Shown here in pieces: positions 1 through 64,000 of a stretch of DNA of 64,000 nt (within the stretch, counting starts at the first letter, position 1; each line of letters opens with the position of its first letter). Under the pieces are notes generated by a model. The model had not been told where the DNA came from, searched no databases, and worked only from the letters and a program-made list of their open reading frames with translations. Origin of the DNA: Actinomycetota bacterium (GTDB taxonomy: Bacteria; Actinomycetota; AC-67); contig DASWJS010000015.1 in assembly GCA_036397035.1 (NCBI GenBank), positions 2,105-66,104 on the forward strand, read 5' to 3'. Made by a program: the position numbers and the translations under genes.

Positions 1-42
1 CGATCGACAGCGCGACGCCGATGCCAAGAGCCGTGGTCGCGC

Positions 43-519
43 TCATGACGCCGGTCTCAGCCTCGACAGGATGCGCCGCTCCGCGCGGGCCATCGCCAGC
101 TCCGAGGCCGCGTCGCGATGGTCGTTGCCGACGAGGTGCAAGACAGCATGGACCACGAGGTGGCGAAGCTCCGATCGCAGCGACCGGCCGAGCGCCCGCG
201 CCTGCCGCTCGGCAACGGCCGGACACACCACGACGTCGCCCAGCATCAGCGGCCCGGGGCCGGGGTCGGCGAGATCATCGATCGGGAACGATAGAACATC
301 GGTGGGCTCGTCGATCCCCAGCGCGTCCCGTTTGAGGCGTGCGATCTCGTCGGGATCGACGAGCGCGATGGACACGATCGCTTCGGCGGGGATCGAGAGC
401 GCGGCCATCGCGGTGCGCGCGGTCAGGACCAGGTCCTGCCCGTCGACCGGGACGCTCTGCCGGTCCTCCACCGCGACGGCGGGAGACCGGCCTCCAGGAT
501 CCTCAGGGTCTTGGCTCAT
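43..519 (-). CDS. ybeY: rRNA maturation endoribonuclease YbeY
   Basis: DEPTDVLSFP and HAVLHLVGNDH (H3XH5XH-type) motifs; directly downstream of phoH. Confidence 0.93.
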   Translation of the reverse strand: MSQDPEDPGGRSPAVAVEDRQSVPVDGQDLVLTARTAMAALSIPAEAIVSIALVDPDEIARLKRDALGIDEPTDVLSFPIDDLADPGPGPLMLGDVVVCPAVAERQARALGRSLRSELRHLVVHAVLHLVGNDHRDAASELAMARAERRILSRLRPAS

Positions 520-1478
520 CGTCCGTCATCGAATCGCCGGTACGCCTCGACGATCTCCTGCACGATCTTGTGCCGCACGACGTCCTTGGAATCCAGGAAC
601 ACGAACCGCACGCCGTCGATGTCGGTGAGGATCTCGCGCGCGGCGTTCAAGCCGGAGAACTGCCCGCTCGGCAGGTCGACCTGCGTGACGTCGCCGGTCA
701 CGACCACCGTCGAGCCGAACCCGAGCCGGGTGAGGAACATCTTCATCTGCTCGGGCGTGGTGTTCTGCGCCTCGTCCAGGATGATGAAGGCGTCGTTGAG
801 CGTCCGGCCGCGCATGTAGGCAAGGGGCGACAGCTCGATCGTGCCGCGCTGGACGAGGCTCGCCATCTTCTCGGCGTCCATCATGTCCATCAGCGCGTCG
901 TAGAGCGGGCGCATGTAGGGATCGATCTTCTCGTAGAGCGTCCCGGGCAGGAAGCCGAGCCGCTCGCCGGCCTCGACCGCCGGCCTGGTCAGGATCACGC
1001 GGGTCACCTGCTTAGCGGTCAGCGCGCGCACCGCCATCGCGACCGCCAGGTAGGTCTTGCCCGTGCCCGCGGGTCCGATGCCGAAGGTGATCGTGTTGGA
1101 GCGGATCGCGTCGACGTAATGCTTCTGCCCCGCCGTCTTCGGGCGCACGGCCTTGCCGCGATGAACGAGCGCCGCATCGGAGAACACCTCGGTCGGGCGT
1201 GCTTCGCCCGTCTTGACCATGTCGATCGAGCGCTCGAGCGCTTCCGCGGTGAGCGCCTGTTCGGCCTCCAGCAGCTCGATCATCTCCTCGAACAGGAAGG
1301 CGACCCGATTGGCTTCCTGCGGCTCGCCGTGGATGCGGATCTCGTTCCCGCGGACCAGGATCTGCGTGGCGAAGGACGATTCGATGAGCTTCAGCAACTC
1401 GTCCCGCTGCCCCAGGAGGCTCACCATCGCATGGTGCCCCGGAACGAGGATCTTCACTTCGGTCGAGCCGGATGCCAC
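516..1478 (-). CDS. phoH: PhoH family ATPase
   Basis: GPAGTGKT Walker A, LTRPAVEAGERLGFLPG, LDEAQN. Start moved to GTG 1478 (VASGSTEVKILVP); the ORF track start at 1592 is probably too long. Confidence 0.93.
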   Translation of the reverse strand: MASGSTEVKILVPGHHAMVSLLGQRDELLKLIESSFATQILVRGNEIRIHGEPQEANRVAFLFEEMIELLEAEQALTAEALERSIDMVKTGEARPTEVFSDAALVHRGKAVRPKTAGQKHYVDAIRSNTITFGIGPAGTGKTYLAVAMAVRALTAKQVTRVILTRPAVEAGERLGFLPGTLYEKIDPYMRPLYDALMDMMDAEKMASLVQRGTIELSPLAYMRGRTLNDAFIILDEAQNTTPEQMKMFLTRLGFGSTVVVTGDVTQVDLPSGQFSGLNAAREILTDIDGVRFVFLDSKDVVRHKIVQEIVEAYRRFDDGR

Positions 1479-1598
1479 GTGGTTGGTCGACCCTGCCTCC
1501 GCGCGCCGTCGGCGCCGCACCGTGGCTCCTCGATCGGGAGCCGCTCGGCCGTCGATTATATCGCCGTCGATCATCTGGAAGGTATCGTCCACCCCGCG

Positions 1599-1949
1599 TC
1601 AGCCGGTCGCGGCGATTCGTCCGAGCGGCGCGCCGCCGAGCAGGTGAAGGTGCAGGTGGAAGACGGCCTGGCCCGAGTCGGGCCCGACGTTGAACACCAG
1701 GCGGTATCCGCTCCGGTCGATACCCTCGGTCGCCGCGATCCCTTGCGCGGTCGTGACAAGCTCCGCGAGCATCGCGCCGTGCGCCTCGGTGACCTCGTCA
1801 ATGCCGGCGACGTGCTCCTTGGGCACGATCAGCACGTGGACCGGCGCCGCGGGCGCGACGTCCCGGAAGGCGTAGACGCGGCCGGCATCGAGCACGGTCG
1901 TGCTCGGGACGTCACCGGCGACGATCGAACAGAACAGGCAGTCGGTCAT
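1599..1949 (-). CDS. HIT (histidine triad) nucleotide-binding protein
   Basis: DCLFCSIV N-terminus, HVLIVPKEH, HLHLHLLGG triad. Confidence 0.93.
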   Translation of the reverse strand: MTDCLFCSIVAGDVPSTTVLDAGRVYAFRDVAPAAPVHVLIVPKEHVAGIDEVTEAHGAMLAELVTTAQGIAATEGIDRSGYRLVFNVGPDSGQAVFHLHLHLLGGAPLGRIAATG

Positions 1950-1961
1950 GCGGATGCGCGC

Positions 1962-2456
1962 TCAGCCTACGCGCGCGACGCGGACTCCCAAGTCGTCGAG
2001 GCGAGTGGTGAAGCCTTCGGGCGTCGTTTCGAACACCGCCGCGAGCGTGCGCACGTCGTCGCCGCGCACGGTCAGGATCTTGCCGTTGAAGTCGCCGCGC
2101 GCCATCTGGATCATCCCAACGTAGCGATCGAGGATGCGCAGCTCCGGCGAGTCGACCTCGCGCAGCTTGGTCAAGTCGATGCAGACGCTGCGGTCCGCCG
2201 CCGGGCGCTGGGCGGCGGCGCCGTCGATCTGCCGCGCGGTCGCCGGCAGGAGCTGATCGACCGGCACGCCGTAGAACGCGGCGAGTCGCTGCAGCCTCGG
2301 CACCGAGATGCTGCGCTCCCCCCGCTCGTAGGCGCCGAGTACCGAAGCCTTGAATTCCTTCCCGGACGATTCTTCGACGTCGTGGAGCGACAGCCCCTTC
2401 TGCAGCCTGATGCTGCGAAGGCGGTCACCCACCTGCTTGGCGTATTCCGAGTTCAA
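1962..2456 (-). CDS. bldD: BldD-family XRE transcriptional regulator
   Basis: N-terminus EYAKQVGDRLRSIRLQKGLSLHDVEE...GAYERGERS...LAAFYGVPVDQLLP closely follows Streptomyces BldD; C-terminal RGDFNGKILTVRGDD; TTG start with GGAGGA RBS. Confidence 0.85.
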   Translation of the reverse strand: MNSEYAKQVGDRLRSIRLQKGLSLHDVEESSGKEFKASVLGAYERGERSISVPRLQRLAAFYGVPVDQLLPATARQIDGAAAQRPAADRSVCIDLTKLREVDSPELRILDRYVGMIQMARGDFNGKILTVRGDDVRTLAAVFETTPEGFTTRLDDLGVRVARVG

Positions 2457-2506
2457 GGTTCTTGCTCCTCCCGAGTACGCAGGCGAACGTGATCCGAGAA
2501 CGAGGA

Positions 2507-2521
2507 CGCACCCTGCGTGGT
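2507..2521. promoter_or_regulatory. Candidate BldD box upstream of bldD
   Basis: CGCACCCTGCGTGGT matches 7 of 9 fixed positions of nTnACnC(A/T)GnGTnAn, with the core ACnCWGnGT intact. Confidence 0.35.
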
Positions 2522-2617
2522 TGGCCCGGGCCTATTTTCGCCCAATTTAGGGGCCGATGGCAAGAGCACGGAACACTTTCCGTGACTTGAGTCGCCCACG
2601 AATTGGCCGGCGATCCC

Positions 2618-3325
2618 CTAGCCGAGCCGCCCAATTCGAGCCATGACCAGGGCGGATGCCACGATGGCGGCCGTCTCGGCTCGCAGGATTGCAGCCCCCA
2701 GCCCGACCGAGACGCCACCGACGGCGGTCAGCCGCTCGACCTCCTCGGCGGTGAGCCCACCCTCGGGACCGATCACGATCCCGATGTCGGACCCCTCCAG
2801 TCGCACCGTTCTCAGGGGCACCTCGGCTCCCTCGTGGAACACCAGCATCAGTCCCGCCGCCTCGACGCCGTCGACCGGGTCCACGACGTCCGGAAGCCAC
2901 GCCCGCTTGGATTGCTTGGACGCCTCGCGCGCGACGGCTCGCAGCCGTTCGCCGTGGCGCGAGCGCTTGGCGGCGTCCCATCGCACGACCGTGCGCTCGG
3001 CGAACCAGGGCACGATCCGATCGACCCCGATCTCGGTCAGCTTCTGCACGACCAGCTCCAGCTTGCCCGAGGCGGGCACGGCCGGATGGACGACGACCCG
3101 CGGGACGGGAGCCGGCACGGTCGCGCGCGAGCGCACTTGGATCGCCACGGTCGAGCGCGGCTCGCCCGAGACGACTCCCTCGACGACCGAGCCGCGTCCG
3201 TCGGTCACCGTGACGGTCTCGCCGGCGCGCACGCGGAGCGCGCGTGCGGCGTGGCGCGCTTCCTGTCCGGTCAGCGTGATCGTGTCTCCCTCGACGCTCG
3301 GCGCGAGGAAGTGGTGCGCGGTCAC
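2618..3325 (-). CDS. rsmE: 16S rRNA m3U1498 methyltransferase RsmE
   Basis: [40 protein letters not shown]; follows dnaJ. Confidence 0.95.
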
Positions 3326-4434
3326 TGGCCGCGGAAGGTTTCGCGGATGCGCCGGAAGATGCCCGGCTGCTCCCCGCCCACGACTTCGCCCCGCACCTCG
3401 GCGAGCCGCTCGAAAAGCGCCCGTTCCTCCTCACCGAGGCGCGTGGGAACCTCCACGCTGACGTGGACGAGCAGGTCCCCGCGGCCGCGGCCCTCGAGGC
3501 TCGGCATGCCTTCGCCGCGCAGCCGGATCACCGTACCGTGCTGGGTCCCGGGGTCGACGCGCAGCGTGCGCTCGCCGTCGAGCGTGGCGACCGGGAGCTC
3601 GGCGCCGAGCACGGCTTGCGTCAGCGGGACGGGAAGCTCGCAGACAAGATCGTCGCCCTGACGCGTGAACACGTCGTGCGGCTCGATCGCGATCGTGAGG
3701 TAGAGGTCGCCGCTCGCGCCGCCGCGAACGCCGGCTTCGCCCTGCCCGCGCAGCCGAAGCGTCATGCCGTCGGCGACGCCGGCCGGGACGTCGACGGTGA
3801 CGGATCGCTGCCGTCTCGTTCGGCCCGCGCCGCCGCACGTCGTGCACGGGCTCGACGGCGCCTCCCCGGCGCCGTCGCACACCGCGCACGGTCGCGAGGT
3901 CACCACCGTGCCCAGGATCGTCTGGCGCGTCGCGCGGATCTCACCCTGTCCGGCGCAGGGCGCGCACGTCGCGCGAAGCGTGCCCGGCTCGCAGCCGTCG
4001 CCCGCGCAGCGTTCGCACGGCTGCAAGGAGACCAGATCGAGGTCGAGCTTCTTGCCGCCGAACGCTTCCTCCAGCGTGAGCTGCGCGCGCACCCCGACGT
4101 CGTCGCCTCCGACCGCCGACGTCCGGCGCCGCGTTCGCGTCCTGCCGAAGGGCGAGCCACCGAAGAACGCGTCCATGATGTCGCCGAGGTCGCCGAAGCC
4201 GCCCATGTTCGCCACGCGCGGGTCGGCGTCGCCGTAGGTGTCGTAGCGCCGGCGAGCGTCCGGGTCGGAGAGCACGCGATAGGCCTCCGAGACCTGCTTG
4301 AAACGCTCCTCGGCGCGCGGGTCTTCCGGGTTGGCGTCCGGGTGCGACTGCCGGGCGAGCGTTCGGTAGGCCCGCTTGATGTCGTCCGCGCCCGCGTCGC
4401 GCGGCACCCCCAGGATCGCGTAGTAGTCGGCCAC
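3322..4434 (-). CDS. dnaJ: Chaperone DnaJ
   Basis: J domain with HPD, four CxxCxGxG zinc-finger repeats, C-terminal substrate domain. Confidence 0.97.
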
Positions 4435-4437
4435 GGT

Positions 4438-5454
4438 CTACTGACCGAGCGCTTCCTCGAGCATTCGCGCCATCGAATGCGCCGTCGAGATCACGCGCTC
4501 GTATCGCATGCGCATCGGCCCGATGATGCCGATCGACCCGGCCGTGCCGCCGCCGCCGAACGGCGCGACGATCACGCTCATCGAGCGCAGCCCCGCGTTC
4601 TCCAGCTCGGACCCGATCCGAACGCTGACCGAGTCCTGCAGGGCCGAGGTCAGCAGCTCCAGCACCGACGTTTGCCGCTCGAGCAGCTCGTACACGCTCC
4701 GCAGCTCGTCGCGCTCCAGGTCGCCCTCACCGGCCAGGTTCGCGGCCCCGCCGACGAAGACGTGCTGCTGCGAGTCCAGCAGCCCGTTCAAGCAGTCGGC
4801 GATCCCCAAGGTCAGCGCGTCGAGCGGCGGCGCCTGCTCGTCCGCGCGCCGGTCCAGCTCGCGGATCGCGCCCTCCAGCTCCCGGCCGTGCAGGTCGGCG
4901 TTGAGCGTCTCGCACGCCAGGTCCACCGAGGCTGGGTCGATGTCCCGGTCGAGCGGGATCGTGCGCTGCTCGACCCGGCCGTTCTCCGCGATCGCGACGG
5001 CCATCACGGCGCGGGACCCCATCGGGATCAGCTCGATCCGTCGCAACGTGGACGATCGCGCGCGCCGGGCGAGCACCGCGGCCGCGTGGTGCGTGTGGCG
5101 GCTGACCGCCTCGCCCGCGCGGCGCAGCAGCTCCTCCAGGTCGACGCTGTCGTCGCCGAGGTCCTCGGCGAGCGCGCGCTCGAGCCCTTCGCCGAGCCGG
5201 CGCGGCGCGCGCAGGAGGTCGACCACGTAGCGGTAGGCGATGTCCGTGGGCACGCGGCCGGCGCTCGTGTGGGGCTGAACGAGGTAGCCGAGGTCTTCGA
5301 GCCGCGCCATCTCGTTGCGCACCGTGGCCGCGGACACGCGCAGGTTCGACAGCTCGACGACGTGCTTGGACCCCACGGGCTCGCCGCTGCGGGTGTACTC
5401 CCTGACCACCACGCGCAGGATCGCGCCCTGCCGCTGGGTCAGCCTCTCTGCCAT
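4438..5454 (-). CDS. hrcA: Heat-inducible transcription repressor HrcA
   Basis: VSAATVRNEMARLEDLGYLVQPHTSAGRVPT; GIIGPMRMRY; upstream CIRCE. Confidence 0.96.
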   Translation of the reverse strand: MAERLTQRQGAILRVVVREYTRSGEPVGSKHVVELSNLRVSAATVRNEMARLEDLGYLVQPHTSAGRVPTDIAYRYVVDLLRAPRRLGEGLERALAEDLGDDSVDLEELLRRAGEAVSRHTHHAAAVLARRARSSTLRRIELIPMGSRAVMAVAIAENGRVEQRTIPLDRDIDPASVDLACETLNADLHGRELEGAIRELDRRADEQAPPLDALTLGIADCLNGLLDSQQHVFVGGAANLAGEGDLERDELRSVYELLERQTSVLELLTSALQDSVSVRIGSELENAGLRSMSVIVAPFGGGGTAGSIGIIGPMRMRYERVISTAHSMARMLEEALGQ

Positions 5455-5463
5455 GGGCGAAGG

Positions 5464-5490
5464 CTAGCACTCGCCCTATGTGAGTGCTAA
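5464..5490. promoter_or_regulatory. CIRCE operator (HrcA site)
   Basis: Minus strand TTAGCACTC-N9-GAGTGCTAG, 1 mismatch to the CIRCE consensus, 9 nt before the hrcA ATG. Confidence 0.95.
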
Positions 5491-6578
5491 GCACCGACGG
5501 TAGCTGCGATCAGCTCGCCCGTCACGACGTTCTCCAGCAGCTTGCCGCGCGTGGTCAGCGTGGCTCGGCTGCCGTCGAGGGCGAGCAGGCCCCGGCCGGC
5601 CAGGCGCTGCAGGACGGGCGTGACGTCGCGGTCGAGCCGCGCCGACAGCTCGGCGACGTCGATCGGGTCGAGCAGCCGGAGCCGCAGCGCCGCCCACTCC
5701 TCGGCCCGGGCGCGCGGTGCGAGGTGCTCCTCGCCCGCGCGGGCGCGCGCCGGGTCGCGCAGGTACGCCGGGAGCGACCGGACGTTCCACCACCGGTGGC
5801 CCGCGCGGTGCGAGTGCGCCCCGATGCCGAGCCCGAGGTAGTCGTCCTGGCGCCAGGCGCTGAGGTTGTGGCGGCACCGACGGCCGGGCAGCGACCAGTT
5901 CGAGATCTCGTACTGCTCGAAGCCCGCCTCGCCGAGCACGTCGATCGCGCGCTCGTAGCGATCCGCCAGCGCGTCCTCGTCGGGCGCCGGCATCCGGTCC
6001 GCCGCGACCGCTGCCCCGAACGCGGTGCGCTCCTCGATCGTGAGCGCGTAGCACGACACGTGGGTCGGGCGCAGCGCCACGGCCTCGCGCAGGGACGCCG
6101 TCCAGTCCTTGGCGGTCTCGCTCGGCCCCCCGTAGATCAGGTCGAGGTTTACGTCCTCGATCCCGGCCGAGCGCACGGCCTCCACCGCGGGCGCGATCGC
6201 CGCCGCGCGATGCGTGCGCCCGAGCCCGCGCAGCACGTGGTCGCCGAAGCTCTGCGCGCCGACCGAGACCCTGGTGACGCCCGCCGCCGCCCACGCGCGC
6301 GCGCGGCCGGGCGCGACCGATTCGGGATTGGCTTCGAGGCTCACCTCGGCCGCGCCGCCGGGGATCAGGCGAGCGAGCAGCGCGGGCGCGACGAAGCTCG
6401 GCGTGCCGCCGCCGAGGAAGACCGTTTCGTAGGTCGCCGTCCAGCGGAGCGCGTCGTGCTCGGCGAGCAGCGCCTCGACGTAGCGCTCGTGCTCGGGCTC
6501 GCGCCCGACCACGACCGCGAAGTCGCAGTAGGGACACAGCGCCGAGCAGAACGGCAGGTGGATGTAGAGCCCGGTCAC
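5487..6578 (-). CDS. hemW: Radical SAM heme chaperone HemW
   Basis: LYIHLPFCSALCPYCDF CxxxCxxC, TVFLGGGTPS, YEISNWS; between lepA and hrcA; GTG start at 6578. Confidence 0.93.
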   Translation of the reverse strand: MTGLYIHLPFCSALCPYCDFAVVVGREPEHERYVEALLAEHDALRWTATYETVFLGGGTPSFVAPALLARLIPGGAAEVSLEANPESVAPGRARAWAAAGVTRVSVGAQSFGDHVLRGLGRTHRAAAIAPAVEAVRSAGIEDVNLDLIYGGPSETAKDWTASLREAVALRPTHVSCYALTIEERTAFGAAVAADRMPAPDEDALADRYERAIDVLGEAGFEQYEISNWSLPGRRCRHNLSAWRQDDYLGLGIGAHSHRAGHRWWNVRSLPAYLRDPARARAGEEHLAPRARAEEWAALRLRLLDPIDVAELSARLDRDVTPVLQRLAGRGLLALDGSRATLTTRGKLLENVVTGELIAATVGA

Positions 6579-6624
6579 GCGCCTACCGTACGCTGCCGCT
6601 GCGGAACGAGTGAAGGAGCGGGCG

Positions 6625-7509
6625 ATGAGGGTCGCGATCGGCGGCTCGACCGGCTTTCTCGGCCGGCACCTGGCCGAGCGGCTGCGCGCGCGCGGCGACG
6701 AGGTGATCCCGCTCGTGCGCCCGTCGACGCGCGCGAGCGGCGTCGCCTGGGACCCCGTCGCCGGCACGCTCGACACCGCGGCGCTCGCCGGGGTCGACGC
6801 AGTCGTCAACCTCGCCGGGCACCCCGTCGGGCGCCGCTGGACGCGCGGCCAACGCGCGCGCATCTGGACGAGCCGCGTGGACGCGACCCGCGCGCTGTGC
6901 GCGTCCCTCGCCGCCATGCCGTCGCCGCCGGAGTTCGTGATCGGCGCCTCGGCGATCGGCTACTACGGCGAGCGCGGCACGACGATCCTGGACGAGTCGT
7001 CGCCGCCGGGATCGGGCTTCCTCGCCGGGGTGTGCCGGGCATGGGAAGCGGCGAACGCCCCCGCGCGCGCGGCCGGCATCGCGGTCGCCACCATCCGCAC
7101 CGGGATCGTGCTCGGGCTCGGCGGCGACTTGATGAAGCGGCTCCTGCCGATCTTCAAGCTCGGACTGGGCGGGCGGCTCGGCTCGGGCATGCACTACCAG
7201 TCCTGGATCAGCCTCGAGGACCACATGCGCGCGCTGTTGTTCCTGCTGGACGAGCGGCGCGCCGGCGCGTTCAACCTCACCGGCCCCGACCCGGTCACGA
7301 ACGCCGAGTTCACGCGCGCGCTCGCCGCGGTCCTGCGCCGCCCCGCCTTCCTGGCCGTCCCGGCGGTCGCGTTGCGCATCGTGCTCGGCAACGGCTTCGC
7401 GCGCGAGGTGACCTCCAGTCAGCGCGTGATGCCGCGCGCGCTGCTCGACGCCGGCTTCACCTTCGCGCACACCGAGGTCGGCGACGCCCTGCGCTGGGCC
7501 CTGTCCTAG
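6625..7509 (+). CDS. TIGR01777-family NAD-dependent epimerase/oxidoreductase
   Basis: [11 protein letters not shown] Rossmann motif, [22 protein letters not shown]; AAGGAG RBS before ATG 6625. Confidence 0.9.
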
Positions 7510-9314
7510 TCTTCCGAGCCGACCTGGAGCGCCGCGATGAAAGCCTCCTGCGGAACCTCGACCGCGCCGATCTGCTTCATCCGCTTCTTGCCCTCCTTCT
7601 GCTTCTCCAGGAGTTTGCGCTTGCGCGTGATGTCGCCGCCGTAGCACTTGGCGATCACGTCCTTGCGTTTGGCCTTGATCGTCTCGCGCGCGATGATGCG
7701 CGAGCCGATCGCCGCCTGGACGGGCACGTCGAACATCTGCCGCGGGATCAGCTCGCGCAGCTTCGCCGTCATCGCGCGGCCGTAGACCTGCGCGCGCTCG
7801 CGGTGCACGATCGCGCTGAAGGCGTCGACCGGCTCGCCGTTCAGCATGATGTCGACCTTGACGAGCTGTGCGGGCTGGTAGCCGACCGGCTCGTAGTCCA
7901 GGGACGCGTAGCCGCGCGAGCGCGACTTCAACTGGTCGAAGAAGTCGAAGATGATCTCCGCGAGCGGCATGCGGTAGCGCAGCTCGACCCGCTCCTCGCC
8001 GATGTAGTGCATGCCGTCGAGCACGCCGCGCCGGCCCTGACACAGCTCCATCAGCGCGCCCACGTACTCCCTCGGCGTGAGCATCAGGACCGCGACTTGC
8101 GGCTCCTCGACGCTCGCGATGCGCGCCGCGTCCGGCATCTCCGAGGGGTTGTGCACGATCTCCTCGGACCCGTCGGTGAGGTGGACGCGGTAGGCGACGT
8201 TGGGAGCCGTGGTGACGAGCGTCAGGTCAAACTCGCGCTCGAGCCGCTCGCGCGTGATCTCCATGTGCAGCAGGCCCAGGAAGCCGACGCGGAACCCGAA
8301 GCCGAGCGCGCGCGAGGTCTCGGGCTCGAAGGTCAGCGCGGCGTCGTTCAACTGGAGCTTCTCGAGCGCCTCCCGCAGCGCCGGGTACTCGTCGCCGCTC
8401 ACCGGGAACAAGCCCGCGAAGACCATCGGGCGCGGCTCGCGATAGCCGTGGAGCGGCTCGGACGCCGGGCGTCCGGCGTCGGTGACGGTATCGCCGACCT
8501 TCGCCTCCCCGATCTCCTTGATGCCGCTGATGAGGTAGCCGACCTCGCCGGCGCCGAGCTGCCCCACGGGCGTGGCCGCGGGCGCGAGCACGCCGACCTC
8601 TTCCACGTCGTGCTGCGCGCCGGTCGCCATCATCGCGACGCGCCCGCGCGTCTGAAGCGCGCCGTCCACGACGCGGACGTAGGTCACGACGCCGCGATAG
8701 GCGTCGTAGGCGGAGTCGAAGATGAGCGCCCGCGCCGGCGCCGCCGGGTCGCCCGCCGGCGCCGGGACGCGCGCGACGACCGCCTCCAGCAGCTCGTCCA
8801 CGCCCTCGCCCGTCTTGCCACTGACGAACAGGATCTCGTCGTCGCTGCTGCCGAGCACGCGCTGGATCTCCTGCGCGACGCGTTCGGGCTGGGCGCTCGG
8901 CAAGTCGATCTTGTTCACGACCGGGATGACTTCCAGGTCCGCCTCGATCGCCAGGTGCAGGTTGGCGAGCGTCTGCGCCTCGATACCCTGGCTCGCGTCG
9001 ACCAGCAGCACGGCGCCCTCGCAGGCGGCCAGCGCGCGCGAGACCTCGTAGGTGAAGTCGACGTGGCCGGGGGTGTCGATCAGGTTGACGACGTAGTCGA
9101 GACCGTCCTTCGCCTTATACGCGAGCCGGACGGCGGCGGCCTTGATCGTGATGCCCCGCTCGCGCTCCAGGTCCATCTTGTCCAGGAACTGGTCGCGCAT
9201 CTCCCGGTCGGAGACCGCGCCGCACCGGACGAGGATCCGGTCGGCCAGCGTGGACTTCCCGTGGTCGATGTGGGCGCAGACGACGATGTTTCGAATGGCG
9301 CGGGGGTCGGTCAC
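7506..9314 (-). CDS. lepA: Elongation factor 4 LepA
   Basis: [22 protein letters not shown]-terminal [25 protein letters not shown]. Confidence 0.98.
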
Positions 9315-9394
9315 GGCGTCAATCTACCTGCGGCGCAGTACCGGCGGGCGCGTTCGCCCGGGAGAGCGCGTGCTGATACCATCTGCCGCTGCTC

Positions 9395-9655
9395 ATGGCG
9401 AACATCAAGTCCCAGAAGAAGCGCATCCTGACCAACGAGGTGGCCAGGCAGCGCAACCAGGCCATCCGCTCGCGCCTGAAGTCCCACCGCCGCGTCTTCG
9501 CTGAGGCGCTCGAATCCGGCGACAAGGCCGCGGCCGAGGCGGCGCTGCGCCGGGCCCTGCGCGCCTACGACACGGCCGTGTCGGCGGGCGTGCTCCACCG
9601 GAACAACGCGGCCAACCACAAGGCGAAGCTCCAGCGGCAGTTCAACGCCGCGTAG
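9395..9655 (+). CDS. rpsT: 30S ribosomal protein S20
   Basis: MANIKSQKKRILTNE...GVLHRNNAANHK. Confidence 0.97.
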   Translation: MANIKSQKKRILTNEVARQRNQAIRSRLKSHRRVFAEALESGDKAAAEAALRRALRAYDTAVSAGVLHRNNAANHKAKLQRQFNAA

Positions 9656-10589
9656 CGCTCGCCTCTCTCCCACCACCAAGCTCCAGCACGAGCAGCTCAA
9701 CCACGAGCCGGTCGGGAAGCTCGTTGCCCCTGGCGCCGCCCTTGAGGGTGTCGTCGGCTCGGGCGAGCAGCTCGAACCCGCGCCGGACGTCCTCGGCGTC
9801 GAAGGCGCGCGCGTGCTTGCGCGCGCGGTTGAGGTATCCGACGCTCAGCCCAAGCTCCTTGGCCAGCGCTGCCGGCGGAGCGCCCGGCGTCTCGCGCACC
9901 GCGGCGAGCGCGCGGAACTGGTTCGCCAGCGTCGTCGTGAGCACGAGCGGGTGGGTGGCGCCGCTCGCCAAGAGCGCGTTGAGCCGGCGCAGCGCCGGTC
10001 CTGTGTCCCGCGCGAGCACCGACTCCAGGAACGAATAGAGCTGCGTGTCGTGCCCGCGGAACAGGCGCGTGACGTCGGCGACCCCGATCGCGCCGTTCGT
10101 CGACGTCGCGAGCTGTTCGGCTCGGCCGGCGAGGTCGCGCAGATCGGTGCCGACCGCCTCCACCAGCGCCGCCGCCGCATCGCGCTTGATGACCCGGCCG
10201 CCGGCCTTCAGGTAGCGCACGACCCACTCCGGCGTCTCCCACGGCTTCGGCGCCGCGACCTCGACGACGTCGGCGAGGCGCCCGAGCGCCTTCTTCAGCT
10301 TCGCGGACGCGCCGCAGACCAAGACGGCGGCGATGCCCTCGGGCGGGCGCTCGGCCCACGCGACGAGCCGGTCGGCTTCCCGTTCCAGCGCCGCCGCCTT
10401 CCCCCGCACGATCACCAGCCGGCCGTCGCCGAACATGGCGGGCGTGTCGAGCGCGTAGAACACCGCCTGGGCGTCCTCGGGGTCGGCCTCTTCGACGCCG
10501 AAGCCCTTCTTCTCCCATGCGGCCCGGACGCGCGTCACCTCGACGGAGGCGAGGAACTCGTCGCCGACGATCAGGGTGAGCTGCTTCAC
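9642..10589 (-). CDS. holA: DNA polymerase III delta subunit
   Basis: Position convergent with rpsT and downstream of comEC; LTLIVGDEFL, PAMFGDGRLVIV, C-terminal ADDTLKGG. Confidence 0.85.
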   Translation of the reverse strand: MKQLTLIVGDEFLASVEVTRVRAAWEKKGFGVEEADPEDAQAVFYALDTPAMFGDGRLVIVRGKAAALEREADRLVAWAERPPEGIAAVLVCGASAKLKKALGRLADVVEVAAPKPWETPEWVVRYLKAGGRVIKRDAAAALVEAVGTDLRDLAGRAEQLATSTNGAIGVADVTRLFRGHDTQLYSFLESVLARDTGPALRRLNALLASGATHPLVLTTTLANQFRALAAVRETPGAPPAALAKELGLSVGYLNRARKHARAFDAEDVRRGFELLARADDTLKGGARGNELPDRLVVELLVLELGGGREASATRR

Positions 10590-10596
10590 ACGGCGG

Positions 10597-12015
10597 TCAT
10601 ACCACGTTCAGCACGACGATCGCGCTCACGCCCGCGTTGAGGATGACGCGGGCCTTGGTGGCGCCCGAAGGAACCTTGCCGTGCTCGAACGTACCGCCGG
10701 CATGGCAGCGCAGCAGCGTCGATCCCTTCAGCCAGCACACGTCCACGTCGAACCGCACCTGCCGGGCGACGACGGGGTAGCCGACCTGCTCCGCCAGCGC
10801 CCCGGCATCGCTGCCGGTGAGCGAGGAGGGAGGTTCCACCGTCGCGGACGCCGTGAAGGCGCGGCCACGGCAGGCTTTGGGCACGGTGTAGGTCTTGGCG
10901 ACGAAGGACGTCTGCTGCGGGCGCTGTTCCTGCGGGAACTGCTTGCGCACCAGCTCGGCTTCGCCCTCCGGGTCGGCGCCGCCGGCGCCGGCCGTGAACA
11001 CCCCGGTCTTGTACGTGCAACCCGCGAGGAACCGCTGTTGCGATCCCGCGATGTTCCAGTGGTCGTAGAGGAAGTTCGACTTCCCCGGCTTCGGGTGGAA
11101 GTAGTCGTTGTGCCGGCAGTCGAAGTGTGTCGTGGAGCAGACGTTGGCCTTGAACCCGTCCGAGTACGGACCGTGGTCGTCGTAGCACATCACGTCCGAG
11201 CCGTCGTTGCAGTGACCCGCGCCCGAGCTGTTCGGAGCGTCGCGCACGACCGCCCCCAAGTTGTGCCCCAGCTCGTGGAGCATCACGCCGGCGGCGCCGC
11301 CTTCGGGGATCCCCCACGTCACCGACCAGTCCGGACCGATGTTGTTCGCGTTGCCCGGCCCGGACGAGCTGTCCCCCATGTCCAGCGTCCCCGTCCCGCC
11401 GGGGGCGCCGGGGAACCGGCCGTCGAAGTAGACCGCGTACTTCGCCATCACGCTGTTGTAGCCCATCTCGAACAGCTCGTTGGTCACGCTGGAGAAGCTC
11501 GTTTGCTCGAGCGGCGTCTGCAGCGTGACGCGATCGACCAGGATGTCTTTCCCCGAGCACAGCACGCGCAGATCGAGCGAACGCTTGAACTCCTTCGCCT
11601 CCTGATGGACGAAGGAGTTCATTCGCTCGACCTCGCGACGGATCATGTAGAGGCGCTTGGCGAAGTTGTCGGGCACGTCGGGGGCTCGCGCGTAGATCAC
11701 GTGGACGTGGAACTCGGTCGCGGCGCTCTTGATGCACGCGGGCTTGCGCATCCCGTCGCCCCCCACGTCGGCGCGCCGGTCCGAGGGCACCGGGTCGCCG
11801 CCGTGGGTGAACACCGCGTCGTCGCCGACCGAGACAAGGAAGCCGCCGGGCACCGGACAGGCCGAGCCGATCGCCGGGACCCACTGCGGACGGTCGCAGC
11901 CGGCGCGATCCGGCGGGCGAGGCGCGCCCGCGGCCGCCGGCGCGGCAAGCGTCGCGAGCGACAGCGCCGCGGCGAGGATCGCGGTTCGAGCGTTCGCCGC
12001 CGCGGGCCTGCTCAC
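10597..12015 (-). CDS. Secreted zinc-metalloprotease-like protein (paralogue A)
   Basis: Signal-peptide-like N-terminus from GTG 12015; HELGHNLG...AGHC.D.SDVMCY. Confidence 0.7.
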   Translation of the reverse strand: MSRPAAANARTAILAAALSLATLAAPAAAGAPRPPDRAGCDRPQWVPAIGSACPVPGGFLVSVGDDAVFTHGGDPVPSDRRADVGGDGMRKPACIKSAATEFHVHVIYARAPDVPDNFAKRLYMIRREVERMNSFVHQEAKEFKRSLDLRVLCSGKDILVDRVTLQTPLEQTSFSSVTNELFEMGYNSVMAKYAVYFDGRFPGAPGGTGTLDMGDSSSGPGNANNIGPDWSVTWGIPEGGAAGVMLHELGHNLGAVVRDAPNSSGAGHCNDGSDVMCYDDHGPYSDGFKANVCSTTHFDCRHNDYFHPKPGKSNFLYDHWNIAGSQQRFLAGCTYKTGVFTAGAGGADPEGEAELVRKQFPQEQRPQQTSFVAKTYTVPKACRGRAFTASATVEPPSSLTGSDAGALAEQVGYPVVARQVRFDVDVCWLKGSTLLRCHAGGTFEHGKVPSGATKARVILNAGVSAIVVLNVV

Positions 12016-12019
12016 GGCA

Positions 12020-13438
12020 TCAGGTGATCGAGAACACCCAGATGGCGTCGACGCCCTGGTTGAGCGTGATCGTGGCTTTGGTGGCGTCGGCGGGGACGGT
12101 GCCCGTCTCTTCGTCCTCACTCTGGAAGCACTTCAGCTTCTTCGAGTTCTTGTAGAAGCACACGTTGACGTCCGCGGGCGCGCGCTGGTTGACGAACCCG
12201 TTCTCGGGGCGGCCGCCGTTGAACTGCGTGCCGGGATGAAGCCCCATGACCTGGTCGGACTGCGGCGGCAACGGCGAGTGGAAGGCGCTGAGGGCGAACT
12301 TGCTCCCCCGGCAGGACGTGGGGATCGAGACGGTCTTGGTCGCCGCGCCCCAGCCTGGGGCGTTCGAACCCGCGACGTCCGCGTTCTGTCCCTGCGCCGC
12401 GAGGCTCATCACGCCCGTCTTGTAGCTGCACCACGCGAGGTACCGGTTCAGCGGCGAGGCGAGGTTCCAGTGGTCCCACAGGTAGTTGCTCTTCTTCGGC
12501 AGCGGGTTGAAGTAGTCGTTGTGCTTGCAGTCGTAGTGCGGCTCCGAGCACACGTTGATCTTGAACGAGGCCTTGTCCCCGCGCGGTCCGCCGTCCGGGT
12601 AGCACATGACGTCGGAGTCGTCGATGCAGTGCCCGGCGAGCGTCGAGTTCGGCGCGGAGTTCTGGACCGCACCCAGGTTGTGCGAGCCCTCGTGCATGAT
12701 GACCGAGGCGCCGCTCGCACCGGTCAGGTTGTAGTCGATGTGGTAGTGCGGACCGTAGTTCGCGGAGTTGTCGGCGCTCAGCTCGTCGTCGGAGATGACG
12801 CCCGCCACGCCCGCGGCCCCGCCCTGCTCGGGCACCCTGTCCACCCACGCCCAGTACTTCGCCATCGGGTTGGCGTATCCCGCGCGACGGATCGCAAGCA
12901 TGGCGCTGAAATAGTCGAGCTGGTTTGCCGGCAGTGGAACCTCAACCTTGAGGATCGACACCTCACCGCCCGAGCACGCCATCCGGTACAACGCCGTGCG
13001 GTCGAACTCCCGCGCCTCGGAGTACAGGAACCCGTTCACCATCCGGATCATCTTTTGGATCTCGGGAACCATCTGGCTGTAGCGGTCGGGCCGGTCCGAC
13101 GGCTTCACGTACAGCATCTGGATGTGGGGCTCGGTCTGCCGGTTCTTGATGCACGAGGGGTTCCGCTGCTTCACCGAGCCGAAGACCCACGCGTCGTGGA
13201 TCTCCGTGACCAAGTCCGGCCCGTGCGTCTCGGACACGTACCCGTCCGGCAGCGTGACCCGATACAGCCCGTTGGCTTGCAGGCACGCGGGACCGACCGC
13301 GGGCACGTAGATCTCGGGGCCGCAATCGGGCGCCGGTTCCCGGATGGCGCCGACGGGCAGCACGGTCCCGGCCAGCCCGACGGCTGCCACCGCGACCAAG
13401 CCGACGAGGCCGGCTCGCCTGGAAACACCCTTCATCAT
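12020..13438 (-). CDS. Secreted zinc-metalloprotease-like protein (paralogue B)
   Basis: Signal peptide MKGVSRRAGLVGLVAVAAVGLA; HEGSHNLG...AGHCIDDSDVMCY; start uncertain (13453/13438/13435). Confidence 0.7.
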   Translation of the reverse strand: MMKGVSRRAGLVGLVAVAAVGLAGTVLPVGAIREPAPDCGPEIYVPAVGPACLQANGLYRVTLPDGYVSETHGPDLVTEIHDAWVFGSVKQRNPSCIKNRQTEPHIQMLYVKPSDRPDRYSQMVPEIQKMIRMVNGFLYSEAREFDRTALYRMACSGGEVSILKVEVPLPANQLDYFSAMLAIRRAGYANPMAKYWAWVDRVPEQGGAAGVAGVISDDELSADNSANYGPHYHIDYNLTGASGASVIMHEGSHNLGAVQNSAPNSTLAGHCIDDSDVMCYPDGGPRGDKASFKINVCSEPHYDCKHNDYFNPLPKKSNYLWDHWNLASPLNRYLAWCSYKTGVMSLAAQGQNADVAGSNAPGWGAATKTVSIPTSCRGSKFALSAFHSPLPPQSDQVMGLHPGTQFNGGRPENGFVNQRAPADVNVCFYKNSKKLKCFQSEDEETGTVPADATKATITLNQGVDAIWVFSIT

Positions 13439-13617
13439 CCGAGGAGTCCGCATCGCCTCATGGGTTCGATGCGGCCTCAGCGATTCCCTCCCGTACGAAG
13501 CGGGCTGATAGCCCATTTCCGCTCGTCAGCGATGGTAACAGCTACCCGACATGCCTCCCAAACGCGGCGTCTTCGGGCACGAGAACGGACATCCTTCGTG
13601 AATCAGGAGGCGGCGGC

Positions 13618-15909
13618 TCAGGCGGCACGTTCGCCGTAAGCCTGCCAGGCTCCGCCGGTGCCGAGCCTGACCGTGACGGTGCCCGCGAGGTCGGTGCGCA
13701 GCACCTCCATCGAGGACAGGGCCTCCAGCGTCGCCGGAGCCGGGTGGCCGAAGCTGTTCGGTCCGACGGGGATGAGGGCAAGCGCCGCGCCGGTGCTCGC
13801 GTAGAACGCCGGCAGCATCCGCGCCGAGCCGTGGTGCGACACTTTGAGAACGTCGGCGCGCAGCGCCGCCGGGCGCGCGAGCAGCTCGGCCTGCGCCGCC
13901 TCCTCGGTCTCGCCGGCGTAGAGCATCGAGGCCTCGCCGTAGGCGATCCGCATGACGACGGAGTTGTTGTTGACGTCCGAGGGGGTCCCGGCCATCTGCC
14001 GGAGCGGCGGCCACAGAACCTCGACACGCGCCTCGCCGAGGGCGAACGTCGTGCCCGCTCGCGCGCGTTCGCGCGGCACGCCGGCAGCGTCGAGGCCGTC
14101 GACGAGCGCGCGGTAGGAGGCGAGGTCGTCCTCGATGAACGGGTCGAGCGCCCGGCCGATCGGGATGCGCCCCGGCAGCGCGGTCAATCCTGCGACGTGG
14201 TCCTCGTGTGGGTGCGAGATCACCATCACGTCGAGCCGTTCGATCCCCGCTTCACGGAGGTGGCGCACCAGCGCATCGGGATCGGGCCCGCCGTCGACGA
14301 GCATCGCGTGGCCGCCCGCTCGAACGACGATCGCCTCGCCCTGACCGACGTCGAGCATCGTGACGACGAGCCCGCCGTCGGGCGGAGGCCCGGTGACGTG
14401 CAGCACCGCCGCGCCCGCCACGAAGAGCAGAACACCGACGAGGACGGTCCTTGCGCCGCGCGTCGCGCGCGCCGGCATCACCACCACGACCGCCACGACG
14501 CCGAGCGCGAGCGCCGTCGCGACCCCGCCCGCGCCGTCCGGCGTGCGAACCGCCGCGAGCGGCAGGTGCGCGAGCGCGCTTGCCGCCCGCTGCATCCACC
14601 ACAGGAACGGCACCGCGCCCCACGCGATCGAGCCGAGCGGCGCCCACGCCGCGCCGAGGACGCCGGCAACCATGCCAAGGATGGTCGCCGGCGCCACGAC
14701 CGGCGCCACGACCAGGTTGGCGGCCAGGCCGATCAGCGAGACCTGGTGGAACCGCAGCGCGATCAACGGCCCGACCGCGAGCTGCGCGCCCAGCGTCACC
14801 GCCGCAACCGCGGCAATGCGCCCGGGCGGCAGCCGTGCCGCGACGCGCGGGCCGATCACCAGGATGCCGAGCGTCGCGACCGCCGAGAGCTGGAACCCGG
14901 CCGAGTAGACCAGGAACGGGTCGTGGCACAGGAGGGTGAGGCACGCGAGGCCGAGCGCGTTCAGCGCTTGGGCTCGCGTGCCGGTCAGCAGCGCGGCCAG
15001 GCCCACCACCGCCATGACGCCCGCGCGCATGACGCTCGGCTCGAACCGCGTGACCGCCACGAACGCGAGCACCGTCAGGCCCAAACAGGCAATGCTCACC
15101 CGGCGCCCCGCGCGCAGCAGTCGCACGAGCAGCGCGACGACGGCGAGCACCATCGCGACGTTCGCCCCGCTCACCGCCACCAGGTGCAGAAGTCCCGTCG
15201 TACGGAAGTCCACCTCGACCGCAGGGTCCAGCAGGGTCACGTCGCCGATCGTGACGCCGAGCAGCAGCCCGCGGTGGCGCTCGGGAATGCGAGCCGCGGC
15301 GTCGCGAATCGCCGCGCGGCCCGCGTCGGCGACGCGAGTCAGGGGATCGCCCGCGCGCCCGACGATCGTCACGGCGTCCGGCTCGGCGAAGGCGCGCGCC
15401 GCCACGCCTCGGTGACGGAGCCGCGCCGCGGACGCCAGGATCGCCGCGTCCGCCCCGGGCATCGCGAGCGGACGGAGCGCCGCGTCGACGCGGACGAGCG
15501 CCCCGGCCTCCAGCCGCTCGCCGGGCGGGGGCCGGATCGTGAGCAGCACGCGCTCGTGGACGCGCACCGGCTCGCCGTCGATCTCGGCGGCGCCGACGGC
15601 GAGGATCGCGCGCGCCTCACCGGCGCCGTCGGTCGCGTCGGTCAGCACGCGACCGTGCATCAGGGCCCGGGCGCCGGTGGCGCCGCCCCGGGCGAGCGCC
15701 GCGTCCTCCAGCGCGGCGAGCTTCAGGCCCGCGAGCGCGATGCCGATCGCCACGCCGAGCACGAGCGCCGCCGCGGGCGCTCGCACGGAGAGGAACAGGA
15801 TCAGCACGCCGCTCGACAGCGCGAGACACGCGACCGGCGAAGGCCGGAGCGCCTCGCCGGCCACGACGCCGGCCGCGACCGCCGCCGCGAGGGCGATCGA
15901 GCGCGGCAT
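13618..15909 (-). CDS. comEC: DNA uptake channel ComEC/Rec2 with metallo-beta-lactamase domain
   Basis: GLLHLVAVSGANVA competence motif, SHPHEDH MBL motif, VLKVSHHGS; ATG overlaps the comEA stop (TGATG). Lies inside the long 13618-19065 track ORF. Confidence 0.92.
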   Translation of the reverse strand: MPRSIALAAAVAAGVVAGEALRPSPVACLALSSGVLILFLSVRAPAAALVLGVAIGIALAGLKLAALEDAALARGGATGARALMHGRVLTDATDGAGEARAILAVGAAEIDGEPVRVHERVLLTIRPPPGERLEAGALVRVDAALRPLAMPGADAAILASAARLRHRGVAARAFAEPDAVTIVGRAGDPLTRVADAGRAAIRDAAARIPERHRGLLLGVTIGDVTLLDPAVEVDFRTTGLLHLVAVSGANVAMVLAVVALLVRLLRAGRRVSIACLGLTVLAFVAVTRFEPSVMRAGVMAVVGLAALLTGTRAQALNALGLACLTLLCHDPFLVYSAGFQLSAVATLGILVIGPRVAARLPPGRIAAVAAVTLGAQLAVGPLIALRFHQVSLIGLAANLVVAPVVAPATILGMVAGVLGAAWAPLGSIAWGAVPFLWWMQRAASALAHLPLAAVRTPDGAGGVATALALGVVAVVVVMPARATRGARTVLVGVLLFVAGAAVLHVTGPPPDGGLVVTMLDVGQGEAIVVRAGGHAMLVDGGPDPDALVRHLREAGIERLDVMVISHPHEDHVAGLTALPGRIPIGRALDPFIEDDLASYRALVDGLDAAGVPRERARAGTTFALGEARVEVLWPPLRQMAGTPSDVNNNSVVMRIAYGEASMLYAGETEEAAQAELLARPAALRADVLKVSHHGSARMLPAFYASTGAALALIPVGPNSFGHPAPATLEALSSMEVLRTDLAGTVTVRLGTGGAWQAYGERAA

Positions 15910-16568
15910 CACACCGTCACCAGCGGCTCGAGCGAGGCGAAGGTCTTGTCGCCGATCCCGCTGACGTTCTTGAGATCCTCGACGCTGCGGAAGCCGCCGT
16001 GCTGCTCGCGATAGTCCATGATCCGCTGCGCCAGGACCGGACCGATTCCGGGCAACGACTCGAGGTCGGCCTGGGAAGCGGTGTTGATGTTGACCAGGCC
16101 CGGCTCGTCCGCCCCGGCCGGCGCGCTTCCCCTGCTCTTGGCCGGGATGACGACCTGCTCGCCGTCGGCGAGCGGGCGCGCGAGGTTGATCGCGCCGCGA
16201 TCGGCTCCCTTCACGAAGCCGCCCGCTGCGCGCACCGCGTCGATCACCCGGTCGCCCTCGAGCAGCTCGTAGACGCCGGGCCGCTTCACCTCGCCGACGA
16301 CGTGAACGACGATGGGCAGGCCGGCCGCGGCCGGTTCGGACGACGACGCCGCCGCCGGGGTGAGCGCCGCGCTGCTCGCCACCGGTCGCGCCCGCACGTA
16401 GGCGAGCACCGCGCCCGTAACGACCAGCGCGGCCAGCAGGCCGAGCACCACCACCTCGCGCGGGCTGAAGCGGAGCGCGTCGAGCAGCCGCGCGCGCAGC
16501 AAGCCGAGCACCGTCGGTTGGGGCTCGGCGGACGAGGGCGGAGCGGAGTTGCTCGCGTCGTTCTCCAT
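15909..16568 (-). CDS. comEA: DNA-binding competence protein ComEA
   Basis: TM helix, SLBB (VHVVGEVKRPGVYEL), HhH (VNINTAS...LPGIGPVLAQRI). Confidence 0.94.
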   Translation of the reverse strand: MENDASNSAPPSSAEPQPTVLGLLRARLLDALRFSPREVVVLGLLAALVVTGAVLAYVRARPVASSAALTPAAASSSEPAAAGLPIVVHVVGEVKRPGVYELLEGDRVIDAVRAAGGFVKGADRGAINLARPLADGEQVVIPAKSRGSAPAGADEPGLVNINTASQADLESLPGIGPVLAQRIMDYREQHGGFRSVEDLKNVSGIGDKTFASLEPLVTV

Positions 16569-16652
16569 CGCGCGAACGGCTGGCGGGAAGGCGGGGGTAA
16601 CGGTGACACCCGCCCGGGGGCGGGTCACGGATGGGCGGAGCGCGCCGAAGCG

Positions 16653-19106
16653 CTACTTCACGACGAAGTTGACGAGCTTCGGAGGCCGGATGATCGTCTT
16701 GACGATCTCCTTGCCGTCGACGTGACGCCGCACGTTGTCCGAGGCCAGCGCGCGCTCGCGCATCTCGTCCTCGCCGATGCCGGCCGGCACCTCGATCGTG
16801 TCGCGCACCTTGCCCAGGACTTGCACGACCATGGTGACCGTCTCGACCGTCAGCAGAGCCGGGTCGGCGTCCGGCCAGGGCGCGCGCAGCAGCGGGGTCG
16901 CATTGCCCCAGCGGTGCCACAGCTCCTCGGTCACGAACGGCGCGAAGGGCGAGAGCAGCTTCACCAGCGCCACCACGGCCTCGCACACGTCGGCCTCGGC
17001 GGCGTCCTTCCGGTCGGCGATCTCGTTGGACAGCGTCATCATCTTCGCGATGGCCGTGTTGAAGCGGAAGCGCTCGACATCGCCGGTCACGCCCTCGATC
17101 GCGCGGTGGGTCGCGCGCCGCAGCGGCGAGTCGCCCGCGGGTTGCGGGCCCGCCGCGATCGACTCGGCATGGGCGACGCCCAGCCGCCACACGCGCGAGA
17201 TCCACCGGTAGACGCCCTGCGGGTTGACGTCGGCCCAGTCCACGTCGGCCTCGAACGGCCCGGCGAACATCATCGTGACGCGGGCAGTGTCCGCCCCGTA
17301 GTCGTCGATGATCGCCGAAGGCCGCACCAGGTTCCCGCGCGTCTTGGACATCTTCGAGCCGTCCATGACCACGTCGCCCTGGTTCACCAGGTTGGGATAG
17401 GGCTCGGCGAAGGGCACCAGGCCCAGGTCGTGGCAGACCTTGGTGAAGAAGCGCGAGTAGATCAGGTGGCCGGTCGCGTGCGTGATTCCCCCCACGTACT
17501 GGTCCACCGGCATCCAGCGGGCGACCGATTCGGTGTCGAAGGCGGCGTCCTGGCTCGGCCCCGCGTAGCGGAAGAAGTACCACGACGAGTCGATGAACGT
17601 GTCGAGCGTGTCGGTCTCGCGCTTCGCGTCGCCGCCGCAGCTCGGACACGGCACGTTCACCCAGCCCTCGATCTTGGCCAACGGCGACTGCCCGGTGCCG
17701 GTCGGCAGCCAGTCGGTCAGCTCCGGCAGCTCGACCGGGAGCTGGTCCTCGGGGACCGAAACCTCGCCGCAACGCGGACAGTGCACGATCGGGATCGGGC
17801 AGCCCCACGCGCGCTGGCGCGAGACGTTCCAGTCGCGCAGGCGGTAGCGCACGCGGCCGGTCCCCAGCCCTTCGGCCTCCAGCCACTTCACGACGGCGGC
17901 GATCCCGCCCGGCGTCGCGGTGCCGTCGAAGTCGCCCGAGTTCGCCATCAGTCCTTCGCCTTCGTAGGCGGCTTCCATCGTGTCGGCGTCGAGGCGCGCG
18001 TCGTCGGGTTGGATGACCACGCGCACGGGCAGCCCTTCCTGGCGAGCGAACTCGAAGTCGCGCTGGTCGTGCGCGGGGACGGCCATGATCGCGCCGGTCC
18101 CGTACTCCATCAGCACGTAGTCGGCCAGCCAGATCGGGATGTGCTCGCCGTTGACGGGGTTGATCGCGTGCGAGCCGGTGAAGATGCCCTCGCGCGCGTG
18201 CCCGGCCGCGGTGCGCTCGATCTCGGTCTTCGAGCGCACGCGGTCCACGAACGACCGGAACTCGTCGCGCCGGATCGGCGCCGTCAGCCGCTCGGCGAAC
18301 GGGTGCTCCGGCGCGAGCACCATGAAAGTCGCGCCCCACAGCGTGTCCGGCCGCGTGGTGTAGATCGTCAGCTCGTCGCCGGTCTCGGCGATCGTGAAGG
18401 TCACGTCGGCGCCCTGCGAGCGCCCGATCCAGTTGCGCTGGATCGTCAGCAGCCGCTCGCTCCAGCCGGTGAGCCGCTCCATGTCGTCCAGCAGCCGCTG
18501 CGCGTACTCCGACTCGCGGAAGAACCACTGCACCAGGTCGCGCTTGGTGACGGGCGTGTCGCATCGCTCGCACAGCCCGCCGATCACCTGCTCGTTGGCC
18601 AGCACGGTCTTGTCCTTCGGGCACCAGTTCGTCGGCGAGGACTTCCGGTAGACCAGGCCGGCCTCGCGGAACTTCAGGAACAGCCACTGCGTCCAGCGGT
18701 AGTACTCGGGGTCGCACGTGTGGAAGCGGCGAGTCCAGTCGAACGAGAATCCCACGCGCTTGAACGACTCCGCCTGCTGCTCGATGTTGGCGTAGGTCCA
18801 CGTGCGCGGGTTGATGCCGCGCTTGATGGCCGCGTTCTCCGCGTTCAGGCCGAAGGCGTCCCAGCCCATCGGGTGCAGGACGTTGAAGCCGCGCATCCAC
18901 TTGTAGCGCGCGACGATGTCGCCGCCCGTGTAGGCCTCCAGGTGCCCCATGTGCAGGTCGCCGGAGGGGTACGGGAACATGTCGAGCATGTAGAACTTCG
19001 GCTTGGCGCTCGTGGCCGGGTCCTCGGCCGTGAACAGCCCGTCGGCGACCCAGCGCTCGGCCCACGCGGGCTCGATCGCGTGCGGATCGTAGGCGTCCTG
19101 GCTCAT
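16653..19106 (-). CDS. leuS: Leucine--tRNA ligase
   Basis: MFPYPSGDLHMGH (HIGH), KMSKT (KMSKS), editing domain TTRPDT. Confidence 0.98.
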   Translation of the reverse strand: MSQDAYDPHAIEPAWAERWVADGLFTAEDPATSAKPKFYMLDMFPYPSGDLHMGHLEAYTGGDIVARYKWMRGFNVLHPMGWDAFGLNAENAAIKRGINPRTWTYANIEQQAESFKRVGFSFDWTRRFHTCDPEYYRWTQWLFLKFREAGLVYRKSSPTNWCPKDKTVLANEQVIGGLCERCDTPVTKRDLVQWFFRESEYAQRLLDDMERLTGWSERLLTIQRNWIGRSQGADVTFTIAETGDELTIYTTRPDTLWGATFMVLAPEHPFAERLTAPIRRDEFRSFVDRVRSKTEIERTAAGHAREGIFTGSHAINPVNGEHIPIWLADYVLMEYGTGAIMAVPAHDQRDFEFARQEGLPVRVVIQPDDARLDADTMEAAYEGEGLMANSGDFDGTATPGGIAAVVKWLEAEGLGTGRVRYRLRDWNVSRQRAWGCPIPIVHCPRCGEVSVPEDQLPVELPELTDWLPTGTGQSPLAKIEGWVNVPCPSCGGDAKRETDTLDTFIDSSWYFFRYAGPSQDAAFDTESVARWMPVDQYVGGITHATGHLIYSRFFTKVCHDLGLVPFAEPYPNLVNQGDVVMDGSKMSKTRGNLVRPSAIIDDYGADTARVTMMFAGPFEADVDWADVNPQGVYRWISRVWRLGVAHAESIAAGPQPAGDSPLRRATHRAIEGVTGDVERFRFNTAIAKMMTLSNEIADRKDAAEADVCEAVVALVKLLSPFAPFVTEELWHRWGNATPLLRAPWPDADPALLTVETVTMVVQVLGKVRDTIEVPAGIGEDEMRERALASDNVRRHVDGKEIVKTIIRPPKLVNFVVK

Positions 19107-19160
19107 GGTGCGCGTCAGTCTATCGAGGCGCGGATCGAGCTTCGCGCGGGTTTCGCCTCG

Positions 19161-20174
19161 TCAGGCCGCCCAGGCGGCGAGGAACGCGAGCGCGACCGTC
19201 GCGGCGTTGTCGGCGGCGAGCTGGCGGTAGTAGAAGAACTGGAACGGGAAGCCCGGCAGCCCGAGTGGGTCGCCGCCGCCGTCCGAAGCCGCACGGAACG
19301 CGATGAAGGGCACGCCCTTCTCCTCCGCGACCTTGGCGACCGCGGCAGTCTCCATGTCGAGCGCCACGTAGTCGCCCGGGGGCGGGGCCGAGGCGCCGAA
19401 GTAGTTGAAGAAGAAGTTCGGATCCACGAACGGCACGGCATGCTCGACGGTTCGCCGAGCCTCCGGCGCCCCGGTCGTCAGGGGAACGCGGCAGGGATGG
19501 CAGCCGAAGACGTCGCCGCCGCCGGGGAAGCACGGCAGCGTGCGCCCCTCGAAGCCGTCCGAGCTGGCGCCGTGCGCGCCCATGCGGATCCGCGGCTCCT
19601 CGGTGACGGTGACGGTCGTGACCGCGCGCGGGTCCGCGCCGACGCACGCGGGATCGCCCGCCGGCACGTCGCTCGCGAGCAGGACCGAGCCGCTCGACGC
19701 GACCGCCTCCGCCGTCGCGTACATCGCCGGGTCGACGGCGAAGTGGTGAACGCCGTCCAGCGTCCAGCCCTCCGGCACCATCACGTCGCCGATGTTGGGC
19801 CCTCCCGAGACGCCGGAAAACACGATCCCTTGGATGGTCGTGGCGTCCGCGCAGGAGAAGTGCTCGAGCGCGAGCCGGGTCGTTCTGTCCGCGTTCACCA
19901 GCCCGATCCCGGTCAACGCGAGCACGACGTCGTTGTCTTCGAGCGTCCCGACGTAGAAGGTGCCGGCGCCGGACGAGCCGTCGACGGCCTCGACGCGCTC
20001 GACGCTCGCCGCGCCGAGAAGCATGTCGATCTCTCCCGGAAAGGCCGACAGCACGAGCAGGCGGGGCGTGCAGTCGGGCTCCGCGGGCGCGAGGCTGGGC
20101 GCGCCGGCCACCGCCAGCGCGACCGCGATCAGAGCCGTTGCGCGCCTCACCAGAGCGGGGTTCGCCGCGCGCAC
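19161..20174 (-). CDS. MTA/SAH nucleosidase / nucleoside phosphorylase-fold protein with probable signal peptide
   Basis: [38 protein letters not shown]; hydrophobic N-terminus. Confidence 0.75.
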
Positions 20175-20242
20175 GCCTGCATCCTGCCTGGCGGAGATGC
20201 CGGTCGCGGGCGCGGGCGCCGCTGCTAGAATCCCGCGAACGC

Positions 20243-20315
20243 GGGGCTGTAGCTCAGTTGGTAGAGCGCCACGATGGCATCGTGGAAGTCAGGGGTTCGA
20301 ATCCCCTCAGCTCCA
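20243..20315 (+). tRNA. tRNA-Ala(GGC), CCA not encoded
   Basis: GGGGCTG/CAGCTCC acceptor stem with G3:U70, anticodon arm CCACG-AT GGC AT-CGTGG, GTTCGAAT T-loop; TAGAAT -10 upstream. Confidence 0.98.
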
Positions 20316-20320
20316 CTTGA
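20302..20320 (+). repeat. att site (left copy, tRNA 3' end)
   Basis: 19-bp repeat with 1 mismatch to 25903-25921. Confidence 0.85.
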
Positions 20321-21160
20321 GGTTCCTTAATAGAACCCTTCGACGGATGCTGTCGAAGGGTTCTTTGTATTCAACGCTGACGACCTGCCGGCCCTTGACG
20401 TAGACGGCCTTGAAGATCGCCTGGTTCCACTTCCTGCGGTCCTGCTCGTCCGCTCGCTTGTACGAGCGGTGGCAGTTGGCGATGAGCTCCAGGCACTTGT
20501 TGATGAGGTCGCGGGCCGCTTCGAGCTTGATCCCTGCGAGCGCGAGCTGGCTCTCGGCTTGGCTGACTTCGCTGTCGATGCGCTCCTGCTCTTGCTTGAA
20601 CATCTCCAACGGGAGGGCATCGGCGTAGTAGGCCTTGAGGAGCCGGTCGCGTTCGTTGGCGAGTTTGGCGAGGCGGCAACTTGCGAGCTGTGTGGCTCGC
20701 GTGCGGTCTCGCTCGCGCGTGGCGGCTTCCTGTTTGAGGTCCCGCTCGATATCGTCGCGTACCTCTTGGGGCAGTCGGATCTGTCGGTAAAGCTCCTCGA
20801 TCTGCCGCTCGATGGGGCCTGCCGGCGCGTATAGCTCTCGGCATTCGGTCCTTCGCTGATGTGACCCCAGGCAGAAGAAGTACTCGAAACGCCCTTGCTT
20901 CTTGATGAGACTCGACATCCGGGCGCCGCAGTTTCCGCAGAACAGGGTTCCGCGCAGGTAGTGCCCGCGCTGGCGTCTGCGATCCCCAGCTAGGTCGTGC
21001 GCTCGGAACACCTCTTGAACCTTGTCGAAGAGTTCGCGGCTCACGATCGGCTCATGCCGTCCTTCGTACTCGACGCCTTTGAAGACGACCTTTCCGATGT
21101 AGGCCTTGTTCTTGAGCAGCTCGGCGAACTTTGAGCGCGACAGCGGCTTGCCCGCTCGGT
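20307..21160 (-). pseudogene. Large serine recombinase, C-terminal half only (recombinase, Zn-ribbon and coiled-coil domains)
   Basis: LLKNKAYIG, GRHEPIVSRELFDKVQ, LRGTLFCGNCGARM, YFFC; no N-terminal catalytic resolvase domain; the ORF ends within the antisense of the tRNA 3' end. Confidence 0.85.
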
Positions 21161-21395
21161 TCGGTACCAACCAAACGTCGGCATGAGTAAGCTGGAGAAG
21201 ATCAACACCGAGAAGCTTGGCGAGCTCATCCCACGGGTTACATCCGTCTTCGAGGAAGCGTGCCGCTTCATCGAGGGACACTCCCAGCCCTTGCCCACCC
21301 TGGGTGTCAGCCCGACGCTCGCCGGGCTGGAAGACCATTGGAAGGAACTTCAAGAATGCAAGCGGATCAACGACGGTAAGGAGCCGACAACCTGA
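21159..21395 (+). pseudogene. 3'-terminal fragment of a larger protein, probably an SMC-like/AAA ATPase
   Basis: VRYQPNVGMSKLEKIN...FEEACRFIEGHSQPL.TL...PTL resembles C-termini I recall from island AAA ATPases; family call unverified. Confidence 0.4.
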
Positions 21396-21455
21396 CTCTG
21401 GGTAAGCGAGAAGCAGCGTGAAGCCAACTTTCGATCGCCTGTGATGCCAGTCTGG

Positions 21456-22094
21456 TTACTGATAGTCCGCAACGGAAGCGTCGTCGTCAGCCCTCATCCA
21501 GTCACCTACGCGGGCGCGACTTGGTAGGCGGGACTCACCCACCGGTTCGCCTCGGCGGTAGGCGTTCAGGTCATCCACCACGACTTTGAACGCGTCGACA
21601 AGCCGGGGGATCGCTGGGCCGCTGAGTGGCTTCGGCTGCCCAAAGCGGTCCTTGTCCGTTTCCTTCTGAAGCTCGTACACCTCGGCAAGGGCAGCGTTCA
21701 CGATATCGACGCGTTCTCGCAAGCTGGGTTCCGCAACTACATCCCGATTGATCGCGATCGCGGACTGGAGGGCGAGATAGAGTTCGCGGTAGTCCCAGTT
21801 GCTTCTCTCGATGAGGCGCTGAGCCGACACGAGGGCTTCGACGAGACGACCCGCTGCTTCCCTGGACAGGCTTCGCTCTCTGAACCGCCGCTCCTTGTCC
21901 ATCTCGTCAGCCATCCGTTTGGTCTGCCCGGCGTAATGTCGAGTGACCAAGACGAGGGCTAGCGTTACAAGAAAGGCTGCGATAGAAGCAGCCGCTTGGA
22001 TCCAGTCTGGGACGCCCGACGTGATCTCGACGACGACGTTCGCCGGGCTGGGGGTTACTCCGGCAGTCGGCGTCGGGCTTGGAGTCATCATCAT
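21456..22094 (-). CDS. Hypothetical protein with N-terminal TM helix
   Basis: 212-aa ORF, single hydrophobic segment WIQAAASIAAFLVTLALVLVT. Confidence 0.65.
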   Translation of the reverse strand: MMMTPSPTPTAGVTPSPANVVVEITSGVPDWIQAAASIAAFLVTLALVLVTRHYAGQTKRMADEMDKERRFRERSLSREAAGRLVEALVSAQRLIERSNWDYRELYLALQSAIAINRDVVAEPSLRERVDIVNAALAEVYELQKETDKDRFGQPKPLSGPAIPRLVDAFKVVVDDLNAYRRGEPVGESRLPSRARVGDWMRADDDASVADYQ

Positions 22095-22153
22095 GCGCGG
22101 ATTGTAGAGGCACTACACCGAGCTTGAGGCCCCCGGTCTCGGGCATCGGCTCT

Positions 22154-22182
22154 TTGACCCTGCCCACTTGGAGGGCTACCGT
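22154..22182 (+). promoter_or_regulatory. Sigma-A-type promoter of the island cargo run
   Basis: TTGACC-N17-TACCGT, 10 nt before ATG 22193. Confidence 0.6.
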
Positions 22183-22192
22183 TCTGTCGGAC

Positions 22193-22990
22193 ATGGGATG
22201 GCTGGCTAAGACTCGATCTCGAGTCGTTCGCTGGGTGCGAAGGACGATCGACTCCGGCAGGCGTTTCGGTTTCCATGTGCTCGATGGGCCGACATGGATG
22301 TCTGCGCTGGCCACCTTCATCGTCTTCCAGGCTTGGCGACGTCAGGATGCGATCCAGCTCTGGACCCTCGCCGGTCTTGCGTTCATCGGTTTGAGGGTGT
22401 GGGACAGACGACTGAGGGCCGGCGAAGAGAAGCCGGCCCGAATCACAGAACTTGAGAACACCCTCCGCACCCTGCTGTTCCCTGTCCGACTGTTGGTGAA
22501 GCTCACGGGCATCCTGATCGGTATCGCGATGGCAGGGGCCGCATGGATCGCCTTCTTGGGGGGCGCAGCCTGGATCGTGGAGCAAGGACAGCACCAGGAT
22601 TCAGGGCTGCTCAAGGCTCTCGGCTGGACGCTCTTCGGCATCGGCGTCCTTCCCGTCATAGGCCTTGTGTTAGCCGGGTGGATAAGCGACTGGGAAACTG
22701 GCGATGGTGGCTACTCGTCTCGGAGACCCGAACCCGAACCCGAGCTCTCATGGTGGCCGAAACGCGAGGATGGGTCGGAGGACGCCACACGGCCTCCCAG
22801 GAGAAGTGGTAGACCCGATCACGTGAGCAAATCCCAAACGTCTGCGTATCCCCTCGGCTTCGGTCCGATGCTCTACAAGACTGAGATAGAAGAAGATGGG
22901 GCCACGTATACAGGCCATGGATGGACAAGGAAGGAAGCGAACCAAGAGGCGAGCGGGAAGTATGGGCGCGGACAGAGAGATAGGCGATGA
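22193..22990 (+). CDS. Hypothetical multi-pass membrane protein with soluble C-terminal tail
   Basis: About 4 hydrophobic segments; ATGA overlap with the next gene; start moved to ATG 22193. Confidence 0.6.
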   Translation: MGWLAKTRSRVVRWVRRTIDSGRRFGFHVLDGPTWMSALATFIVFQAWRRQDAIQLWTLAGLAFIGLRVWDRRLRAGEEKPARITELENTLRTLLFPVRLLVKLTGILIGIAMAGAAWIAFLGGAAWIVEQGQHQDSGLLKALGWTLFGIGVLPVIGLVLAGWISDWETGDGGYSSRRPEPEPELSWWPKREDGSEDATRPPRRSGRPDHVSKSQTSAYPLGFGPMLYKTEIEEDGATYTGHGWTRKEANQEASGKYGRGQRDRR

Positions 22991-23244
22991 GCAGCCGGAG
23001 TATTCAGGTACCTCAGCACACACCTGGAGAAGCCACCAAGGGAAGGCGCCTCGCAATCTGCTTGATCCAGAGTTATCAACGACGCCTCGCGCCCAGGCTG
23101 CCTACAACGTGCGTGTACGAGCCGACGTGCTCGCAGTACATGGTCCTTTCCATTGAGAAGCACGGAGCGTTGAGGGGGCTGTGGTCAGGGGTGCGCAGGA
23201 TCGCACGCTGTCGCCCCGGTCGTGGTGGATACGACTATCCGTGA
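22987..23244 (+). CDS. YidD-like (membrane protein insertion efficiency factor / haemolytic domain) protein
   Basis: LIQSYQRRLAP...CVYEPTCSQY...IEKHG...G...IARCRP..GG.D with three conserved Cys. Confidence 0.88.
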   Translation: MSSRSIQVPQHTPGEATKGRRLAICLIQSYQRRLAPRLPTTCVYEPTCSQYMVLSIEKHGALRGLWSGVRRIARCRPGRGGYDYP

Positions 23245-23253
23245 GGGGGAGTT

Positions 23254-23436
23254 ATGGCCTACCAGTTGCTACCTGTAGCGAGCGAGTTTCGCCCCAAGGA
23301 CTTGGAGCGCCTCGCTGCTCAGCTCGATCAACTTCAAAGCGAAGGCTGGGAGCTCGTCTTCGTGTTCCCAGTGACGACCAAGACCTGCCTGTTCTTCACG
23401 AATCAAACCAATCTCATGGTCCTCCGAAGGGACTGA
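23254..23436 (+). CDS. DUF4177-like small protein
   Basis: LERLAAQLDQLQSEGWELV pattern; strong GAGGGGAG RBS. Confidence 0.6.
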   Translation: MAYQLLPVASEFRPKDLERLAAQLDQLQSEGWELVFVFPVTTKTCLFFTNQTNLMVLRRD

Positions 23437-23443
23437 CACCGCG

Positions 23444-24214
23444 TTGGATCGGGTCCGGGAACTCCGCTATGGCTTGCGATGGCTGGAGTCTCGTCACTCC
23501 GTGACCATCGCAGAAGATGCCCCCGCACTGGAGGGCAAGCTCGGGGACTTCAACGTGCGCTTAGAGGGGACAACGCTCTCAGCCACGCCTCTCGTGGACT
23601 TTTCGAGTGAAGAGACCGCTCGCGCGGCGATGGAGCCGTTGCTAGCGGACTGGGAGGTGGAGTGGGATCTCCGTCACGGGCTTGGGATGGCATTCTCCTT
23701 CGAGAGCTGTTCGTTGGAACCGGTGGGCGGTTCTGGTGGGAAGAACTTTAAGGTCCACGTCGCAGGTACGGTGAACGTTTCAGCATCCATGTCGGTTTCG
23801 AGGAGCGACTTTCCTCCCCTTCCCTCGGCGCTCAAGAGCACGCCTCTCATCCGCGAGCTTCGTGCAAGGCTGCACGATGTTAGAGACGAGCGTGAGCGCC
23901 TTCTCGTTGGCGCTCAGTGGATCCTGACCAGGCTCGAAGGACACTATGGAGGGCGTGCAGCAGCGGCTAAAGCGTTGTCCGTGTCAGGCAAGGCGCTTGA
24001 TGAGCTGGGGCGGCAGTGCGACCGCAACGATCCGGAGATTGGCCGGAAGGCCCGCAGGCCACCAGACCCGCTTTCCCCTGAGGAGAAGGGCTGGGTGCTC
24101 TATGCGGTGATAGCTCTGGTGATTCGTGCGGCTGAAGTGGAGGCAGGGCTGCAGCAACTTGGTACGTTGACCAAAGACACGCTGCACCTGTACACGGGAA
24201 CGAGAGCGCCATGA
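23444..24214 (+). CDS. Hypothetical protein (island-associated)
   Basis: 256-aa ORF, ATGA overlap with the next gene. Confidence 0.6.
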   Translation: MDRVRELRYGLRWLESRHSVTIAEDAPALEGKLGDFNVRLEGTTLSATPLVDFSSEETARAAMEPLLADWEVEWDLRHGLGMAFSFESCSLEPVGGSGGKNFKVHVAGTVNVSASMSVSRSDFPPLPSALKSTPLIRELRARLHDVRDERERLLVGAQWILTRLEGHYGGRAAAAKALSVSGKALDELGRQCDRNDPEIGRKARRPPDPLSPEEKGWVLYAVIALVIRAAEVEAGLQQLGTLTKDTLHLYTGTRAP

Positions 24215-24618
24215 GCCAGATGCACTGTACCGATTGCGAGGCCACGATTGACGTCGCACACGCGGGCGATCCTTGTCCCACCTGTGGGAGCATCGACCGG
24301 TCCATCCTCGGATCCGACTCCGGTCGTGGCCGGGAGTTCGCGATCTCCAAGCAGGGAACGCCGCCCCTCGGAGAACCGCTTACGAACAAGTGGGTAAGGC
24401 GCGAGGTCCGAGCTGGCGAACCCGGACAGCGCGACGGCACCCGGCGTGAGCTATACAGGGAGATTGATCGAGACCGAGACCTCTACCGCGAGAGGGTCGT
24501 GAATCTGGAGTCGGGGGAGGTTGAGCGCGACGTGGAAGAGCCGCTGACCGAGCACCGCCAGAGAGAACGCCAATCTCGCTCCAAGGGAGGCAGCGCAACC
24601 GGTAGCAATGGAGAATAG
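24211..24618 (+). CDS. Zinc-ribbon hypothetical protein
   Basis: CTDC...CPTC; C-terminal IDRDRDLYRERVVNLESGEVERDVEEPLTEH. Confidence 0.65.
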   Translation: MSQMHCTDCEATIDVAHAGDPCPTCGSIDRSILGSDSGRGREFAISKQGTPPLGEPLTNKWVRREVRAGEPGQRDGTRRELYREIDRDRDLYRERVVNLESGEVERDVEEPLTEHRQRERQSRSKGGSATGSNGE

Positions 24619-24663
24619 CCCGGCAATCGTCAGTTAAGCCGGCCAACCCCGACGTCATCAATC

Positions 24664-25716
24664 TTGAGTTTAGACGATTCGCTTGCTTCGTGGGACGAGG
24701 TTGCCCCACAGTTTCACCACGCTCTCCTTGTCGGGAACGGAGCGAGTATTGCTGTTTCTGCGTCGTTCGCATATCCCTCACTGCTCGAGATCGCGAGCAG
24801 TTCGCTTGTAGCCAATCGGCTGTCGCCTGACGAGCGAGCGGTCTTCGAATCGACGAACGACACCAACTTCGAACGTGTACTTGGCGAGCTCGCTACGGCG
24901 GCTGTGCTAGCGGAACAGGTTGGACTGGATGCAACTCCTCTCCGTGAACGTTATGCTCGCATCAGGCGAGCGCTGATTGAGGCCGTCCATGCAGTCCATC
25001 CTCGGCATGGCGACTTGCCAGAGGAGCGTTTCGAACGCGTCCAGGAATCGCTTCTCCACTTCAGTGAAGTGTTCACTACGAATTACGACCTGCAACTTTA
25101 TTGGGCGATCACAAGCACGAAGCGTATGGACGACTTCCGTGACTTCTTCTGGAATCCTGGGCTGGCGTTCGATCTAACGAATACGTGGACTCCGGAGGAC
25201 AAAGTCCGCGTGTTCTATCTCCATGGCGCGCTCCACCTCTTTCACCTGCCGAATGGAACGACCGTCAAGGCCACAGGGGGCGACGACAACCCGTGGAGTC
25301 CCTACGTGCCGTTGCTTGATCTCACCTTTGAATACAAGGAGGCCCGCTACCCTCTCTTTGTCAGTGAGGGCTCCACGGAGCAGAAGATGGCGGCCATCAC
25401 TTCCAACGCCTATCTCGGGTTCGCATACGAGACGTGGAACCGGATGTGCTGGGACTGGTCCAGCACACTTGTCATCTTCGGACACGGATGCGGCGCGCAA
25501 GACGAACACATATGCGCACCGATCAAGGCACGAGTTGCGAAGTCTCAGGAGAGGGATCTCTCGGTGCCGAAGATTGCCGTTTCGATTGCTCCCCGCGACA
25601 GTGACCATGTCATTGCTCGGAAGCTCCATTATCGCGAGAAGTTTCACGAAGATATCGTCTTTTTCGATGCGAGGACGCACCCGCTTGGGCAACCCACCGA
25701 CCCACCATCACCATGA
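24664..25716 (+). CDS. DUF4917-family, SIR2-like domain protein
   Basis: LLVGNGAS, NFERVL, FTTNYDLQLYW, FYLHGALHLF, PLFVSEG. Confidence 0.75.
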   Translation: MSLDDSLASWDEVAPQFHHALLVGNGASIAVSASFAYPSLLEIASSSLVANRLSPDERAVFESTNDTNFERVLGELATAAVLAEQVGLDATPLRERYARIRRALIEAVHAVHPRHGDLPEERFERVQESLLHFSEVFTTNYDLQLYWAITSTKRMDDFRDFFWNPGLAFDLTNTWTPEDKVRVFYLHGALHLFHLPNGTTVKATGGDDNPWSPYVPLLDLTFEYKEARYPLFVSEGSTEQKMAAITSNAYLGFAYETWNRMCWDWSSTLVIFGHGCGAQDEHICAPIKARVAKSQERDLSVPKIAVSIAPRDSDHVIARKLHYREKFHEDIVFFDARTHPLGQPTDPPSP

Positions 25717-25902
25717 TTCCAGGGCCAGGCGCTGCTCCGTTTCCAGGATCGATAAACCTACCTCGTCGTGGGCGGCGTTTGCGCAGGGAGTTCCCGCTAG
25801 CCGGAGAGCATCTTGAGCTGATTTAGCTGAGCTAGGCACTCGACTGCGATCTCCAGCAGTTCAGGAAGCTGTTCTCGCCGCCTGGAAGGAGTTCTACTAC
25901 TG

Positions 25903-25921
25903 TCCCCTCACCTCCACTTGA
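25903..25921 (+). repeat. att site (right copy, tRNA-Ala 3' fragment)
   Basis: TCCCCTCACCTCCACTTGA, preceded by the T-arm-like GGAGTTCTA. Confidence 0.85.
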
Positions 25922-25976
25922 CCCTCCGGTAACCACCGGTAACCGAACCCTTCTGGGACCTGCGCGGTCGACCCCA

Positions 25977-26030
25977 TTGACGCCTCTTCGATCTGGCCCT
26001 AGCATGGTCCTGTAATAAGGCTTGTTACAG
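25977..26030 (+). promoter_or_regulatory. Promoter and palindromic operator of the CopG-PIN TA locus
   Basis: TTGACG-N17-TAGCAT (25977-26005), then CTGTAATAAG-G-CTTGTTACAG inverted repeat (26010-26030). Confidence 0.7.
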
Positions 26031-26042
26031 AAGGGCGGATGG

Positions 26043-26303
26043 ATGCGTCCAAGTCAAACGGTCACGGTTTCTCTTCCGCCCGAGCTCGCTCGTGAGGTTG
26101 ATCGGGTCGCGCGCAAGGAGGGCCGAAGCCGAAGCGAGATGTTCCGGGAGGCTCTACGGCAGTACCTTGCTCGGCGTGACCGCTGGGATCGGATCTTCGC
26201 GGTGGGTGAGCAGGCAGCGCAACGTCTCGGCGTTACCGAGCAGGACGTGACCGCTGCGGTCAAGGCTCGGCGGAAGGCGCGGACCCGCAAGGCTCGCCGC
26301 TAG
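26043..26303 (+). CDS. CopG/RHH antitoxin
   Basis: TVTVSLPPELAREVDRVARKEGRSRSEMFREAL; stop overlaps the toxin start. Confidence 0.88.
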   Translation: MRPSQTVTVSLPPELAREVDRVARKEGRSRSEMFREALRQYLARRDRWDRIFAVGEQAAQRLGVTEQDVTAAVKARRKARTRKARR

Positions 26304-26710
26304 TGCGGGTACTCCTCGACACGAACGTCCTGCTCTCGGCCATCTTGTTCGGCGGGATCCCTCGAAGGCTGCTCGAGGCAGCGATCGACGGCCGGCTGCG
26401 CCTGGTGACAAGCCGGCATCTCATGGAGGAATTCGAGGAGATCCTGGAGGACAGGTTCGACTTCTCGAAGGCGGCCGCCGTCGAGACGAGATCCGAACTC
26501 GAGGTGCTGGCGGAGCTGGTGGAACCGCTCGAGGTCCGGCAGGTATGCAGGGATCCGGATGACGACCACGTCTTGGCGGCAGCCGTAGCGGGCCAAGCCG
26601 AGGCGATCATCACCGGCGACCGTGATCTCCTGGCGTTGGAGTGGCACGAGGAAGTCGAGATCCTGACGCCGGCATCGTTCGATCTCCGGTTGCGGGATCT
26701 CGATAAGTAG
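26303..26710 (+). CDS. PIN-domain toxin (PIN_3-type)
   Basis: VLLDTNVLLSA, CRDPDDDHVL, IITGDRDLL. Confidence 0.9.
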   Translation: MRVLLDTNVLLSAILFGGIPRRLLEAAIDGRLRLVTSRHLMEEFEEILEDRFDFSKAAAVETRSELEVLAELVEPLEVRQVCRDPDDDHVLAAAVAGQAEAIITGDRDLLALEWHEEVEILTPASFDLRLRDLDK

Positions 26711-26805
26711 CCTCAAGGCTCGACCGAAAGCGGCGTCGATGGAGCCAGGGCGCGGTTCGCGCACCGTTCTGTTGAGACCACCACGCTCGCTCCGACCAAC
26801 GGCTG

Positions 26806-27210
26806 CTATTCGGCCGTGCCGAGTTTGGCCGGCCGGATGACCCGCACGTCCTTCATCGGAAAGTCGGTCACGTTGTCGGTCACGAGCACCGCGCCGTGTG
26901 CCCTGGCTGTTCCGGCGATGAGAGCATCAGCCAGATGAACGGTCTTTCCCTTCTTCGCCCAGTCGGACTGATACCGGCCGGCTTTCTCCGCGGCCTCCCT
27001 CGTCGTGGTGAGAAACTCCATCCGATCGAGCAGCGCTTCGGCAGCTCGACGTTCTGACGGCCGCAACCCACGCTCGATCTCGGCGATGTTGACGCAAGAG
27101 ACGCACAGGGAGTCGCCGTGTTGAAGCAGCGCCAGAAGACTGTGCGCGACCGACTCGTCCCCCCGAAGGTGGGCTATCAGAACGGTAGTGTCCAGGAGAT
27201 AGCGGCTCAT
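26806..27210 (-). CDS. vapC: VapC PIN-domain toxin
   Basis: YLLDTTVLI, IAEIERG, ADALIAGTA, LVTDNVTDF; ATG 27210 overlaps the antitoxin stop. Confidence 0.9.
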   Translation of the reverse strand: MSRYLLDTTVLIAHLRGDESVAHSLLALLQHGDSLCVSCVNIAEIERGLRPSERRAAEALLDRMEFLTTTREAAEKAGRYQSDWAKKGKTVHLADALIAGTARAHGAVLVTDNVTDFPMKDVRVIRPAKLGTAE

Positions 27211-27452
27211 CCACTCCGTCCGGATCTGCGCCCCTCCCGAACCCACCTGGCGGCCGTCTGCCGATCCTTCCAATGCGTGTAGCGCTTGCCGCTCGTCAAG
27301 CCTCTGGTCGCATGGAGTGATTCCTCCAGCTCCAAGCGCGAGAGCTTTTCGCGAGCGGCCTCCTCTAGGAATCTGCTGCGGCCCCGTTCGCCGACCTTCT
27401 CGTCGATCGCCGCGAGCAGGTCGTCTGCCATCACCACATGGGTTCTCGCCAC
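27207..27452 (-). CDS. RHH-type antitoxin
   Basis: RTHVVMADDLLAAIDEKVGERGRSRFLEEAAREKL; upstream of VapC. Confidence 0.8.
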   Translation of the reverse strand: MARTHVVMADDLLAAIDEKVGERGRSRFLEEAAREKLSRLELEESLHATRGLTSGKRYTHWKDRQTAARWVREGRRSGRSG

Positions 27453-27475
27453 CGCCGCTCTTCTCCCTCAATAAA

Positions 27476-27520
27476 TCCCACTGGATGTCCCACTCTATCC
27501 ATCGGCGGTCGATCAATCAA
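27476..27520 (-). promoter_or_regulatory. Promoter and repeat operator of the second TA locus
   Basis: Minus strand TTGATT-N17-TAGAGT (27520-27492); TCCCACT direct repeats at 27476-27482 and 27488-27494. Confidence 0.55.
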
Positions 27521-27719
27521 GAGGAGATGGGGAGGAAGCAGAATCCTTCCGGAGTGCAGCGAGGCCGAAGCGGTGAGCGGGGCGCGTTGACCTGCGTCTG
27601 CGCGGGTCTCGGAAGGAGTTGGACCGGCGCCGTCGAACCGAGGGTTCTGGGACCGGGCTCTGCCGGTACCCGACGGGCCCGCGACGGCACGAACCCACGA
27701 CGAGGAAGGCGGCGACGGG

Positions 27720-30089
27720 ATGTTGGACGGCATGCAGGAAACGAAGCGCTCCGGGCACACCCATCGCGTACGCGCCCTCGTCGTGACGGCATGTCTGGCA
27801 ATCGGCTCGCTGGCGACCGCCGGGAGCCGGGCCTCGGCCACGGACTTCACCGCCTCGGGAAGCGCAGAGCAGGTCTACGTCCTCGGCGCGGCGCCCGGCG
27901 TGGAGATGTCGCTGCTCACGCCCGAGGGCGCCGTTCTGTACACGCAGACCGCGAACGCGAACGGGGGGCTGCTGTTCCGCGACGTCCCGCCGGGCGAGGG
28001 ATACCGTGTCGAGTCCGACGGGACCCTGTCGAACCCGCTCACCGTGCACGGCGACGACGCAGCGCCGTGGGATCCGAGCATCTACCAGCAGCCCATCCCT
28101 GCCAGCGGGTACGGCTACCTCACGACCCGCGACGGGACGCAGCTCGCCTACACCGTCCACCCGCCGACCAGCCCGGCAGGTCAGCCGGGGCTGCCGCACG
28201 GCACCGACGTGCCCGACGGCCCCGCCGGCGTGGACTACCTCCCGCCCTACCCCACGCTGATCGAGTATTCCGGATACGGCTACGCCAACCCAGCCGGGCC
28301 CCAGAGCGGGATCGCCGTCCTTGCGAACCTCATGGGCTTTGCCGTCGTCGACGTGAACATGCGCGGGACGGGTTGCTCGGGCGGCGCCTTCGACTTCTTC
28401 GAGCCGCTGCAGAGCCTGGACGGCTACGACGTCGTGGAGACGATCGCCAACCAGCCGTGGGTGCTCGGCAACCGCGTCGGGATGCTCGGCATCTCCTACG
28501 GCGGGATCAGCCAACTGTTCACCGCGCAGCTTCAACCGCCTCACCTGGCGGCGATCACGCCGCTGTCGGTCATCGACGCGACCGCGACGACGCTGTACCC
28601 GGGCGGCATCCTCAACACGGGCTTCGCCGTCGCCTGGGCCGCAGAGCGCCAGAGCCAGGCTCGCCCGGCGCCGGACGGACAGGGCTGGGCGAACCAGCGG
28701 ATCGAAGAAGGCGACGAGACGTGCGCCGCCAATCAGGCGCTCCACGGCGAGGCGGCCGACCTGATGCAGAAGATCACCGACAACAGCCACTACGTCCCGG
28801 CGGTCGCCGACCCGCTCGACCCGGTGACGTTCGTTCACAAGATCAACGTGCCGACGTTCATGGTCTGCCAGTGGCAGGACGAGCAGACCGGCGGGCACTG
28901 CCCGGAGCTGGCCAAGAACTTCACCGGCACGGACAAGAAGTGGTTCACCTTCACGAACGGCGCCCATATCGACTCGCTGGATCCCGAGACCTACAACCGC
29001 TGGTACGACTTCCTGCAGTTGTACGTCGCCCGCCAGGCGCCGATCGTCAACCAGGCGCTCAGCCGCGCGGCCGCGCCGGTCATCTACCAGGAGGCGATGG
29101 GCCTTCCCGACGACCACGTCGTCACCCTGCCGCTCGATCCCATCCAGCAAATCCCCACCTACGACGCGGCTCTCGCAGCCTTCGAAGCGCAGCCGCCGAT
29201 CCGCGTGCTGTTCGACAACGGCGCCGGCACCTCGCCGACCGGGGACCAAACCCCGGGCGACCCGTACGCGGCGTTCGCGCGCGATTTCTCCTCCTTCCCG
29301 ATTCCCGGCACGGCCGCGCAAACCTGGTACTTCGGCCCGGAGGGCGCCCTCTCGGACCAGTTGCCGCCGGACGCGGGCATCGACCAGTACACGTCCGACG
29401 TGAGCGCGCTGCCCCTGACGAACTTCACCGGAGGCACCGGCGGCGGCGGCCTGTGGGGCAACGCGTCCCAGTGGATCTGGGATTGGCAGCAGAACCCGGC
29501 CGGGAAGGCTCTGTCCTACGTCTCGTCACCGCTCGCCGCGGACACGACGGTCATCGGCGCCGGAGCCGTCTACGCCTGGGTGCGCTCGTCGACCCCCGAC
29601 GTGGACCTTCAAGCCACGATCAGCGAGGTTCGTCCGGACGGCAACGAGACGTTCGTTCAGAACGGCTACATGCGCGCCAGCGAACGCAAGCTCTCCACCG
29701 ACGCCGGCAACCTGTTCAAGACGCCCAGCACGCTGCTCAACCCGATCCCGAGCTTCCTGGAGGCGGACGCGTCCCCCATGCCGAGCGGCGAGTTCGTCAA
29801 GGTCGCGATCCCGCTCTACTACCAGGGACATGTCTATCGAGCGGGCTCGCGCATCCGCGTGACCATCGCGGCGCCGAACGGCGCGCAGCCCGTGTGGTCG
29901 TTCGGCGAGACGGTGCCGGCCGGCACGGCGGAGGTGTCGATCGCGTTCTCTCCGACGCAACCCTCGAAGCTCGTGCTCCCGGTGGTGCCGGGGTTCCGGG
30001 CCCCGACGCCGTTGCCGCCGTGCCCGAGCTTGCGGAACCAGCCATGCAGGCCCTATCAAGCGATCGTCAACGGCTCGGCATCGCAATAG
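27720..30089 (+). CDS. Secreted CocE/NonD (S15-like) serine hydrolase
   Basis: Signal peptide, YPTLIEYSGY, VNMRGTGCSGG, GISYGG nucleophile elbow, C-terminal jelly-roll. Confidence 0.85.
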   Translation: MLDGMQETKRSGHTHRVRALVVTACLAIGSLATAGSRASATDFTASGSAEQVYVLGAAPGVEMSLLTPEGAVLYTQTANANGGLLFRDVPPGEGYRVESDGTLSNPLTVHGDDAAPWDPSIYQQPIPASGYGYLTTRDGTQLAYTVHPPTSPAGQPGLPHGTDVPDGPAGVDYLPPYPTLIEYSGYGYANPAGPQSGIAVLANLMGFAVVDVNMRGTGCSGGAFDFFEPLQSLDGYDVVETIANQPWVLGNRVGMLGISYGGISQLFTAQLQPPHLAAITPLSVIDATATTLYPGGILNTGFAVAWAAERQSQARPAPDGQGWANQRIEEGDETCAANQALHGEAADLMQKITDNSHYVPAVADPLDPVTFVHKINVPTFMVCQWQDEQTGGHCPELAKNFTGTDKKWFTFTNGAHIDSLDPETYNRWYDFLQLYVARQAPIVNQALSRAAAPVIYQEAMGLPDDHVVTLPLDPIQQIPTYDAALAAFEAQPPIRVLFDNGAGTSPTGDQTPGDPYAAFARDFSSFPIPGTAAQTWYFGPEGALSDQLPPDAGIDQYTSDVSALPLTNFTGGTGGGGLWGNASQWIWDWQQNPAGKALSYVSSPLAADTTVIGAGAVYAWVRSSTPDVDLQATISEVRPDGNETFVQNGYMRASERKLSTDAGNLFKTPSTLLNPIPSFLEADASPMPSGEFVKVAIPLYYQGHVYRAGSRIRVTIAAPNGAQPVWSFGETVPAGTAEVSIAFSPTQPSKLVLPVVPGFRAPTPLPPCPSLRNQPCRPYQAIVNGSASQ

Positions 30090-30237
30090 CCACCGCTTCT
30101 CGACCGTTCGCACGGCCGACCTGATCGTCGTGGTCGAAGGCGGGCACGTCCGCGAGGTCGGGACGCACGCGGAACTGATGGCGCGCCGGGGCCTGTACGC
30201 CGAGCTGTTCGCGCTCCAAGCCTCGGCGTATCGATAG
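30088..30237 (+). pseudogene. Orphan C-terminal 49 codons of an ABC exporter ATPase
   Basis: SHRFSTVRTADLIVVVEGGHVREVGTHAELMARRGLYAELFALQASAYR*; no start and no Walker motifs; absent from the ORF track. Confidence 0.85.
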
Positions 30238-30446
30238 ACGAGTGACTAGGGCCGATTAGTCCAACGCCTCGGGCCCGTTGGGGTCAATGCGAGCGGGGAA
30301 TGCGGCCAATTGGAACGGTTGACCCCGATTGAACGACGTGCCTACCCTCGCCTCGACGAAGGGTTCCCGAGGCCCGAACGAGGTGCCGTCGAGCCGCTCG
30401 AACGCTCCGTGCGCCGAGCATCGCGTAGCGAAAGGAGCTGGCCGCC

Positions 30447-31736
30447 ATGCAACCCACTTCTCGAACCGGTCTTCGTCTTGCGTTCGTCACCGGCCTGCTC
30501 CTCGCGTTTCTTTCCGTTGGGACGCCGGGCGTTCACGGCGGCACGTTCCCCGGCGTCAACGGACTCCTGGCGTTCAGCAGCGACCGGGCGAGCGCGGGCA
30601 GCGCCGAGGTCTACACCATGAACGCGGACGGGACGGGCGTCACCCAACTGACCGACGCCGCGGGTCAGAGCCGGTACCCGTCGTGGTCACCCGACGGGAC
30701 GCGGATCGTGTTCGGCAGCTCACGAGACGGCAACTGGGAGATCTACGTCATGAACGCGGACGGCAGCGGCCAGACGCGGCTCACATTCGACGCCGCGGAG
30801 GACGCCTCACCGTCCTGGTCGCACGACGGGACGAAGATTGCGTTCGTCAGCTACCGAACCACGGCAGGCAATCCGACCGGCGACTCGGAGATCTTCGTGA
30901 TGAACGCGGACGGCAGCGGCCTGACACAGCTCACGGACAACCTGGTTGCGGACGCCGGCCCTTCCTGGTCTCCGAACGGGAATCGGATCGCGTTCGATCG
31001 CGACGCGGCAGGCCCTTCGGAGATCTGGGTCATGAAGCCCGACGGAAGCGCGCAAACCCAGCTCACGTTCAACGCCGGCACCCAGGACGTCCAGGCCTCG
31101 TGGTCTCCCGATGGAGGCATGATCGTGTGGACTCGCGATTTCGGGGGCTGCAGCAGCGCCGACGTGCAGCGGATGGACGCCGACGGCACCGACCAAGCTC
31201 CCTTCATCTGCCGCGGCGGCCACGATTCGGACGGGTCCTATGGACCCGACGGCACGAGGGTAGCGTTCGTCGGTTTCGACGGCGATCACGAGGTGTACAT
31301 CAGGGACGCGGACGGCTTGTCCAACGAGACGAAGCTGACCGACAACTCGGCATTCGACGGGGACGTCGACTGGCAGCCGCTGTCGAACTACGACTTCGTC
31401 GGCTTCTTTGCGCCCATCAACGGTCTCCCCACACTGAATCGCGTCAAGGCGGGCGCGGCGGTTCCCGTGAAGTTCAGCCTGAACGGCGACTACGGGCTCG
31501 ACATCTTCACGGCCGGCTACCCGAAGTCATTGGCCATCGCCTGTGATTCGGGCGGTTCGGTGGACGGGATCGAAGACACGGTGACGGCGGGATCGAGCGG
31601 CCTGTCCTACGACACGGCGTCGGACACCTACACCTACGTATGGAAGACGTCCAAGGGTTGGAAGGGCACCTGCCGGCAGCTAAACGTCAAACTCGACGAC
31701 GGAACCTCGTACTACGCGAACTTCATGTTCACGTAG
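30447..31736 (+). CDS. Secreted TolB-like (PD40 repeat) beta-propeller with C-terminal PxKF domain
   Basis: Repeated PSWSPDG..IAF; C-terminal GFFAPIN...KAGAAVPVKFSL...YTYVWKT. Confidence 0.85.
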   Translation: MQPTSRTGLRLAFVTGLLLAFLSVGTPGVHGGTFPGVNGLLAFSSDRASAGSAEVYTMNADGTGVTQLTDAAGQSRYPSWSPDGTRIVFGSSRDGNWEIYVMNADGSGQTRLTFDAAEDASPSWSHDGTKIAFVSYRTTAGNPTGDSEIFVMNADGSGLTQLTDNLVADAGPSWSPNGNRIAFDRDAAGPSEIWVMKPDGSAQTQLTFNAGTQDVQASWSPDGGMIVWTRDFGGCSSADVQRMDADGTDQAPFICRGGHDSDGSYGPDGTRVAFVGFDGDHEVYIRDADGLSNETKLTDNSAFDGDVDWQPLSNYDFVGFFAPINGLPTLNRVKAGAAVPVKFSLNGDYGLDIFTAGYPKSLAIACDSGGSVDGIEDTVTAGSSGLSYDTASDTYTYVWKTSKGWKGTCRQLNVKLDDGTSYYANFMFT

Positions 31737-31738
31737 GG

Positions 31739-32145
31739 TCAGCCTTCGACATGGGCGGTCATCTTCGTCGCCCAGGCGCGCCAGCCGTCGGGCAGGGCTT
31801 CGGCGGCGAGCAGCTCGGCGGCGCGATCGTGCGCGTGGTGATAGACGTGCCCGATCAACGAGATCGAGACGTCGTGGTCGGGACGCTCGACGACCTCGAT
31901 CGCGTCGCCGGCGCCCAGCTCGCCCTCTTCCGGGATCGCGAAGTAGGCGCCCCACCGCGCGGCTCGCGCGAAGGCGCGCGGGAACGACGGGTCTTCCATC
32001 CGGATGCCGAGCTTGAAGCACGGCATCCGCGGCTGCGTGACTTGAACGAGCACGGAGCCGATGCGCCACGTTTCGCCGACCAGCGCCTCGTTGACCGCCT
32101 GGTCGTCCCCGTCGACGTTGAAATCCCGAACGCTGCGCCGGCCCC
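31739..32145 (-). pseudogene. MOSC (YiiM-like) domain remnant
   Basis: WRIGSVLVQVTQPRMPCFKL present; start codon and HGG..KAV...GENL segment missing. Confidence 0.75.
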
Positions 32146-32616
32146 CTATGCGTCGCCGTCCTGCGCGCGGGGGGCGCCGAGGCTCGTGAGCGCCTTGGTC
32201 AGGCCCGTCGCGACCGGCTTCCCGCGGGTCAGGCGCACCAGCCCGACGATCATCTTCCCCTTGAACCCGACGCCCGTCCGGCTCCACGAGACGTGGACCC
32301 GGCTTCCGGCGTCGCTCGGCTCGACCCGTGCCGACACGAAGCTGCCGGGCGTGCAGAAGTTGGACTCGCGAACCGTCCACGTGACCGTCCCCGGCGTCGA
32401 CCAGTCGTACTCCTCGATCGCCCAGAGCCGCGGGCTGCGCTGGCCCTCGCGCACGATCGCGTGCGGCCCGGAGATCGAGTCCACGCGATAGACCTTCGGA
32501 TCCAGGTCGGGCCAGATCTCGGGACGACGCTCGGTGAAGTCCGTGAGCGCCCCGATGACGGTCTCGGCCGGGACCGGCACGTCGATGTCGAACGCGATCT
32601 TCGTCATCGTCGTCAC
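32146..32616 (-). CDS. SRPBCC/polyketide cyclase-like protein
   Basis: VPAETVIGALTDFTERRPEIWPDL; helix-grip pattern. Confidence 0.7.
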   Translation of the reverse strand: MTTMTKIAFDIDVPVPAETVIGALTDFTERRPEIWPDLDPKVYRVDSISGPHAIVREGQRSPRLWAIEEYDWSTPGTVTWTVRESNFCTPGSFVSARVEPSDAGSRVHVSWSRTGVGFKGKMIVGLVRLTRGKPVATGLTKALTSLGAPRAQDGDA

Positions 32617-32909
32617 GCCCTCTCGTCAAGCGTGACCTCGTACCGCTCGACCCCGACGATCTCGTCGCCGGCGTCATCGGCCACGCCGCTGCGGATGGCG
32701 TTCGCCTTCTCCTCGCTGGCCCGCAGCGCACCCTCGGTCTGCCAGAGCGTGATGCCCATCGACTTCCCGGTGGTGTCGTCGGCCAGGATCAGGAAGCCGG
32801 CGAAGCCCTCCATCTCGCGCGCCACCGGAAGGACCTTCTCCCGTGCGATCCGGGTCGACTCCTTGGCCTCCCCCGGGTTCCCCTTGAAGATGCTCACGCG
32901 TGCGAACAT
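32613..32909 (-). CDS. ABM-like dimeric alpha-beta barrel protein
   Basis: MFARVS...VLPVAREMEGFAG...GITLW; GAGGAGG RBS. Confidence 0.7.
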   Translation of the reverse strand: MFARVSIFKGNPGEAKESTRIAREKVLPVAREMEGFAGFLILADDTTGKSMGITLWQTEGALRASEEKANAIRSGVADDAGDEIVGVERYEVTLDERA

Positions 32910-32930
32910 CCCTATCACCTCCTCGATTCG

Positions 32931-34258
32931 TCAGGCTACGGGTGACCCCGTGCCCGGGGCATCGGTAGAACTACCTATTCTCGACTCAAGGAGCAGATCG
33001 TTCTCCATCGCGAACAGGGCGGCGGAGGCGCGCGTCGAAGCCCCGATCTTGGTGTAGACGTGCTGGACGTGCTGGACGTGGTGCTCGGCGGTGCGCGAGG
33101 AGATCGACAGCCGGCGCGCGATCTGCCGGTTGGTCAGCCCTCGGGCGAGCAGCCGCACCACCTCGACTTCGCGATTGCTGAGGCCGGCGGGCCTGGCGGC
33201 TCGGACGGCGAGGTCCGCGTGGCCGGCGGCCTCCACGACGGCGCGAACGCAATCGGGCTCCAGCAGGCCGGCGGCGGCGTCCGCCTTGATCGCGTCGGCT
33301 GCTTGCTCGGCCGTTCGAGCCGGGCGGTGCGGGCGCTCCTGGGTCATGGCCTGGTAGGCGTCGGCCGCGGCGAGCAGCTTCGCCGCCGCGGGGATCTCGG
33401 CGCCGGACGCGCCGTGGTGATAGCCGGTGCCGTCCTGGCGCTCGTGGTGCATGCCGGCGATTCGCGCGAGCGGCGCGAGCGCCGAGGACCGGGCCAGGAT
33501 GCGCTCGGAGTGGTAGGGGTGCAGTCGAACCGATTCCCACTCGGCTGTCGTGAGCGGGCCCGCCTTGTCCCAGATCCCGTTGCCGACGCCCGTTCGGCCC
33601 AGGTCGTGGACGAGCGCCGCTCGCCGCACGCTCACGGCGTCCGCGAGCCCGAGGCCGCGCGCGGCTCGTTCCGCGACCTCCGCCACGCCGGAGGAGTGAC
33701 CCAGCGTGTAGGGCGACTTCAAGTCGACCATGTCGGCGAACGTTCGAAGGACGCGATCGAGGTCCGCCTCGCCGATGGTGCGGGCGGGCGACGGCTCGGC
33801 GTCCACGACCGCGGTCCAGGGATCGCCGGCCGCGATCTCGGCAAGGAGGCCCGGCCCACGCGTCCGGAACCGTGATCTGCTCGTCGCCCTTCTTGCCGGA
33901 TCGAAGCGCACGGGCGAGGTAGCGCGGACGACTGAGCCCCGTGCCCGTTCCGGTCGCAAGCAACAGCGCCATCGTCTCGCGAGCATCGCCGAAGTCGGTT
34001 CGCTCCGCGGAGGGCCGGAAGGTCTGCTCGTCGACGAACAGATAGGCCTCTTCATGCGCGGTCGCCGTACACCCGAGGTGGCGAAGGAGCGTCGTCAAGT
34101 ACACGTTCCCGGACCTCTTCCTCGGGCAGGTCCATCCCCCGCGCGAGGCCCGTCGCCAGCAGGCACGAACGGATCGCCTTCTCCGGCGCCTGGCCCATGC
34201 CCAGGTCGGTGGCGACGGATATCGCCGCCAGCAGGTCGATGAGCCGAAGGTCCGTCAT
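32931..34258 (-). pseudogene. HD-domain / LuxR-HTH regulator, disrupted
   Basis: Split over three frames: LAAISVATDLGMG, LLRHLGCT, DLKSPYTLGHS...HHERQDGTGY...LSNREVEV. Confidence 0.85.
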
Positions 34259-34336
34259 GCCGAGCTCCCCCAGATCGAGGCTCCAAGCATGCCAGGCCGC
34301 GCGGCCGGAGCCGGGCTGGCTCGCTGAGCCGAGCGG

Positions 34337-35809
34337 CTAGCGGGCGAGGTGCTCGCGCAGGGCGCGCCGGCCGACGACCGCCGCGAGCGAGATCATCGCG
34401 GCGAGGTTCGCCAGCCCGGCGAGACCGACCGGCAGGCCGCCGCCGGGTGCCAGGGGGCGGGGCGCCCCGACGATCGCCGGGCGGAAGCCGCCGAGCACGG
34501 AGGCGGGGTCGGCTTCGTGCGGCGGCTCGGCGAGCACGACGGTCCGGGGCACCGCCGGGAGCCGCGCCGGGAGCTTCGGAGCCCGCGCCGCGCCGGCCGG
34601 GACGACGACGAGCGCGTTGGCGACGGGCCGCTCGACGTTGCGCGCGTGCACGCCCGCGCCGACCGACTGCACGATGCGCGAGCCGCGCGCGCTCGGCAGC
34701 AGCCGGTCGCTCGGCCTGTTCACGACGTCGCCGCCGACGACGAAGGTCGTCGAGCCGCCGCCGTCCAAGTTGAGCGCGTCCGTCGCACCGAGCTCGATCA
34801 TCACGTTGGCCGCCTGCACCAGCGTTGCGCCCGCGCTGTAGCCGGGCTGGCGTCCGTCGATCGCGACCAGGAGGATCTCGCCGGCGTCGTTCCAGCCGAC
34901 GATCGTGCGCGGGTGCCGCGACCGCACGAACGAGCCGCCGTCGTCCTCGACGACGCGCCGGCCGTCGCGCACCAGCACCGGCACGCCCCCGATCGCGGTC
35001 GTGACCTCCGGCGTGGTCTCCACGCGCAGCAGCATCTCGCGACCGGCGTCGCCGGCCTGCATCGCGCGCCAGAGCGCGCGCAGCGCCCGGGCCGCCTTGC
35101 CGTTGCCCGACAGCACCGCCCCCACAGCCGGGATTCGCGCGTTGCCGATCCCGGAGGCGAACGAGCGCGCGCGCACGAGGACCGTTTGCCCGAGCAGGAG
35201 CCTTCCGCCCCGGGGCGTCACGAACCGAAGGGACAGCTCGGCGCCGTGCCGGTTGGTCGCGGTCCGGTTCCCGAAGGCGCGGGTGTAGAGCACCAGGCCG
35301 TTCCTGCCGCGTTCGCGGTTCACCGCGCGGAGGCGCAGCCGGTCGAGGTCCGTCGTGACGATCGAGCCGTACCAGTCGAGCGCCCCCGCCCGCACGGCGC
35401 CGTCGCGACCCACCATGAGCTGCCGGTGCGAGCGAGCGGGCGATCGGATCATCTCGCCGCCGGACACCACGGCCCCCACCGGCGCGTTGCCGCGGAAGAA
35501 GTCCCCGTTGATCGCCGCGATGCACCCGACGCGCGCGCACATCGCGCTCGGGCGTTCCAGGTGCGCGCCGTCGACGGCGTCGGCGGCGCTGACCGTTCGA
35601 AGCTCGGCTTGGGCTTCCGGCGAGATGCGCGCGACGTTGACGCTGAGGTCGGGGTCAGCGGCCGTGAGGTGCTCGTGAACGACGCCGGTGGCGAGGCGAG
35701 CCCGGCGATCCCTGGCCAGGTCGCGCGCGCCGGCCGCGTGGCCGGGACTGAGCGGCGCGACGGCGGCCGCGAGCGCGGCCGCTAGGACGATGGCACGACG
35801 TAGACGCAT
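34337..35809 (-). CDS. Secreted/anchored phosphodiester glycosidase (NAGPA-like) protein
   Basis: Signal peptide from ATG 35809, AINGDFF, RHPRTIVG, IDGRQPGYS, LNLDGGGST, C-terminal TM. Confidence 0.85.
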   Translation of the reverse strand: MRLRRAIVLAAALAAAVAPLSPGHAAGARDLARDRRARLATGVVHEHLTAADPDLSVNVARISPEAQAELRTVSAADAVDGAHLERPSAMCARVGCIAAINGDFFRGNAPVGAVVSGGEMIRSPARSHRQLMVGRDGAVRAGALDWYGSIVTTDLDRLRLRAVNRERGRNGLVLYTRAFGNRTATNRHGAELSLRFVTPRGGRLLLGQTVLVRARSFASGIGNARIPAVGAVLSGNGKAARALRALWRAMQAGDAGREMLLRVETTPEVTTAIGGVPVLVRDGRRVVEDDGGSFVRSRHPRTIVGWNDAGEILLVAIDGRQPGYSAGATLVQAANVMIELGATDALNLDGGGSTTFVVGGDVVNRPSDRLLPSARGSRIVQSVGAGVHARNVERPVANALVVVPAGAARAPKLPARLPAVPRTVVLAEPPHEADPASVLGGFRPAIVGAPRPLAPGGGLPVGLAGLANLAAMISLAAVVGRRALREHLAR

Positions 35810-36052
35810 GACCTCTGCTTCGATCTCGTGGGCTCCCCACCGGACTAACGACCTCGTCCGGCCGGAGAAACGCTGTGAGAGGGCGTCCGCGTTGCGGACG
35901 CGTAACGATCGCCGCCGGCCCGGGCAATCCGCGGCAAGCCGATAGAACCGGCAAAACCAGGACATCCGAACCGCAAAACAGGAGATCCGGCCGCCGGGGA
36001 AGAACTGCTCGGAAGCGGCGGAAGAAGTCGTTCCGAACAGAACGGGAGGGAC

Positions 36053-37561
36053 GTGAACCGCAGGATCGCGGTCCTGGTGGTCGCCTCGGCGCTCGCCGTC
36101 CCCGGCGTCGTGAGCGCGAAAGTGGACGCGACGTGCCCGCCGATCAACGCGACGACCGCGGTGGCCGGGGTGGTCCAGGACGCCTTCGGCACACCCGTCC
36201 CCGGCCTGACGGTGAGGCCGCACGTGGTCAACAACCCCGCGACGCTCGCCGACTTCGACGTCACCGACGCGCAGGGCCGCTACCGCATCTGCATCGGCGA
36301 GGAGAGCGGCCAGGGTCACAACGCCTACGACATCTACGTCCGCGACGAGAACGACGAGCCGCTCTTCGCCACGGTCAACCAGCCCTACACGACCGTGACC
36401 AACATGGGCGACGCGGACTTCACGCCCGCGACGGGGCTGCCCGTCCTGTACACCACGAACCTCAGCATCGTTCCCCAGGACATCTCGACCGCGACGAGCG
36501 GCCGCTTGGTCGAGTTCGTGGTCCGCTCGAAGGCGCCGGCCTCGACGACGATGGAGCTGACGCTCGAGCACCTTCCCGCGGGCCCGCCGATCGACATGCC
36601 CGCCGACGGGACCGAAGGGGGCGGGCCGCTCGCCGGAGGCTGGAACCGCTGGAAGCACAGCGTTTGGTTCGCCGAGGACACGGGCGAGCGGCAGTGGTGG
36701 GCCGACCTCGTCGGCAAGGCCGGCTCGCTGCCGATCACCCAGGCCGACCGCGTGCCCTACGTCGTGGACAACACGCCGCCGCTGATCAACAACGGCTCGA
36801 CGCCGCTGACGTGCGACCCCGGAGTCGTGGCGAACCCCCTCTCGCCGCCGGAGACGACGAACCCGCAACCGGTCGTCACCCAAGGCGCGTGCGACAAGTT
36901 CGTGAACAACGCACGATCCGGACTCAACCCGTTCTCGCTGACCGGCAAGATCTGCCCGACGAGCAACCTGTCGAACCCCGCCTGCGAGGCCATCCACCCC
37001 GTGCTCGACGAGCAGGCGATCACCTGGCTCCCGCCGGCGCCGCTCGCGCTGGGCGACCACTACCTCGGCTGGACGATCCGCGACTACGCGGGCAACCAGG
37101 TCTCCTCGCCGGTCGGCAAGCTCCTTCGCATCACCGACTCGGGCGGGCAAACGCCGGTGATCAACGGCCTGCAGCCGGGGAACCTCGGCCAGGGTCAGAC
37201 GCTCGGCGTCGTGATCGGCGCGACGCCGACGACGCCCTCGTCGGCGCCCTACATCGGGTTCAAGGTGACCGACGCCGACGGCTACCGCGACATCGCGCCC
37301 GGCTCGGTCACGTTGCGGGTCTACTACCAGGACGAGAACGCGCTCGTGTACGTCTACGACCCGGCGATGGGGCCGTTCGAATACGACCCGGTCACCAAGC
37401 GCGGCGGCGCCGACTTCGACCTCACGACCGGCGTGCTTCGGGCGTCCTACCGGCCGCAGGGAGCGCCGCCGGGGCGCTACCTGGCCTCCGCCTCGGCCAC
37501 GGACCACGGCGGCAACTCCGTCACGATGTCCTGGCACTGGCTCCTGGTCGCCGCGGTCTAG
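36053..37561 (+). CDS. Secreted hypothetical protein, beta-rich multi-domain
   Basis: Signal peptide, GGGAGG RBS, VTDAQGRY carboxypeptidase-regulatory-like motif, VVDNTPP linker. Confidence 0.7.
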   Translation: MNRRIAVLVVASALAVPGVVSAKVDATCPPINATTAVAGVVQDAFGTPVPGLTVRPHVVNNPATLADFDVTDAQGRYRICIGEESGQGHNAYDIYVRDENDEPLFATVNQPYTTVTNMGDADFTPATGLPVLYTTNLSIVPQDISTATSGRLVEFVVRSKAPASTTMELTLEHLPAGPPIDMPADGTEGGGPLAGGWNRWKHSVWFAEDTGERQWWADLVGKAGSLPITQADRVPYVVDNTPPLINNGSTPLTCDPGVVANPLSPPETTNPQPVVTQGACDKFVNNARSGLNPFSLTGKICPTSNLSNPACEAIHPVLDEQAITWLPPAPLALGDHYLGWTIRDYAGNQVSSPVGKLLRITDSGGQTPVINGLQPGNLGQGQTLGVVIGATPTTPSSAPYIGFKVTDADGYRDIAPGSVTLRVYYQDENALVYVYDPAMGPFEYDPVTKRGGADFDLTTGVLRASYRPQGAPPGRYLASASATDHGGNSVTMSWHWLLVAAV

Positions 37562-37614
37562 CGAACCGGCCCGGGCTCCAAGGGGAACGGCGCGGTGGCC
37601 GTTACCCTTGGCTC

Positions 37615-38043
37615 ATGGCCACCTACGGCGAGCACATGCTGGCCCAGGCTGAGCGCCGCGGGCGCGCGCGCAGCGCGCGGCGGCGGCGCGTCCGGTTGCT
37701 GTGGCCGTCGCTCGCGATGATCTTCTGGTCGCTGGCCGACCTGCTCGCCGCGCGGCACGAGCGCACGCTCGGCGCGGGCGTGGGGCCAGCCGGCCAGCTC
37801 GTCGACCATGTGCAACCGATCGCATGGACGGTCCTGCTCGTCGCCGTGCCGCTCGTCGCGTCGTTGAAACCCCAGCCGGTCAAGGCGGGCGCGCTGCTCG
37901 CGCTGCTGGCGGGTCCGGTGTTCGGCACCGCCATCTTCGGCACGGGCGGCTGGCGATGGTGGCAGGCGACGATCGTGGGCGCGGCGTGCCTGTTGATCCT
38001 CGCCGCGTCGAATCCCTCCCCGCAGCCGTCGCCCGCCGGCTGA
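37615..38043 (+). CDS. Hypothetical membrane protein
   Basis: 142 aa, 3-4 hydrophobic segments; TACCCT 6 nt before the ATG. Confidence 0.6.
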   Translation: MATYGEHMLAQAERRGRARSARRRRVRLLWPSLAMIFWSLADLLAARHERTLGAGVGPAGQLVDHVQPIAWTVLLVAVPLVASLKPQPVKAGALLALLAGPVFGTAIFGTGGWRWWQATIVGAACLLILAASNPSPQPSPAG

Positions 38044-38044
38044 C

Positions 38045-38455
38045 TCAGTCGGCGTTCGCCGCGGTCCGGCCCTGCGGCTCGGCGTGTCCGGCGGCAGGCT
38101 CCCACGCCACGACCGGCGCGTCGCGCCAGAGCCGCTCCAGCTCGTAGTACGCGCGCTCTTCCTCGGTGAAGACGTGCACCACGACGTCGATGTAGTCCAG
38201 CAACAGCCAGCGGTTGTGCTGCACGCCTTCCCGGCGAGCCGGACGCTCGTCCTTCGCGCGCAGCGCCTCCTCTACCGCTTCGCCGATCGCCCGCACCTGC
38301 CGGTCGGTGCGGCCGGAGGCGATGACGAAGAAGTCCGTGACGGCGGTCAGGTCGCCGACTTCCAGGACCAGGATGTCGATGCCGTTCTTCTCGGCGGCCG
38401 CTCGGGCCGCGCGCACCGCGAGGGCTCGCGCTCGTGTGCGGTTCGCTCTGGTCAG
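38045..38455 (-). CDS. rsfS: Ribosome silencing factor RsfS
   Basis: DFFVIASG...RQVRAI, WLLLDYIDVVVHVF..EERAYYELERLW; start probably CTG 38455. Confidence 0.92.
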   Translation of the reverse strand: MTRANRTRARALAVRAARAAAEKNGIDILVLEVGDLTAVTDFFVIASGRTDRQVRAIGEAVEEALRAKDERPARREGVQHNRWLLLDYIDVVVHVFTEEERAYYELERLWRDAPVVAWEPAAGHAEPQGRTAANAD

Positions 38456-39663
38456 CTCTGCATCTCCGTGAAGTCTTTGCCGACCACGATGGTAGCGTCT
38501 ACCACCGTCTGGGCGCGCGTGCCTATTTCCACCCGGCCGAACCCGATCAGGTCGCGAATGCGCCTGGCGAGCGCCAGGTACGTCTCGTCGTCGCCGTAGA
38601 CGACGATCCGCGTCGTCTGGTGATCGAAGGACACGGTGTTGCCGGTGACGACGATGTGGAAGCCGGCCGGCACCAACTCCTGCGCGAGGGCGCTCCCCGT
38701 GCCCGGCCGTCCGTTGCCGTTGCGAAGGTCGATTCGCGGACGCTCGTCCGTCGCGCCGACGCCGGGGAGCAGCGACCCCGCGTAGAGCGCGCCGACGACG
38801 TCTCGGATCGCCTCGTGGTCGGGCTCGAACACGTTGGGCACGCCGGTGCTCGATCCCCGCACGGGCAGCACGTCGAATCGCAGCGCGGACGGGTCCACCC
38901 GATCCAGCGCGCTCAGGAACTCGCCCATCCACATCGCGCCCGAGCCGGCAAGGTCGGTCGCGCCCGCGATCGCCTCGTCGCGGTCCGGCGCCTCCATCAT
39001 CGTCGCGAGCAGCCCCTCCCAGAGCTGCTGCACGCGCACGAACCGGTCGAGGTCGCTCTCGTCCCCGGCGCGGTAGGTCAGGAAGGTGCCGGCCTCCGCG
39101 CCGTCAAGGACCTGGTCGCCGAGCGGGAACACCAGCTCGCGCGCGCCGGTTTCGGTCGTCTCGTACAGCTCGGTCGTGACGCTCACGGGCACGCCGCCGA
39201 GCGCGTCGACCATCTGCGCGACGGCGACGTCGGTCAGCGCGACGGTTCGGTCGACGTCGATGCCGAGCAGGTTCTCGATGGTGATCTCCTGGAGCGTCTC
39301 CCGCCCGAACACCAGCGCCTTGCCCACCTGCTCGACGCTGCTCTCGCCGGGGATCGTCCCGAAGACCCCCGAAGGGATGAACAGACCGGTGGCCTCGCCC
39401 GTCGAGCCGTCGACGGCGAACAGGGTCAGCACGTCGGCGCGCTGCGACGGGTCGTCCACGACGGTCGTCGCCACGAGGATCGTGAACTGCTCGCTACTCG
39501 CCGCGACGGAACCCGCGACCGGAGCGGGCTTCGGCCGGGATGCCACGAAGGCCGCGGCGCCGGCCGCGGCGGCGATCAACACCGCGACGAGGAGCACGCG
39601 CAGCACGATGCGCCGCCGCCGCTTGGACCGGCGCGCGCGCGTTCGCGTGGGCGTGCGAACCAT
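38452..39663 (-). CDS. LCP (LytR-CpsA-Psr) family protein with LytR C-terminal domain
   Basis: Basic N-tail plus TM, RADVLTL, IDLRNGNGRPGTG, DATIVVGKDF; located between nadD and rsfS. Confidence 0.78.
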   Translation of the reverse strand: MVRTPTRTRARRSKRRRRIVLRVLLVAVLIAAAAGAAAFVASRPKPAPVAGSVAASSEQFTILVATTVVDDPSQRADVLTLFAVDGSTGEATGLFIPSGVFGTIPGESSVEQVGKALVFGRETLQEITIENLLGIDVDRTVALTDVAVAQMVDALGGVPVSVTTELYETTETGARELVFPLGDQVLDGAEAGTFLTYRAGDESDLDRFVRVQQLWEGLLATMMEAPDRDEAIAGATDLAGSGAMWMGEFLSALDRVDPSALRFDVLPVRGSSTGVPNVFEPDHEAIRDVVGALYAGSLLPGVGATDERPRIDLRNGNGRPGTGSALAQELVPAGFHIVVTGNTVSFDHQTTRIVVYGDDETYLALARRIRDLIGFGRVEIGTRAQTVVDATIVVGKDFTEMQS

Positions 39664-39671
39664 GAGATCGC

Positions 39672-40277
39672 TCACCGGTAGAGCCCCGCCTTGCGGATGT
39701 ACGCCGCGACGCCGGGCGGCACGAGGTAGGTCAGCGGGCGCCCTTCGCGCGCGCGCCTTCGCACGTCGGTCGAGGAGATCGACAGCGCCGGGATCTCCAT
39801 GACGGAGACTCGGTCCTCCAGGTCCTCGGGCAGCTCCTTCTCCAGCCGGTCGAGGTCGTAGCCCGGACGCGTGGCGGCGATGAACCGGGTTTCCCGCAAG
39901 ATCGCCGCGGGGTCCTTCCACGTGAGTATCTGCAAGATCGCGTCCGCTCCGGTGATGAAGAGGAACTCGGCGTCCGGCTCCTCGTCGCGCAGCAACCGCA
40001 TCGTGTCGAGCGTGTAGGTCGGGCCCTCGCGATCCAGCTCGATGCGCGAGACCCGGAAGGAAGGATCCGACGCGGTCGCGATGACGGTCATGAGGTAGCG
40101 GTCCTCGGCCGGAGCGACGTCGGCGCGGTCCTTCTGCCACGGCCGGCCGGCCGGAACGAACACGATCTCGTCGAGGTCGAACGCGTGACGCGCTTCGTCG
40201 GCCGTCACCAGGTGCCCGGTGTGGATCGGGTTGAACGTCCCGCCCATGACGCCGATGCGTCGCCCGGTTGGACTCAT
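39672..40277 (-). CDS. nadD: Nicotinate-nucleotide adenylyltransferase
   Basis: GVMGGTFNPIHTGH, FITGADA, ISSTDVR. Confidence 0.96.
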   Translation of the reverse strand: MSPTGRRIGVMGGTFNPIHTGHLVTADEARHAFDLDEIVFVPAGRPWQKDRADVAPAEDRYLMTVIATASDPSFRVSRIELDREGPTYTLDTMRLLRDEEPDAEFLFITGADAILQILTWKDPAAILRETRFIAATRPGYDLDRLEKELPEDLEDRVSVMEIPALSISSTDVRRRAREGRPLTYLVPPGVAAYIRKAGLYR

Positions 40278-40336
40278 CGATCGGATCGTAGCAGCGGGTC
40301 CCGCCAACCTCGTGGACGTTCGCGCCGCCGCCGCGC

Positions 40337-40705
40337 TCAGGTGACGGTCACGGTCCCGGACATGCCGACGCCGCCCTTGGTGCCGTGCACTGCGCAGTAG
40401 TAGCGGACGGTGCCGGGCTCGTCGAACGTGCGCGTGAACGTCCCGGATCCTTCCGGGTCGCCGCTGGAGAACGAGCCGTCGTCGGCGACGACATTGTGGC
40501 CCGGCTCGACGTTGGACCACGTCCAGGTGACCGTTCCGCCGGCGCTCACGGCGACGTGCTGCGGCGAGAACAGGTTCGATCCGGTGGCGGTCACCTCCGC
40601 CGTCGCGACCGGCGACGGCGAGCCTTCGATCGCGCCGCCGTCCCCCACGCACGCCGACCCGCCGACCGTCAGCCCCAGGACGAGCAGCGCGCCGCCGAGC
40701 CGCAC
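40337..40705 (-). CDS. Cupredoxin (plastocyanin-like) lipoprotein
   Basis: Lipobox GSAC; GHNV...YYCAVH...GM. Confidence 0.82.
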   Translation of the reverse strand: MRLGGALLVLGLTVGGSACVGDGGAIEGSPSPVATAEVTATGSNLFSPQHVAVSAGGTVTWTWSNVEPGHNVVADDGSFSSGDPEGSGTFTRTFDEPGTVRYYCAVHGTKGGVGMSGTVTVT

Positions 40706-40711
40706 GTGCCG

Positions 40712-41116
40712 CTACTCCACCGTCACGATGCCGAACATGCCGACGCCACCCTTGGTGCCGTGGACCTCGCAGAAGTATTGGTATTCCCCCGGCTCGTCGA
40801 ACGTGAAGGTGAACGTGTCCTCGGTGACGTCGTCGCCCGAGTCGAACAGGTCGTCGTCGGAAATGACGTTGTGTGGGATGCTGCCCGACCACGCCCAGCT
40901 CACCTCGGTCCCCGGCGCGACGCTGATGTGCAGCGGCACGAACGCGACGCCGTCGACGCCCACTTCGCTGGTCGCGACGACGTCGCCCTCCCCGCCGGTC
41001 TCGGACTCGCTCGGCGTCGGCGTGGGCGGGAACCCCGTGTCCTTGCCGCCGGAGCACGCAACCGCCAGCAGGGTCAGGATCAGCACGTGCAGGATTTGTG
41101 TTCCGACGCGTCGCAT
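40712..41116 (-). CDS. Cupredoxin (plastocyanin-like) lipoprotein
   Basis: Lipobox AVAC; PHNV...YFCEVH...GM; start ATG 41116. Confidence 0.82.
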   Translation of the reverse strand: MRRVGTQILHVLILTLLAVACSGGKDTGFPPTPTPSESETGGEGDVVATSEVGVDGVAFVPLHISVAPGTEVSWAWSGSIPHNVISDDDLFDSGDDVTEDTFTFTFDEPGEYQYFCEVHGTKGGVGMFGIVTVE

Positions 41117-41252
41117 CGAATCTCCTTTGAAGACGAAGTGGCCCGCGGCAATCGCCGCGAAGCTCTTCCTAGCAACCGCCCTGAACGCGTGCAAATCGCG
41201 GCGAAATGCCTGCGGTCCGGCTGCGACGCCCGGTGCTAGCCTGCGATCAGCC

Positions 41253-42596
41253 ATGGGTGAGCGGGACCGGGAGCTGCGCGAAGCAACCGAGCAGTCGCGC
41301 CTGATGCTCGACCTGGTCCTCGGCCGCGAGGATCCCGATCCCGATGCGCTCACCCTGCACACGGTGCGAGACTTCGACCGGCACTTCACGCCCGGGTTGG
41401 TCGCCTACCGCAAGTCCGTCACCGAAGCCGGCGACTTCGCCGCGCTCGAGTGGCGCGGCAGCGGCTCGATCGTGCAGGACGTGCGCGGCCGTGAATGGAT
41501 CGACCTCCTGGGCGGGTTCGGGATCTACGACCTCGGCATCCGCCACCCGGAGGTGCTGGACGCCGTGCGCGCGCAGCTCGACCGGAACCCGATGCCGACG
41601 CAGGAGCTGCTCGACCCGTTCAAGGGGATGCTGTGCCGGCTCCTCGCCTCGATCGCGCCCGGGCCCTCGACCAACGCGTTCATCTGCAACTCGGGCACCG
41701 AGGCCGTCGAAGGCGCGATGAAGATCGCGCGCGTAGCCAGCGGACGCCCCGGGTTCGTGTGCGCCGAGGGGGCCTTCCACGGCAAGACGCTCGGGGCGCT
41801 TTCGCTGATGGGCAAGGCCGCGTTTCGCGAGCCCGTGGAGCCGCTGCTCGGGCCGGTCTGGCGCGCACCCTTCGGCGACGCCGCCGCGTTCGAGCGCCTG
41901 ATCGCCGCCCACGGCGCCGAGCTGGCGGCCGTCGTGCTCGAGCCGATCCAGGGCGAGGCCGGCGCGGTCGTGCCGCCCGACGACTTCCTCCCGCGCGTGC
42001 GCGCGGCCTGCGACGCCGCCGGTGTCCTGCTGATCGCCGACGAGGTCCAGACCGGGCTCGGGCGCACGGGCGAGCTGTGGGCCTCGGATCATTGGGGCCT
42101 CGAGCCCGACATCGTGTGCGTCGCCAAGTCGCTCGGCGGGGGCGTGATGCCGGTCGGCGCGATTGTCGGCCGGGCCGAGGTGTGGAAGTCGCTGGAGCCG
42201 AACCCGTTCCTGCACACCTCGACCTTCGGCGGCAGTCCGCTCGCGTGCGCCGCCTCGATCGCATCGGTCCACGTGATCCTGCGCGACCGGCTGTGGGAGG
42301 CGGCCGCGCGCAAGGGCGCGTGGCTGATGGAGCGTCTCGAGGAGCTGCGGAGCCGCTTCCCCGCGACCCTCGCGGGCCTGCGCGGCCGCGGCTTGCTGAT
42401 CGGGATGGTCTTCCCCGATCACGAGACCGGCTACCGCGTGGCGGCCGAGCTCTTCCGTCGCGGCATCCTCGTCGCGGGCACGCAAGTGTCGGCGACCACG
42501 ATCCGCATCGAGCCGGCGCTCACGATCGAGCAGTCGCTGCTCGACGAGGTGATCGCGCGCCTGGAGGACGTGCTGGCCGGGATCGCGGCCGCTTAG
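41253..42596 (+). CDS. patA: Class III aminotransferase, putrescine aminotransferase PatA-like
   Basis: YRKSVTEAGDFAALEW, IDLLGGFGIY, DEVQTGLGRTG, AKSLGGGVMP. Confidence 0.75.
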   Translation: MGERDRELREATEQSRLMLDLVLGREDPDPDALTLHTVRDFDRHFTPGLVAYRKSVTEAGDFAALEWRGSGSIVQDVRGREWIDLLGGFGIYDLGIRHPEVLDAVRAQLDRNPMPTQELLDPFKGMLCRLLASIAPGPSTNAFICNSGTEAVEGAMKIARVASGRPGFVCAEGAFHGKTLGALSLMGKAAFREPVEPLLGPVWRAPFGDAAAFERLIAAHGAELAAVVLEPIQGEAGAVVPPDDFLPRVRAACDAAGVLLIADEVQTGLGRTGELWASDHWGLEPDIVCVAKSLGGGVMPVGAIVGRAEVWKSLEPNPFLHTSTFGGSPLACAASIASVHVILRDRLWEAAARKGAWLMERLEELRSRFPATLAGLRGRGLLIGMVFPDHETGYRVAAELFRRGILVAGTQVSATTIRIEPALTIEQSLLDEVIARLEDVLAGIAAA

Positions 42597-43246
42597 GACG
42601 CCGGGCGGCGCGGCGGTCGCGAGTACCGGTCGGGTACGCGCTCGGCGCCTGCGAGCGCGGCAACGGCGTCCAGCACCTCGTCGGTGAAGCGCCGGTAGGC
42701 GGCGGGCTCGTCCTCACCGTCGCGGATCGCGAACAGCATCGGTGCGCCGAAGCGCACCGTGCACGCGGTCGGCCTCGCGAGCCGGCTCCCCTTGTTGTGC
42801 GCGCCGCGCGATCCGAACACGGCGGTCGGGATCACCGGCGCGCCCGACCGCTGCGCCACGCGAGCGACGCCCGTGTAGCCGCGGTACACGCGACCGTCCG
42901 GACTGCGCGTGCCCTCGGGGAAGATGCCGAAGAGCTTGCCCTCCTTCAGCGCGCGCGCGGCCGCCTCGATCGACTCTTCCTGCGGCGCCTCGCGGTCGAC
43001 GGGGATCACGCCGGCGCCGCGGAAGAACCATGCGACGCGCTTGGTCTTGACCAGCTCGACCTTTGCGAGCCAGCAGACCTGCCGCCAGAAGCACATGCAC
43101 ACCAGCACCGGGTCGATCGCGGCGACGTGGTTGCTCGCCAGGATCGCGCCGCCGTGCGCCGGCACGTTGCGGCGATCGCTCGCGCGGACCCACCAGTAGA
43201 GCTTGATGAGCAAGCCGATCGTGAACCACATGAAGCGATAGATCAT
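42593..43246 (-). CDS. Lysophospholipid (1-acylglycerol-3-phosphate) acyltransferase
   Basis: SNHVAAID (HX4D), FPEGTRS. Confidence 0.9.
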   Translation of the reverse strand: MIYRFMWFTIGLLIKLYWWVRASDRRNVPAHGGAILASNHVAAIDPVLVCMCFWRQVCWLAKVELVKTKRVAWFFRGAGVIPVDREAPQEESIEAAARALKEGKLFGIFPEGTRSPDGRVYRGYTGVARVAQRSGAPVIPTAVFGSRGAHNKGSRLARPTACTVRFGAPMLFAIRDGEDEPAAYRRFTDEVLDAVAALAGAERVPDRYSRPPRRPAS

Positions 43247-43317
43247 GCGGCGCGAGCGTACCGTCCTCGCCGTCCGGCCGTCTCGCCGCGGAGGCCCTCG
43301 GCTAGACTCACCCGTCG

Positions 43318-44985
43318 ATGGACGTCCTGGTGATCGTCGGCGGCGAGAGCGCGCCCGAACGATTGCTCTCGCGGGCCACGCACGTCGTTCGGCTCGAAGC
43401 CGGCCCCGTCCCCCCGGCCGTCGTCGCCGACTTGCGGTCGCGCATTCCCCGCGAGGTCGGCGTGACCGGACCGCCCGCGGCCGTGACGGGCATCGCCGAG
43501 ACGCTCCACCGCGACGGCTTCCCGGTCACCGTCTACGCGACGGACACCTCCTCGTTGCAGCCGCTCGCTTCCAGTGGGATCGGCGTCCGCCTGCTCGGCG
43601 ACGCGGGCCCGGCGATGGAGGTCGCGGACTCGCTGCTCGACCTGATGGGCAACACGCCGCTCGTGCGGCTCGACCGCATCGGGCGCGAGCTGGAGTGCCA
43701 CCTGATCGGCAAGCTCGAGCTGCTCAACCCCGGCGGCAGCGTCAAGGACCGCATCGGGGTCACGATGATCGAGGCCGCCGAGCAGGCGGGCCTGCTGAAG
43801 CCCGGCGGCACGATCGTCGAGCCGACCTCGGGCAACACCGGCGTCGGGCTCGCGATCGCGGCGGCGCGCAAGCGATACCGCTGCGTCTTCGTCATGCCCG
43901 ACAAGATCAGCGCGGAGAAGATCAACTTGCTGCGGGCCTACGGGTGCGAGGTCGTCGTCTGCCCGACGACGGTGCCGCCCGAGCACCCCGACTCTTACTA
44001 CAGCGTCGCGAACCGGCTCACGAAGGAGATCCCCGGGGCGTTCCAGCCCAACCAGTACGCCAACCGCGCCAACCCCGACGCCCACTACCGCACGACCGGC
44101 CCGGAGATCTGGCGGCAGACGGCCGGGCGCATTACCCACTTCGTGGCCAGCATCGGCACCGGCGGCACGATCAGCGGCACCGGCCGCTACCTGAAGGAGC
44201 AGAACCCGGACGTCCAGGTGGTGGGCGCCGACCCGGAAGGCTCGGTGTACTCGGGCGGCAGCGGCAGGCCCTACCTTGTCGAGGGAATCGGCGAGGACTT
44301 CTGGCCCGAGACCTACGACAAGACGATCCCCGACCGGGTCGTGATGGTCACCGATCGAGACTCCTTCCTGACCGCGCGACGGATCACGCGCGAGGAGGGC
44401 ATCTTCGTCGGCGGCTCGGCCGGGACCGCGGTGCACGCGGCCCTGGAGGTCGGACGCGACCTCGGCCCCGAAGCCGTCGTCGTCGTGATCATCCCCGACT
44501 CCGGACGCGGCTACGTGTCGAAGTTCTACAACGACCAGTGGATGGCGAGCTACGGGTTCCTGCGCGCGAGCGGCGAGGCGATCTCGGACTTGCTGCAGCG
44601 AAAGGGCGGCCGGTTGCCGGCGCTCGTCCACGTCCATCCCGACGAGACCGTGCGCCAGGCGATCGAGCTGATGCGCGAGTACGACGTGTCGCAGCTCCCC
44701 GTCGTGAAGGCCGAGCCTCCGCTGGCGTACGCGGAGGTCGCCGGCTCGGTACGCGAGCGCGCGCTGCTGGAGGCGGTGTTCCAAGACGCGTCGGTCCTGG
44801 AGAAGCACGTCGCCGAGGTGATGGCGCCGCCGCTGCCGACGGCCGGGGCGGGCGAGCCGATCGACGACGCGGTCGAGGCGCTCGAGCGGGGACCGGCGGT
44901 GCTCGTCGTCGACGCAGGGCACCCGGTCGGGATCCTGACGCGCTCGGACGTGCTGGACTACCTGTCGCACCGGGGCGCGCGGTGA
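43318..44985 (+). CDS. Cystathionine beta-synthase with C-terminal CBS pair and possible N-terminal extension
   Basis: GNTPLV, NPGGSVKDR, EPTSGNTG, GTGGT; CBS domains; alternative start ATG 43615. Confidence 0.88.
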   Translation: MDVLVIVGGESAPERLLSRATHVVRLEAGPVPPAVVADLRSRIPREVGVTGPPAAVTGIAETLHRDGFPVTVYATDTSSLQPLASSGIGVRLLGDAGPAMEVADSLLDLMGNTPLVRLDRIGRELECHLIGKLELLNPGGSVKDRIGVTMIEAAEQAGLLKPGGTIVEPTSGNTGVGLAIAAARKRYRCVFVMPDKISAEKINLLRAYGCEVVVCPTTVPPEHPDSYYSVANRLTKEIPGAFQPNQYANRANPDAHYRTTGPEIWRQTAGRITHFVASIGTGGTISGTGRYLKEQNPDVQVVGADPEGSVYSGGSGRPYLVEGIGEDFWPETYDKTIPDRVVMVTDRDSFLTARRITREEGIFVGGSAGTAVHAALEVGRDLGPEAVVVVIIPDSGRGYVSKFYNDQWMASYGFLRASGEAISDLLQRKGGRLPALVHVHPDETVRQAIELMREYDVSQLPVVKAEPPLAYAEVAGSVRERALLEAVFQDASVLEKHVAEVMAPPLPTAGAGEPIDDAVEALERGPAVLVVDAGHPVGILTRSDVLDYLSHRGAR

Positions 44986-46121
44986 GCGGCTTCGAGACCA
45001 GGGCCATCCACGAAGGGCAGGAGCCGGACCCGTCGACCGGCGCCATCGTCACGCCGATCTACCAAACCTCCACCTACGTCCAGGAGGCGGTCGGTCGACA
45101 CAAGGGCTACGAGTACTCGCGCACCGGCAACCCCACGCGCACCGCACTTCAGCAATGCGTCGCATCGCTGGAAGGAGCCGCGCACGGGATCGCGTTCGCG
45201 AGCGGGCTCGCAGCGACCGACGCCGTCCTCCGCCTGTTCTCCCCCGGCGACCACGTCCTCATCCCGAGCGACGCCTACGGCGGCACGTACCGGCTCGTCG
45301 CGCGCGTCTTCGGACCGGCGGGCTGGTCGTTCACGGCGGCCGACATGACCGATCTCGCCGCGCTCGGCGACGCGTGGCGCGAGGAGACTCGGCTCGTGTG
45401 GATCGAGTCGCCGACGAACCCCCTGCTGACGGTGGTCGACGTCGCAGCGATCACGGCGTTCGCGCACGAGCGCGGCGCGCTGGTCGCCGTGGACAACACC
45501 TTCGCCACGCCCTACCTCCAGCAGCCGATGACGCTCGGCGCCGACGTGGTCGTCCACTCGTCGACGAAATACCTGGGCGGGCACTCCGACGTCGTCGGCG
45601 GGCTCGTCGCGACGGACGACGCCGCGCGCGCCGAGCGTCTGGCGTTCCTGCAGAACGCCGTGGGCGCCGTGCCGGGCCCCTTCGACTGCTGGCTCGTGCT
45701 GCGCGGCGTGAAGACGCTCGCCGTGCGAATGGATCGTCATTGCCGGAACGCGCGCGCGATCGCCGAGGTCCTGCGCGAGCACCCGGCGGTCGAGCGCGTG
45801 CTCTACCCCGGCCTCCCGGACCACCCCGGGCACGCGATCGCGGCCCGGCAGATGCGCGACTTCGGCGGGATGGTGAGCTTCACCGCGCGCGGAGGCAAGG
45901 ACGCGGCGCTCGAGGTCGTGGCCAAGACACGCGTGTTCTCGCTCGCCGAGTCGCTCGGCGCGGTCGAGTCCCTGATCGAATACCCGGCCGCGATGACGCA
46001 CGCCTCGGTCGCCGACTCGCCCCTTGAAGTAGATCCCGCGCTCGTCCGGCTGAGCGTGGGCATCGAAAGCGAGCAGGACCTCGTCGAGGACCTCACCCAG
46101 GCCCTCGACTCGATCCGCTAG
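44982..46121 (+). CDS. Cystathionine gamma-synthase/gamma-lyase
   Basis: YEYSRTGNPT, ESPTNP, VDNTF, HSSTKYLGGHSD, AESLGAVESL; GTG overlaps the CBS stop. Confidence 0.93.
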   Translation: MSGFETRAIHEGQEPDPSTGAIVTPIYQTSTYVQEAVGRHKGYEYSRTGNPTRTALQQCVASLEGAAHGIAFASGLAATDAVLRLFSPGDHVLIPSDAYGGTYRLVARVFGPAGWSFTAADMTDLAALGDAWREETRLVWIESPTNPLLTVVDVAAITAFAHERGALVAVDNTFATPYLQQPMTLGADVVVHSSTKYLGGHSDVVGGLVATDDAARAERLAFLQNAVGAVPGPFDCWLVLRGVKTLAVRMDRHCRNARAIAEVLREHPAVERVLYPGLPDHPGHAIAARQMRDFGGMVSFTARGGKDAALEVVAKTRVFSLAESLGAVESLIEYPAAMTHASVADSPLEVDPALVRLSVGIESEQDLVEDLTQALDSIR

Positions 46122-46163
46122 ACACTACTATTGGGTGCGCCACACCACTATTGGGTGTAGGCT
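46122..46163 (+). promoter_or_regulatory. Direct-repeat operator and -10 box of fitAB-like TA
   Basis: ACACTACTATTGGGTG (46122-46137) and ACACCACTATTGGGTG (46142-46157), then TAGGCT 7 nt before ATG 46171. Confidence 0.65.
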
Positions 46164-46170
46164 GCCGTTC

Positions 46171-46401
46171 ATGGCGAAGGTCATCCAGGTTCGGCAGGTG
46201 CCGGACCGAGTCCACAGAACCCTGCGAACGCGGGCGGCGGCGGCCGGCGTGTCGCTTTCTGAGTACGTGCTTCGCGAGCTGATCCATGTCGCCGACCGGC
46301 CGCCGGTCGCCGACGTCCTGGCTCGCGCGGGCGCCCGCTCGGGAGGAGTTTCCGAGGTCGACGTCGTCCGAGCCGTGCGAAGCGGCCGCGAGCGCCGCTA
46401 G
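46171..46401 (+). CDS. FitA-like RHH antitoxin
   Basis: IQVRQVPDRVHRTLRTRAAAAGVSLSEYVLREL. Confidence 0.85.
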   Translation: MAKVIQVRQVPDRVHRTLRTRAAAAGVSLSEYVLRELIHVADRPPVADVLARAGARSGGVSEVDVVRAVRSGRERR

Positions 46402-46818
46402 GTGCTCGTCGTCGACACGTCGGCCGTGCTCCACGCGCTCGTCGCCCGCCCGGCCGATCCGGACCTCGTCACGCGGTTGACCGAGGATGACGATTGGCAC
46501 GCGCCCCACGCGATCGACGTCGAGATCCTTCACGCTCTTCGAGGCTTGGTCCTCGGCTCGAAGATCGGCGCCGGTCGCGCCGGCGAGGCGCTGACGGACT
46601 TCGCGGACTTGCGCATCCGGAGATATCCCCACGCTCCGCTCGTCGAGCGCGCCTGGGAGCTTCGCTCGAACCTCACGGCCTACGACGCCGTCTTCATGGC
46701 GCTGAGCGAAATGCTGGACGCCCCTCTCGTGACCTGCGACAGCGCGATGGGCAAGGCGAAGACGCAGGCCGTCGTCGAGGTCTACGGAACGGGACGAGCG
46801 AGACGACGCGGCCGGTGA
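46402..46818 (+). CDS. vapC: VapC PIN-domain toxin
   Basis: VVDTSAVL, IDVEILHALR, LTAYDAVFMALSE, LVTCD. Confidence 0.9.
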   Translation: MLVVDTSAVLHALVARPADPDLVTRLTEDDDWHAPHAIDVEILHALRGLVLGSKIGAGRAGEALTDFADLRIRRYPHAPLVERAWELRSNLTAYDAVFMALSEMLDAPLVTCDSAMGKAKTQAVVEVYGTGRARRRGR

Positions 46819-46901
46819 CCCGATCCAGGTCTGCCCGTTCGTACATGCCCGATCCGGCTCGCGCCGTGCATTCTTCCTTCAGCCATCGAAGACCCCACCC
46901 A

Positions 46902-46938
46902 GGATCGACCCCCGGCCTCCCGGGGGTCGATCCCTTTT
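46902..46938 (+). terminator. Intrinsic terminator
   Basis: Perfect 14-bp stem GGATCGACCCCCGG/CCGGGGGTCGATCC, 4-nt loop, CTTTT tail; between convergent genes. Confidence 0.85.
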
Positions 46939-47001
46939 CGCGCCGGCGCGAAGGTACGGCCGGGCAGGGTCCGGCTCGGACCAAAGAGTGCCGGGTTCTC
47001 G

Positions 47002-48348
47002 TCAGACGACGCGGGCGATGAAGTCTTCGAGCTGGCGGAGGTTGCGGACCTCGATCATGCCGTCGGCGTAGCGGGCGTACTCGGTCGTCACGGAGTCGCC
47101 GGTGTCCCAGTACATCGCCGGCTCGGGGTTCAGCCAGTAAACACGCTTGGCCTTCTTGCGCATTTCACGCACGATCCAGCTCGAGGTGTCGCGATAGTTG
47201 TTGCGCGCGTCGCCCAGGATCAGCACGCTCGCGCGGGGGCTGAGGTCGGCGCCGGCTCGTTCCCAGAACTTCGAAAGCGAGTTGCCGTAGTCGGAGTGCC
47301 CGTCGAGCCATACCACGTCGGCCTCGGTGTTCATGCGGTCGACCGCGTGCAGAAAGTCCTCGCTGTCGAACAGGTGCGTCACCTCGTCGAGCGTGTCGAC
47401 GAAGACGAACGAGCGCACGCGCGAGAACTGCGCTTGGAAGGCGTGGACGAACATCAGCGTGAAGCGCGCGAAGGCCGCCACCGATCCCGAGATGTCGCAG
47501 ATCAGGAACAGCTCCGGCTTGTGCACGCTGCGGTGACGGAAACGCGTGTCGAAGGGCACCCCACCGGTCGACAGCGAGGCGCGCACGGTCTTGCGAACGT
47601 CGAGCCGCCCGCGCTTGGCGTGCCGGCGCTTCATCGCCAGGCGCGTCGCGAGCCGCCGCGCGAGCGGCCCGATGGCCCGGCGCAGCGCGAGGATCTCGTC
47701 GCGCGTCGCGCGCACGAAGTCCAGATCTTCCGGCAGCGGGCGAACCGCGTGCTTGGCGACCTGTTCGGGTCCCTTGTGCTCGGCGAGCTTGCGGCGCACC
47801 TCGGCCTGCACTTCCTGGCGGAACTTGCGAAGTCGCTGCTCGAACTCGTCGCGCCAGAGCCGCTCCTCCAGCGGCGACAGCTCGTCGCGCATCTCGCGCA
47901 TGAGCCGCTCGAGCAACTGGTCCAGGTCAACGGCCCGGAAGACCCGGTACTCGAAGTACGGGCTGCCGGCGCGCTCGGTCTCGACGCGCCCGAAGGCCTG
48001 CACGGCCCGGCGCGCCAGCTCGCGAATCGCCGCCGCGTCGCCCGACAGGAGCGCCCGGAACAGCTCGTCCAGGTAGGCGTCGGGATCGACCTCGGCGTCC
48101 CCCTCGGCCGCGCGGGCGCCGGCATCCGGCGCGCGACCCGTCCCGAAGTACAGGTCGAACATCGTGTCGAACGCCTCGCGGTGCGCTTGGCTCTTGACCA
48201 TCGTCGCGGCGAGCGCCGACCGGAACGCTTCTTTGTCCTCGGCCGGGACGTGCCGGAGCGCGCGCATCGCATCCAGGTCGTCGCTGATCGCCACCGGCAC
48301 GCCGGCGTCCCGAAGCGCCCGGGCGAACGCTAGGAACCGATCGAGCAT
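47002..48348 (-). CDS. VWA domain protein (CoxE-like)
   Basis: LICDISGSV MIDAS-like motif, GHSDYG, ILGDARNNY, WLNPEP. Confidence 0.88.
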   Translation of the reverse strand: MLDRFLAFARALRDAGVPVAISDDLDAMRALRHVPAEDKEAFRSALAATMVKSQAHREAFDTMFDLYFGTGRAPDAGARAAEGDAEVDPDAYLDELFRALLSGDAAAIRELARRAVQAFGRVETERAGSPYFEYRVFRAVDLDQLLERLMREMRDELSPLEERLWRDEFEQRLRKFRQEVQAEVRRKLAEHKGPEQVAKHAVRPLPEDLDFVRATRDEILALRRAIGPLARRLATRLAMKRRHAKRGRLDVRKTVRASLSTGGVPFDTRFRHRSVHKPELFLICDISGSVAAFARFTLMFVHAFQAQFSRVRSFVFVDTLDEVTHLFDSEDFLHAVDRMNTEADVVWLDGHSDYGNSLSKFWERAGADLSPRASVLILGDARNNYRDTSSWIVREMRKKAKRVYWLNPEPAMYWDTGDSVTTEYARYADGMIEVRNLRQLEDFIARVV

Positions 48349-49232
48349 CAGTTCAGCCCCGGTTTGGGCGGGACTTTGAGGTGGGCTGCGACCTTTTCGA
48401 TGTCGGTCTGGTACTTCAGCAGCGCGCTCATGGAAGCGCGGGCGACGTTGGGATCCAGCTCCGTGATGCCGAGGTGCAGCAGCGTGCGCGCCCAGTCCAG
48501 GGTCTCGGCGATGCTCGGCGCCTTCTTCAGCTCGAGCTGGCGGATGCTTCGCACGAGCCGCACGATCTGGTCGGCGAGGATCTCGGGGATCTCCGGGACG
48601 CGCGCCAGCACGATCGCCTTTTCGCGCTCGACGTCTGGGTAGTCGAGGAACAGGTACAGGCAGCGGCGCTTCAACGCCTCGGACAGCTCCCGCGAGTTGT
48701 TGGACGTCAGGAACACCCAGGGGATCCGCTTCGCCGCGACGGTCCCCATCTCCGGGATCGAAACTTGGAAGTCGCTCAGCAGCTCCAGCAGCAGGCCCTC
48801 GAACTCAAAGTCGACCTTGTCGATCTCGTCGATCAGCAGCACGACCTGGTCGTCGGCGCGGATCGCTTCGAGCAGCGGGCGCTCCAGCAGGAAGTCCTCC
48901 GTGAAGATGTTGGTCTCGACGTCCTCCCAGGACAGCTCGCGGCCCTGCTCGGCCTGGATGCGAAGGAGCTGCTTCTTGTAGTTCCACTCGTAGAGCGCCT
49001 TGGCTTCGTCCAGGCCCTCGTAGCACTGCAGCCGGATCAAGCGCGCGCCGAGGCTGGCGGCGACCGACTTGGCAAGCTCGGTCTTGCCCGTGCCCGCCGG
49101 CCCTTCGACGAGGACGGGCTTGCCGAGCCGCTCGGCGAGGAAGACCACGGTCGCGATCGACTCGTCGGCGAGGTAGCCCGCGCCTTCGAGCCGCTCGACC
49201 ACCTTCGGCAGCGATTCGTACCCGATGCTCAT
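48348..49232 (-). CDS. MoxR-type AAA+ ATPase (CoxD-like)
   Basis: [39 protein letters not shown]; ATG overlaps the proA stop. Confidence 0.9.
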
Positions 49233-50476
49233 GTCCGTATCTGTCCTTCCCCGGTGACGACGTACTTCGTCGAGGTCATCTCGCGCAGACCCATGGGTCC
49301 GCGCGCGTGCAGCTTCTGGTTGCTGATGCCGATCTCGGCGCCGAAGCCGAACTCCCCGCCGTCGGCGAAGCGGGTAGAGGCGTTGACCATCACGCACGCG
49401 GAGTCGCACCCGGCCGCGAACCGGCTCGCCGCGTCCTCGTCCTCGGTCACGATCGCCTCGGTGTGGTGCGAGCCGTAGGCGTTCGTGTGCGCGATCGCCT
49501 CCTCGACCGAGTCCACGACCTTCACGGCGAGGATGAGGTCGAGGTACTCGGCGAACCAATCGTCCTCAGTCGCCTCGCGCATCTCCGGGACGAGGGCGCG
49601 CGCGGGGGCGTCGCCTCGAAGCTCGACGCCGGCATCGTGGAGCGCGCGCCCGGCCCGCGGCAGGAAGTCGCCGGCGACGGCTCGGTGCACGAGCAGCGTC
49701 TCGGCCGCGTTGCACACGCTCGGGCGCTGCACCTTCGCGTTGAGCACGATCGGCAAGGCCTTGTCCAGGTCTGCCGCCGCGTCGACGTAGACGTGGCAGG
49801 TGCCCGAGCCGGTCTCCAGCACCGGCACGATCGACTCCTCGACCACGGTCTTGATCAGGCCCGCTCCCCCGCGCGGGATGAGCACGTCCACGAACTCCCG
49901 CGCGCGCATGAGGTCCTTCGCGCCCTCGCGCGAGGTGTCCTCGACGAGCTGGATCGCGTCGGCCGGCAGTCCGGCCGACGCTCCCGCTTCGGACAGGATC
50001 CTCACGAGCAGCGCGTTGGTCGCCAGCGCGCTCGCCGAGCCGCGCAGGATGCACGCGTTGCCGCTCTTCAGGCAGAGCGTCGCGGCGTCGACGGTCACGT
50101 TCGGGCGAGCCTCGTAGATGATGCCGATCACCCCGAGCGGCACGCGCACCTTCCGGATGCGCAGGCCGTTCGGCCGCGTCCACTCCTCGATCGTCTCCCC
50201 GATCGGGTCGGGCAGACCGATGAGCGAGCGGACGGCGGCGGCGATCCCGGCGATCCGCTCGGTGGTCAGGGTGAGCCGGTCCACGATCGCGTCCGGCGTT
50301 TGGTCGGCGCGCGCGCGCGTTACGTCCTGCGCGTTCGCCTCGACGATCTCGCGCGCGCGCGCCTCCAGCGCGCCGGCCATCGCCGCCAGGCCCGCGTTCT
50401 TCACCTCGGCAGGCGTGGCCGCCAAGGCCGCCGCCGCCGCCTTGGCGCGCGGGCCGATCTCGCTCAGCGCGCTCAT
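49229..50476 (-). CDS. proA: Gamma-glutamyl phosphate reductase
   Basis: [42 protein letters not shown]. Confidence 0.97.
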
Positions 50477-50501
50477 TGGAGACCCCAGGGTACCGGGCGC
50501 G

Positions 50502-51593
50502 CTACAGGATCACGAGCGAGTCCCGGTGGATCACCTCGCGGCCGCCGTCGCGGATGCTCGCCCCGATGGGCATGTCGGCGGCCGCGTAGTTGACGATGCC
50601 CTTGGCGAAGACCGCCCCGGCCGGGTCGGCGACTTCGACGGCGTCGCCCGCCTCGAAGGCGCCGGCCACCGCGGTCACGCCCGCCGGCAGCAGGCTCTTG
50701 CCGCCCTCGACGAGCGCCCGGCGCGCCCCGTCGTCGACGGTGACCGTGCCGCGGGGTACGAGGCTGAACTCGATCCAGAGCTTGCGCGAGCGCCCGCGGG
50801 CGCGGCGCGGCTCGAACGACGAGCCGACCTCCTCCCCGGCGACGATCCGCTCGACGACGCGCGGCTCGCGCCCGTGCGCGATCACCACGCGCGTCCCGGC
50901 CGCCGTCGCGGTCCGCACCGCCTCGACCTTCGAGGCCATGCCGCCCGAGCCGAGCGCGGACCCGCGCCGGCCCGCTCGCATCCGCTCGAGCCCGGCGAGG
51001 TCGGTGATGCGGTGGACCGGCTCGCGCGCGCGCTTGGGATCGGCGGAGTAGACGCCGTCGATGTCGCTCAGGATGACGAGCAGATCGGCGTGCGCCATGA
51101 TCGCCACGAGCGCCGCCAGCGCGTCGTTGTCGCCGAAGCGGATCTCGTCGACGGCCGTCGTGTCGTTCTCGTTCACGATCGGGACGACGCCCATCTTCAG
51201 CAGTCGCTCCAGCGCGTGGTGGGCGTTCAGATACGAGCGGCGCCGCACGACGTCGTCGCGCGTGAGCAGCATCTGGCCGACCGGGACCTTCCGGCGTGCG
51301 AAGGCACGCTGGTAGGCGTGCATGAGGATGCCCTGGCCGACGCTCGCCGCGGCCTGCAAGCCCGGGATGTCGCCCGGACGCCGCTTCAGGCCGAGCGGCT
51401 CGAGCCCCGCGGCGATCGCGCCCGAGGACACCAGCACCGGCGCCGCGCCCGCGCGCCGCACCGCCGCGAGTTGGCCGGCGAGCGCGCGCACCTGCCCGTC
51501 GTCGAGCGTCCCGTCCGCGGCCGTGATCGTGGACGAGCCGACCTTGACGACGATCCGCTTGGTGGCGTGCCGGTTCAAGACGTGCCGACTCAT
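50502..51593 (-). CDS. proB: Glutamate 5-kinase with PUA domain
   Basis: [33 protein letters not shown]. Confidence 0.96.
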
Positions 51594-52879
51594 GAGCTGC
51601 GTGCGCTCCGGTCCGGGTCGTCGGGCGTGAACTCGAAGGCGACCTCGCCGATGCGCACCTCGTCGCCGGCCTTCGCGCCGGCGCGGGCCAGCGCCTCCTC
51701 CACCCCGATCGACACCAGTGCTTCCTGCACGTAGACGAGCGCGTCCGGGTGGGAGACGTCGAAGCGCTCCAGGAGCCGCTCCGCCCGCGCGTGGCGCACG
51801 CGCCACGCCTCCTCCTCGCGCTCGACGAGGACCTCGTGCCCTTCCGGCCGCAGGCGGATCAAGCGGTGCGACGGCCGGGGGGGCGTGCGCGCGTCTGCCT
51901 CGGCGACCGCGCGGGCGAGCGCGTCGTGCAGGTCCTCCACGCCCGCGCCCGTGACCGCCGAGGTCGCGACGAAGGTGAAGCCGGCCGCGCCGGCCGCCGA
52001 TCGCGCGTCGGCCACCGCGCCGTCTCCGAGGTCCACCTTGTTCCCGGCAACCACGCCCACGCGCTCGTCGAAGCTCGCAAGGTGCGCGCGCAGCTCGGCC
52101 CGCAACGCCTCCAGAGCCGCGCGCGGGGGCTCGGCCGACAGGTCCAGCACGAAGCAGAGCGCGCGGCAGCGCTCGAGGTGGCGCAGGAACGAGAGACCGA
52201 GCCCCTTGCCCTGCGACGCGCCCTCGATCAGGCCGGGGACGTCGGCGATCACGAATCGCCGGTCGCCCGCGTCGGCGACGCCGAGGTTGGGCGTCAACGT
52301 CGTGAAGGGATAGGCGGCAACCTTCGGGCGAGCGGCGGACAGGCGCGCGATCAACGAGGACTTCCCGGCGTTGGGGAAGCCGACCAGCCCGACGTCGGCC
52401 AGGACCTTCAGCTCGAGCCGCAGGCGCCGGCGCTCGCCGCGTTCGCCGCGTTCGGCAAAGCTCGGCGCGCGCCGCTTGGCCGTGACGAAGGCGGCGTTGC
52501 CACGGCCGCCGCGACCCCCGCGCGCCGCGACGAACTCGGCGCCGTCGCCGACGAGGTCGGCGATCGCGACGCCCTCCTCGTCGTGCACGACGGTGCCGTC
52601 GGGAACCGCCAGCACGACGTCCGGCGCCGCGGCGCCCTGGCGCGTGTTGCCCGACCCGCTCCCGCCCTTCTGCGCGCGCAGGTGCGGGGCGCGGGCCGCC
52701 TCCGCCAGCGTGGAGACGTTGTGGTCGACCCGTAGGATCACGCTCCCGCCCGCGCCGCCGGTTCCCCCGTCCGGCGGGCCCTTCGGCCGGTACTTCTCGC
52801 GGCGGAAGGACACCGATCCGTGACCGCCGTCGCCGGCCGCCACCTCGATGCGCGCCTCGTCGACGAACCCGGGGTCCAT
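51590..52879 (-). CDS. obgE: GTPase ObgE/CgtA
   Basis: FVDEARI..AGDGG, GFPNAGKSS, YPFTTL, DVPGLIEGA, NKVD; C-terminal DUF1967-like region. Confidence 0.97.
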   Translation of the reverse strand: MDPGFVDEARIEVAAGDGGHGSVSFRREKYRPKGPPDGGTGGAGGSVILRVDHNVSTLAEAARAPHLRAQKGGSGSGNTRQGAAAPDVVLAVPDGTVVHDEEGVAIADLVGDGAEFVAARGGRGGRGNAAFVTAKRRAPSFAERGERGERRRLRLELKVLADVGLVGFPNAGKSSLIARLSAARPKVAAYPFTTLTPNLGVADAGDRRFVIADVPGLIEGASQGKGLGLSFLRHLERCRALCFVLDLSAEPPRAALEALRAELRAHLASFDERVGVVAGNKVDLGDGAVADARSAAGAAGFTFVATSAVTGAGVEDLHDALARAVAEADARTPPRPSHRLIRLRPEGHEVLVEREEEAWRVRHARAERLLERFDVSHPDALVYVQEALVSIGVEEALARAGAKAGDEVRIGEVAFEFTPDDPDRSARSS

Positions 52880-52950
52880 GCCGCGCACATTAGCAACGCC
52901 CGCCTTTGCCCCCGGCCTCGTCGCGGCGGTACAAGAGGGGGATGAACGGG

Positions 52951-54900
52951 ATGCAACCCGCCGACGTCTACCGCCTGACCTCCGTCTCGGACCCTCGCGT
53001 CTCTCCCGACGGCCGCCGCGCCGCCTACGTCGTGACCACGATCGACGAAGAGGCCAACGACTACCGCAGCGCGATCTGGGTCGTGCCGCTCGACGGCTCG
53101 GCCGAGCCCCGCCGATTCACCTCCGGCATCGCGCGCGACGCCTCGCCCCGCTGGTCGCCCGACGGGTCGCGAATCGCCTTCGTCAGCTCGCGGGCGAAGC
53201 CGGGTGAGGACCCGAAGAAGGCGCAGGGACAGCTCTACGTCATGCCGGCCGACGGGGGCGAGCCCCTGCGCCTGACCGATCTCAAGGAAGCCGTGAGCGC
53301 GCCGGCCTGGTCGCCCGACGGGACGCGGATCGCGTTCACCTCGCGCGTGCGCGACGCCGCTTACGACGAGGAGGACGAGCGCAAGCGGCCCCCGCGCCGC
53401 GTGACCCGGCTGGCCTTCCGTCTCGACGACGTGGGCTGGATCGGCGACCGTCGCCAGCACGTCTTCGTCGTGCCGGCCGACGGCTCGGGCGAGCCGTCGC
53501 AGGTCACCGACGGCGACTTCGACGACTCCTCTCCGTCCTGGTCGCCCGACGGGACGCGGATCGCGTTCTCGTCCGGGCGGGGCGAGAACTGGGACATCAC
53601 GTTCGCGACGGACCTGTTCGTCGTGAACGCCGACGGCGGCGAGCCCGACCTGCTCACGACCGGCGACGGGTTCAGCGCCGCGCCGTCCTGGTCGCCCGAC
53701 GGGATGCGGATCGCCTACCAGTTCACCCCGGGCGTCCGCGACTGGCCGCGGCACGCGCAGATCGCGGTCATGGACCTGGCAACCCGAGACCGGCGCATCC
53801 TGACCGCCAGCCTCGACCGCAACTGCGCGCCCTACCCGCCGATGCGCGAGCCGATCTGGTCCTCCGACCACCTGCTCTTCGCGACCGAGGACGCGGGGGC
53901 GAACCCGCTCTACCTGGTGCCGGCCGACGGAAGCGACAAGCCGCAGACCGTGGTGACCGGGCAGGCGCTGGGCGGCTACGACATGGTCGCCGGGCAGGGC
54001 GTCCACGTCGCCACGACGCCGGCGACGCTCCCCGAGCTGTTCCACGGCGAGTCCCGCCTCACCTCGCACGGCGCCGCCTTCGCGCAGGCGCGTTCGCTCG
54101 CGTCGCCCGAGCGGTTCACCGCCACCTCGGCCGACGGCACCGAGGTGGACGCGTGGATCATGCGCCCGCCCGGATTCACCGGCGGCACGCGGTACCCCGT
54201 GCTGCTCAGCGTCCACGGCGGGCCGTTCACGCAGTACGGCGAGCGCTTTCACGACGAGTTCCAGGTCTACGCCGGGGCCGGCTACGTCGTGCTGTACGCG
54301 AACCCGCGCGGCTCGTCCGGCTACTCCGAGGAATGGGGCCGGGCGATCCGCGGCCCGAGCAACGGCGCGGGGCCGGGCATGGGGACCGTGGACTACGAGG
54401 ACGTCATGGCGGTCGTGGACGAGGCGCTCGCGCGCTACGAGTTCTGCGACCCCGACCGGCTCGGCGTCATCGGCGGCTCCTACGGCGGCTTCATGGCCAC
54501 CTGGATCGCCGCTCACACCACCCGGTTCAAGGCGGCGATCTCCGAGCGGGCGGTGAACTCCTGGACCAGCATGTGGGGGTCGAGCGACAGCGGCTGGGCG
54601 TTCGAGGCGGAGGTGGGCGCGAACATCATGGACGACCCCGCCGCCTGGCGGGCGATCTCGCCGCTCGAGCACGCGCAGAACATCGCCACGCCGCTGCTCA
54701 TCATCCATTCGGAGAACGACCTGCGGTGCAACGCCGAGCAGGCGGACCAGCTTTTCACCACGCTGCGCTACCTCGGGCGCGAGGTGGAGATGGTGCGCTT
54801 CCCCGCCGAAGGCCACGAGCTGAGCCGCAGCGGCTCGCCCGTGCACCGCGTCCAGCGCTTCGAGATCGTCCTGGAGTGGTTCGCGCGCCACCTCAGCTAG
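52951..54900 (+). CDS. S9 family peptidase with PD40 propeller
   Basis: WSPDG repeats, HGGP, NPRGSSGY, GGSYGG, D and H in the C-terminal domain; start 52942 or 52951. Confidence 0.92.
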   Translation: MQPADVYRLTSVSDPRVSPDGRRAAYVVTTIDEEANDYRSAIWVVPLDGSAEPRRFTSGIARDASPRWSPDGSRIAFVSSRAKPGEDPKKAQGQLYVMPADGGEPLRLTDLKEAVSAPAWSPDGTRIAFTSRVRDAAYDEEDERKRPPRRVTRLAFRLDDVGWIGDRRQHVFVVPADGSGEPSQVTDGDFDDSSPSWSPDGTRIAFSSGRGENWDITFATDLFVVNADGGEPDLLTTGDGFSAAPSWSPDGMRIAYQFTPGVRDWPRHAQIAVMDLATRDRRILTASLDRNCAPYPPMREPIWSSDHLLFATEDAGANPLYLVPADGSDKPQTVVTGQALGGYDMVAGQGVHVATTPATLPELFHGESRLTSHGAAFAQARSLASPERFTATSADGTEVDAWIMRPPGFTGGTRYPVLLSVHGGPFTQYGERFHDEFQVYAGAGYVVLYANPRGSSGYSEEWGRAIRGPSNGAGPGMGTVDYEDVMAVVDEALARYEFCDPDRLGVIGGSYGGFMATWIAAHTTRFKAAISERAVNSWTSMWGSSDSGWAFEAEVGANIMDDPAAWRAISPLEHAQNIATPLLIIHSENDLRCNAEQADQLFTTLRYLGREVEMVRFPAEGHELSRSGSPVHRVQRFEIVLEWFARHLS

Positions 54901-55723
54901 GCGAGATCGCGCAGTCCTCCAGCGGTTCGGCGCCGGTGCGCACGCGCGTCACGACGTCGCCGCTCGGGATGCGCAGCAGCACGGCGTCGCGCACGTCGTA
55001 GACCATGATCCGGTCCTCTGCTTCGCCGAGGTAGACCAGACACTCGGACGCGAAGGCCGCTTCGGTCGAGCCGTCCGGCGCCACGACCTCGACCGGCTCC
55101 GCGCGCACCTGGAGCATCGGCAGCGGCCCGACGGTGCCGGAGGTTACGTGGATCGGCTCGCCGCGGATCGTCAGACCGTCGGCAAGCTCGATCGCGCGCA
55201 GCGGCAAGATCGCGAAGGCGAGCACGCTGCCGACGACGAGCGAGAACACGGCGATCGGCCTGATCGACTTGGTCAGCTCCTGGCGGACCGTCGTGCGACG
55301 CCCTTCGGTTGCGATCCGCGCGCTCATCTCGAACAGCGACTTGCCCAGGCGCGTCTTGCCGAGCCACTGCTGCTCGAACTGGGATCGAGCCCGTTCGAGG
55401 TCGGCCTGTTCGATACGCAGCGACCGCATCATCGAGCGCAACGACGTGGAGATCGACATGGGGAGAAATACGACGTAGACCCACACGACGGCGAACACGA
55501 GCAAGGAAATGAATGCCACCAGCACGATCGGCCCGGCGGCCGCCTGCGCGAGGATCTCCGCCTTGCCGAGCCCGACCTCCTCCGGGACCAAACCGAAGCG
55601 CGAGTAGAAGCTGACGTAGACCATGCGCAGGGCCGCGTAGAACACCACCGAGAGCCCGGCGAGGAGCGCCGTGTACTCCTTGACCCTGGCGACGAGTCCG
55701 GGGGGCGCGGGCGGGTCGGTCAC
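54893..55723 (-). CDS. Hypothetical membrane protein
   Basis: Three hydrophobic segments; GC-biased codon usage. Confidence 0.65.
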   Translation of the reverse strand: MTDPPAPPGLVARVKEYTALLAGLSVVFYAALRMVYVSFYSRFGLVPEEVGLGKAEILAQAAAGPIVLVAFISLLVFAVVWVYVVFLPMSISTSLRSMMRSLRIEQADLERARSQFEQQWLGKTRLGKSLFEMSARIATEGRRTTVRQELTKSIRPIAVFSLVVGSVLAFAILPLRAIELADGLTIRGEPIHVTSGTVGPLPMLQVRAEPVEVVAPDGSTEAAFASECLVYLGEAEDRIMVYDVRDAVLLRIPSGDVVTRVRTGAEPLEDCAISPS

Positions 55724-55739
55724 CTGCGCGCGCGGGTCG

Positions 55740-55994
55740 CTACGCCGTCGGGATGACGTCGACGATGCGGCGGTTGCGGCGCTGGTGGTATCGGACCGTG
55801 CCCGGCGAGACGGCGAAGAGCGTGTCGTCCCTGCCGCGCTTGACGTTCTGGCCGGGATGAACCTTTGTGCCCCGCTGGCGCACGAGGATGGACCCGGGCG
55901 TGACCGTCTGCCCGGCGTAGACCTTCACGCCCAGGTACTTGGGGTTGGAGTCGCGCCCGTTGCGCGTGGACCCGAGGCCCTTCTTGGAAGCCAT
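55740..55994 (-). CDS. rpmA: 50S ribosomal protein L27
   Basis: [24 protein letters not shown]. Confidence 0.98.
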
Positions 55995-56018
55995 GGCGCA
56001 ACGAGGATACCAGAACCG

Positions 56019-56555
56019 TCAGGACGTAGCGGTCGTCTTCTTCGTCGTCTTCTTCGCCCCGGCTTTGGCGGTCGTCTTCTTGGCGGCAGGCTTCTTGGCG
56101 GTCGTCTTCTTGGCGGCAGGCTTCTTGGCGGCGGGCTTCTCGGCGGCCGGCTTCTTCGCGGCCGTCTTCTTGGCCGGCGCGGCCTTCTCCTCGGCCGCAG
56201 GCGCCGGAGCCGGCTCCTCCGGAGCCTTCTCCACCTTCCCGCCGAACCGGATCTCGGCGATCTCGACCAGCGTGAGCGGCTGGCGATGGCCGGTGTGCCG
56301 CCGGTACCCGGTCTTGTTGCGGTAGTTGAAGACGTCGACCTTGTCGCCCTTCAGGTGGTCCAGGATCGTGCCGACCACGGTCGCCTCGCCCTCGGCGAGC
56401 GCCTTCTTGTCGCTCACGACCTGCTCGCCGGTCGATACCAGGAGCGGCGTGAACGTGATCTCCGACCCGACCTCTTCCTTGCGCCGGTCGATCGTGATCT
56501 GCTCGCCGGGGCTCACCTTCTCTTGATGACCGCCGGCCCGGATGATCGCGTACAT
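56019..56555 (-). CDS. rplU: 50S ribosomal protein L21 with Lys/Ala-rich C-terminal extension
   Basis: MYAIIRAGGHQEKV...GHRQPLT, then an AKKPA-type tail. Confidence 0.95.
   Translation of the reverse strand: MYAIIRAGGHQEKVSPGEQITIDRRKEEVGSEITFTPLLVSTGEQVVSDKKALAEGEATVVGTILDHLKGDKVDVFNYRNKTGYRRHTGHRQPLTLVEIAEIRFGGKVEKAPEEPAPAPAAEEKAAPAKKTAAKKPAAEKPAAKKPAAKKTTAKKPAAKKTTAKAGAKKTTKKTTATS
56071..56130. repeat. Perfect 30-bp tandem repeat inside the L21 tail
   Basis: GTCGTCTTCTTGGCGGCAGGCTTCTTGGCG x2. Confidence 0.9.
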
Positions 56556-56566
56556 TCCTCGCTCCC

Positions 56567-58549
56567 TTAGTCGATGTCGTGGGTCATGACGATACCGCGC
56601 CCCTCGCAGTTGGGGCACGGTTCGCTGAACGCGTCGAGCAGCCCTTCCGAGACCTTCTTCCGCGTCATCTCGACCAGGCCCAGGTTCGAGACCTCGAACA
56701 CCTGGCTGCGGGTCTTGTCCCGGGACAGCGCCCGCTTCAGCGAGCGCAGCAGCTCCTTCTGGTGGTTGGTGTCGATCATGTCGATGAAGTCGATGACGAT
56801 GATGCCGCCGATGTCGCGCAGGCGAAGCTGCCGGGCCACCTCGTCGGCCGCCTCCAGGTTGTTCTGGAACACGGTCTCCTCGAGGTTCGTGCCCTTGCCG
56901 GTGAACTTGCCGGTGTTGACGTCGATGACCGTCAAGGCCTCCGTGCGCTCGATGATGATCGAGCCGCCGCTGGGCAACCACACCTTGCGTTCGAGCGCCT
57001 TGTGGAGCTGCTCGGTCACGCGGTGCTCCTCGAAGATCGGCAGCGCGCCCTCGTGCAGCTCGACCTTGTCGATCAGCTCGGGCGCGGTCTCCTTCAGGTA
57101 GCCGCGGATGTCCTCGTAGACCCGCCGGGCGTCGACGATCACCTTGCCGAACCCGCCGGAGAAGATGTCGCGGACGACCTTCATCGTCAGCTCCGGCTCT
57201 TCGTAGAGCGGGTGCGGGGCCTTCGCCTTCTTCGCCGTCTTGCGGGTCTCCTCCCAGATCTTCAGCAGGTTGTTGAGGTCGCGTTCGAGCGCCTCCTTCG
57301 ACGCGCCGTCGGCGGCGGTGCGGATGATCACGCCGTGGCCGGCCGGGCGAATGTCGCGAAGGATCTGGCGGAGCCGTGCGCGCTCGTTCTCCGCGAGCCG
57401 CCGCGAGATCCCGGTCAGGTCCTGCTCGGGCGCCAGGACCAGGAAGCGGCCGGCGATCGAGAGCTGCGTCGTGAGGCGCGCGCCCTTGCTGCCGATCGGG
57501 TCCTTCGTCACCTGGACCATGAGGGACTGCCCCTGCTTCAGCACGTGCTCGATGCGGTGCGAGCGGTCGCCTTCCAGGTCCTCCGGCGAGTAGTTGACCT
57601 CGCCGGCGTAGAGCACGCCGTTGCGGCCACGACCGAAGTCGATGAACGCCGCCTCCATGCCCGGCAGGACGTTCTGAACGCGCCCGAGGTAGATGTTGCC
57701 GGCCATGGACGTGCGCTGGCCGGCGCGCGCCACGAAGTGCTCGATCAGATCGCCCTCTTCCATCACCGCGATCTGCGTGCGGTCCTCGTGGCTGTGGACG
57801 AGCATCACCTTCTCGCCGCCGCGGAGCGCAGCCGCCTCTTCCTCGGTCAGCCGCTTGCGCGGGCGCCGGCCCCGCTGCTGGCTGCGCAGTTGCCGGGCCG
57901 CCAGCCTGGTCGAGGCGGGCGCGGCGCGGCCGGTCTTCTTCGCCGGCTTCTCAGCTTTGTCGGGAGGCGCCGCTTCGCCGTCGGCGGCGGGCTTCGCGGC
58001 TCCGCCGCTTCGGCTCCTGCCGCGTCCGCCGCGCGAGCCGCGCCGCTTCCGCGCTGCGGCCGGCTTTGCCTCGCCGTTCGCCGCTGCTTCGGTCGCGGCT
58101 CCTTCGGTCGCGGCGGCTTGGGCCGGCGGCGCCCCGTCTTCTGCGGGCGCGCTCGCCTTCGAGGCGCCGGCCGGCGTGGTGCGCGCGCGCGGCGTCGCGC
58201 TCCGCGAACGGCTCGGCGACGGCGAGCGTGCGGCCGTGGTCTTCTTCGCGGCCGGCTCGGCCTCCGTACCGGACTCGCTCGCCGGGGTTGCGGTCGTGGT
58301 GCCGGGCTTGCGGTGCCGCCGCCCGCCGCGCTTGCCGCGCCGCCGGCGCGGGCGCGGCGTCCCGTCGGCCGCGGATTCGCCGGCCGCGGATTCGCCGGCC
58401 GCCGGCCCCTGCCCACTGGGCGCCCGCGGCGCACCGGGCGCCCGCGGGGGGTTGGGCGCCGCTTGCGGCGTGCTCTCGCCCTGATCGGGATCCTTCGGTT
58501 TCGCGCTGGATCGAGTCTCCTGCGCGCCGTCTTTGCTTTCTTCGCTCAC
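56567..58549 (-). CDS. rne: RNase E/G family ribonuclease with disordered N-terminal extension
   Basis: GNIYLGRVQNVLPGMEAAF S1 domain, IDVNTG, GGIIVIDFIDM, CPNCEGRG. Confidence 0.95.
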   Translation of the reverse strand: MSEESKDGAQETRSSAKPKDPDQGESTPQAAPNPPRAPGAPRAPSGQGPAAGESAAGESAADGTPRPRRRRGKRGGRRHRKPGTTTATPASESGTEAEPAAKKTTAARSPSPSRSRSATPRARTTPAGASKASAPAEDGAPPAQAAATEGAATEAAANGEAKPAAARKRRGSRGGRGRSRSGGAAKPAADGEAAPPDKAEKPAKKTGRAAPASTRLAARQLRSQQRGRRPRKRLTEEEAAALRGGEKVMLVHSHEDRTQIAVMEEGDLIEHFVARAGQRTSMAGNIYLGRVQNVLPGMEAAFIDFGRGRNGVLYAGEVNYSPEDLEGDRSHRIEHVLKQGQSLMVQVTKDPIGSKGARLTTQLSIAGRFLVLAPEQDLTGISRRLAENERARLRQILRDIRPAGHGVIIRTAADGASKEALERDLNNLLKIWEETRKTAKKAKAPHPLYEEPELTMKVVRDIFSGGFGKVIVDARRVYEDIRGYLKETAPELIDKVELHEGALPIFEEHRVTEQLHKALERKVWLPSGGSIIIERTEALTVIDVNTGKFTGKGTNLEETVFQNNLEAADEVARQLRLRDIGGIIVIDFIDMIDTNHQKELLRSLKRALSRDKTRSQVFEVSNLGLVEMTRKKVSEGLLDAFSEPCPNCEGRGIVMTHDID

Positions 58550-58568
58550 GTCGTTCCTTTCCCGCGCC

Positions 58569-59741
58569 TCATACGAACCGGCGCATGTGTACGTTGAGGA
58601 GGATCCCCGTCGCTGCGTACGTCGTCACCAGCGACGAGCCGCCGAAGGAGACGAACGGCAGCGGGATCCCCGTGATCGGCGACACGCCGATCGTCATGCC
58701 GATGTTGATGAACATCTGGAACGCGATCATCGCCACCACGCCGGAGGCGAGCAGCGTTCCGAACAGGTCCTTGCTGAGCACCGCGATCCGGACCGCGCGC
58801 CATAGGAAGACGGCGAACAGACCGAGCAGCAGCGTGGCGCCGACGAACCCCAGCTCCTCGCCGACGGCGACGAAGATGAAGTCCGTGTGCACCTCGGGGA
58901 CGAAGTCCAGGTTGGTCTGCGTCCCCGCGAACAGCCCCGTGCCGGTCATCCCTCCCGAGCCGACGCCGATGCGGGCTTGGTTGAGGTTGTAGCCGGTGCG
59001 ATCCAGGTCCTGGCCGGGATCCAGGAACGCCGTCAGGCGGGCCACCTGGTACTCCTGCAGCAGGCCGAGGTTCAGGACGGCCACGGTTCCCGCGACGCCC
59101 AGCGCGAGCATCACGACCAGCACCCGCAGCCTCGTGCCGGCCACGACGAGCGCCGCGACGGCCACGACGATCAGGACCAGCAGCGTCCCCAAGTCCGGCT
59201 GGACGTAGATGAGCGCCGCCGGCGCGCCGGCGATCGCCACCGTCTTGAGCGCGTCGATCCACGTCGGCTCGCTCCGTCGCTCGGACAGCACCAGGGCGAG
59301 CACGGCGATCACACCCAGCTTCATGAACTCCGCCGGCTGCATCTGGAAGAAGCCGAAGCTGATCCACCGCTGGGCACCCGCAACGCGAGACCCGATCCCG
59401 GGAACCAGGACCAGCCCGAGCGTCGCCAAGCCTCCGACGTAGAGCAGCGGTCCCCACGCCTTCAGCCGCCGGTAGCTGAAGGTCGCCGCGACGACCATCA
59501 CGCCGAACCCCACCGCGCTGAAGACGAGCTGCCGCTGGAACAGGAAGTCCTCCGGCAGACCCTGGTCGCGAAGGCGCGCCGAGGACGCGGACCACACCAT
59601 GACGCTGCCGAACGCGGTCAGGAGGAAGGCCGTCGCCAGCAGGATCGGGTCGAGGTGCCGGATGGGCGCCTTGGACGACAGGTACGTCCCGACGCGCTCG
59701 CGCCCGATTCGATCGACCCGTCCGGCCGCGCCCTCGAGCAT
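58569..59741 (-). CDS. rodA: Rod shape-determining protein RodA (SEDS)
   Basis: MQPAEFMK, QPDLGT, PEVHTDFIF, GIPLPFVSFGGSS. Confidence 0.95.
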   Translation of the reverse strand: MLEGAAGRVDRIGRERVGTYLSSKAPIRHLDPILLATAFLLTAFGSVMVWSASSARLRDQGLPEDFLFQRQLVFSAVGFGVMVVAATFSYRRLKAWGPLLYVGGLATLGLVLVPGIGSRVAGAQRWISFGFFQMQPAEFMKLGVIAVLALVLSERRSEPTWIDALKTVAIAGAPAALIYVQPDLGTLLVLIVVAVAALVVAGTRLRVLVVMLALGVAGTVAVLNLGLLQEYQVARLTAFLDPGQDLDRTGYNLNQARIGVGSGGMTGTGLFAGTQTNLDFVPEVHTDFIFVAVGEELGFVGATLLLGLFAVFLWRAVRIAVLSKDLFGTLLASGVVAMIAFQMFINIGMTIGVSPITGIPLPFVSFGGSSLVTTYAATGILLNVHMRRFV

Positions 59742-61723
59742 CAGTCACTCACCGCCGTCCCGTAGACGATCGGCAGGGGCGGGCGACCGAACAGCTCGTC
59801 CATGATCCGGCGGACGACCGGCCCGGCGACCTGGCTTCCGAACCCGCCCTCCTCCACCATCGCGACGACCGCGTACTTGGGCCGGTTCAGCGGCGCGTAC
59901 GAGGCGAACCAGGAGAAGGGCTGGCGCCCGACGATCTCCGCCGAGCCGGTCTTGGCCGCGACGGGGATCCGGGAGAACGGCCAGCCGCGATAGGGGTACA
60001 AGCCGGTCCCCCGCTCCGCGACGGCGCCCAGCGCGCGGTTCACGTAGGACACCGCGCTCGCGTCGGCCTTGATCCTGCCCTTCGGGGCGGGCTCGATCTT
60101 CTTGACCCGCTTCCCGCCCGGCTCCGCGATCTCCGCGACCACGTGCGGGGTCACGACCGTCCCGCCGTTGGCGACGGCGGCATAGGCCACCGCCATCTGC
60201 AGCGGGCTCGCCTCCACCTCGCCCTGGCCGATCGACATGTTCACCGCGTCGCCGCCTCGCCAGCGCCACCCGTCGTTGCACAGGTCGACGAAGAGCGGGT
60301 CTTGTGTTCGCCTGGCCGTGTCGCAGTACTCGTCCTCGTTGGCCTCCCACGTCGAGCGCTTCGAGGCCCGGTCGGGAATGCGGCCGGGACTCTCGGCCGG
60401 CAAGTCGATGCCGGTCGGCGACCCGAGCCCGAACCGCCGCGCCCAGTCCTGCATGGTCTCGTAGACCTGCTTGCCCGCGCTCGCCTGCGCCTCCTCGCGC
60501 AGCCACCAGTCGCGCGCGAGGGTGTAGTAAACGGTGTCGCACGACTCGACGAGCGACTGCTCGAGCGTGATCGAGGCGTCGCGCGGCTGCCAGTTGCGGA
60601 AGATCCGGTCGCCGAACTCGAACTCGGTCTTGCACGGGAAGAGCCGGCCTGGCGAGGCGTCCCCCTGCTCGAGCGCCGCCGTGGCAAGGACCGGCTTGAA
60701 CGTCGAGCCCGGCGGGTAGGTCGCCTGGATCGTGCGGTTCAACAACGGGTTGTCGGCGCCGGGGTCGTTCAGGCGCTCCCAGTAGCCGGCGTCGACCCCG
60801 CCGACGAAGCGCCGCAGGTCGAAGGTGGGGAAGCTCGCCATCGCGATCACGTCGCCGGTTTCCACGTCGATCACGACGGCCGCGCCGGCCGGCGCGCGGA
60901 AGCGCGCGCCCGTCGCGTGGAACGTCTGCGTGCGCGCGCTGGCGATGCCCTGCGCGAGCGCCTGCTCGGCAACGCGCTGCACGTCGAGGTCGATCGTGAG
61001 CCGCACGTCCGCCCCCGGGACCGTCTGCCTCCCGCCGAGACGCCGCAACACGGTCCCGGTCGCGTCGACCTCAAGTTTGTCCAAGCCGGGCTGGCCGCGC
61101 AGGAACCGCTCGTAGACCGACTCGACGCCGGTCTTGCCGATCGAGTCCCCGAGCCGGTAGCGCTCGCCGAGGCGGTCGAGGTCGGCTTCGCTCGTCTCGG
61201 CGACGTAGCCCAGGATGTGCGAGGCGAGCCGCCCGTGCGGGTAGCGCCGGACCGGGATCGAGACGCTCTCCACGCCCTGGAAGTCGGTGTGCGCGCGCTC
61301 GCGCACGGCGAACACGACGTCGAGCGGCACGTCGTCTGCGATCACGACCGGCTTGTAGGGAGATGTCCGCACGTCCGCGAGGCGCTCGTCGATGAACTTC
61401 ACCGTGACGCCGAGCAGCTTCGCCAGCCGCTCCTTCACCGCTCGCGCGTCGCGCCGGTCGTCGGGCAGGTCGTCGGCGCGGATCCCGATCGCGAGCGCCG
61501 TGCGGTTGCGCACCAGCACCCGCCCCTTTCGGTCGAGGATCCGTCCGCGCGGCGCCTCGACCGACACGATGCGCACGCTGTTGTTGCGCGCCGCCGCGGC
61601 GAACTCCTGGCCTGCGAGCACCTGCAGGAACCACAGCCGCGTCAAAAGGACGGCGAAGAGCATCGCGATCACGAGCGAGACCGCGATCATGCGGAGCCGG
61701 ATGCGATCGTCGATCCCGCTCAC
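59741..61723 (-). CDS. mrdA: Penicillin-binding protein 2
   Basis: APRGRILDR, PGSTFK (SxxK), SCD, KTGS; GTG 61723. Confidence 0.95.
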   Translation of the reverse strand: MSGIDDRIRLRMIAVSLVIAMLFAVLLTRLWFLQVLAGQEFAAAARNNSVRIVSVEAPRGRILDRKGRVLVRNRTALAIGIRADDLPDDRRDARAVKERLAKLLGVTVKFIDERLADVRTSPYKPVVIADDVPLDVVFAVRERAHTDFQGVESVSIPVRRYPHGRLASHILGYVAETSEADLDRLGERYRLGDSIGKTGVESVYERFLRGQPGLDKLEVDATGTVLRRLGGRQTVPGADVRLTIDLDVQRVAEQALAQGIASARTQTFHATGARFRAPAGAAVVIDVETGDVIAMASFPTFDLRRFVGGVDAGYWERLNDPGADNPLLNRTIQATYPPGSTFKPVLATAALEQGDASPGRLFPCKTEFEFGDRIFRNWQPRDASITLEQSLVESCDTVYYTLARDWWLREEAQASAGKQVYETMQDWARRFGLGSPTGIDLPAESPGRIPDRASKRSTWEANEDEYCDTARRTQDPLFVDLCNDGWRWRGGDAVNMSIGQGEVEASPLQMAVAYAAVANGGTVVTPHVVAEIAEPGGKRVKKIEPAPKGRIKADASAVSYVNRALGAVAERGTGLYPYRGWPFSRIPVAAKTGSAEIVGRQPFSWFASYAPLNRPKYAVVAMVEEGGFGSQVAGPVVRRIMDELFGRPPLPIVYGTAVSD

Positions 61724-62235
61724 GACGGCAGCACCTCCTCCGACCGCGGTCCCAGCTTGCCCCCGACCGTTCGAAGCACCGGGTACAGGAAGGGCGTCAA
61801 CAGGGCGTTGTAGACCGACGCGAGCGCCGCATGGCGCAAGATGCGCACCATCGGCAACGAAGTCTGGCCGAGCAGAATGCTGAAGCCCCCGTAGAACAGG
61901 ACCGCGAAGAACGTCGCCGCGGTCACCATCGCGATCGGCATCCACGCCGTCGGGGTCTGGAACAGCACGCGCATCCGCCCGACGACGTAGCCCGTGAGCG
62001 TCAGCGTCAACGCGCCGACGCCCCGCGGCAAACCAAGGATCAGGTCCGAGGCGAGGCCCGCGACGAAGCCGGCCATCGCCCCCGTCGAGGGTCCCTGCGT
62101 CAGCGCGACCCCGACCGTGATCAGCACCATCAGCTCCGACTTGGTCCCCGTCAGCGTCAGCTCGCCGAAGACCGACGTCTCCAGGGCGAGCCCGGTGATC
62201 ACCAGCATCGCCAGCAGCACGACCCGCTTGATCAT
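61720..62235 (-). CDS. mreD: Rod shape-determining protein MreD
   Basis: Hydrophobic protein with GFVAGLASDLI; between mreC and mrdA. Confidence 0.88.
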   Translation of the reverse strand: MIKRVVLLAMLVITGLALETSVFGELTLTGTKSELMVLITVGVALTQGPSTGAMAGFVAGLASDLILGLPRGVGALTLTLTGYVVGRMRVLFQTPTAWMPIAMVTAATFFAVLFYGGFSILLGQTSLPMVRILRHAALASVYNALLTPFLYPVLRTVGGKLGPRSEEVLPS

Positions 62236-63086
62236 CGGCCGGCCTCCGCGTCGCGCTTCTCGCCGACGACCAGCAGCACGTAGTCCAGGCGCGAGAAGTC
62301 GACGACCGGCTCGACCGTCACCACGCGCGACAGGTTCGACCCGGCGGGCGGCGCGTCGGTCACGGTGCCGATCACGATCCCGGACGGGTACAAGCCCCGG
62401 TCGTAGCCGCTCGTGACGACCCGGTCGCCGGGCGAGACCGCGGTCAAGGGATCGAGCAGCTCGAACCGGAGCCGCCCGGTCCCGGCGCCGTCCACCACGC
62501 CCGCCTTTCCGTTGGTCGCGAGCCGCGCCGCCACGGCGCTCGAGCGGTCGGTGATCAGCAGGACGCGGGCCGAGTCGCGGCTGACGCTCACGACGCGCCC
62601 GACGAGGCCCTCGCCGGCCACGACCGGCATGTCCACCGCGACGCCCGCGGCGCTCCCCCCGCCGATGATGATCGAGCGCTCGAAGTTGGACTGGCTGACC
62701 CCGATCACCTGGACGGCCTTGGTCTTGAAGTTGTTGCGTTGCGCCAGGGCGAGCAGTTGCCGCAAGCTCTCGTTCTCCCGCGTCACGTCCTCGACCTGCT
62801 GCAGCTCTGCCTGCAAGTTCGCGTTGGCGCGCTCGAGGTCGATGATGCGCTGCTGGAGCGAGGGCACCCGGGTGAACCCCGCGAAGAACGACCCGACCGG
62901 ACGGAACACCGTGACCAGCCCGCGCTGCACCGGCGCCAGGACGGTCATCACCCCCCGGCCGATCTTGTCGAGCGGCCCGTCGTTGCCGCCGGCTCGAAAG
63001 TCGAGCGTGATGATGGTGATGGACGCCAGGACGAGCGCGGCCAGCAGCAGCCTGCGCCGCCTGGTGCGATCGAACATTCTGATCAT
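62232..63086 (-). CDS. mreC: Rod shape-determining protein MreC
   Basis: TM plus coiled coil (RENESLRQLL), GLVGRV, VVTSG, YPSGIVIG. Confidence 0.94.
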   Translation of the reverse strand: MIRMFDRTRRRRLLLAALVLASITIITLDFRAGGNDGPLDKIGRGVMTVLAPVQRGLVTVFRPVGSFFAGFTRVPSLQQRIIDLERANANLQAELQQVEDVTRENESLRQLLALAQRNNFKTKAVQVIGVSQSNFERSIIIGGGSAAGVAVDMPVVAGEGLVGRVVSVSRDSARVLLITDRSSAVAARLATNGKAGVVDGAGTGRLRFELLDPLTAVSPGDRVVTSGYDRGLYPSGIVIGTVTDAPPAGSNLSRVVTVEPVVDFSRLDYVLLVVGEKRDAEAGR

Positions 63087-63238
63087 CGCCCGGGCCGGCC
63101 CGAAGGCCGTCCCTCAAAACCTCCTTCCCGGAAGGCCGCGCGTTGCGCGATCCTTCCGTCGGGCCTCCCGCGCGCCGCCTTCAGCGCGCGCGGTCCGCCC
63201 GAAGTCTCACGGGCGCGAGCAGCAAGCTGCCGCCGCGC

Positions 63239-64000
<762 letters not shown>

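Follow-up and report, generated by a model that had tools for sequence, protein, structure and literature searches.

Which recombinase placed a low-GC island at the 3′ end of a tRNA-Ala(GGC) gene, and at which nucleotides of the gene the strands were exchanged, are the questions raised by this locus. By the standard view, stated outright in a 2014 database paper, it is tyrosine integrases that target tRNA and tmRNA genes, and serine integrases insert elsewhere. Here, the tRNA gene is adjoined by the remnant of a large serine recombinase (LSR). The analyzed stretch of DNA, 64 kb in length, is referred to below as the window.

Borders, composition, and cargo of the island

The tRNA-Ala(GGC) gene is intact (ARAGORN, 20243–20316, plus strand; 20243–20315 is a full-length match to Rfam RF00005 at 70 bits), and its 3′ end, the integration target, lies within attL. 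The last ~14–15 nt of the gene (nt 60–73) and ~4–5 nt of the trailer (CTTGA) form the left copy of a 19-bp repeat, TCCCCTCAGCTCCACTTGA, at 20302–20320 of the plus strand (attL identity block). The right copy, TCCCCTCACCTCCACTTGA, lies on the same strand at 25903–25921 (attR identity block); the copies differ at one base, G at 20310 vs. C at 25911. A search with TCCCCTCAGCTCCACTTGA at up to three mismatches in the 64-kb window yields two matches, both at the island borders, with 0.04 expected from shuffles, and between 19.8 and 28.2 kb this is the sole direct repeat of ~95% identity. The first-pass annotation had described a 19-bp repeat of the tRNA 3′ end with one mismatch at both borders, and this is confirmed; its coordinate 25902 is one off, the right copy starting at 25903. 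A repeat common by chance, which it had named as grounds for rejection, is not what is seen in the window.

The GC content is ~0.70–0.74 left of 20250, 0.56–0.64 over 20250–26000, and 0.63–0.65 on to ~27500. The 12-point fall, from ~72% to ~60%, coincides exactly with the tRNA end, so the reported lower GC inside the island holds relative to the left flank (~0.60 vs. ~0.72). The right-hand transition is gradual and extends to ~27.5 kb; hence, the right border at 25921 is not marked by composition alone. Of the 5.6-kb extent proposed before, the tRNA border stands, while the right border does so only in part, as foreign DNA may reach ~27.5–28.06 kb. Several features by which tRNA islands are recognized are present: intact tDNA at one border, a direct repeat formed by its displaced 3′ fragment at the opposite border, an integrase gene (truncated) in the island next to the tDNA, and a composition unlike that of the left flank. 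That an integrative element occupies the 3′ end of tRNA-Ala, with a recombinase of the large-serine type, is supported.

The cargo includes a hypothetical ORF of 212 aa without a family match (21456–22094, minus strand) and a candidate hypothetical ORF of 303 aa (22079–22990, plus strand), possibly encoding a membrane protein, judging by eye from hydrophobic stretches. Further on the plus strand are a gene for a YidD-family membrane protein insertion efficiency factor (22987–23244; PF01809, E = 6e-23; TIGR00278), two overlapping hypothetical ORFs of 256 and 135 aa (23444–24618), the latter with an N-terminal CxxC...CxxC motif, and, downstream of them, a gene for a DUF4917/SIR2-like protein (24664–25716; PF16263, E = 5.5e-39). 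This protein matches the PADLOC model of PDC-S21 (SIR2-like, DUF4917), itself only a candidate system, nearly at full length (E = 2.3e-86; residues 5–344 vs. profile positions 11–330 of 336), which suggests a defence role and makes it a candidate anti-phage protein. The low-GC right flank (25922–27517), which may be either the stump of an older island or native sequence, contains genes for an RHH antitoxin (26022–26303) and a PIN toxin (26303–26710), and a second PIN-domain gene (26806–27516, minus strand). No tyrosine integrase (Phage_integrase, PF00589) was found in the 20 ORFs scanned with Pfam between 20.3 and 27.5 kb, of which 17, all of at least 85 aa, overlap the island (20.3–25.9 kb) and three are in the right flank.

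The search for an empty site by means of the flanking phosphorylase gave six loci in the GTDB genome scan, at most 60% identical and none with an adjacent tRNA-Ala; among 5.8 billion proteins, the best non-self match was 68% identical, and none of four contigs examined was syntenic. No empty site was found because no close relatives have been sampled. In the public runs, a Logan contig is unbroken over 20288–28091 without a branch at attR that would indicate excision or an empty site, Logan contigs being known to drop rare variants; the island is present wherever the organism is seen. As neither an empty site, nor an excised circle, nor an attP form of the window's element was found, integration at exactly these borders is inferred rather than observed.

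The recombinase fragment and its relatives

The LSR remnant is encoded by an ORF of 348 aa on the minus strand (20307–21353; Pfam PF07508, partial, and PF13408; tblastn, BLASTP). It ends in ...LLRNLKWS*, with the TGA stop formed by the antisense of TCA at 20307–20309, within the left repeat; the ORF does read antisense into the att core and end there (RNLKWS*), as stated earlier, and this is also a family-wide trait. Real homology is confined to 20346–21161, starts ~30 nt from the tRNA end, and corresponds to approximately residues 212–484 of relatives of 505–525 aa; the first 62 residues of the ORF have none. The match to the Recombinase domain PF07508 is partial (profile positions 33–99 of 102, E = 4.7e-9), its first third being missing or diverged. 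The zinc ribbon PF13408 is found at residues 133–189 (E = 8e-8), and its four Cys are conserved throughout the family alignment. The Resolvase catalytic domain PF00239, present with the conserved catalytic serine in the 505–525-aa relatives, is absent from the ORF according to Pfam, and no remnant of LSR residues 1–150 occurs anywhere in the window in any frame. The breakpoint of the truncation is covered by independent contigs in X1 and X2 with zero differences. A frameshifted tail of the ORF, where another frame matches the tail of the full-length clade member P0004 at 78%, was dropped as a case of protein conservation, since each tail merely runs antisense to tRNA-Ala.

Judged by its domains, the window's copy is a gene fragment and not a functional member of the large serine recombinases; with the catalytic domain absent, the island cannot move itself. 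Hence, of the earlier proposal that an LSR mobilised the island, the large-serine type is retained, and the ability of this ORF to mobilise it is not. That the island is now immobilised proved right for a different reason, namely the loss of the catalytic domain and of the first third of the recombinase domain. The enzyme most likely to have integrated the island is still this LSR.

The clade to which the fragment belongs is strongly associated with tRNA and tmRNA genes. An antisense tRNA or tmRNA gene lies at or near the LSR 3′ end in 37 of the 47 clade loci with enough downstream sequence; five further loci have attL-type dyads with tRNA fragments, and among more distant LSRs from IMG/VR such adjacency is seen in 3/41. 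Its members occupy at least 12 tRNA species as well as tmRNA. The geometry of the window recurs with full-length relatives at tRNA-Ala(GGC) (L001) and at tmRNA (L002, L003). Together, the window locus and ~50 related loci point to a whole LSR clade dedicated to tRNA/tmRNA 3′ ends. The closest viral contigs in IMG/VR (L091, L092, L095), searched for attP forms, carry attL-type dyads with tRNA fragments instead. In deposited phage and plasmid collections, no LSR match reached 60%; the best full-length match is ~25% identical.

The backbones of the relatives contain replication- or transfer-type genes (Replic_Relax, methylases, DUF87/T4SS ATPase). The cargo of the island has nothing in common with these backbones (Replic_Relax, methylases, ATPase), so its origin from the same element is assumed. 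In 43 other family loci, exact-seed and mismatch-tolerant searches found no attR within 10 kb upstream. This does not mean that other elements have no repeats, a reading that was rejected; a normal element exceeds 10 kb, and the island in the window has shrunk.

Architecture of the att sites

The T-loop heptamer GGTTCGA (20294–20300, plus strand), used as the anchor of the family attL alignment, would be the outer motif of the B half-site. On the island side, the P′ arm carries TAGAACC (20331–20337, plus strand), which matches the reverse complement of GGTTCGA at 6/7 positions, exactly at +30 nt. The same mirrored motif, with at least 5/7 matches and exactly 30 nt downstream on the island side, is seen in 32 of 43 distinct attL junctions vs. 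3/22 control tRNAs; at any other offset, it is found in 0–4 attL sites. The family consensus at +30 is TCGAACC, and TAGAACC takes its place in the window.

The P arm is available from two loci, the window and the tandem array L173. In the window, the outer P-arm motif AGTTCTA (25890–25896, plus strand; model scan) matches the reverse complement of the P′ motif at 6/7 positions; in L173, the P and P′ motifs are exact reverse complements of each other, separated by a 35-nt spacer, and the 7-nt core reads GGTCCAC. The model scan matched only these two loci, and the match in the window is single in 43.6 kb and situated at the 19-bp repeat. The B-arm GGTTCGA is 9 nt from the 7-nt core, and the P-arm motif is 14 nt from it, i.e., 5 bp further out. 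Accordingly spaced are the junctions: GGTTCGA–30 nt–T(C/A)GAACC in attL, and mirrored motifs 35 nt apart in attP-type junctions, the latter geometry being based on n = 2, as the P arm comes from two loci only. The predicted B′ arm right of attR is a poor match to the motif (3–4/7).

The short dyad sites and the 5-bp attB/attP offset characteristic of LSR att sites are seen in these two loci, the window and L173. For the LI integrase of a Listeria innocua prophage, the motif bound by the zinc-ribbon domain lies 5 bp further out in attP than in attB (PMC3783163), and inner half-site positions are assumed to be bound alike by the recombinase domain in attP and attB (Rutherford et al., 2013). By analogy, we infer that the outer motifs are zinc-ribbon-domain sites. 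The 30-nt attL and 35-nt attP-type spacings would place the crossover at 20312–20314 (tRNA nucleotides T70-C71-C72, dyad centre at C71), leaving the G/C mismatch at 20310 on its left.

With a crossover at nt 70–72, what the island restores would be limited to the final bases of the tRNA, the trailer, and the terminator. The idea of a tRNA-restoring repeat is therefore kept for the last 2–4 tRNA bases, the trailer, and the terminator, and is probably wrong as the main cause of the 19-bp identity; the rest of the identity is probably shared inner half-site sequence. The predicted intrinsic terminator of the tRNA is a hairpin with a 15-bp stem followed by TTGTATT (20332–20364, plus strand; fold −26 kcal/mol, z = −5.1); the hairpin is island DNA, lies within the 3′ end of the recombinase ORF, and has counterparts in relatives.

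Tentatively, and a little short of an even chance, the window may be read as a fossil of a large, essentially uncharacterised LSR clade that takes the near-universal T-arm GGTTCGA as the left outer motif of attB, repeats it in mirrored form in an attP located within the 3′ end of the recombinase gene, and exchanges strands at nt 70–72. If true, the T-arm design would explain the spread of one clade over such a variety of targets. No description of a T-arm-based att architecture was found in the literature.

Origin of the island and comparison with known systems

The sequence 20321–25921 is quite probably the shrunken remnant of an integrative element that entered the 3′ end of tRNA-Ala(GGC) through its own LSR and was later fixed by deletion. 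The element, which was probably an integrative mobilisable or conjugative one, would have entered by attP × attB recombination, its recombinase coming from a clade whose members are almost always tail-to-tail with a tRNA or tmRNA gene. The left half-site of attB would be the tRNA T-arm with its outer motif; in attP, both arms would have carried this motif in mirrored form, each 5 bp farther out than in attB, and strands would have been exchanged at tRNA nt 70–72. After integration, the final bases of the tRNA, its 3′ trailer, and an intrinsic terminator would come from the island, and the recombinase ORF would run through the terminator and the att core up to a stop. A later deletion would have eliminated the catalytic domain together with the beginning of the recombinase domain, and probably also the greater part of the element backbone, leaving a fixed 5.6-kb island with the YidD gene, several hypothetical genes, and the SIR2-like defence candidate (PDC-S21).

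The right border leaves room for a larger foreign segment, from the tRNA to ~27.5–28.06 kb, in which 25903–25921 would be an internal junction of a tandem array, formed by a newer LSR element in the attL of an older one, now a stump holding the toxin–antitoxin genes. GC remains at 0.63–0.65 up to ~27500, tandem arrays exist in the family (L173), and the 9-mer GAACCCTTC of the P′ arm/terminator (20333–20341) occurs again at 25945–25953, after a 10-nt tandem duplication; in run X1, moreover, the contig 20288–28091 has a depth of 14.1 vs. 18–24 in both flanks, and the graph breaks at the tRNA and at 28062–28091. However, a second LSR remnant and a third junction were sought right of 25921 without success: no LSR remnant is present there, and up to 30.5 kb the tRNA end does not occur a third time, nor does a core-plus-motif site appear. 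CGAACC is 26 nt away from the core, or 16 nt if the duplication is discounted, vs. the expected 14 nt, and toxin–antitoxin genes are often lower in GC outside islands too. On balance, we consider the larger segment unlikely. Less likely still is that the truncated ORF has been kept as a DNA-binding protein occupying att sites, e.g., blocking related elements. Its 272 homologous residues do form one open frame without an internal stop, 50–56% identical to full-length relatives, and N-terminally truncated homologues are numerous in metagenomes; but the recombinase domain lacks its first third, the 62 N-terminal residues have no real homology, and the truncations break at different points, and so look like independent decay.

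Long direct repeats of tRNA 3′ ends are the classical signature of islands inserted by tyrosine integrases (PMC4383910), and such an enzyme, since lost, might have inserted this one, with the serine-recombinase fragment as an unrelated passenger. This is very improbable: the scanned ORFs contain no Phage_integrase domain, the fragment has exactly the position, orientation, and tRNA distance of dozens of full-length relatives, and both borders carry the fixed-offset motif of the LSR family. Even less credit is due to a 19-bp repeat that matches by chance or is the relic of a duplicated tRNA, with the low-GC genes being native. The P-arm TGGAAG (25883–25888) is found in the tRNA variable region as well (20283–20288), as in a decayed tRNA copy; against this stand the low chance expectation for the repeat, the independent 6/7 motif at the predicted +14 offset, the GC drop exactly at the tRNA end, and the recombinase remnant adjoining the junction.

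Under the preferred reading, a shrunken element brought in by its own LSR, the copy in the window is an ordinary outcome, a decayed and fixed island that leaves a candidate defence gene. The att architecture of the clade is legible from sequence and agrees with the structural model of how attP and attB are discriminated. If confirmed, such elements would escape rules for island finding that take a tyrosine integrase at tDNA for granted, the T-arm motif would account for switching between tRNA targets, and the clade would provide new unidirectional integrases with ready-made natural landing sites in almost any genome.

The classical tRNA/tmRNA islands of tyrosine integrases (Islander-type; PMC4383910) share with the window the intact tDNA, the displaced 3′ fragment as a direct repeat, the integrase gene beside the tDNA, and the atypical composition. 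They differ in the recombinase family; in addition, the window's crossover would be at the extreme 3′ end (nt 70–72), and its identity block would be mostly shared half-site sequence and not gene restoration. LSR integration into tRNA genes was termed "rare" in the accessible text of a 2011 report (PMC3218068). The Mycobacterium enzymes described there are likewise LSRs with PF07508 from actinobacterial hosts that target tRNA genes; unlike in those elements, the target in the window is tRNA-Ala(GGC), and the backbone and the catalytic domain have been lost. The same accessible text notes no T-arm dyad or crossover position. Mycobacterial prophage surveys place Int-S sites outside tRNA genes, and a large LSR survey leaves tRNA targets unmentioned. 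With streptococcal ICEs in rumA (PMC4701971), the window shares an att site embedded in a serine integrase ORF (there, the ICE attR inside the gene); unlike the window's family, those ICEs target a protein-coding gene, have Firmicutes hosts, and belong to an unrelated LSR clade. The Listeria A118/LI integrase, phiC31, and Bxb1 have the same architecture of a recombinase domain (matched in part in the window), a zinc ribbon, and a putative coiled coil, and dyad att sites with the outer motif 5 bp closer in attB (PMC3783163); the window family differs from the characterised large serine integrases in sequence, with ~25% identity at best over the full length, and in the overlap between its attP and the 3′ end of the recombinase gene.

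Borders and composition of the island

The sole tRNA gene of the window, tRNA-Ala(GGC) at 20243–20316 on the plus strand (ARAGORN), is full-length by Rfam (70 bits). The 19-mer TCCCCTCAGCTCCACTTGA at 20302–20320 comprises tRNA nucleotides 60–73 and the trailer CTTGA; the second copy at 25903–25921 (attR, the right repeat) has one mismatch (G20310 vs. C25911). With up to three mismatches allowed, the 64 kb contain no match besides these two (shuffles predict 0.04), and the pair is the only high-identity direct repeat of the region. GC content drops exactly at the tRNA, from 0.70–0.74 to 0.56–0.64, and the minus-strand ORF 20307–21353, a large serine recombinase (LSR) relative, terminates with ...RNLKWS*, its stop codon lying within the repeat. 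Hence, the tRNA call, the repeat statistics, the GC drop, and the position of the stop confirm what the first-pass annotation had described, that is, a repeat of the tRNA end at both borders of the island (20321–25921), lower GC inside, and a recombinase ORF ending in the att repeat. In the left flank (13618–20174), the minus strand encodes ComEC, leucyl-tRNA synthetase, and a PNP_UDP_1 phosphorylase; very long alternative-frame ORFs there (e.g., 15999–20228) are high-GC artefacts.

Neither an empty site nor an excised form turned up in related genomes or in public soil-metagenome Logan contigs. None of the closest phosphorylase homologues exceeds 68% identity or is syntenic (the source is a sparsely sampled soil actinobacterium), and the island is present in public soil-metagenome runs wherever the organism occurs. 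In one such run, X1, a single unbroken contig spans 20288 to 28091; this speaks against any empty site or circle being detectable at 25903–25921. The depth of this contig, covering the island and a toxin–antitoxin region, is 14.1 vs. 18–24 for both flanks, and the X1 assembly graph is interrupted at the tRNA and again at 28062–28091; hence, a co-occurring strain may share the flanks and differ over the whole 20.3–28.06 kb.

The right repeat could also be the internal junction of a tandem array, with the stump of an older element extending further right. This is suggested by persistently low GC past the repeat (0.63–0.65 over 26.0–27.5 kb, back to approximately 0.70 only beyond), by the genes in this interval, an RHH–PIN toxin–antitoxin pair and a second PIN gene (63–65% GC, to 27517), and by the 9-mer GAACCCTTC at 25945–25953, identical to one in the P′ motif/terminator arm at 20333–20341. 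The 9-mer follows a 10-nt tandem duplication directly right of attR (CCGGTAACCA / CCGGTAACCG, 25926–25945). The segment 25922–27517 may thus be what is left of an earlier element of this family; however, neither an LSR remnant nor a third junction was found right of the repeat, and we regard the array as unlikely. The only promoter-like site in 20.0–26.3 kb, a sigma-70-like match TTGACG-17-TAGCAT at 25977–26005, closely precedes the RHH antitoxin gene (26022).

Decay of the recombinase gene and of the island

The island carries an LSR gene reduced to its C-terminal part. Pfam identifies in the window ORF a partial Recombinase domain (profile positions 33–99 of 102) and a recombinase zinc ribbon, and no Resolvase catalytic domain. 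The full-length proteins among 115 homologues have 505–525 aa and contain PF00239, with 90% or higher conservation of the catalytic-serine motif RVS[ST]. True homology covers 20346–21161, corresponding to residues ~212–484 of the relatives at 50–56% identity (tblastn, BLASTP); over the initial ~62 ORF residues, alignment to relatives is only nominal, and no trace of LSR residues 1–150 is seen in any frame across the whole window. The truncation is not an assembly artefact, since independent Logan contigs of two runs cover the breakpoint with zero differences. The window element is unable to move itself: with the catalytic domain missing and no remnant of residues 1–150 in the window, the earlier description of the island as immobilised is right, while its being mobilised by a large serine recombinase holds for the past but not for the present, the enzyme now being a fragment. 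N-terminally truncated LSR ORFs of the clade are numerous in metagenomes, with differing break points (P0003, P0005, P0014, P0049, P0056, P0060, P0072, and P0082); loss of the catalytic end by decay seems to recur in this clade.

The island itself is a shrunken remnant. In relatives, the LSR gene is accompanied by backbone genes for Replic_Relax, DUF87/T4SS-type ATPase, methylases, and ImmA/HTH regulators, none of which is present in the window island, and an attR within 10 kb is absent in all 43 other loci. The cargo consists of a 212-aa hypothetical ORF, a possible membrane protein, a YidD homologue, two small hypothetical ORFs, and a DUF4917/SIR2-like protein with a full-length match to the PADLOC phage-defence candidate PDC-S21 (E = 2.3e-86). 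No tyrosine integrase domain was found by Pfam in 20 ORFs of 20.3–27.5 kb, 17 of which overlap the island. An LSR island in a tmRNA gene (L002/L003, 5500–9400) carries ThiF/BilD_N and JAB-domain genes, a set resembling a Bil-type ubiquitin-like defence system, accompanied by an ImmA/IrrE peptidase and HTH regulators; elements of this family may often have defence cargo.

Architecture of the att sites

The T-loop-anchored alignment of 51 distinct tRNA-proximal junctions (consensus GGTTCGAGTCCCnTCnGCTCCACCAnAAnnnTCTTAnTCGAACC) shows, at a constant spacing on the island side, the reverse complement of the T-loop heptamer. With the offset set to exactly 30 nt, agreement in at least five of seven positions is seen for 32 of 43 distinct sites, and in at least six for 21; each of the other offsets from 15 to 49 is represented by 0–4 sites; in control tRNAs not adjoining an LSR, the mirrored motif occurs in 3/22. 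The window tRNA-side junction (attL) has GGTTCGA (20294–20300), 30 nt, and TAGAACC (20331–20337), next to which a strong hairpin and T-run (20332–20364) form a predicted intrinsic terminator for tRNA-Ala. Comparable hairpins follow the mirrored motif in relatives.

One locus, L173, contains two such elements in tandem within tRNA-Ala(GGC). The tRNA junction reads GGTTCGA-9 nt-GGTCCAC-14 nt-GTGAACC, and the internal junction GGTTCAC-14 nt-GGTCCAC-14 nt-TCGAAC. Here, reverse-complementing the P′ motif of the same element gives exactly the P arm motif (spacer 35 nt), which sits 5 bp farther from the core than the motif in the tRNA arm. By the published LSR rule, the zinc-ribbon-domain motif lies 5 bp inward in attB compared to attP, and for the recombinase domain, binding to identical inner positions of the two sites is assumed (Rutherford et al., 2013; PMC3783163). 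When all loci were scanned for [reverse complement of own P′ motif]-14 nt-[tRNA nt 68–74] with at most two mismatches, only L173 (0 mismatches) and the window were positive; the single window match in 43.6 kb is AGTTCTA at 25890–25896, 14 nt before the core 25911–25917 in the right repeat. Both L173 elements (1–11000) consist of Replic_Relax and LSR; in the tRNA-proximal LSR, the Resolvase part (9278–9898) and the zinc-ribbon part (10001–10873) are separate ORFs, and the distal LSR (2012–3589) is intact.

In both the window and L173 the symmetry centre is tRNA C71, which would place the crossover dinucleotide at T70–C71 or C71–C72 (window 20312–20314), as far as two loci allow. Such a crossover lies right of the G68 mismatch, so that the tRNA would keep its own G68 and attR the attP base. 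The island would then replace just the last 2–4 tRNA bases, the trailer, and the terminator, and most of the 19-bp identity (nt 60–69) would fall on the side unneeded for rebuilding the tRNA; inner half-site sequence common to attP and attB accounts for it better. The identity block of L173 is 7 bp only. The first-pass interpretation stands as to the kind of element (a now immobile serine-recombinase element located at a tRNA), but not as to the state of the enzyme or the meaning of the repeat, read there as tRNA-restoring. The window P arm (25883–25888) shares TGGAAG with the tRNA variable region (20283–20288), and the L173 P arm (~3530–3560) resembles this region as well (GAAAGG vs. GAAGG). 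The attP resembles the 3′ half of a tRNA whose T-loop motif has moved 5 bp outward, a hint that it derives from a captured tRNA copy.

Association with tRNA and tmRNA genes across the clade

Among 80 metagenomic loci of the clade, 47 have at least 700 nt after the LSR gene, and 37 of these carry an antisense tRNA or tmRNA starting at −200 to +600 nt from it; five more loci show tRNA fragments at junctions built in the same way. Targets include tRNAs for Ala (GGC, TGC, CGC), Val, Leu, Lys, Met, Gly, Arg, His, Ile, Glu, and Pro, and tmRNA. For more distant IMG/VR LSRs, such adjacency is seen in 3/41 loci, and deposited phages and plasmids contain no close relative of the window LSR (best full-length matches ~25% identical). 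The link between recombinase and tRNA is a family trait. P0004 (525 aa, locus L001) terminates within antisense tRNA-Ala(GGC), and P0007 (L002, L003) within the 3′ end of the tmRNA gene. Most predicted C-termini in the clade alignment have the form ...VE.xG(F/L/I)EP..., which is the antisense translation of the tRNA acceptor and T-arm, and past the conserved EPF motif, the tails show no conservation at the protein level. That the stop codon falls within the att core is incidental, as family ORFs run through the terminator and att site until the antisense tRNA supplies a stop. At L091 (3100–3260), the LSR is followed by only a ~47-nt tRNA 3′ fragment with an intact attL-type dyad and then by 42 kb called provirus; this tRNA was probably split again by a second element.

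The local object is an ordinary decayed island, and the value of the locus is in the LSR clade it reveals. In the literature searched, whose coverage is incomplete, we found no description of a T-arm-mirrored att architecture. Targets in tRNA genes are unmentioned in the large LSR survey of Durrant et al., and mycobacterial prophage surveys place Int-S sites outside tRNA genes. Ghinet et al. (2011; PMC3218068) list eight AICE serine recombinases from Mycobacterium in a single tRNA-Leu gene, call such integration "rare", and cite as sole precedent the small resolvase-like enzyme of phiRSM1. Att sites within serine integrase genes are known from streptococcal ICEs in rumA.

Follow-up and report, generated by a model that had tools for sequence, protein, structure and literature searches.

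The window analysed here, a 64-kb stretch of DNA from an Actinomycetota bacterium, carries a small island of 5.6 kb (20302-25921) at a tRNA gene, and a run of six co-directional genes (3.5 kb) is its cargo (Table 1). The 3′ end of the tRNA is repeated at the far end of the island, which bears out the tRNA-island setting claimed in the original prediction, and the repeated 19-mer, searched for with up to two mismatches, has two matches in the window where 0 are expected. Next to the tRNA is what is left of a large serine recombinase: the Pfam Recombinase match begins only at residue 64 (profile positions 33-99), Zn_ribbon_recom covers residues 133-189, and the match to the PHROG 95 integrase is confined to profile positions 291-574 of 651. 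GC3 is 0.76 in the remnant and 0.71 in the hypothetical membrane protein gene divergent from the run, whose product has one hydrophobic segment (about residues 30-56) and no match in Pfam, NCBIfam, PADLOC or PHROG. Over all the island genes it is 0.64-0.76 versus 0.92-0.96 in core genes (those for LeuRS, a 337-aa protein and a peptidase). The repeated tRNA end, the deviant composition and the recombinase gene together mark a tRNA-integrated island; an island-free allele was searched for and none was found. The source organism is from soil and belongs to a deep and poorly sampled Actinomycetota lineage, and its LeuRS has at best 58% identity to that of any GTDB species. An integrative island would have entered the 3′ end of tRNA-Ala(GGC) and later lost the catalytic domain of its recombinase, and because of that loss it is presumably now immobile.

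Table 1. Features of the tRNA-Ala island, with positions in the 64-kb window
Feature	Position	Strand	Basis
tRNA-Ala(GGC), putative integration target of the island	20243..20316	+	ARAGORN; Rfam tRNA, 70 bits
attL-like left copy of direct repeat (final 15 nt of tRNA plus 4 nt)	20302..20320	+	Repeat search
Large serine recombinase remnant	20307..21353	-	Recombinase and Zn_ribbon_recom domains; N-terminal resolvase catalytic domain absent
212-aa single-pass membrane hypothetical, island cargo	21456..22094	-	ORF; divergent from six-gene run
Promoter-like TTGACC-N17-TACCGT	22154..22182	+	TTGACC 22154-22159, 17-nt spacer, TACCGT 22177-22182
Multi-pass membrane protein, 265 aa, orphan	22193..22990	+	ORF, hydropathy
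YidD, accessory copy (membrane protein insertion efficiency factor)	22987..23244	+	PF01809, TIGR00278
60-aa ORF, weakly DUF4177-like	23254..23436	+	PF13783 below cut-off
256-aa ORF, large unnamed family	23444..24214	+	TTG start; 866 representatives
Zn-ribbon protein, 135 aa	24211..24618	+	N-terminal CxxC...CxxC, highly charged tail
DUF4917 SIR2-like protein, 350 aa	24664..25716	+	PF16263, PDC-S21, SIR2 motifs, Foldseek
attR-like right copy of direct repeat, island end	25903..25921	+	Repeat search; 18/19 to tRNA 3′ end

The layout from which the original prediction started, six co-directional reading frames behind a promoter-like site, twice overlapping by ATGA and otherwise separated by 9, 7 and 45 nt, is present in full. 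For a looser actinobacterial promoter pattern, TTGAC-N18-TANNNT, 0.10 occurrences are expected in the 64-kb window; there are two (22154 and 25977), each immediately 5′ of the start of an operon and in its orientation. The 22154 site fell below the threshold of a stricter sigma-70 scan and was not listed by it, because TACCGT matches TATAAT at only three of six positions. With 10 nt between the -10 hexamer and the in-frame ATG of the membrane protein gene at 22193 (a gene caller run on an identical contig chose 22298 as its start), the predicted transcript would be leaderless or nearly so. The overlaps, at 22987-22990 and 24211-24214, join the membrane protein gene to yidD and the 256-aa gene to the Zn-ribbon gene. 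The 9-nt gap, which contains GGGGGAG, precedes the 60-aa ORF, the 7-nt gap the 256-aa ORF and the 45-nt gap the DUF4917 gene. No terminator-like site is present between genes of the run, the sole plus-strand one in the span being weak and inside the DUF4917 ORF, and GC3 is similar across all six genes. The absence of terminators between the genes, the overlapping or short junctions and a promoter pattern found in excess at operon starts make co-transcription of the six ORFs from 22154 probable, to judge from their spacing, and the same spacing suggests translational coupling at the two overlaps.

The first product of the run, the 265-aa membrane protein, ends in a hydrophilic tail of some 100 aa; it belongs to no family in four profile libraries, has no tblastn match on plasmids, and its only match in a metagenome search is an identical sequence. 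The YidD label given to the second gene in the original prediction is well founded (PF01809, 80.8 bits for a cut-off of 27, 6.2e-23; TIGR00278, 71.2 bits for a cut-off of 40), and the protein has the Cys-containing core CVYEPTCSQY...CRP. This yidD is an accessory copy, because it is outside the rpmH-rnpA-yidD-yidC cluster and is flanked instead by the orphan membrane protein gene and the 60-aa ORF. The canonical cluster was seen at a comparison locus (L101). By analogy with its family, YidD may help insert the neighbouring membrane protein, as a local pairing, and at four plasmid yidD contexts no recurrent membrane partner was found.

For the 60-aa ORF the original label ‘DUF4177-like’ holds as a resemblance to PF13783 (E 0.0018) but not as family membership, as its 18.9 bits are below the cut-off of 25; a plasmid search gave no homologue. 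The Zn-ribbon label for the 135-aa protein is likewise sustained by the CxxC...CxxC motif, but the profile matches, to HypA and Zn_ribbon_8, are sub-threshold. The one homologue of this protein (35% identity) is encoded by a plasmid of Thermomicrobium, where it follows an AbrB/MazE-type gene and its surroundings are unrelated.

The 256-aa protein is of a different standing, with a family of 866 representative clusters (50% identity) at E<=1e-3, and its TTG start is backed by a family-invariant Y9 in the alignment. It has no match in Pfam, NCBIfam, PADLOC or PHROG. Its AF2 model (pLDDT 90.7, pTM 0.86) combines a domain of beta-sheet and helix at the N-terminus with a helical, HTH-like one at the C-terminus, the latter bearing a conserved DP..GRK loop, and no fold match was found for it in PDB or BFVD. 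Because conserved catalytic residues are absent from the family and the C-terminal half is HTH-like, a binding or regulatory protein is more likely than an enzyme, as far as model and alignment suggest. In seven of seven independent contexts the family is represented by a lone gene, with YidD, Zn-ribbon and DUF4917 genes in none of them and with the flanking genes mostly on the opposite strand. Two of the seven are clear defence islands. In one context the gene follows a UvrD-like helicase gene, beside SLFN/AlbA and type I restriction-modification genes; in another it is flanked by AIPR and by an Eco57I-type methylase gene, and AbiV and AbiE are close by; a further copy separates the sucCD operon from the sdh operon. 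It is an independent and widespread lone gene, often in defence or mobile contexts.

The last gene of the run is where the case for a defence function resides. Its DUF4917 label is well above the Pfam cut-off (PF16263, 134.9 bits against 28, E 5.5e-39), and the protein is a full-length match to the PADLOC model PDC-S21 (PDLC04961; 288 bits, 2.3e-86), with residues 5-344 of 350 aligned on profile positions 11-330 of 336; it also matches phrog_30889 (1.1e-58). The SIR2 motifs GNG, TTNYD and LHG are intact and conserved: across 34 homologues G24, N25, G26, Y141, D142 and H187 never vary, and conservation of N140 is 90% or higher. The best Foldseek match of its AF2 model (pLDDT 90.7) is the SIR2 protein of E. 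coli SIR2-HerA (E 9e-10), followed by KomC/HAM-SIR2 and then, with weaker E-values, the classical deacetylases PfSir2A and Hst2. A SIR2 fold with a plausible NAD+-consuming defence role, as originally proposed for this gene, is thus consistent with both profile and model, and the protein is probably a stand-alone NAD+-consuming effector. On phage infection it would hydrolyse NAD+ (or act by ADP-ribosylation or deacylation) and so abort the infection, with the upstream genes not required; this mechanism is suggested by its fold, motifs and genomic company.

That company is varied. DUF4917 homologues number 52 in IMG/VR and 36 on plasmids, and the closest (59, 54, 48 and 42% identity) have wholly different neighbours; one close homologue is located after a PLD-helicase and Type ISP methylase pair. 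On about 13 P2-like prophage contigs the gene has been inserted singly, on the opposite strand, between the genes for tail completion and those for the baseplate, and the backbone genes of these prophages are its only recurrent neighbours, the others differing from one independent locus to the next. No partner gene is conserved for the family, which behaves as a self-contained single gene. Its PADLOC entry is one of 145 PDC entries, untested single- and multi-gene candidates nominated by guilt-by-embedding, and the loci in which the family was detected as an embedded gene are of BREX, DISARM or type I restriction-modification type (bioRxiv 10.1101/2024.01.29.577857). The description ‘undescribed’ does not suit this gene, which by its profile match is already known in kind as the single-gene candidate PDC-S21. 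No published anti-phage activity of a DUF4917 protein was found in the literature searched; the one characterized member found there, SliP of C. jejuni, is reported to be a protein deacetylase (PMC10421069).

The gene-neighbourhood search recommended with the original prediction was carried out at about 55 independent homologous DUF4917 loci, screened by tblastn with the other five proteins and with a profile search for the 256-aa family, and none (0/~55) has any of the other five genes. The remaining genes of the run are also absent from the single Zn-ribbon homologue locus and from the four plasmid yidD contexts. Co-occurrence in the same order across unrelated genomes, as expected of a multi-gene system, was not found in these comparisons, which cover two of the six genes well, the membrane protein and the 60-aa ORF having yielded no homologues in searches of limited depth. 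A six-gene system is disfavoured because, wherever comparison is possible, the genes of the run nowhere co-occur elsewhere. We consider it likely that the run is a set of probably co-transcribed but accreted passengers of a decayed island with DUF4917 acting alone; the YidD copy, the orphan membrane protein, the 60-aa ORF and the Zn-ribbon protein would be further passengers. The accreted set of unrelated cassettes, which the original prediction had kept as its fallback, has turned out to be the better reading. Several observations count against it. The tight packing with two translationally coupled junctions has the look of a functional operon, and the similar GC3 of the six genes fits arrival as a single block. 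A lineage-specific system in a deep and poorly sampled lineage would look identical, with a single homologue for the Zn-ribbon protein and, at the search depth reached, none for either the membrane protein or the 60-aa ORF, and the only characterized DUF4917 member found in the literature searched is the reported deacetylase.

Were the run a single system for defence or membrane stress, specific to this lineage, the membrane protein would sense perturbation of the envelope with the help of YidD, the small and 256-aa proteins would relay or gate the signal, and DUF4917 would be the NADase effector, which is in essence the membrane sensor or adaptor coupled to an NADase of the original prediction. 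Co-directional genes with two overlaps and gaps of 7-45 nt, a single promoter-like site 5′ of them, no terminator between them and uniform GC3 are all as such a system would have them, and known SIR2 effectors, those of Thoeris, SIR2-HerA and DSR, usually have partners. Its components nevertheless fail to co-occur in any of the DUF4917, 256-aa, Zn-ribbon or yidD contexts, DUF4917 is catalogued as a single-gene candidate and travels alone as a prophage moron, and the PADLOC comparison, while it identified the last gene, yielded no model matching any of the five upstream proteins; the proposal is improbable. Hardly better placed, and decidedly unlikely, is a new composite system in which the 256-aa and Zn-ribbon proteins, together with the membrane protein/YidD pair, are wired here to control the DUF4917 NADase, or, in its weaker version, the 256-aa family alone as a new single-gene family of defence or defence regulation.

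A division into two or three adjacent small modules is somewhat less unlikely, though still doubtful: a membrane module would comprise the membrane protein, YidD and perhaps the 60-aa ORF, the 256-aa and Zn-ribbon proteins would be a regulator/effector or toxin-antitoxin-like pair, and DUF4917 would stand alone. The two overlaps fall exactly at these two pairs and DUF4917 is separated by the 45-nt gap, its family annotation makes YidD a membrane-insertion helper, and the AbrB/MazE-type gene before the lone Zn-ribbon homologue would suit the second pair. However, no 256-aa homologue has a Zn-ribbon gene downstream, their mostly opposite-strand flanks also speak against pairing, the plasmid yidD copies have no recurrent membrane partner, and the membrane protein had no homologues in plasmid and metagenome searches with which its pairing could be compared. 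The least probable, and very much so, is that DUF4917 here deacylates proteins in an NAD+-dependent way, for regulation or for interaction with a host, and that the cargo is unrelated to phages. The sirtuin deacetylase activity reported for SliP (PMC10421069) and the Foldseek matches to PfSir2A and Hst2 would agree with it; but the best fold matches are antiphage SIR2 NADases, the family is found embedded in BREX, DISARM or type I restriction-modification loci, its homologues at prophage moron positions, on plasmids and beside restriction-modification-like genes have the distribution of defence genes, and the organism is from soil, not from a host-associated niche.

Read as accreted cargo, the locus is nothing out of the ordinary among small, decayed tRNA islands that carry defence-type genes, and it adds a phylogenetically remote member, from deep soil Actinomycetota, to the candidate family PDC-S21/DUF4917. 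Its lesson is that operon-like packing in an island should be taken for a system only if the same genes are also found together in other loci. Of the by-products, the 256-aa family is the most useful; it is a reasonable candidate for a defence screen because it is big, unnamed and confidently folded, is devoid of a structural match, and is repeatedly found beside restriction-modification and abortive-infection genes.

With tRNA-linked defence islands the locus shares the duplication of the tRNA 3′ end, a recombinase adjoining the tRNA, a GC content below the genomic level, and cargo of defence type accompanied by toxin-antitoxin genes. The usual recombinase at tRNA sites is a tyrosine integrase, whereas the one here is of the large serine type and truncated, and therefore its role in the insertion is only putative. 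Among SIR2 defence systems, Thoeris ThsA and DSR1/DSR2 share with DUF4917 the SIR2 Rossmann-like fold and the Asn/Asp/His motifs of the NAD+ site. TIR, SLOG and Macro domains were detected by Pfam and PADLOC in no island protein, so that there is no ThsB, and, unlike DSR1/DSR2, the protein is not of >1000-aa architecture. PADLOC SIR2 models are marginal on it (3.4e-5 at best), and NCBIfam SIR2_antiphage gives 16.8 bits against a cut-off of 500. Among solved folds the SIR2 subunit of SIR2-HerA comes closest (PDB 8suw, 8sub, 8uae, 8wld; Foldseek probability 1.0, TM ~0.5), and the profile also aligns in sequence over the TTNYD...LHG catalytic stretch; yet the sequences are about 14% identical, Pfam keeps DUF4917 as a family of its own, and no ATPase domain was detected in any island ORF (Pfam, PADLOC, NCBIfam) that could be of HerA type. 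By the partners and domains searched for, the island encodes neither Thoeris nor SIR2-HerA. SliP of C. jejuni, likened to the protein here by assignment to the same Pfam family, is reported to be a secreted histone/protein deacetylase of a pathogen, in contrast to the product of a tRNA island in a soil actinobacterium (PMC10421069). PDC-S21 itself agrees in size, in its single-domain architecture and in matching over the full length, and the gene here is on a mobile island; there is no architectural difference, the defence role is a prediction for the whole family, and what sets this copy apart is that it ends a packed six-gene run whereas elsewhere the gene is isolated.

The six ORFs tabulated below, running from a membrane-protein gene to a DUF4917 gene, are probably an accreted set of cargo genes on a dead island. 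The original prediction offered them as a candidate undescribed defence or membrane-stress system with a SIR2-like effector, or equally as an accreted set of unrelated cassettes, and each of the sequence features that it listed is present: the promoter-like site, the six ORFs, two ATGA overlaps (at 22987 and 24211) and intergenic gaps of 9, 7 and 45 nt. A looser form of the promoter pattern, TTGAC-N18-TANNNT, occurs twice in the 64 kb against 0.10 expected, at 22154 and 25977, with both copies directly upstream of an operon start; the 22154 site is absent from the list given by a stricter sigma-70 scan. Since the first in-frame ATG of the run, at 22193, is 10 nt past the -10 hexamer, the predicted transcript would be leaderless or almost so. 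There are no terminator-like sites between the six genes, the sole plus-strand site in the span being a weak one within the DUF4917 ORF, and this, with the overlaps and short gaps, leads to the prediction that the six are probably co-transcribed. The uniform GC3 and tight spacing mean that the block could have arrived together, but have no bearing on functional coupling.

Features of the island, its flanks and the prophage-borne DUF4917 genes
Feature	Position	Strand	Remarks
LeuRS gene	16653-19106	minus	
tRNA-Ala(GGC)	20243-20316		single tRNA
Left direct repeat	20302-20320		final 15 nt of tRNA plus 4 nt; 18/19 identical to right copy
Serine recombinase remnant	20307-21353	minus	348 aa; adjoins tRNA; Recombinase and Zn_ribbon_recom domains of large serine recombinases
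Single-pass membrane protein	21456-22094	minus	212 aa; no detectable family; same island cargo
Promoter-like TTGACC-N17-TACCGT	22154-22182		
Membrane-protein ORF	22193-22990		
YidD ORF	22987-23244		
60-aa ORF	23254-23436		
256-aa ORF	23444-24214		
Zn-ribbon ORF	24211-24618		135 aa
DUF4917 ORF	24664-25716		
Right direct repeat	25903-25921		
Promoter-like TTGACG-N17-TAGCAT	25977-26005		of RHH/PIN_3 pair
RHH and PIN_3 toxin-antitoxin pair	26022-26710		directly outside right repeat
RHH and VapC toxin-antitoxin pair	26806-27452	minus	convergent
DUF4917 in P2-like prophage loci	e.g. 5938-6999 in L111		L109, L111, L112, L123, L127, L128, L130, L136, L137, L139, L141, L146, L151

Co-occurrence of the six genes elsewhere was the original prediction's own yardstick. 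The other five proteins, sought by tblastn together with an HMM of the 256-aa family run on six-frame ORFs, were found in none of the approximately 55 independent DUF4917 loci, and a YidD, Zn-ribbon, DUF4177-like or DUF4917 gene is present in none of seven independent contexts of the 256-aa family. The tRNA-island setting and the SIR2-type last gene hold good, and what lacks support is the single six-part system, whose genes showed no co-occurrence in the loci compared. A true six-gene system, for which the close packing speaks and the comparison of loci does not, is very unlikely. Adjacent small modules are also unlikely, if less so; such sub-modules may lie at the two ATGA junctions, and the second of them joins the 256-aa gene to a Zn-ribbon gene that accompanies no other family member in the contexts compared. 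An accreted set remains the preferred reading.

The individual genes differ in how far they can be named. The 265-aa membrane protein ends in a hydrophilic tail beyond its several hydrophobic segments; Pfam, NCBIfam, PADLOC and PHROGs offer no family for it, it has no match among plasmids, and its sole metagenome match is the identical sequence. The YidD assignment is solid (Pfam, NCBIfam), and the position outside the usual rpmH-rnpA-yidD-yidC cluster marks this as an accessory copy. Stand-alone yidD genes are present on some plasmids in varied contexts with no recurring neighbour. A 37-aa "YidD" match within the Type ISP methylase gene of loci L004-L006 (E ~1e-4 to 5e-3) was put down to low complexity and discarded. 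The 60-aa ORF resembles DUF4177 only below threshold and has no match among plasmids. In the 135-aa protein a CxxC...CxxC ribbon is combined with a charged tail; its sole homologue (35% identity) comes from a Thermomicrobium megaplasmid, where an AbrB/MazE-type gene precedes it and a DEAD-box helicase gene follows, and a scan of viral contigs yielded nothing.

The 256-aa protein matches no Pfam, NCBIfam, PADLOC or PHROG model, and a word-indexed search gave only 2 homologues with the single sequence or 8 with a profile; exhaustive HMMER scanning was needed to reveal a family of 866 representative clusters at 50% identity (E<=1e-3), mostly full-length at ~250 aa. Conservation is seen at Y9, at L67, at several aromatic and proline residues and at an R201-K202 pair within a DP..GRK loop; acidic, His, Cys and Ser residues are not conserved in the alignment, and the function is probably non-enzymatic. 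The confident AF2 model (pLDDT 90.7, pTM 0.86) combines an N-terminal beta-sheet and long helix with a helical C-terminal half, in which the modelled segment AAKALSVSGKALDELG looks like a helix-turn-helix. Neither Foldseek against PDB and BFVD nor the profile against PDB sequences gave anything significant, and the protein was found neither in the viral-contig scan nor in the phage collection. Of the seven contexts, one is that of a homologue with 60% identity whose flanking genes are on the opposite strand, another adjoins TumE, a third is on a Streptomyces linear plasmid and a fourth is close to a transposase and DUF2924; elsewhere the gene overlaps a UvrD-like helicase gene at the latter's end, with SLFN/AlbA and type I R-M genes alongside, is flanked by an Eco57I-type methylase and AIPR (AbiV and AbiE being close by), or stands alone with a sucCD operon on one side and an sdh operon on the other. 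The family recurs as a lone gene (loci L003, L010-L017), with clear defence islands in two cases, and a second, independent passenger with defence-island association is the favoured interpretation. It is a large, unnamed family, possibly a new one of defence proteins or regulators, and the chief loose end of the locus.

The window has a GC content of ~70% and core-gene GC3 of 0.92-0.96. From the tRNA until roughly 26000, GC falls to ~0.57-0.62, and GC3 of all genes between the repeats is 0.64-0.76. The 19-nt repeat, at up to 2 mismatches, has two copies in the window versus 0 expected, and an Rfam scan of 19500-28000 showed nothing besides the tRNA. The Recombinase domain of the remnant begins at residue 64 and PHROG integrase 95 aligns only from profile position 291 on, so that the N-terminal catalytic resolvase domain is absent and the 5.6-kb island is immobilised. 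Where a tRNA site carries a 19-nt repeat, a serine recombinase instead of a tyrosine integrase is unusual, and another enzyme may have made the insertion. The remnant ORF reaches into both the left repeat and the 3' end of the tRNA, and crosses a hairpin with a perfect 15-bp stem and a T-rich tail behind it (20332-20364), directly after the tRNA. The 212-aa membrane gene is divergent from the six-gene run, with 98 nt between them. The two toxin-antitoxin pairs (25977-27516) have GC3 of 0.69-0.83, under core-gene values, which indicates that foreign DNA reaches past the island, perhaps because of an earlier insertion.

Comparative tests of the window are all restricted by poor sampling of its lineage. 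The best LeuRS identity among 185,579 GTDB species representatives is 58%, to uncultured Actinomycetota MAGs, which places the window in a deep lineage of soil Actinomycetota that is essentially unsampled. That LeuRS scan of genome contigs, a search for close relatives with an island-free tRNA-Ala site, gave no usable synteny. The exact sequence is known only from soil-metagenome assemblies, the sequencing runs yielded only soil-metagenome DNA contigs, and no island-free allele or joint skipping the island is among the metagenome contigs. In one run, X1, the assembly is broken at the tRNA, and across 19000-28000 assembler depth is ~19-31x on the left flank versus ~14-19x on the island and right flank; related strains with a common left flank but without the island might account for the difference.

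The 350-aa DUF4917 protein (Pfam 5.5e-39) is a full-length match to the PADLOC single-gene phage defence candidate PDC-S21 (2.3e-86). PADLOC PDC entries are 145 untested single- or multi-gene candidates picked for their location inside BREX, DISARM or type I R-M systems (10.1101/2024.01.29.577857); a literature search found no paper on PDC-S21 by name. The only experimentally studied DUF4917 protein that it did find is SliP of C. jejuni, which is reported to be a secreted deacetylase of the sirtuin type (PMC10421069). By that precedent the protein here could be a deacylase in a non-defence role, which is the least probable of the alternatives; fold, motifs and distribution suggest instead that DUF4917 would be a SIR2-type effector that acts autonomously, most likely as an NADase triggered by infection. 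Its nearest homologues (59, 54, 48 and 42% identity) have neighbours wholly unlike those here, one following a PLD-helicase and Type ISP methylase pair and another being beside a PLD and MZB gene. Homologues are present at 52 loci in IMG/VR and in 36 plasmid records, and the sole recurrent neighbours are those in one group of ~13 P2-like prophages. In these, DUF4917 is inserted singly, on the opposite strand, between the tail-completion/terminator and baseplate genes, and the lysis genes are close by; defence genes carried by phages typically occupy such classic moron positions. Membership of Thoeris, SIR2-HerA or DSR was rejected, as their required partners and domains are missing from the locus. 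GNG, TTNYD and LHG motifs are in invariant or near-invariant alignment columns, and the AF2 model (pLDDT 90.7) has as its top structural match the SIR2 subunit of E. coli SIR2-HerA (E 9e-10), followed by KomC/HAM-SIR2, PfSir2A and Hst2; the sequence profile also matches the SIR2 chain of SIR2/HerA over the catalytic stretch.
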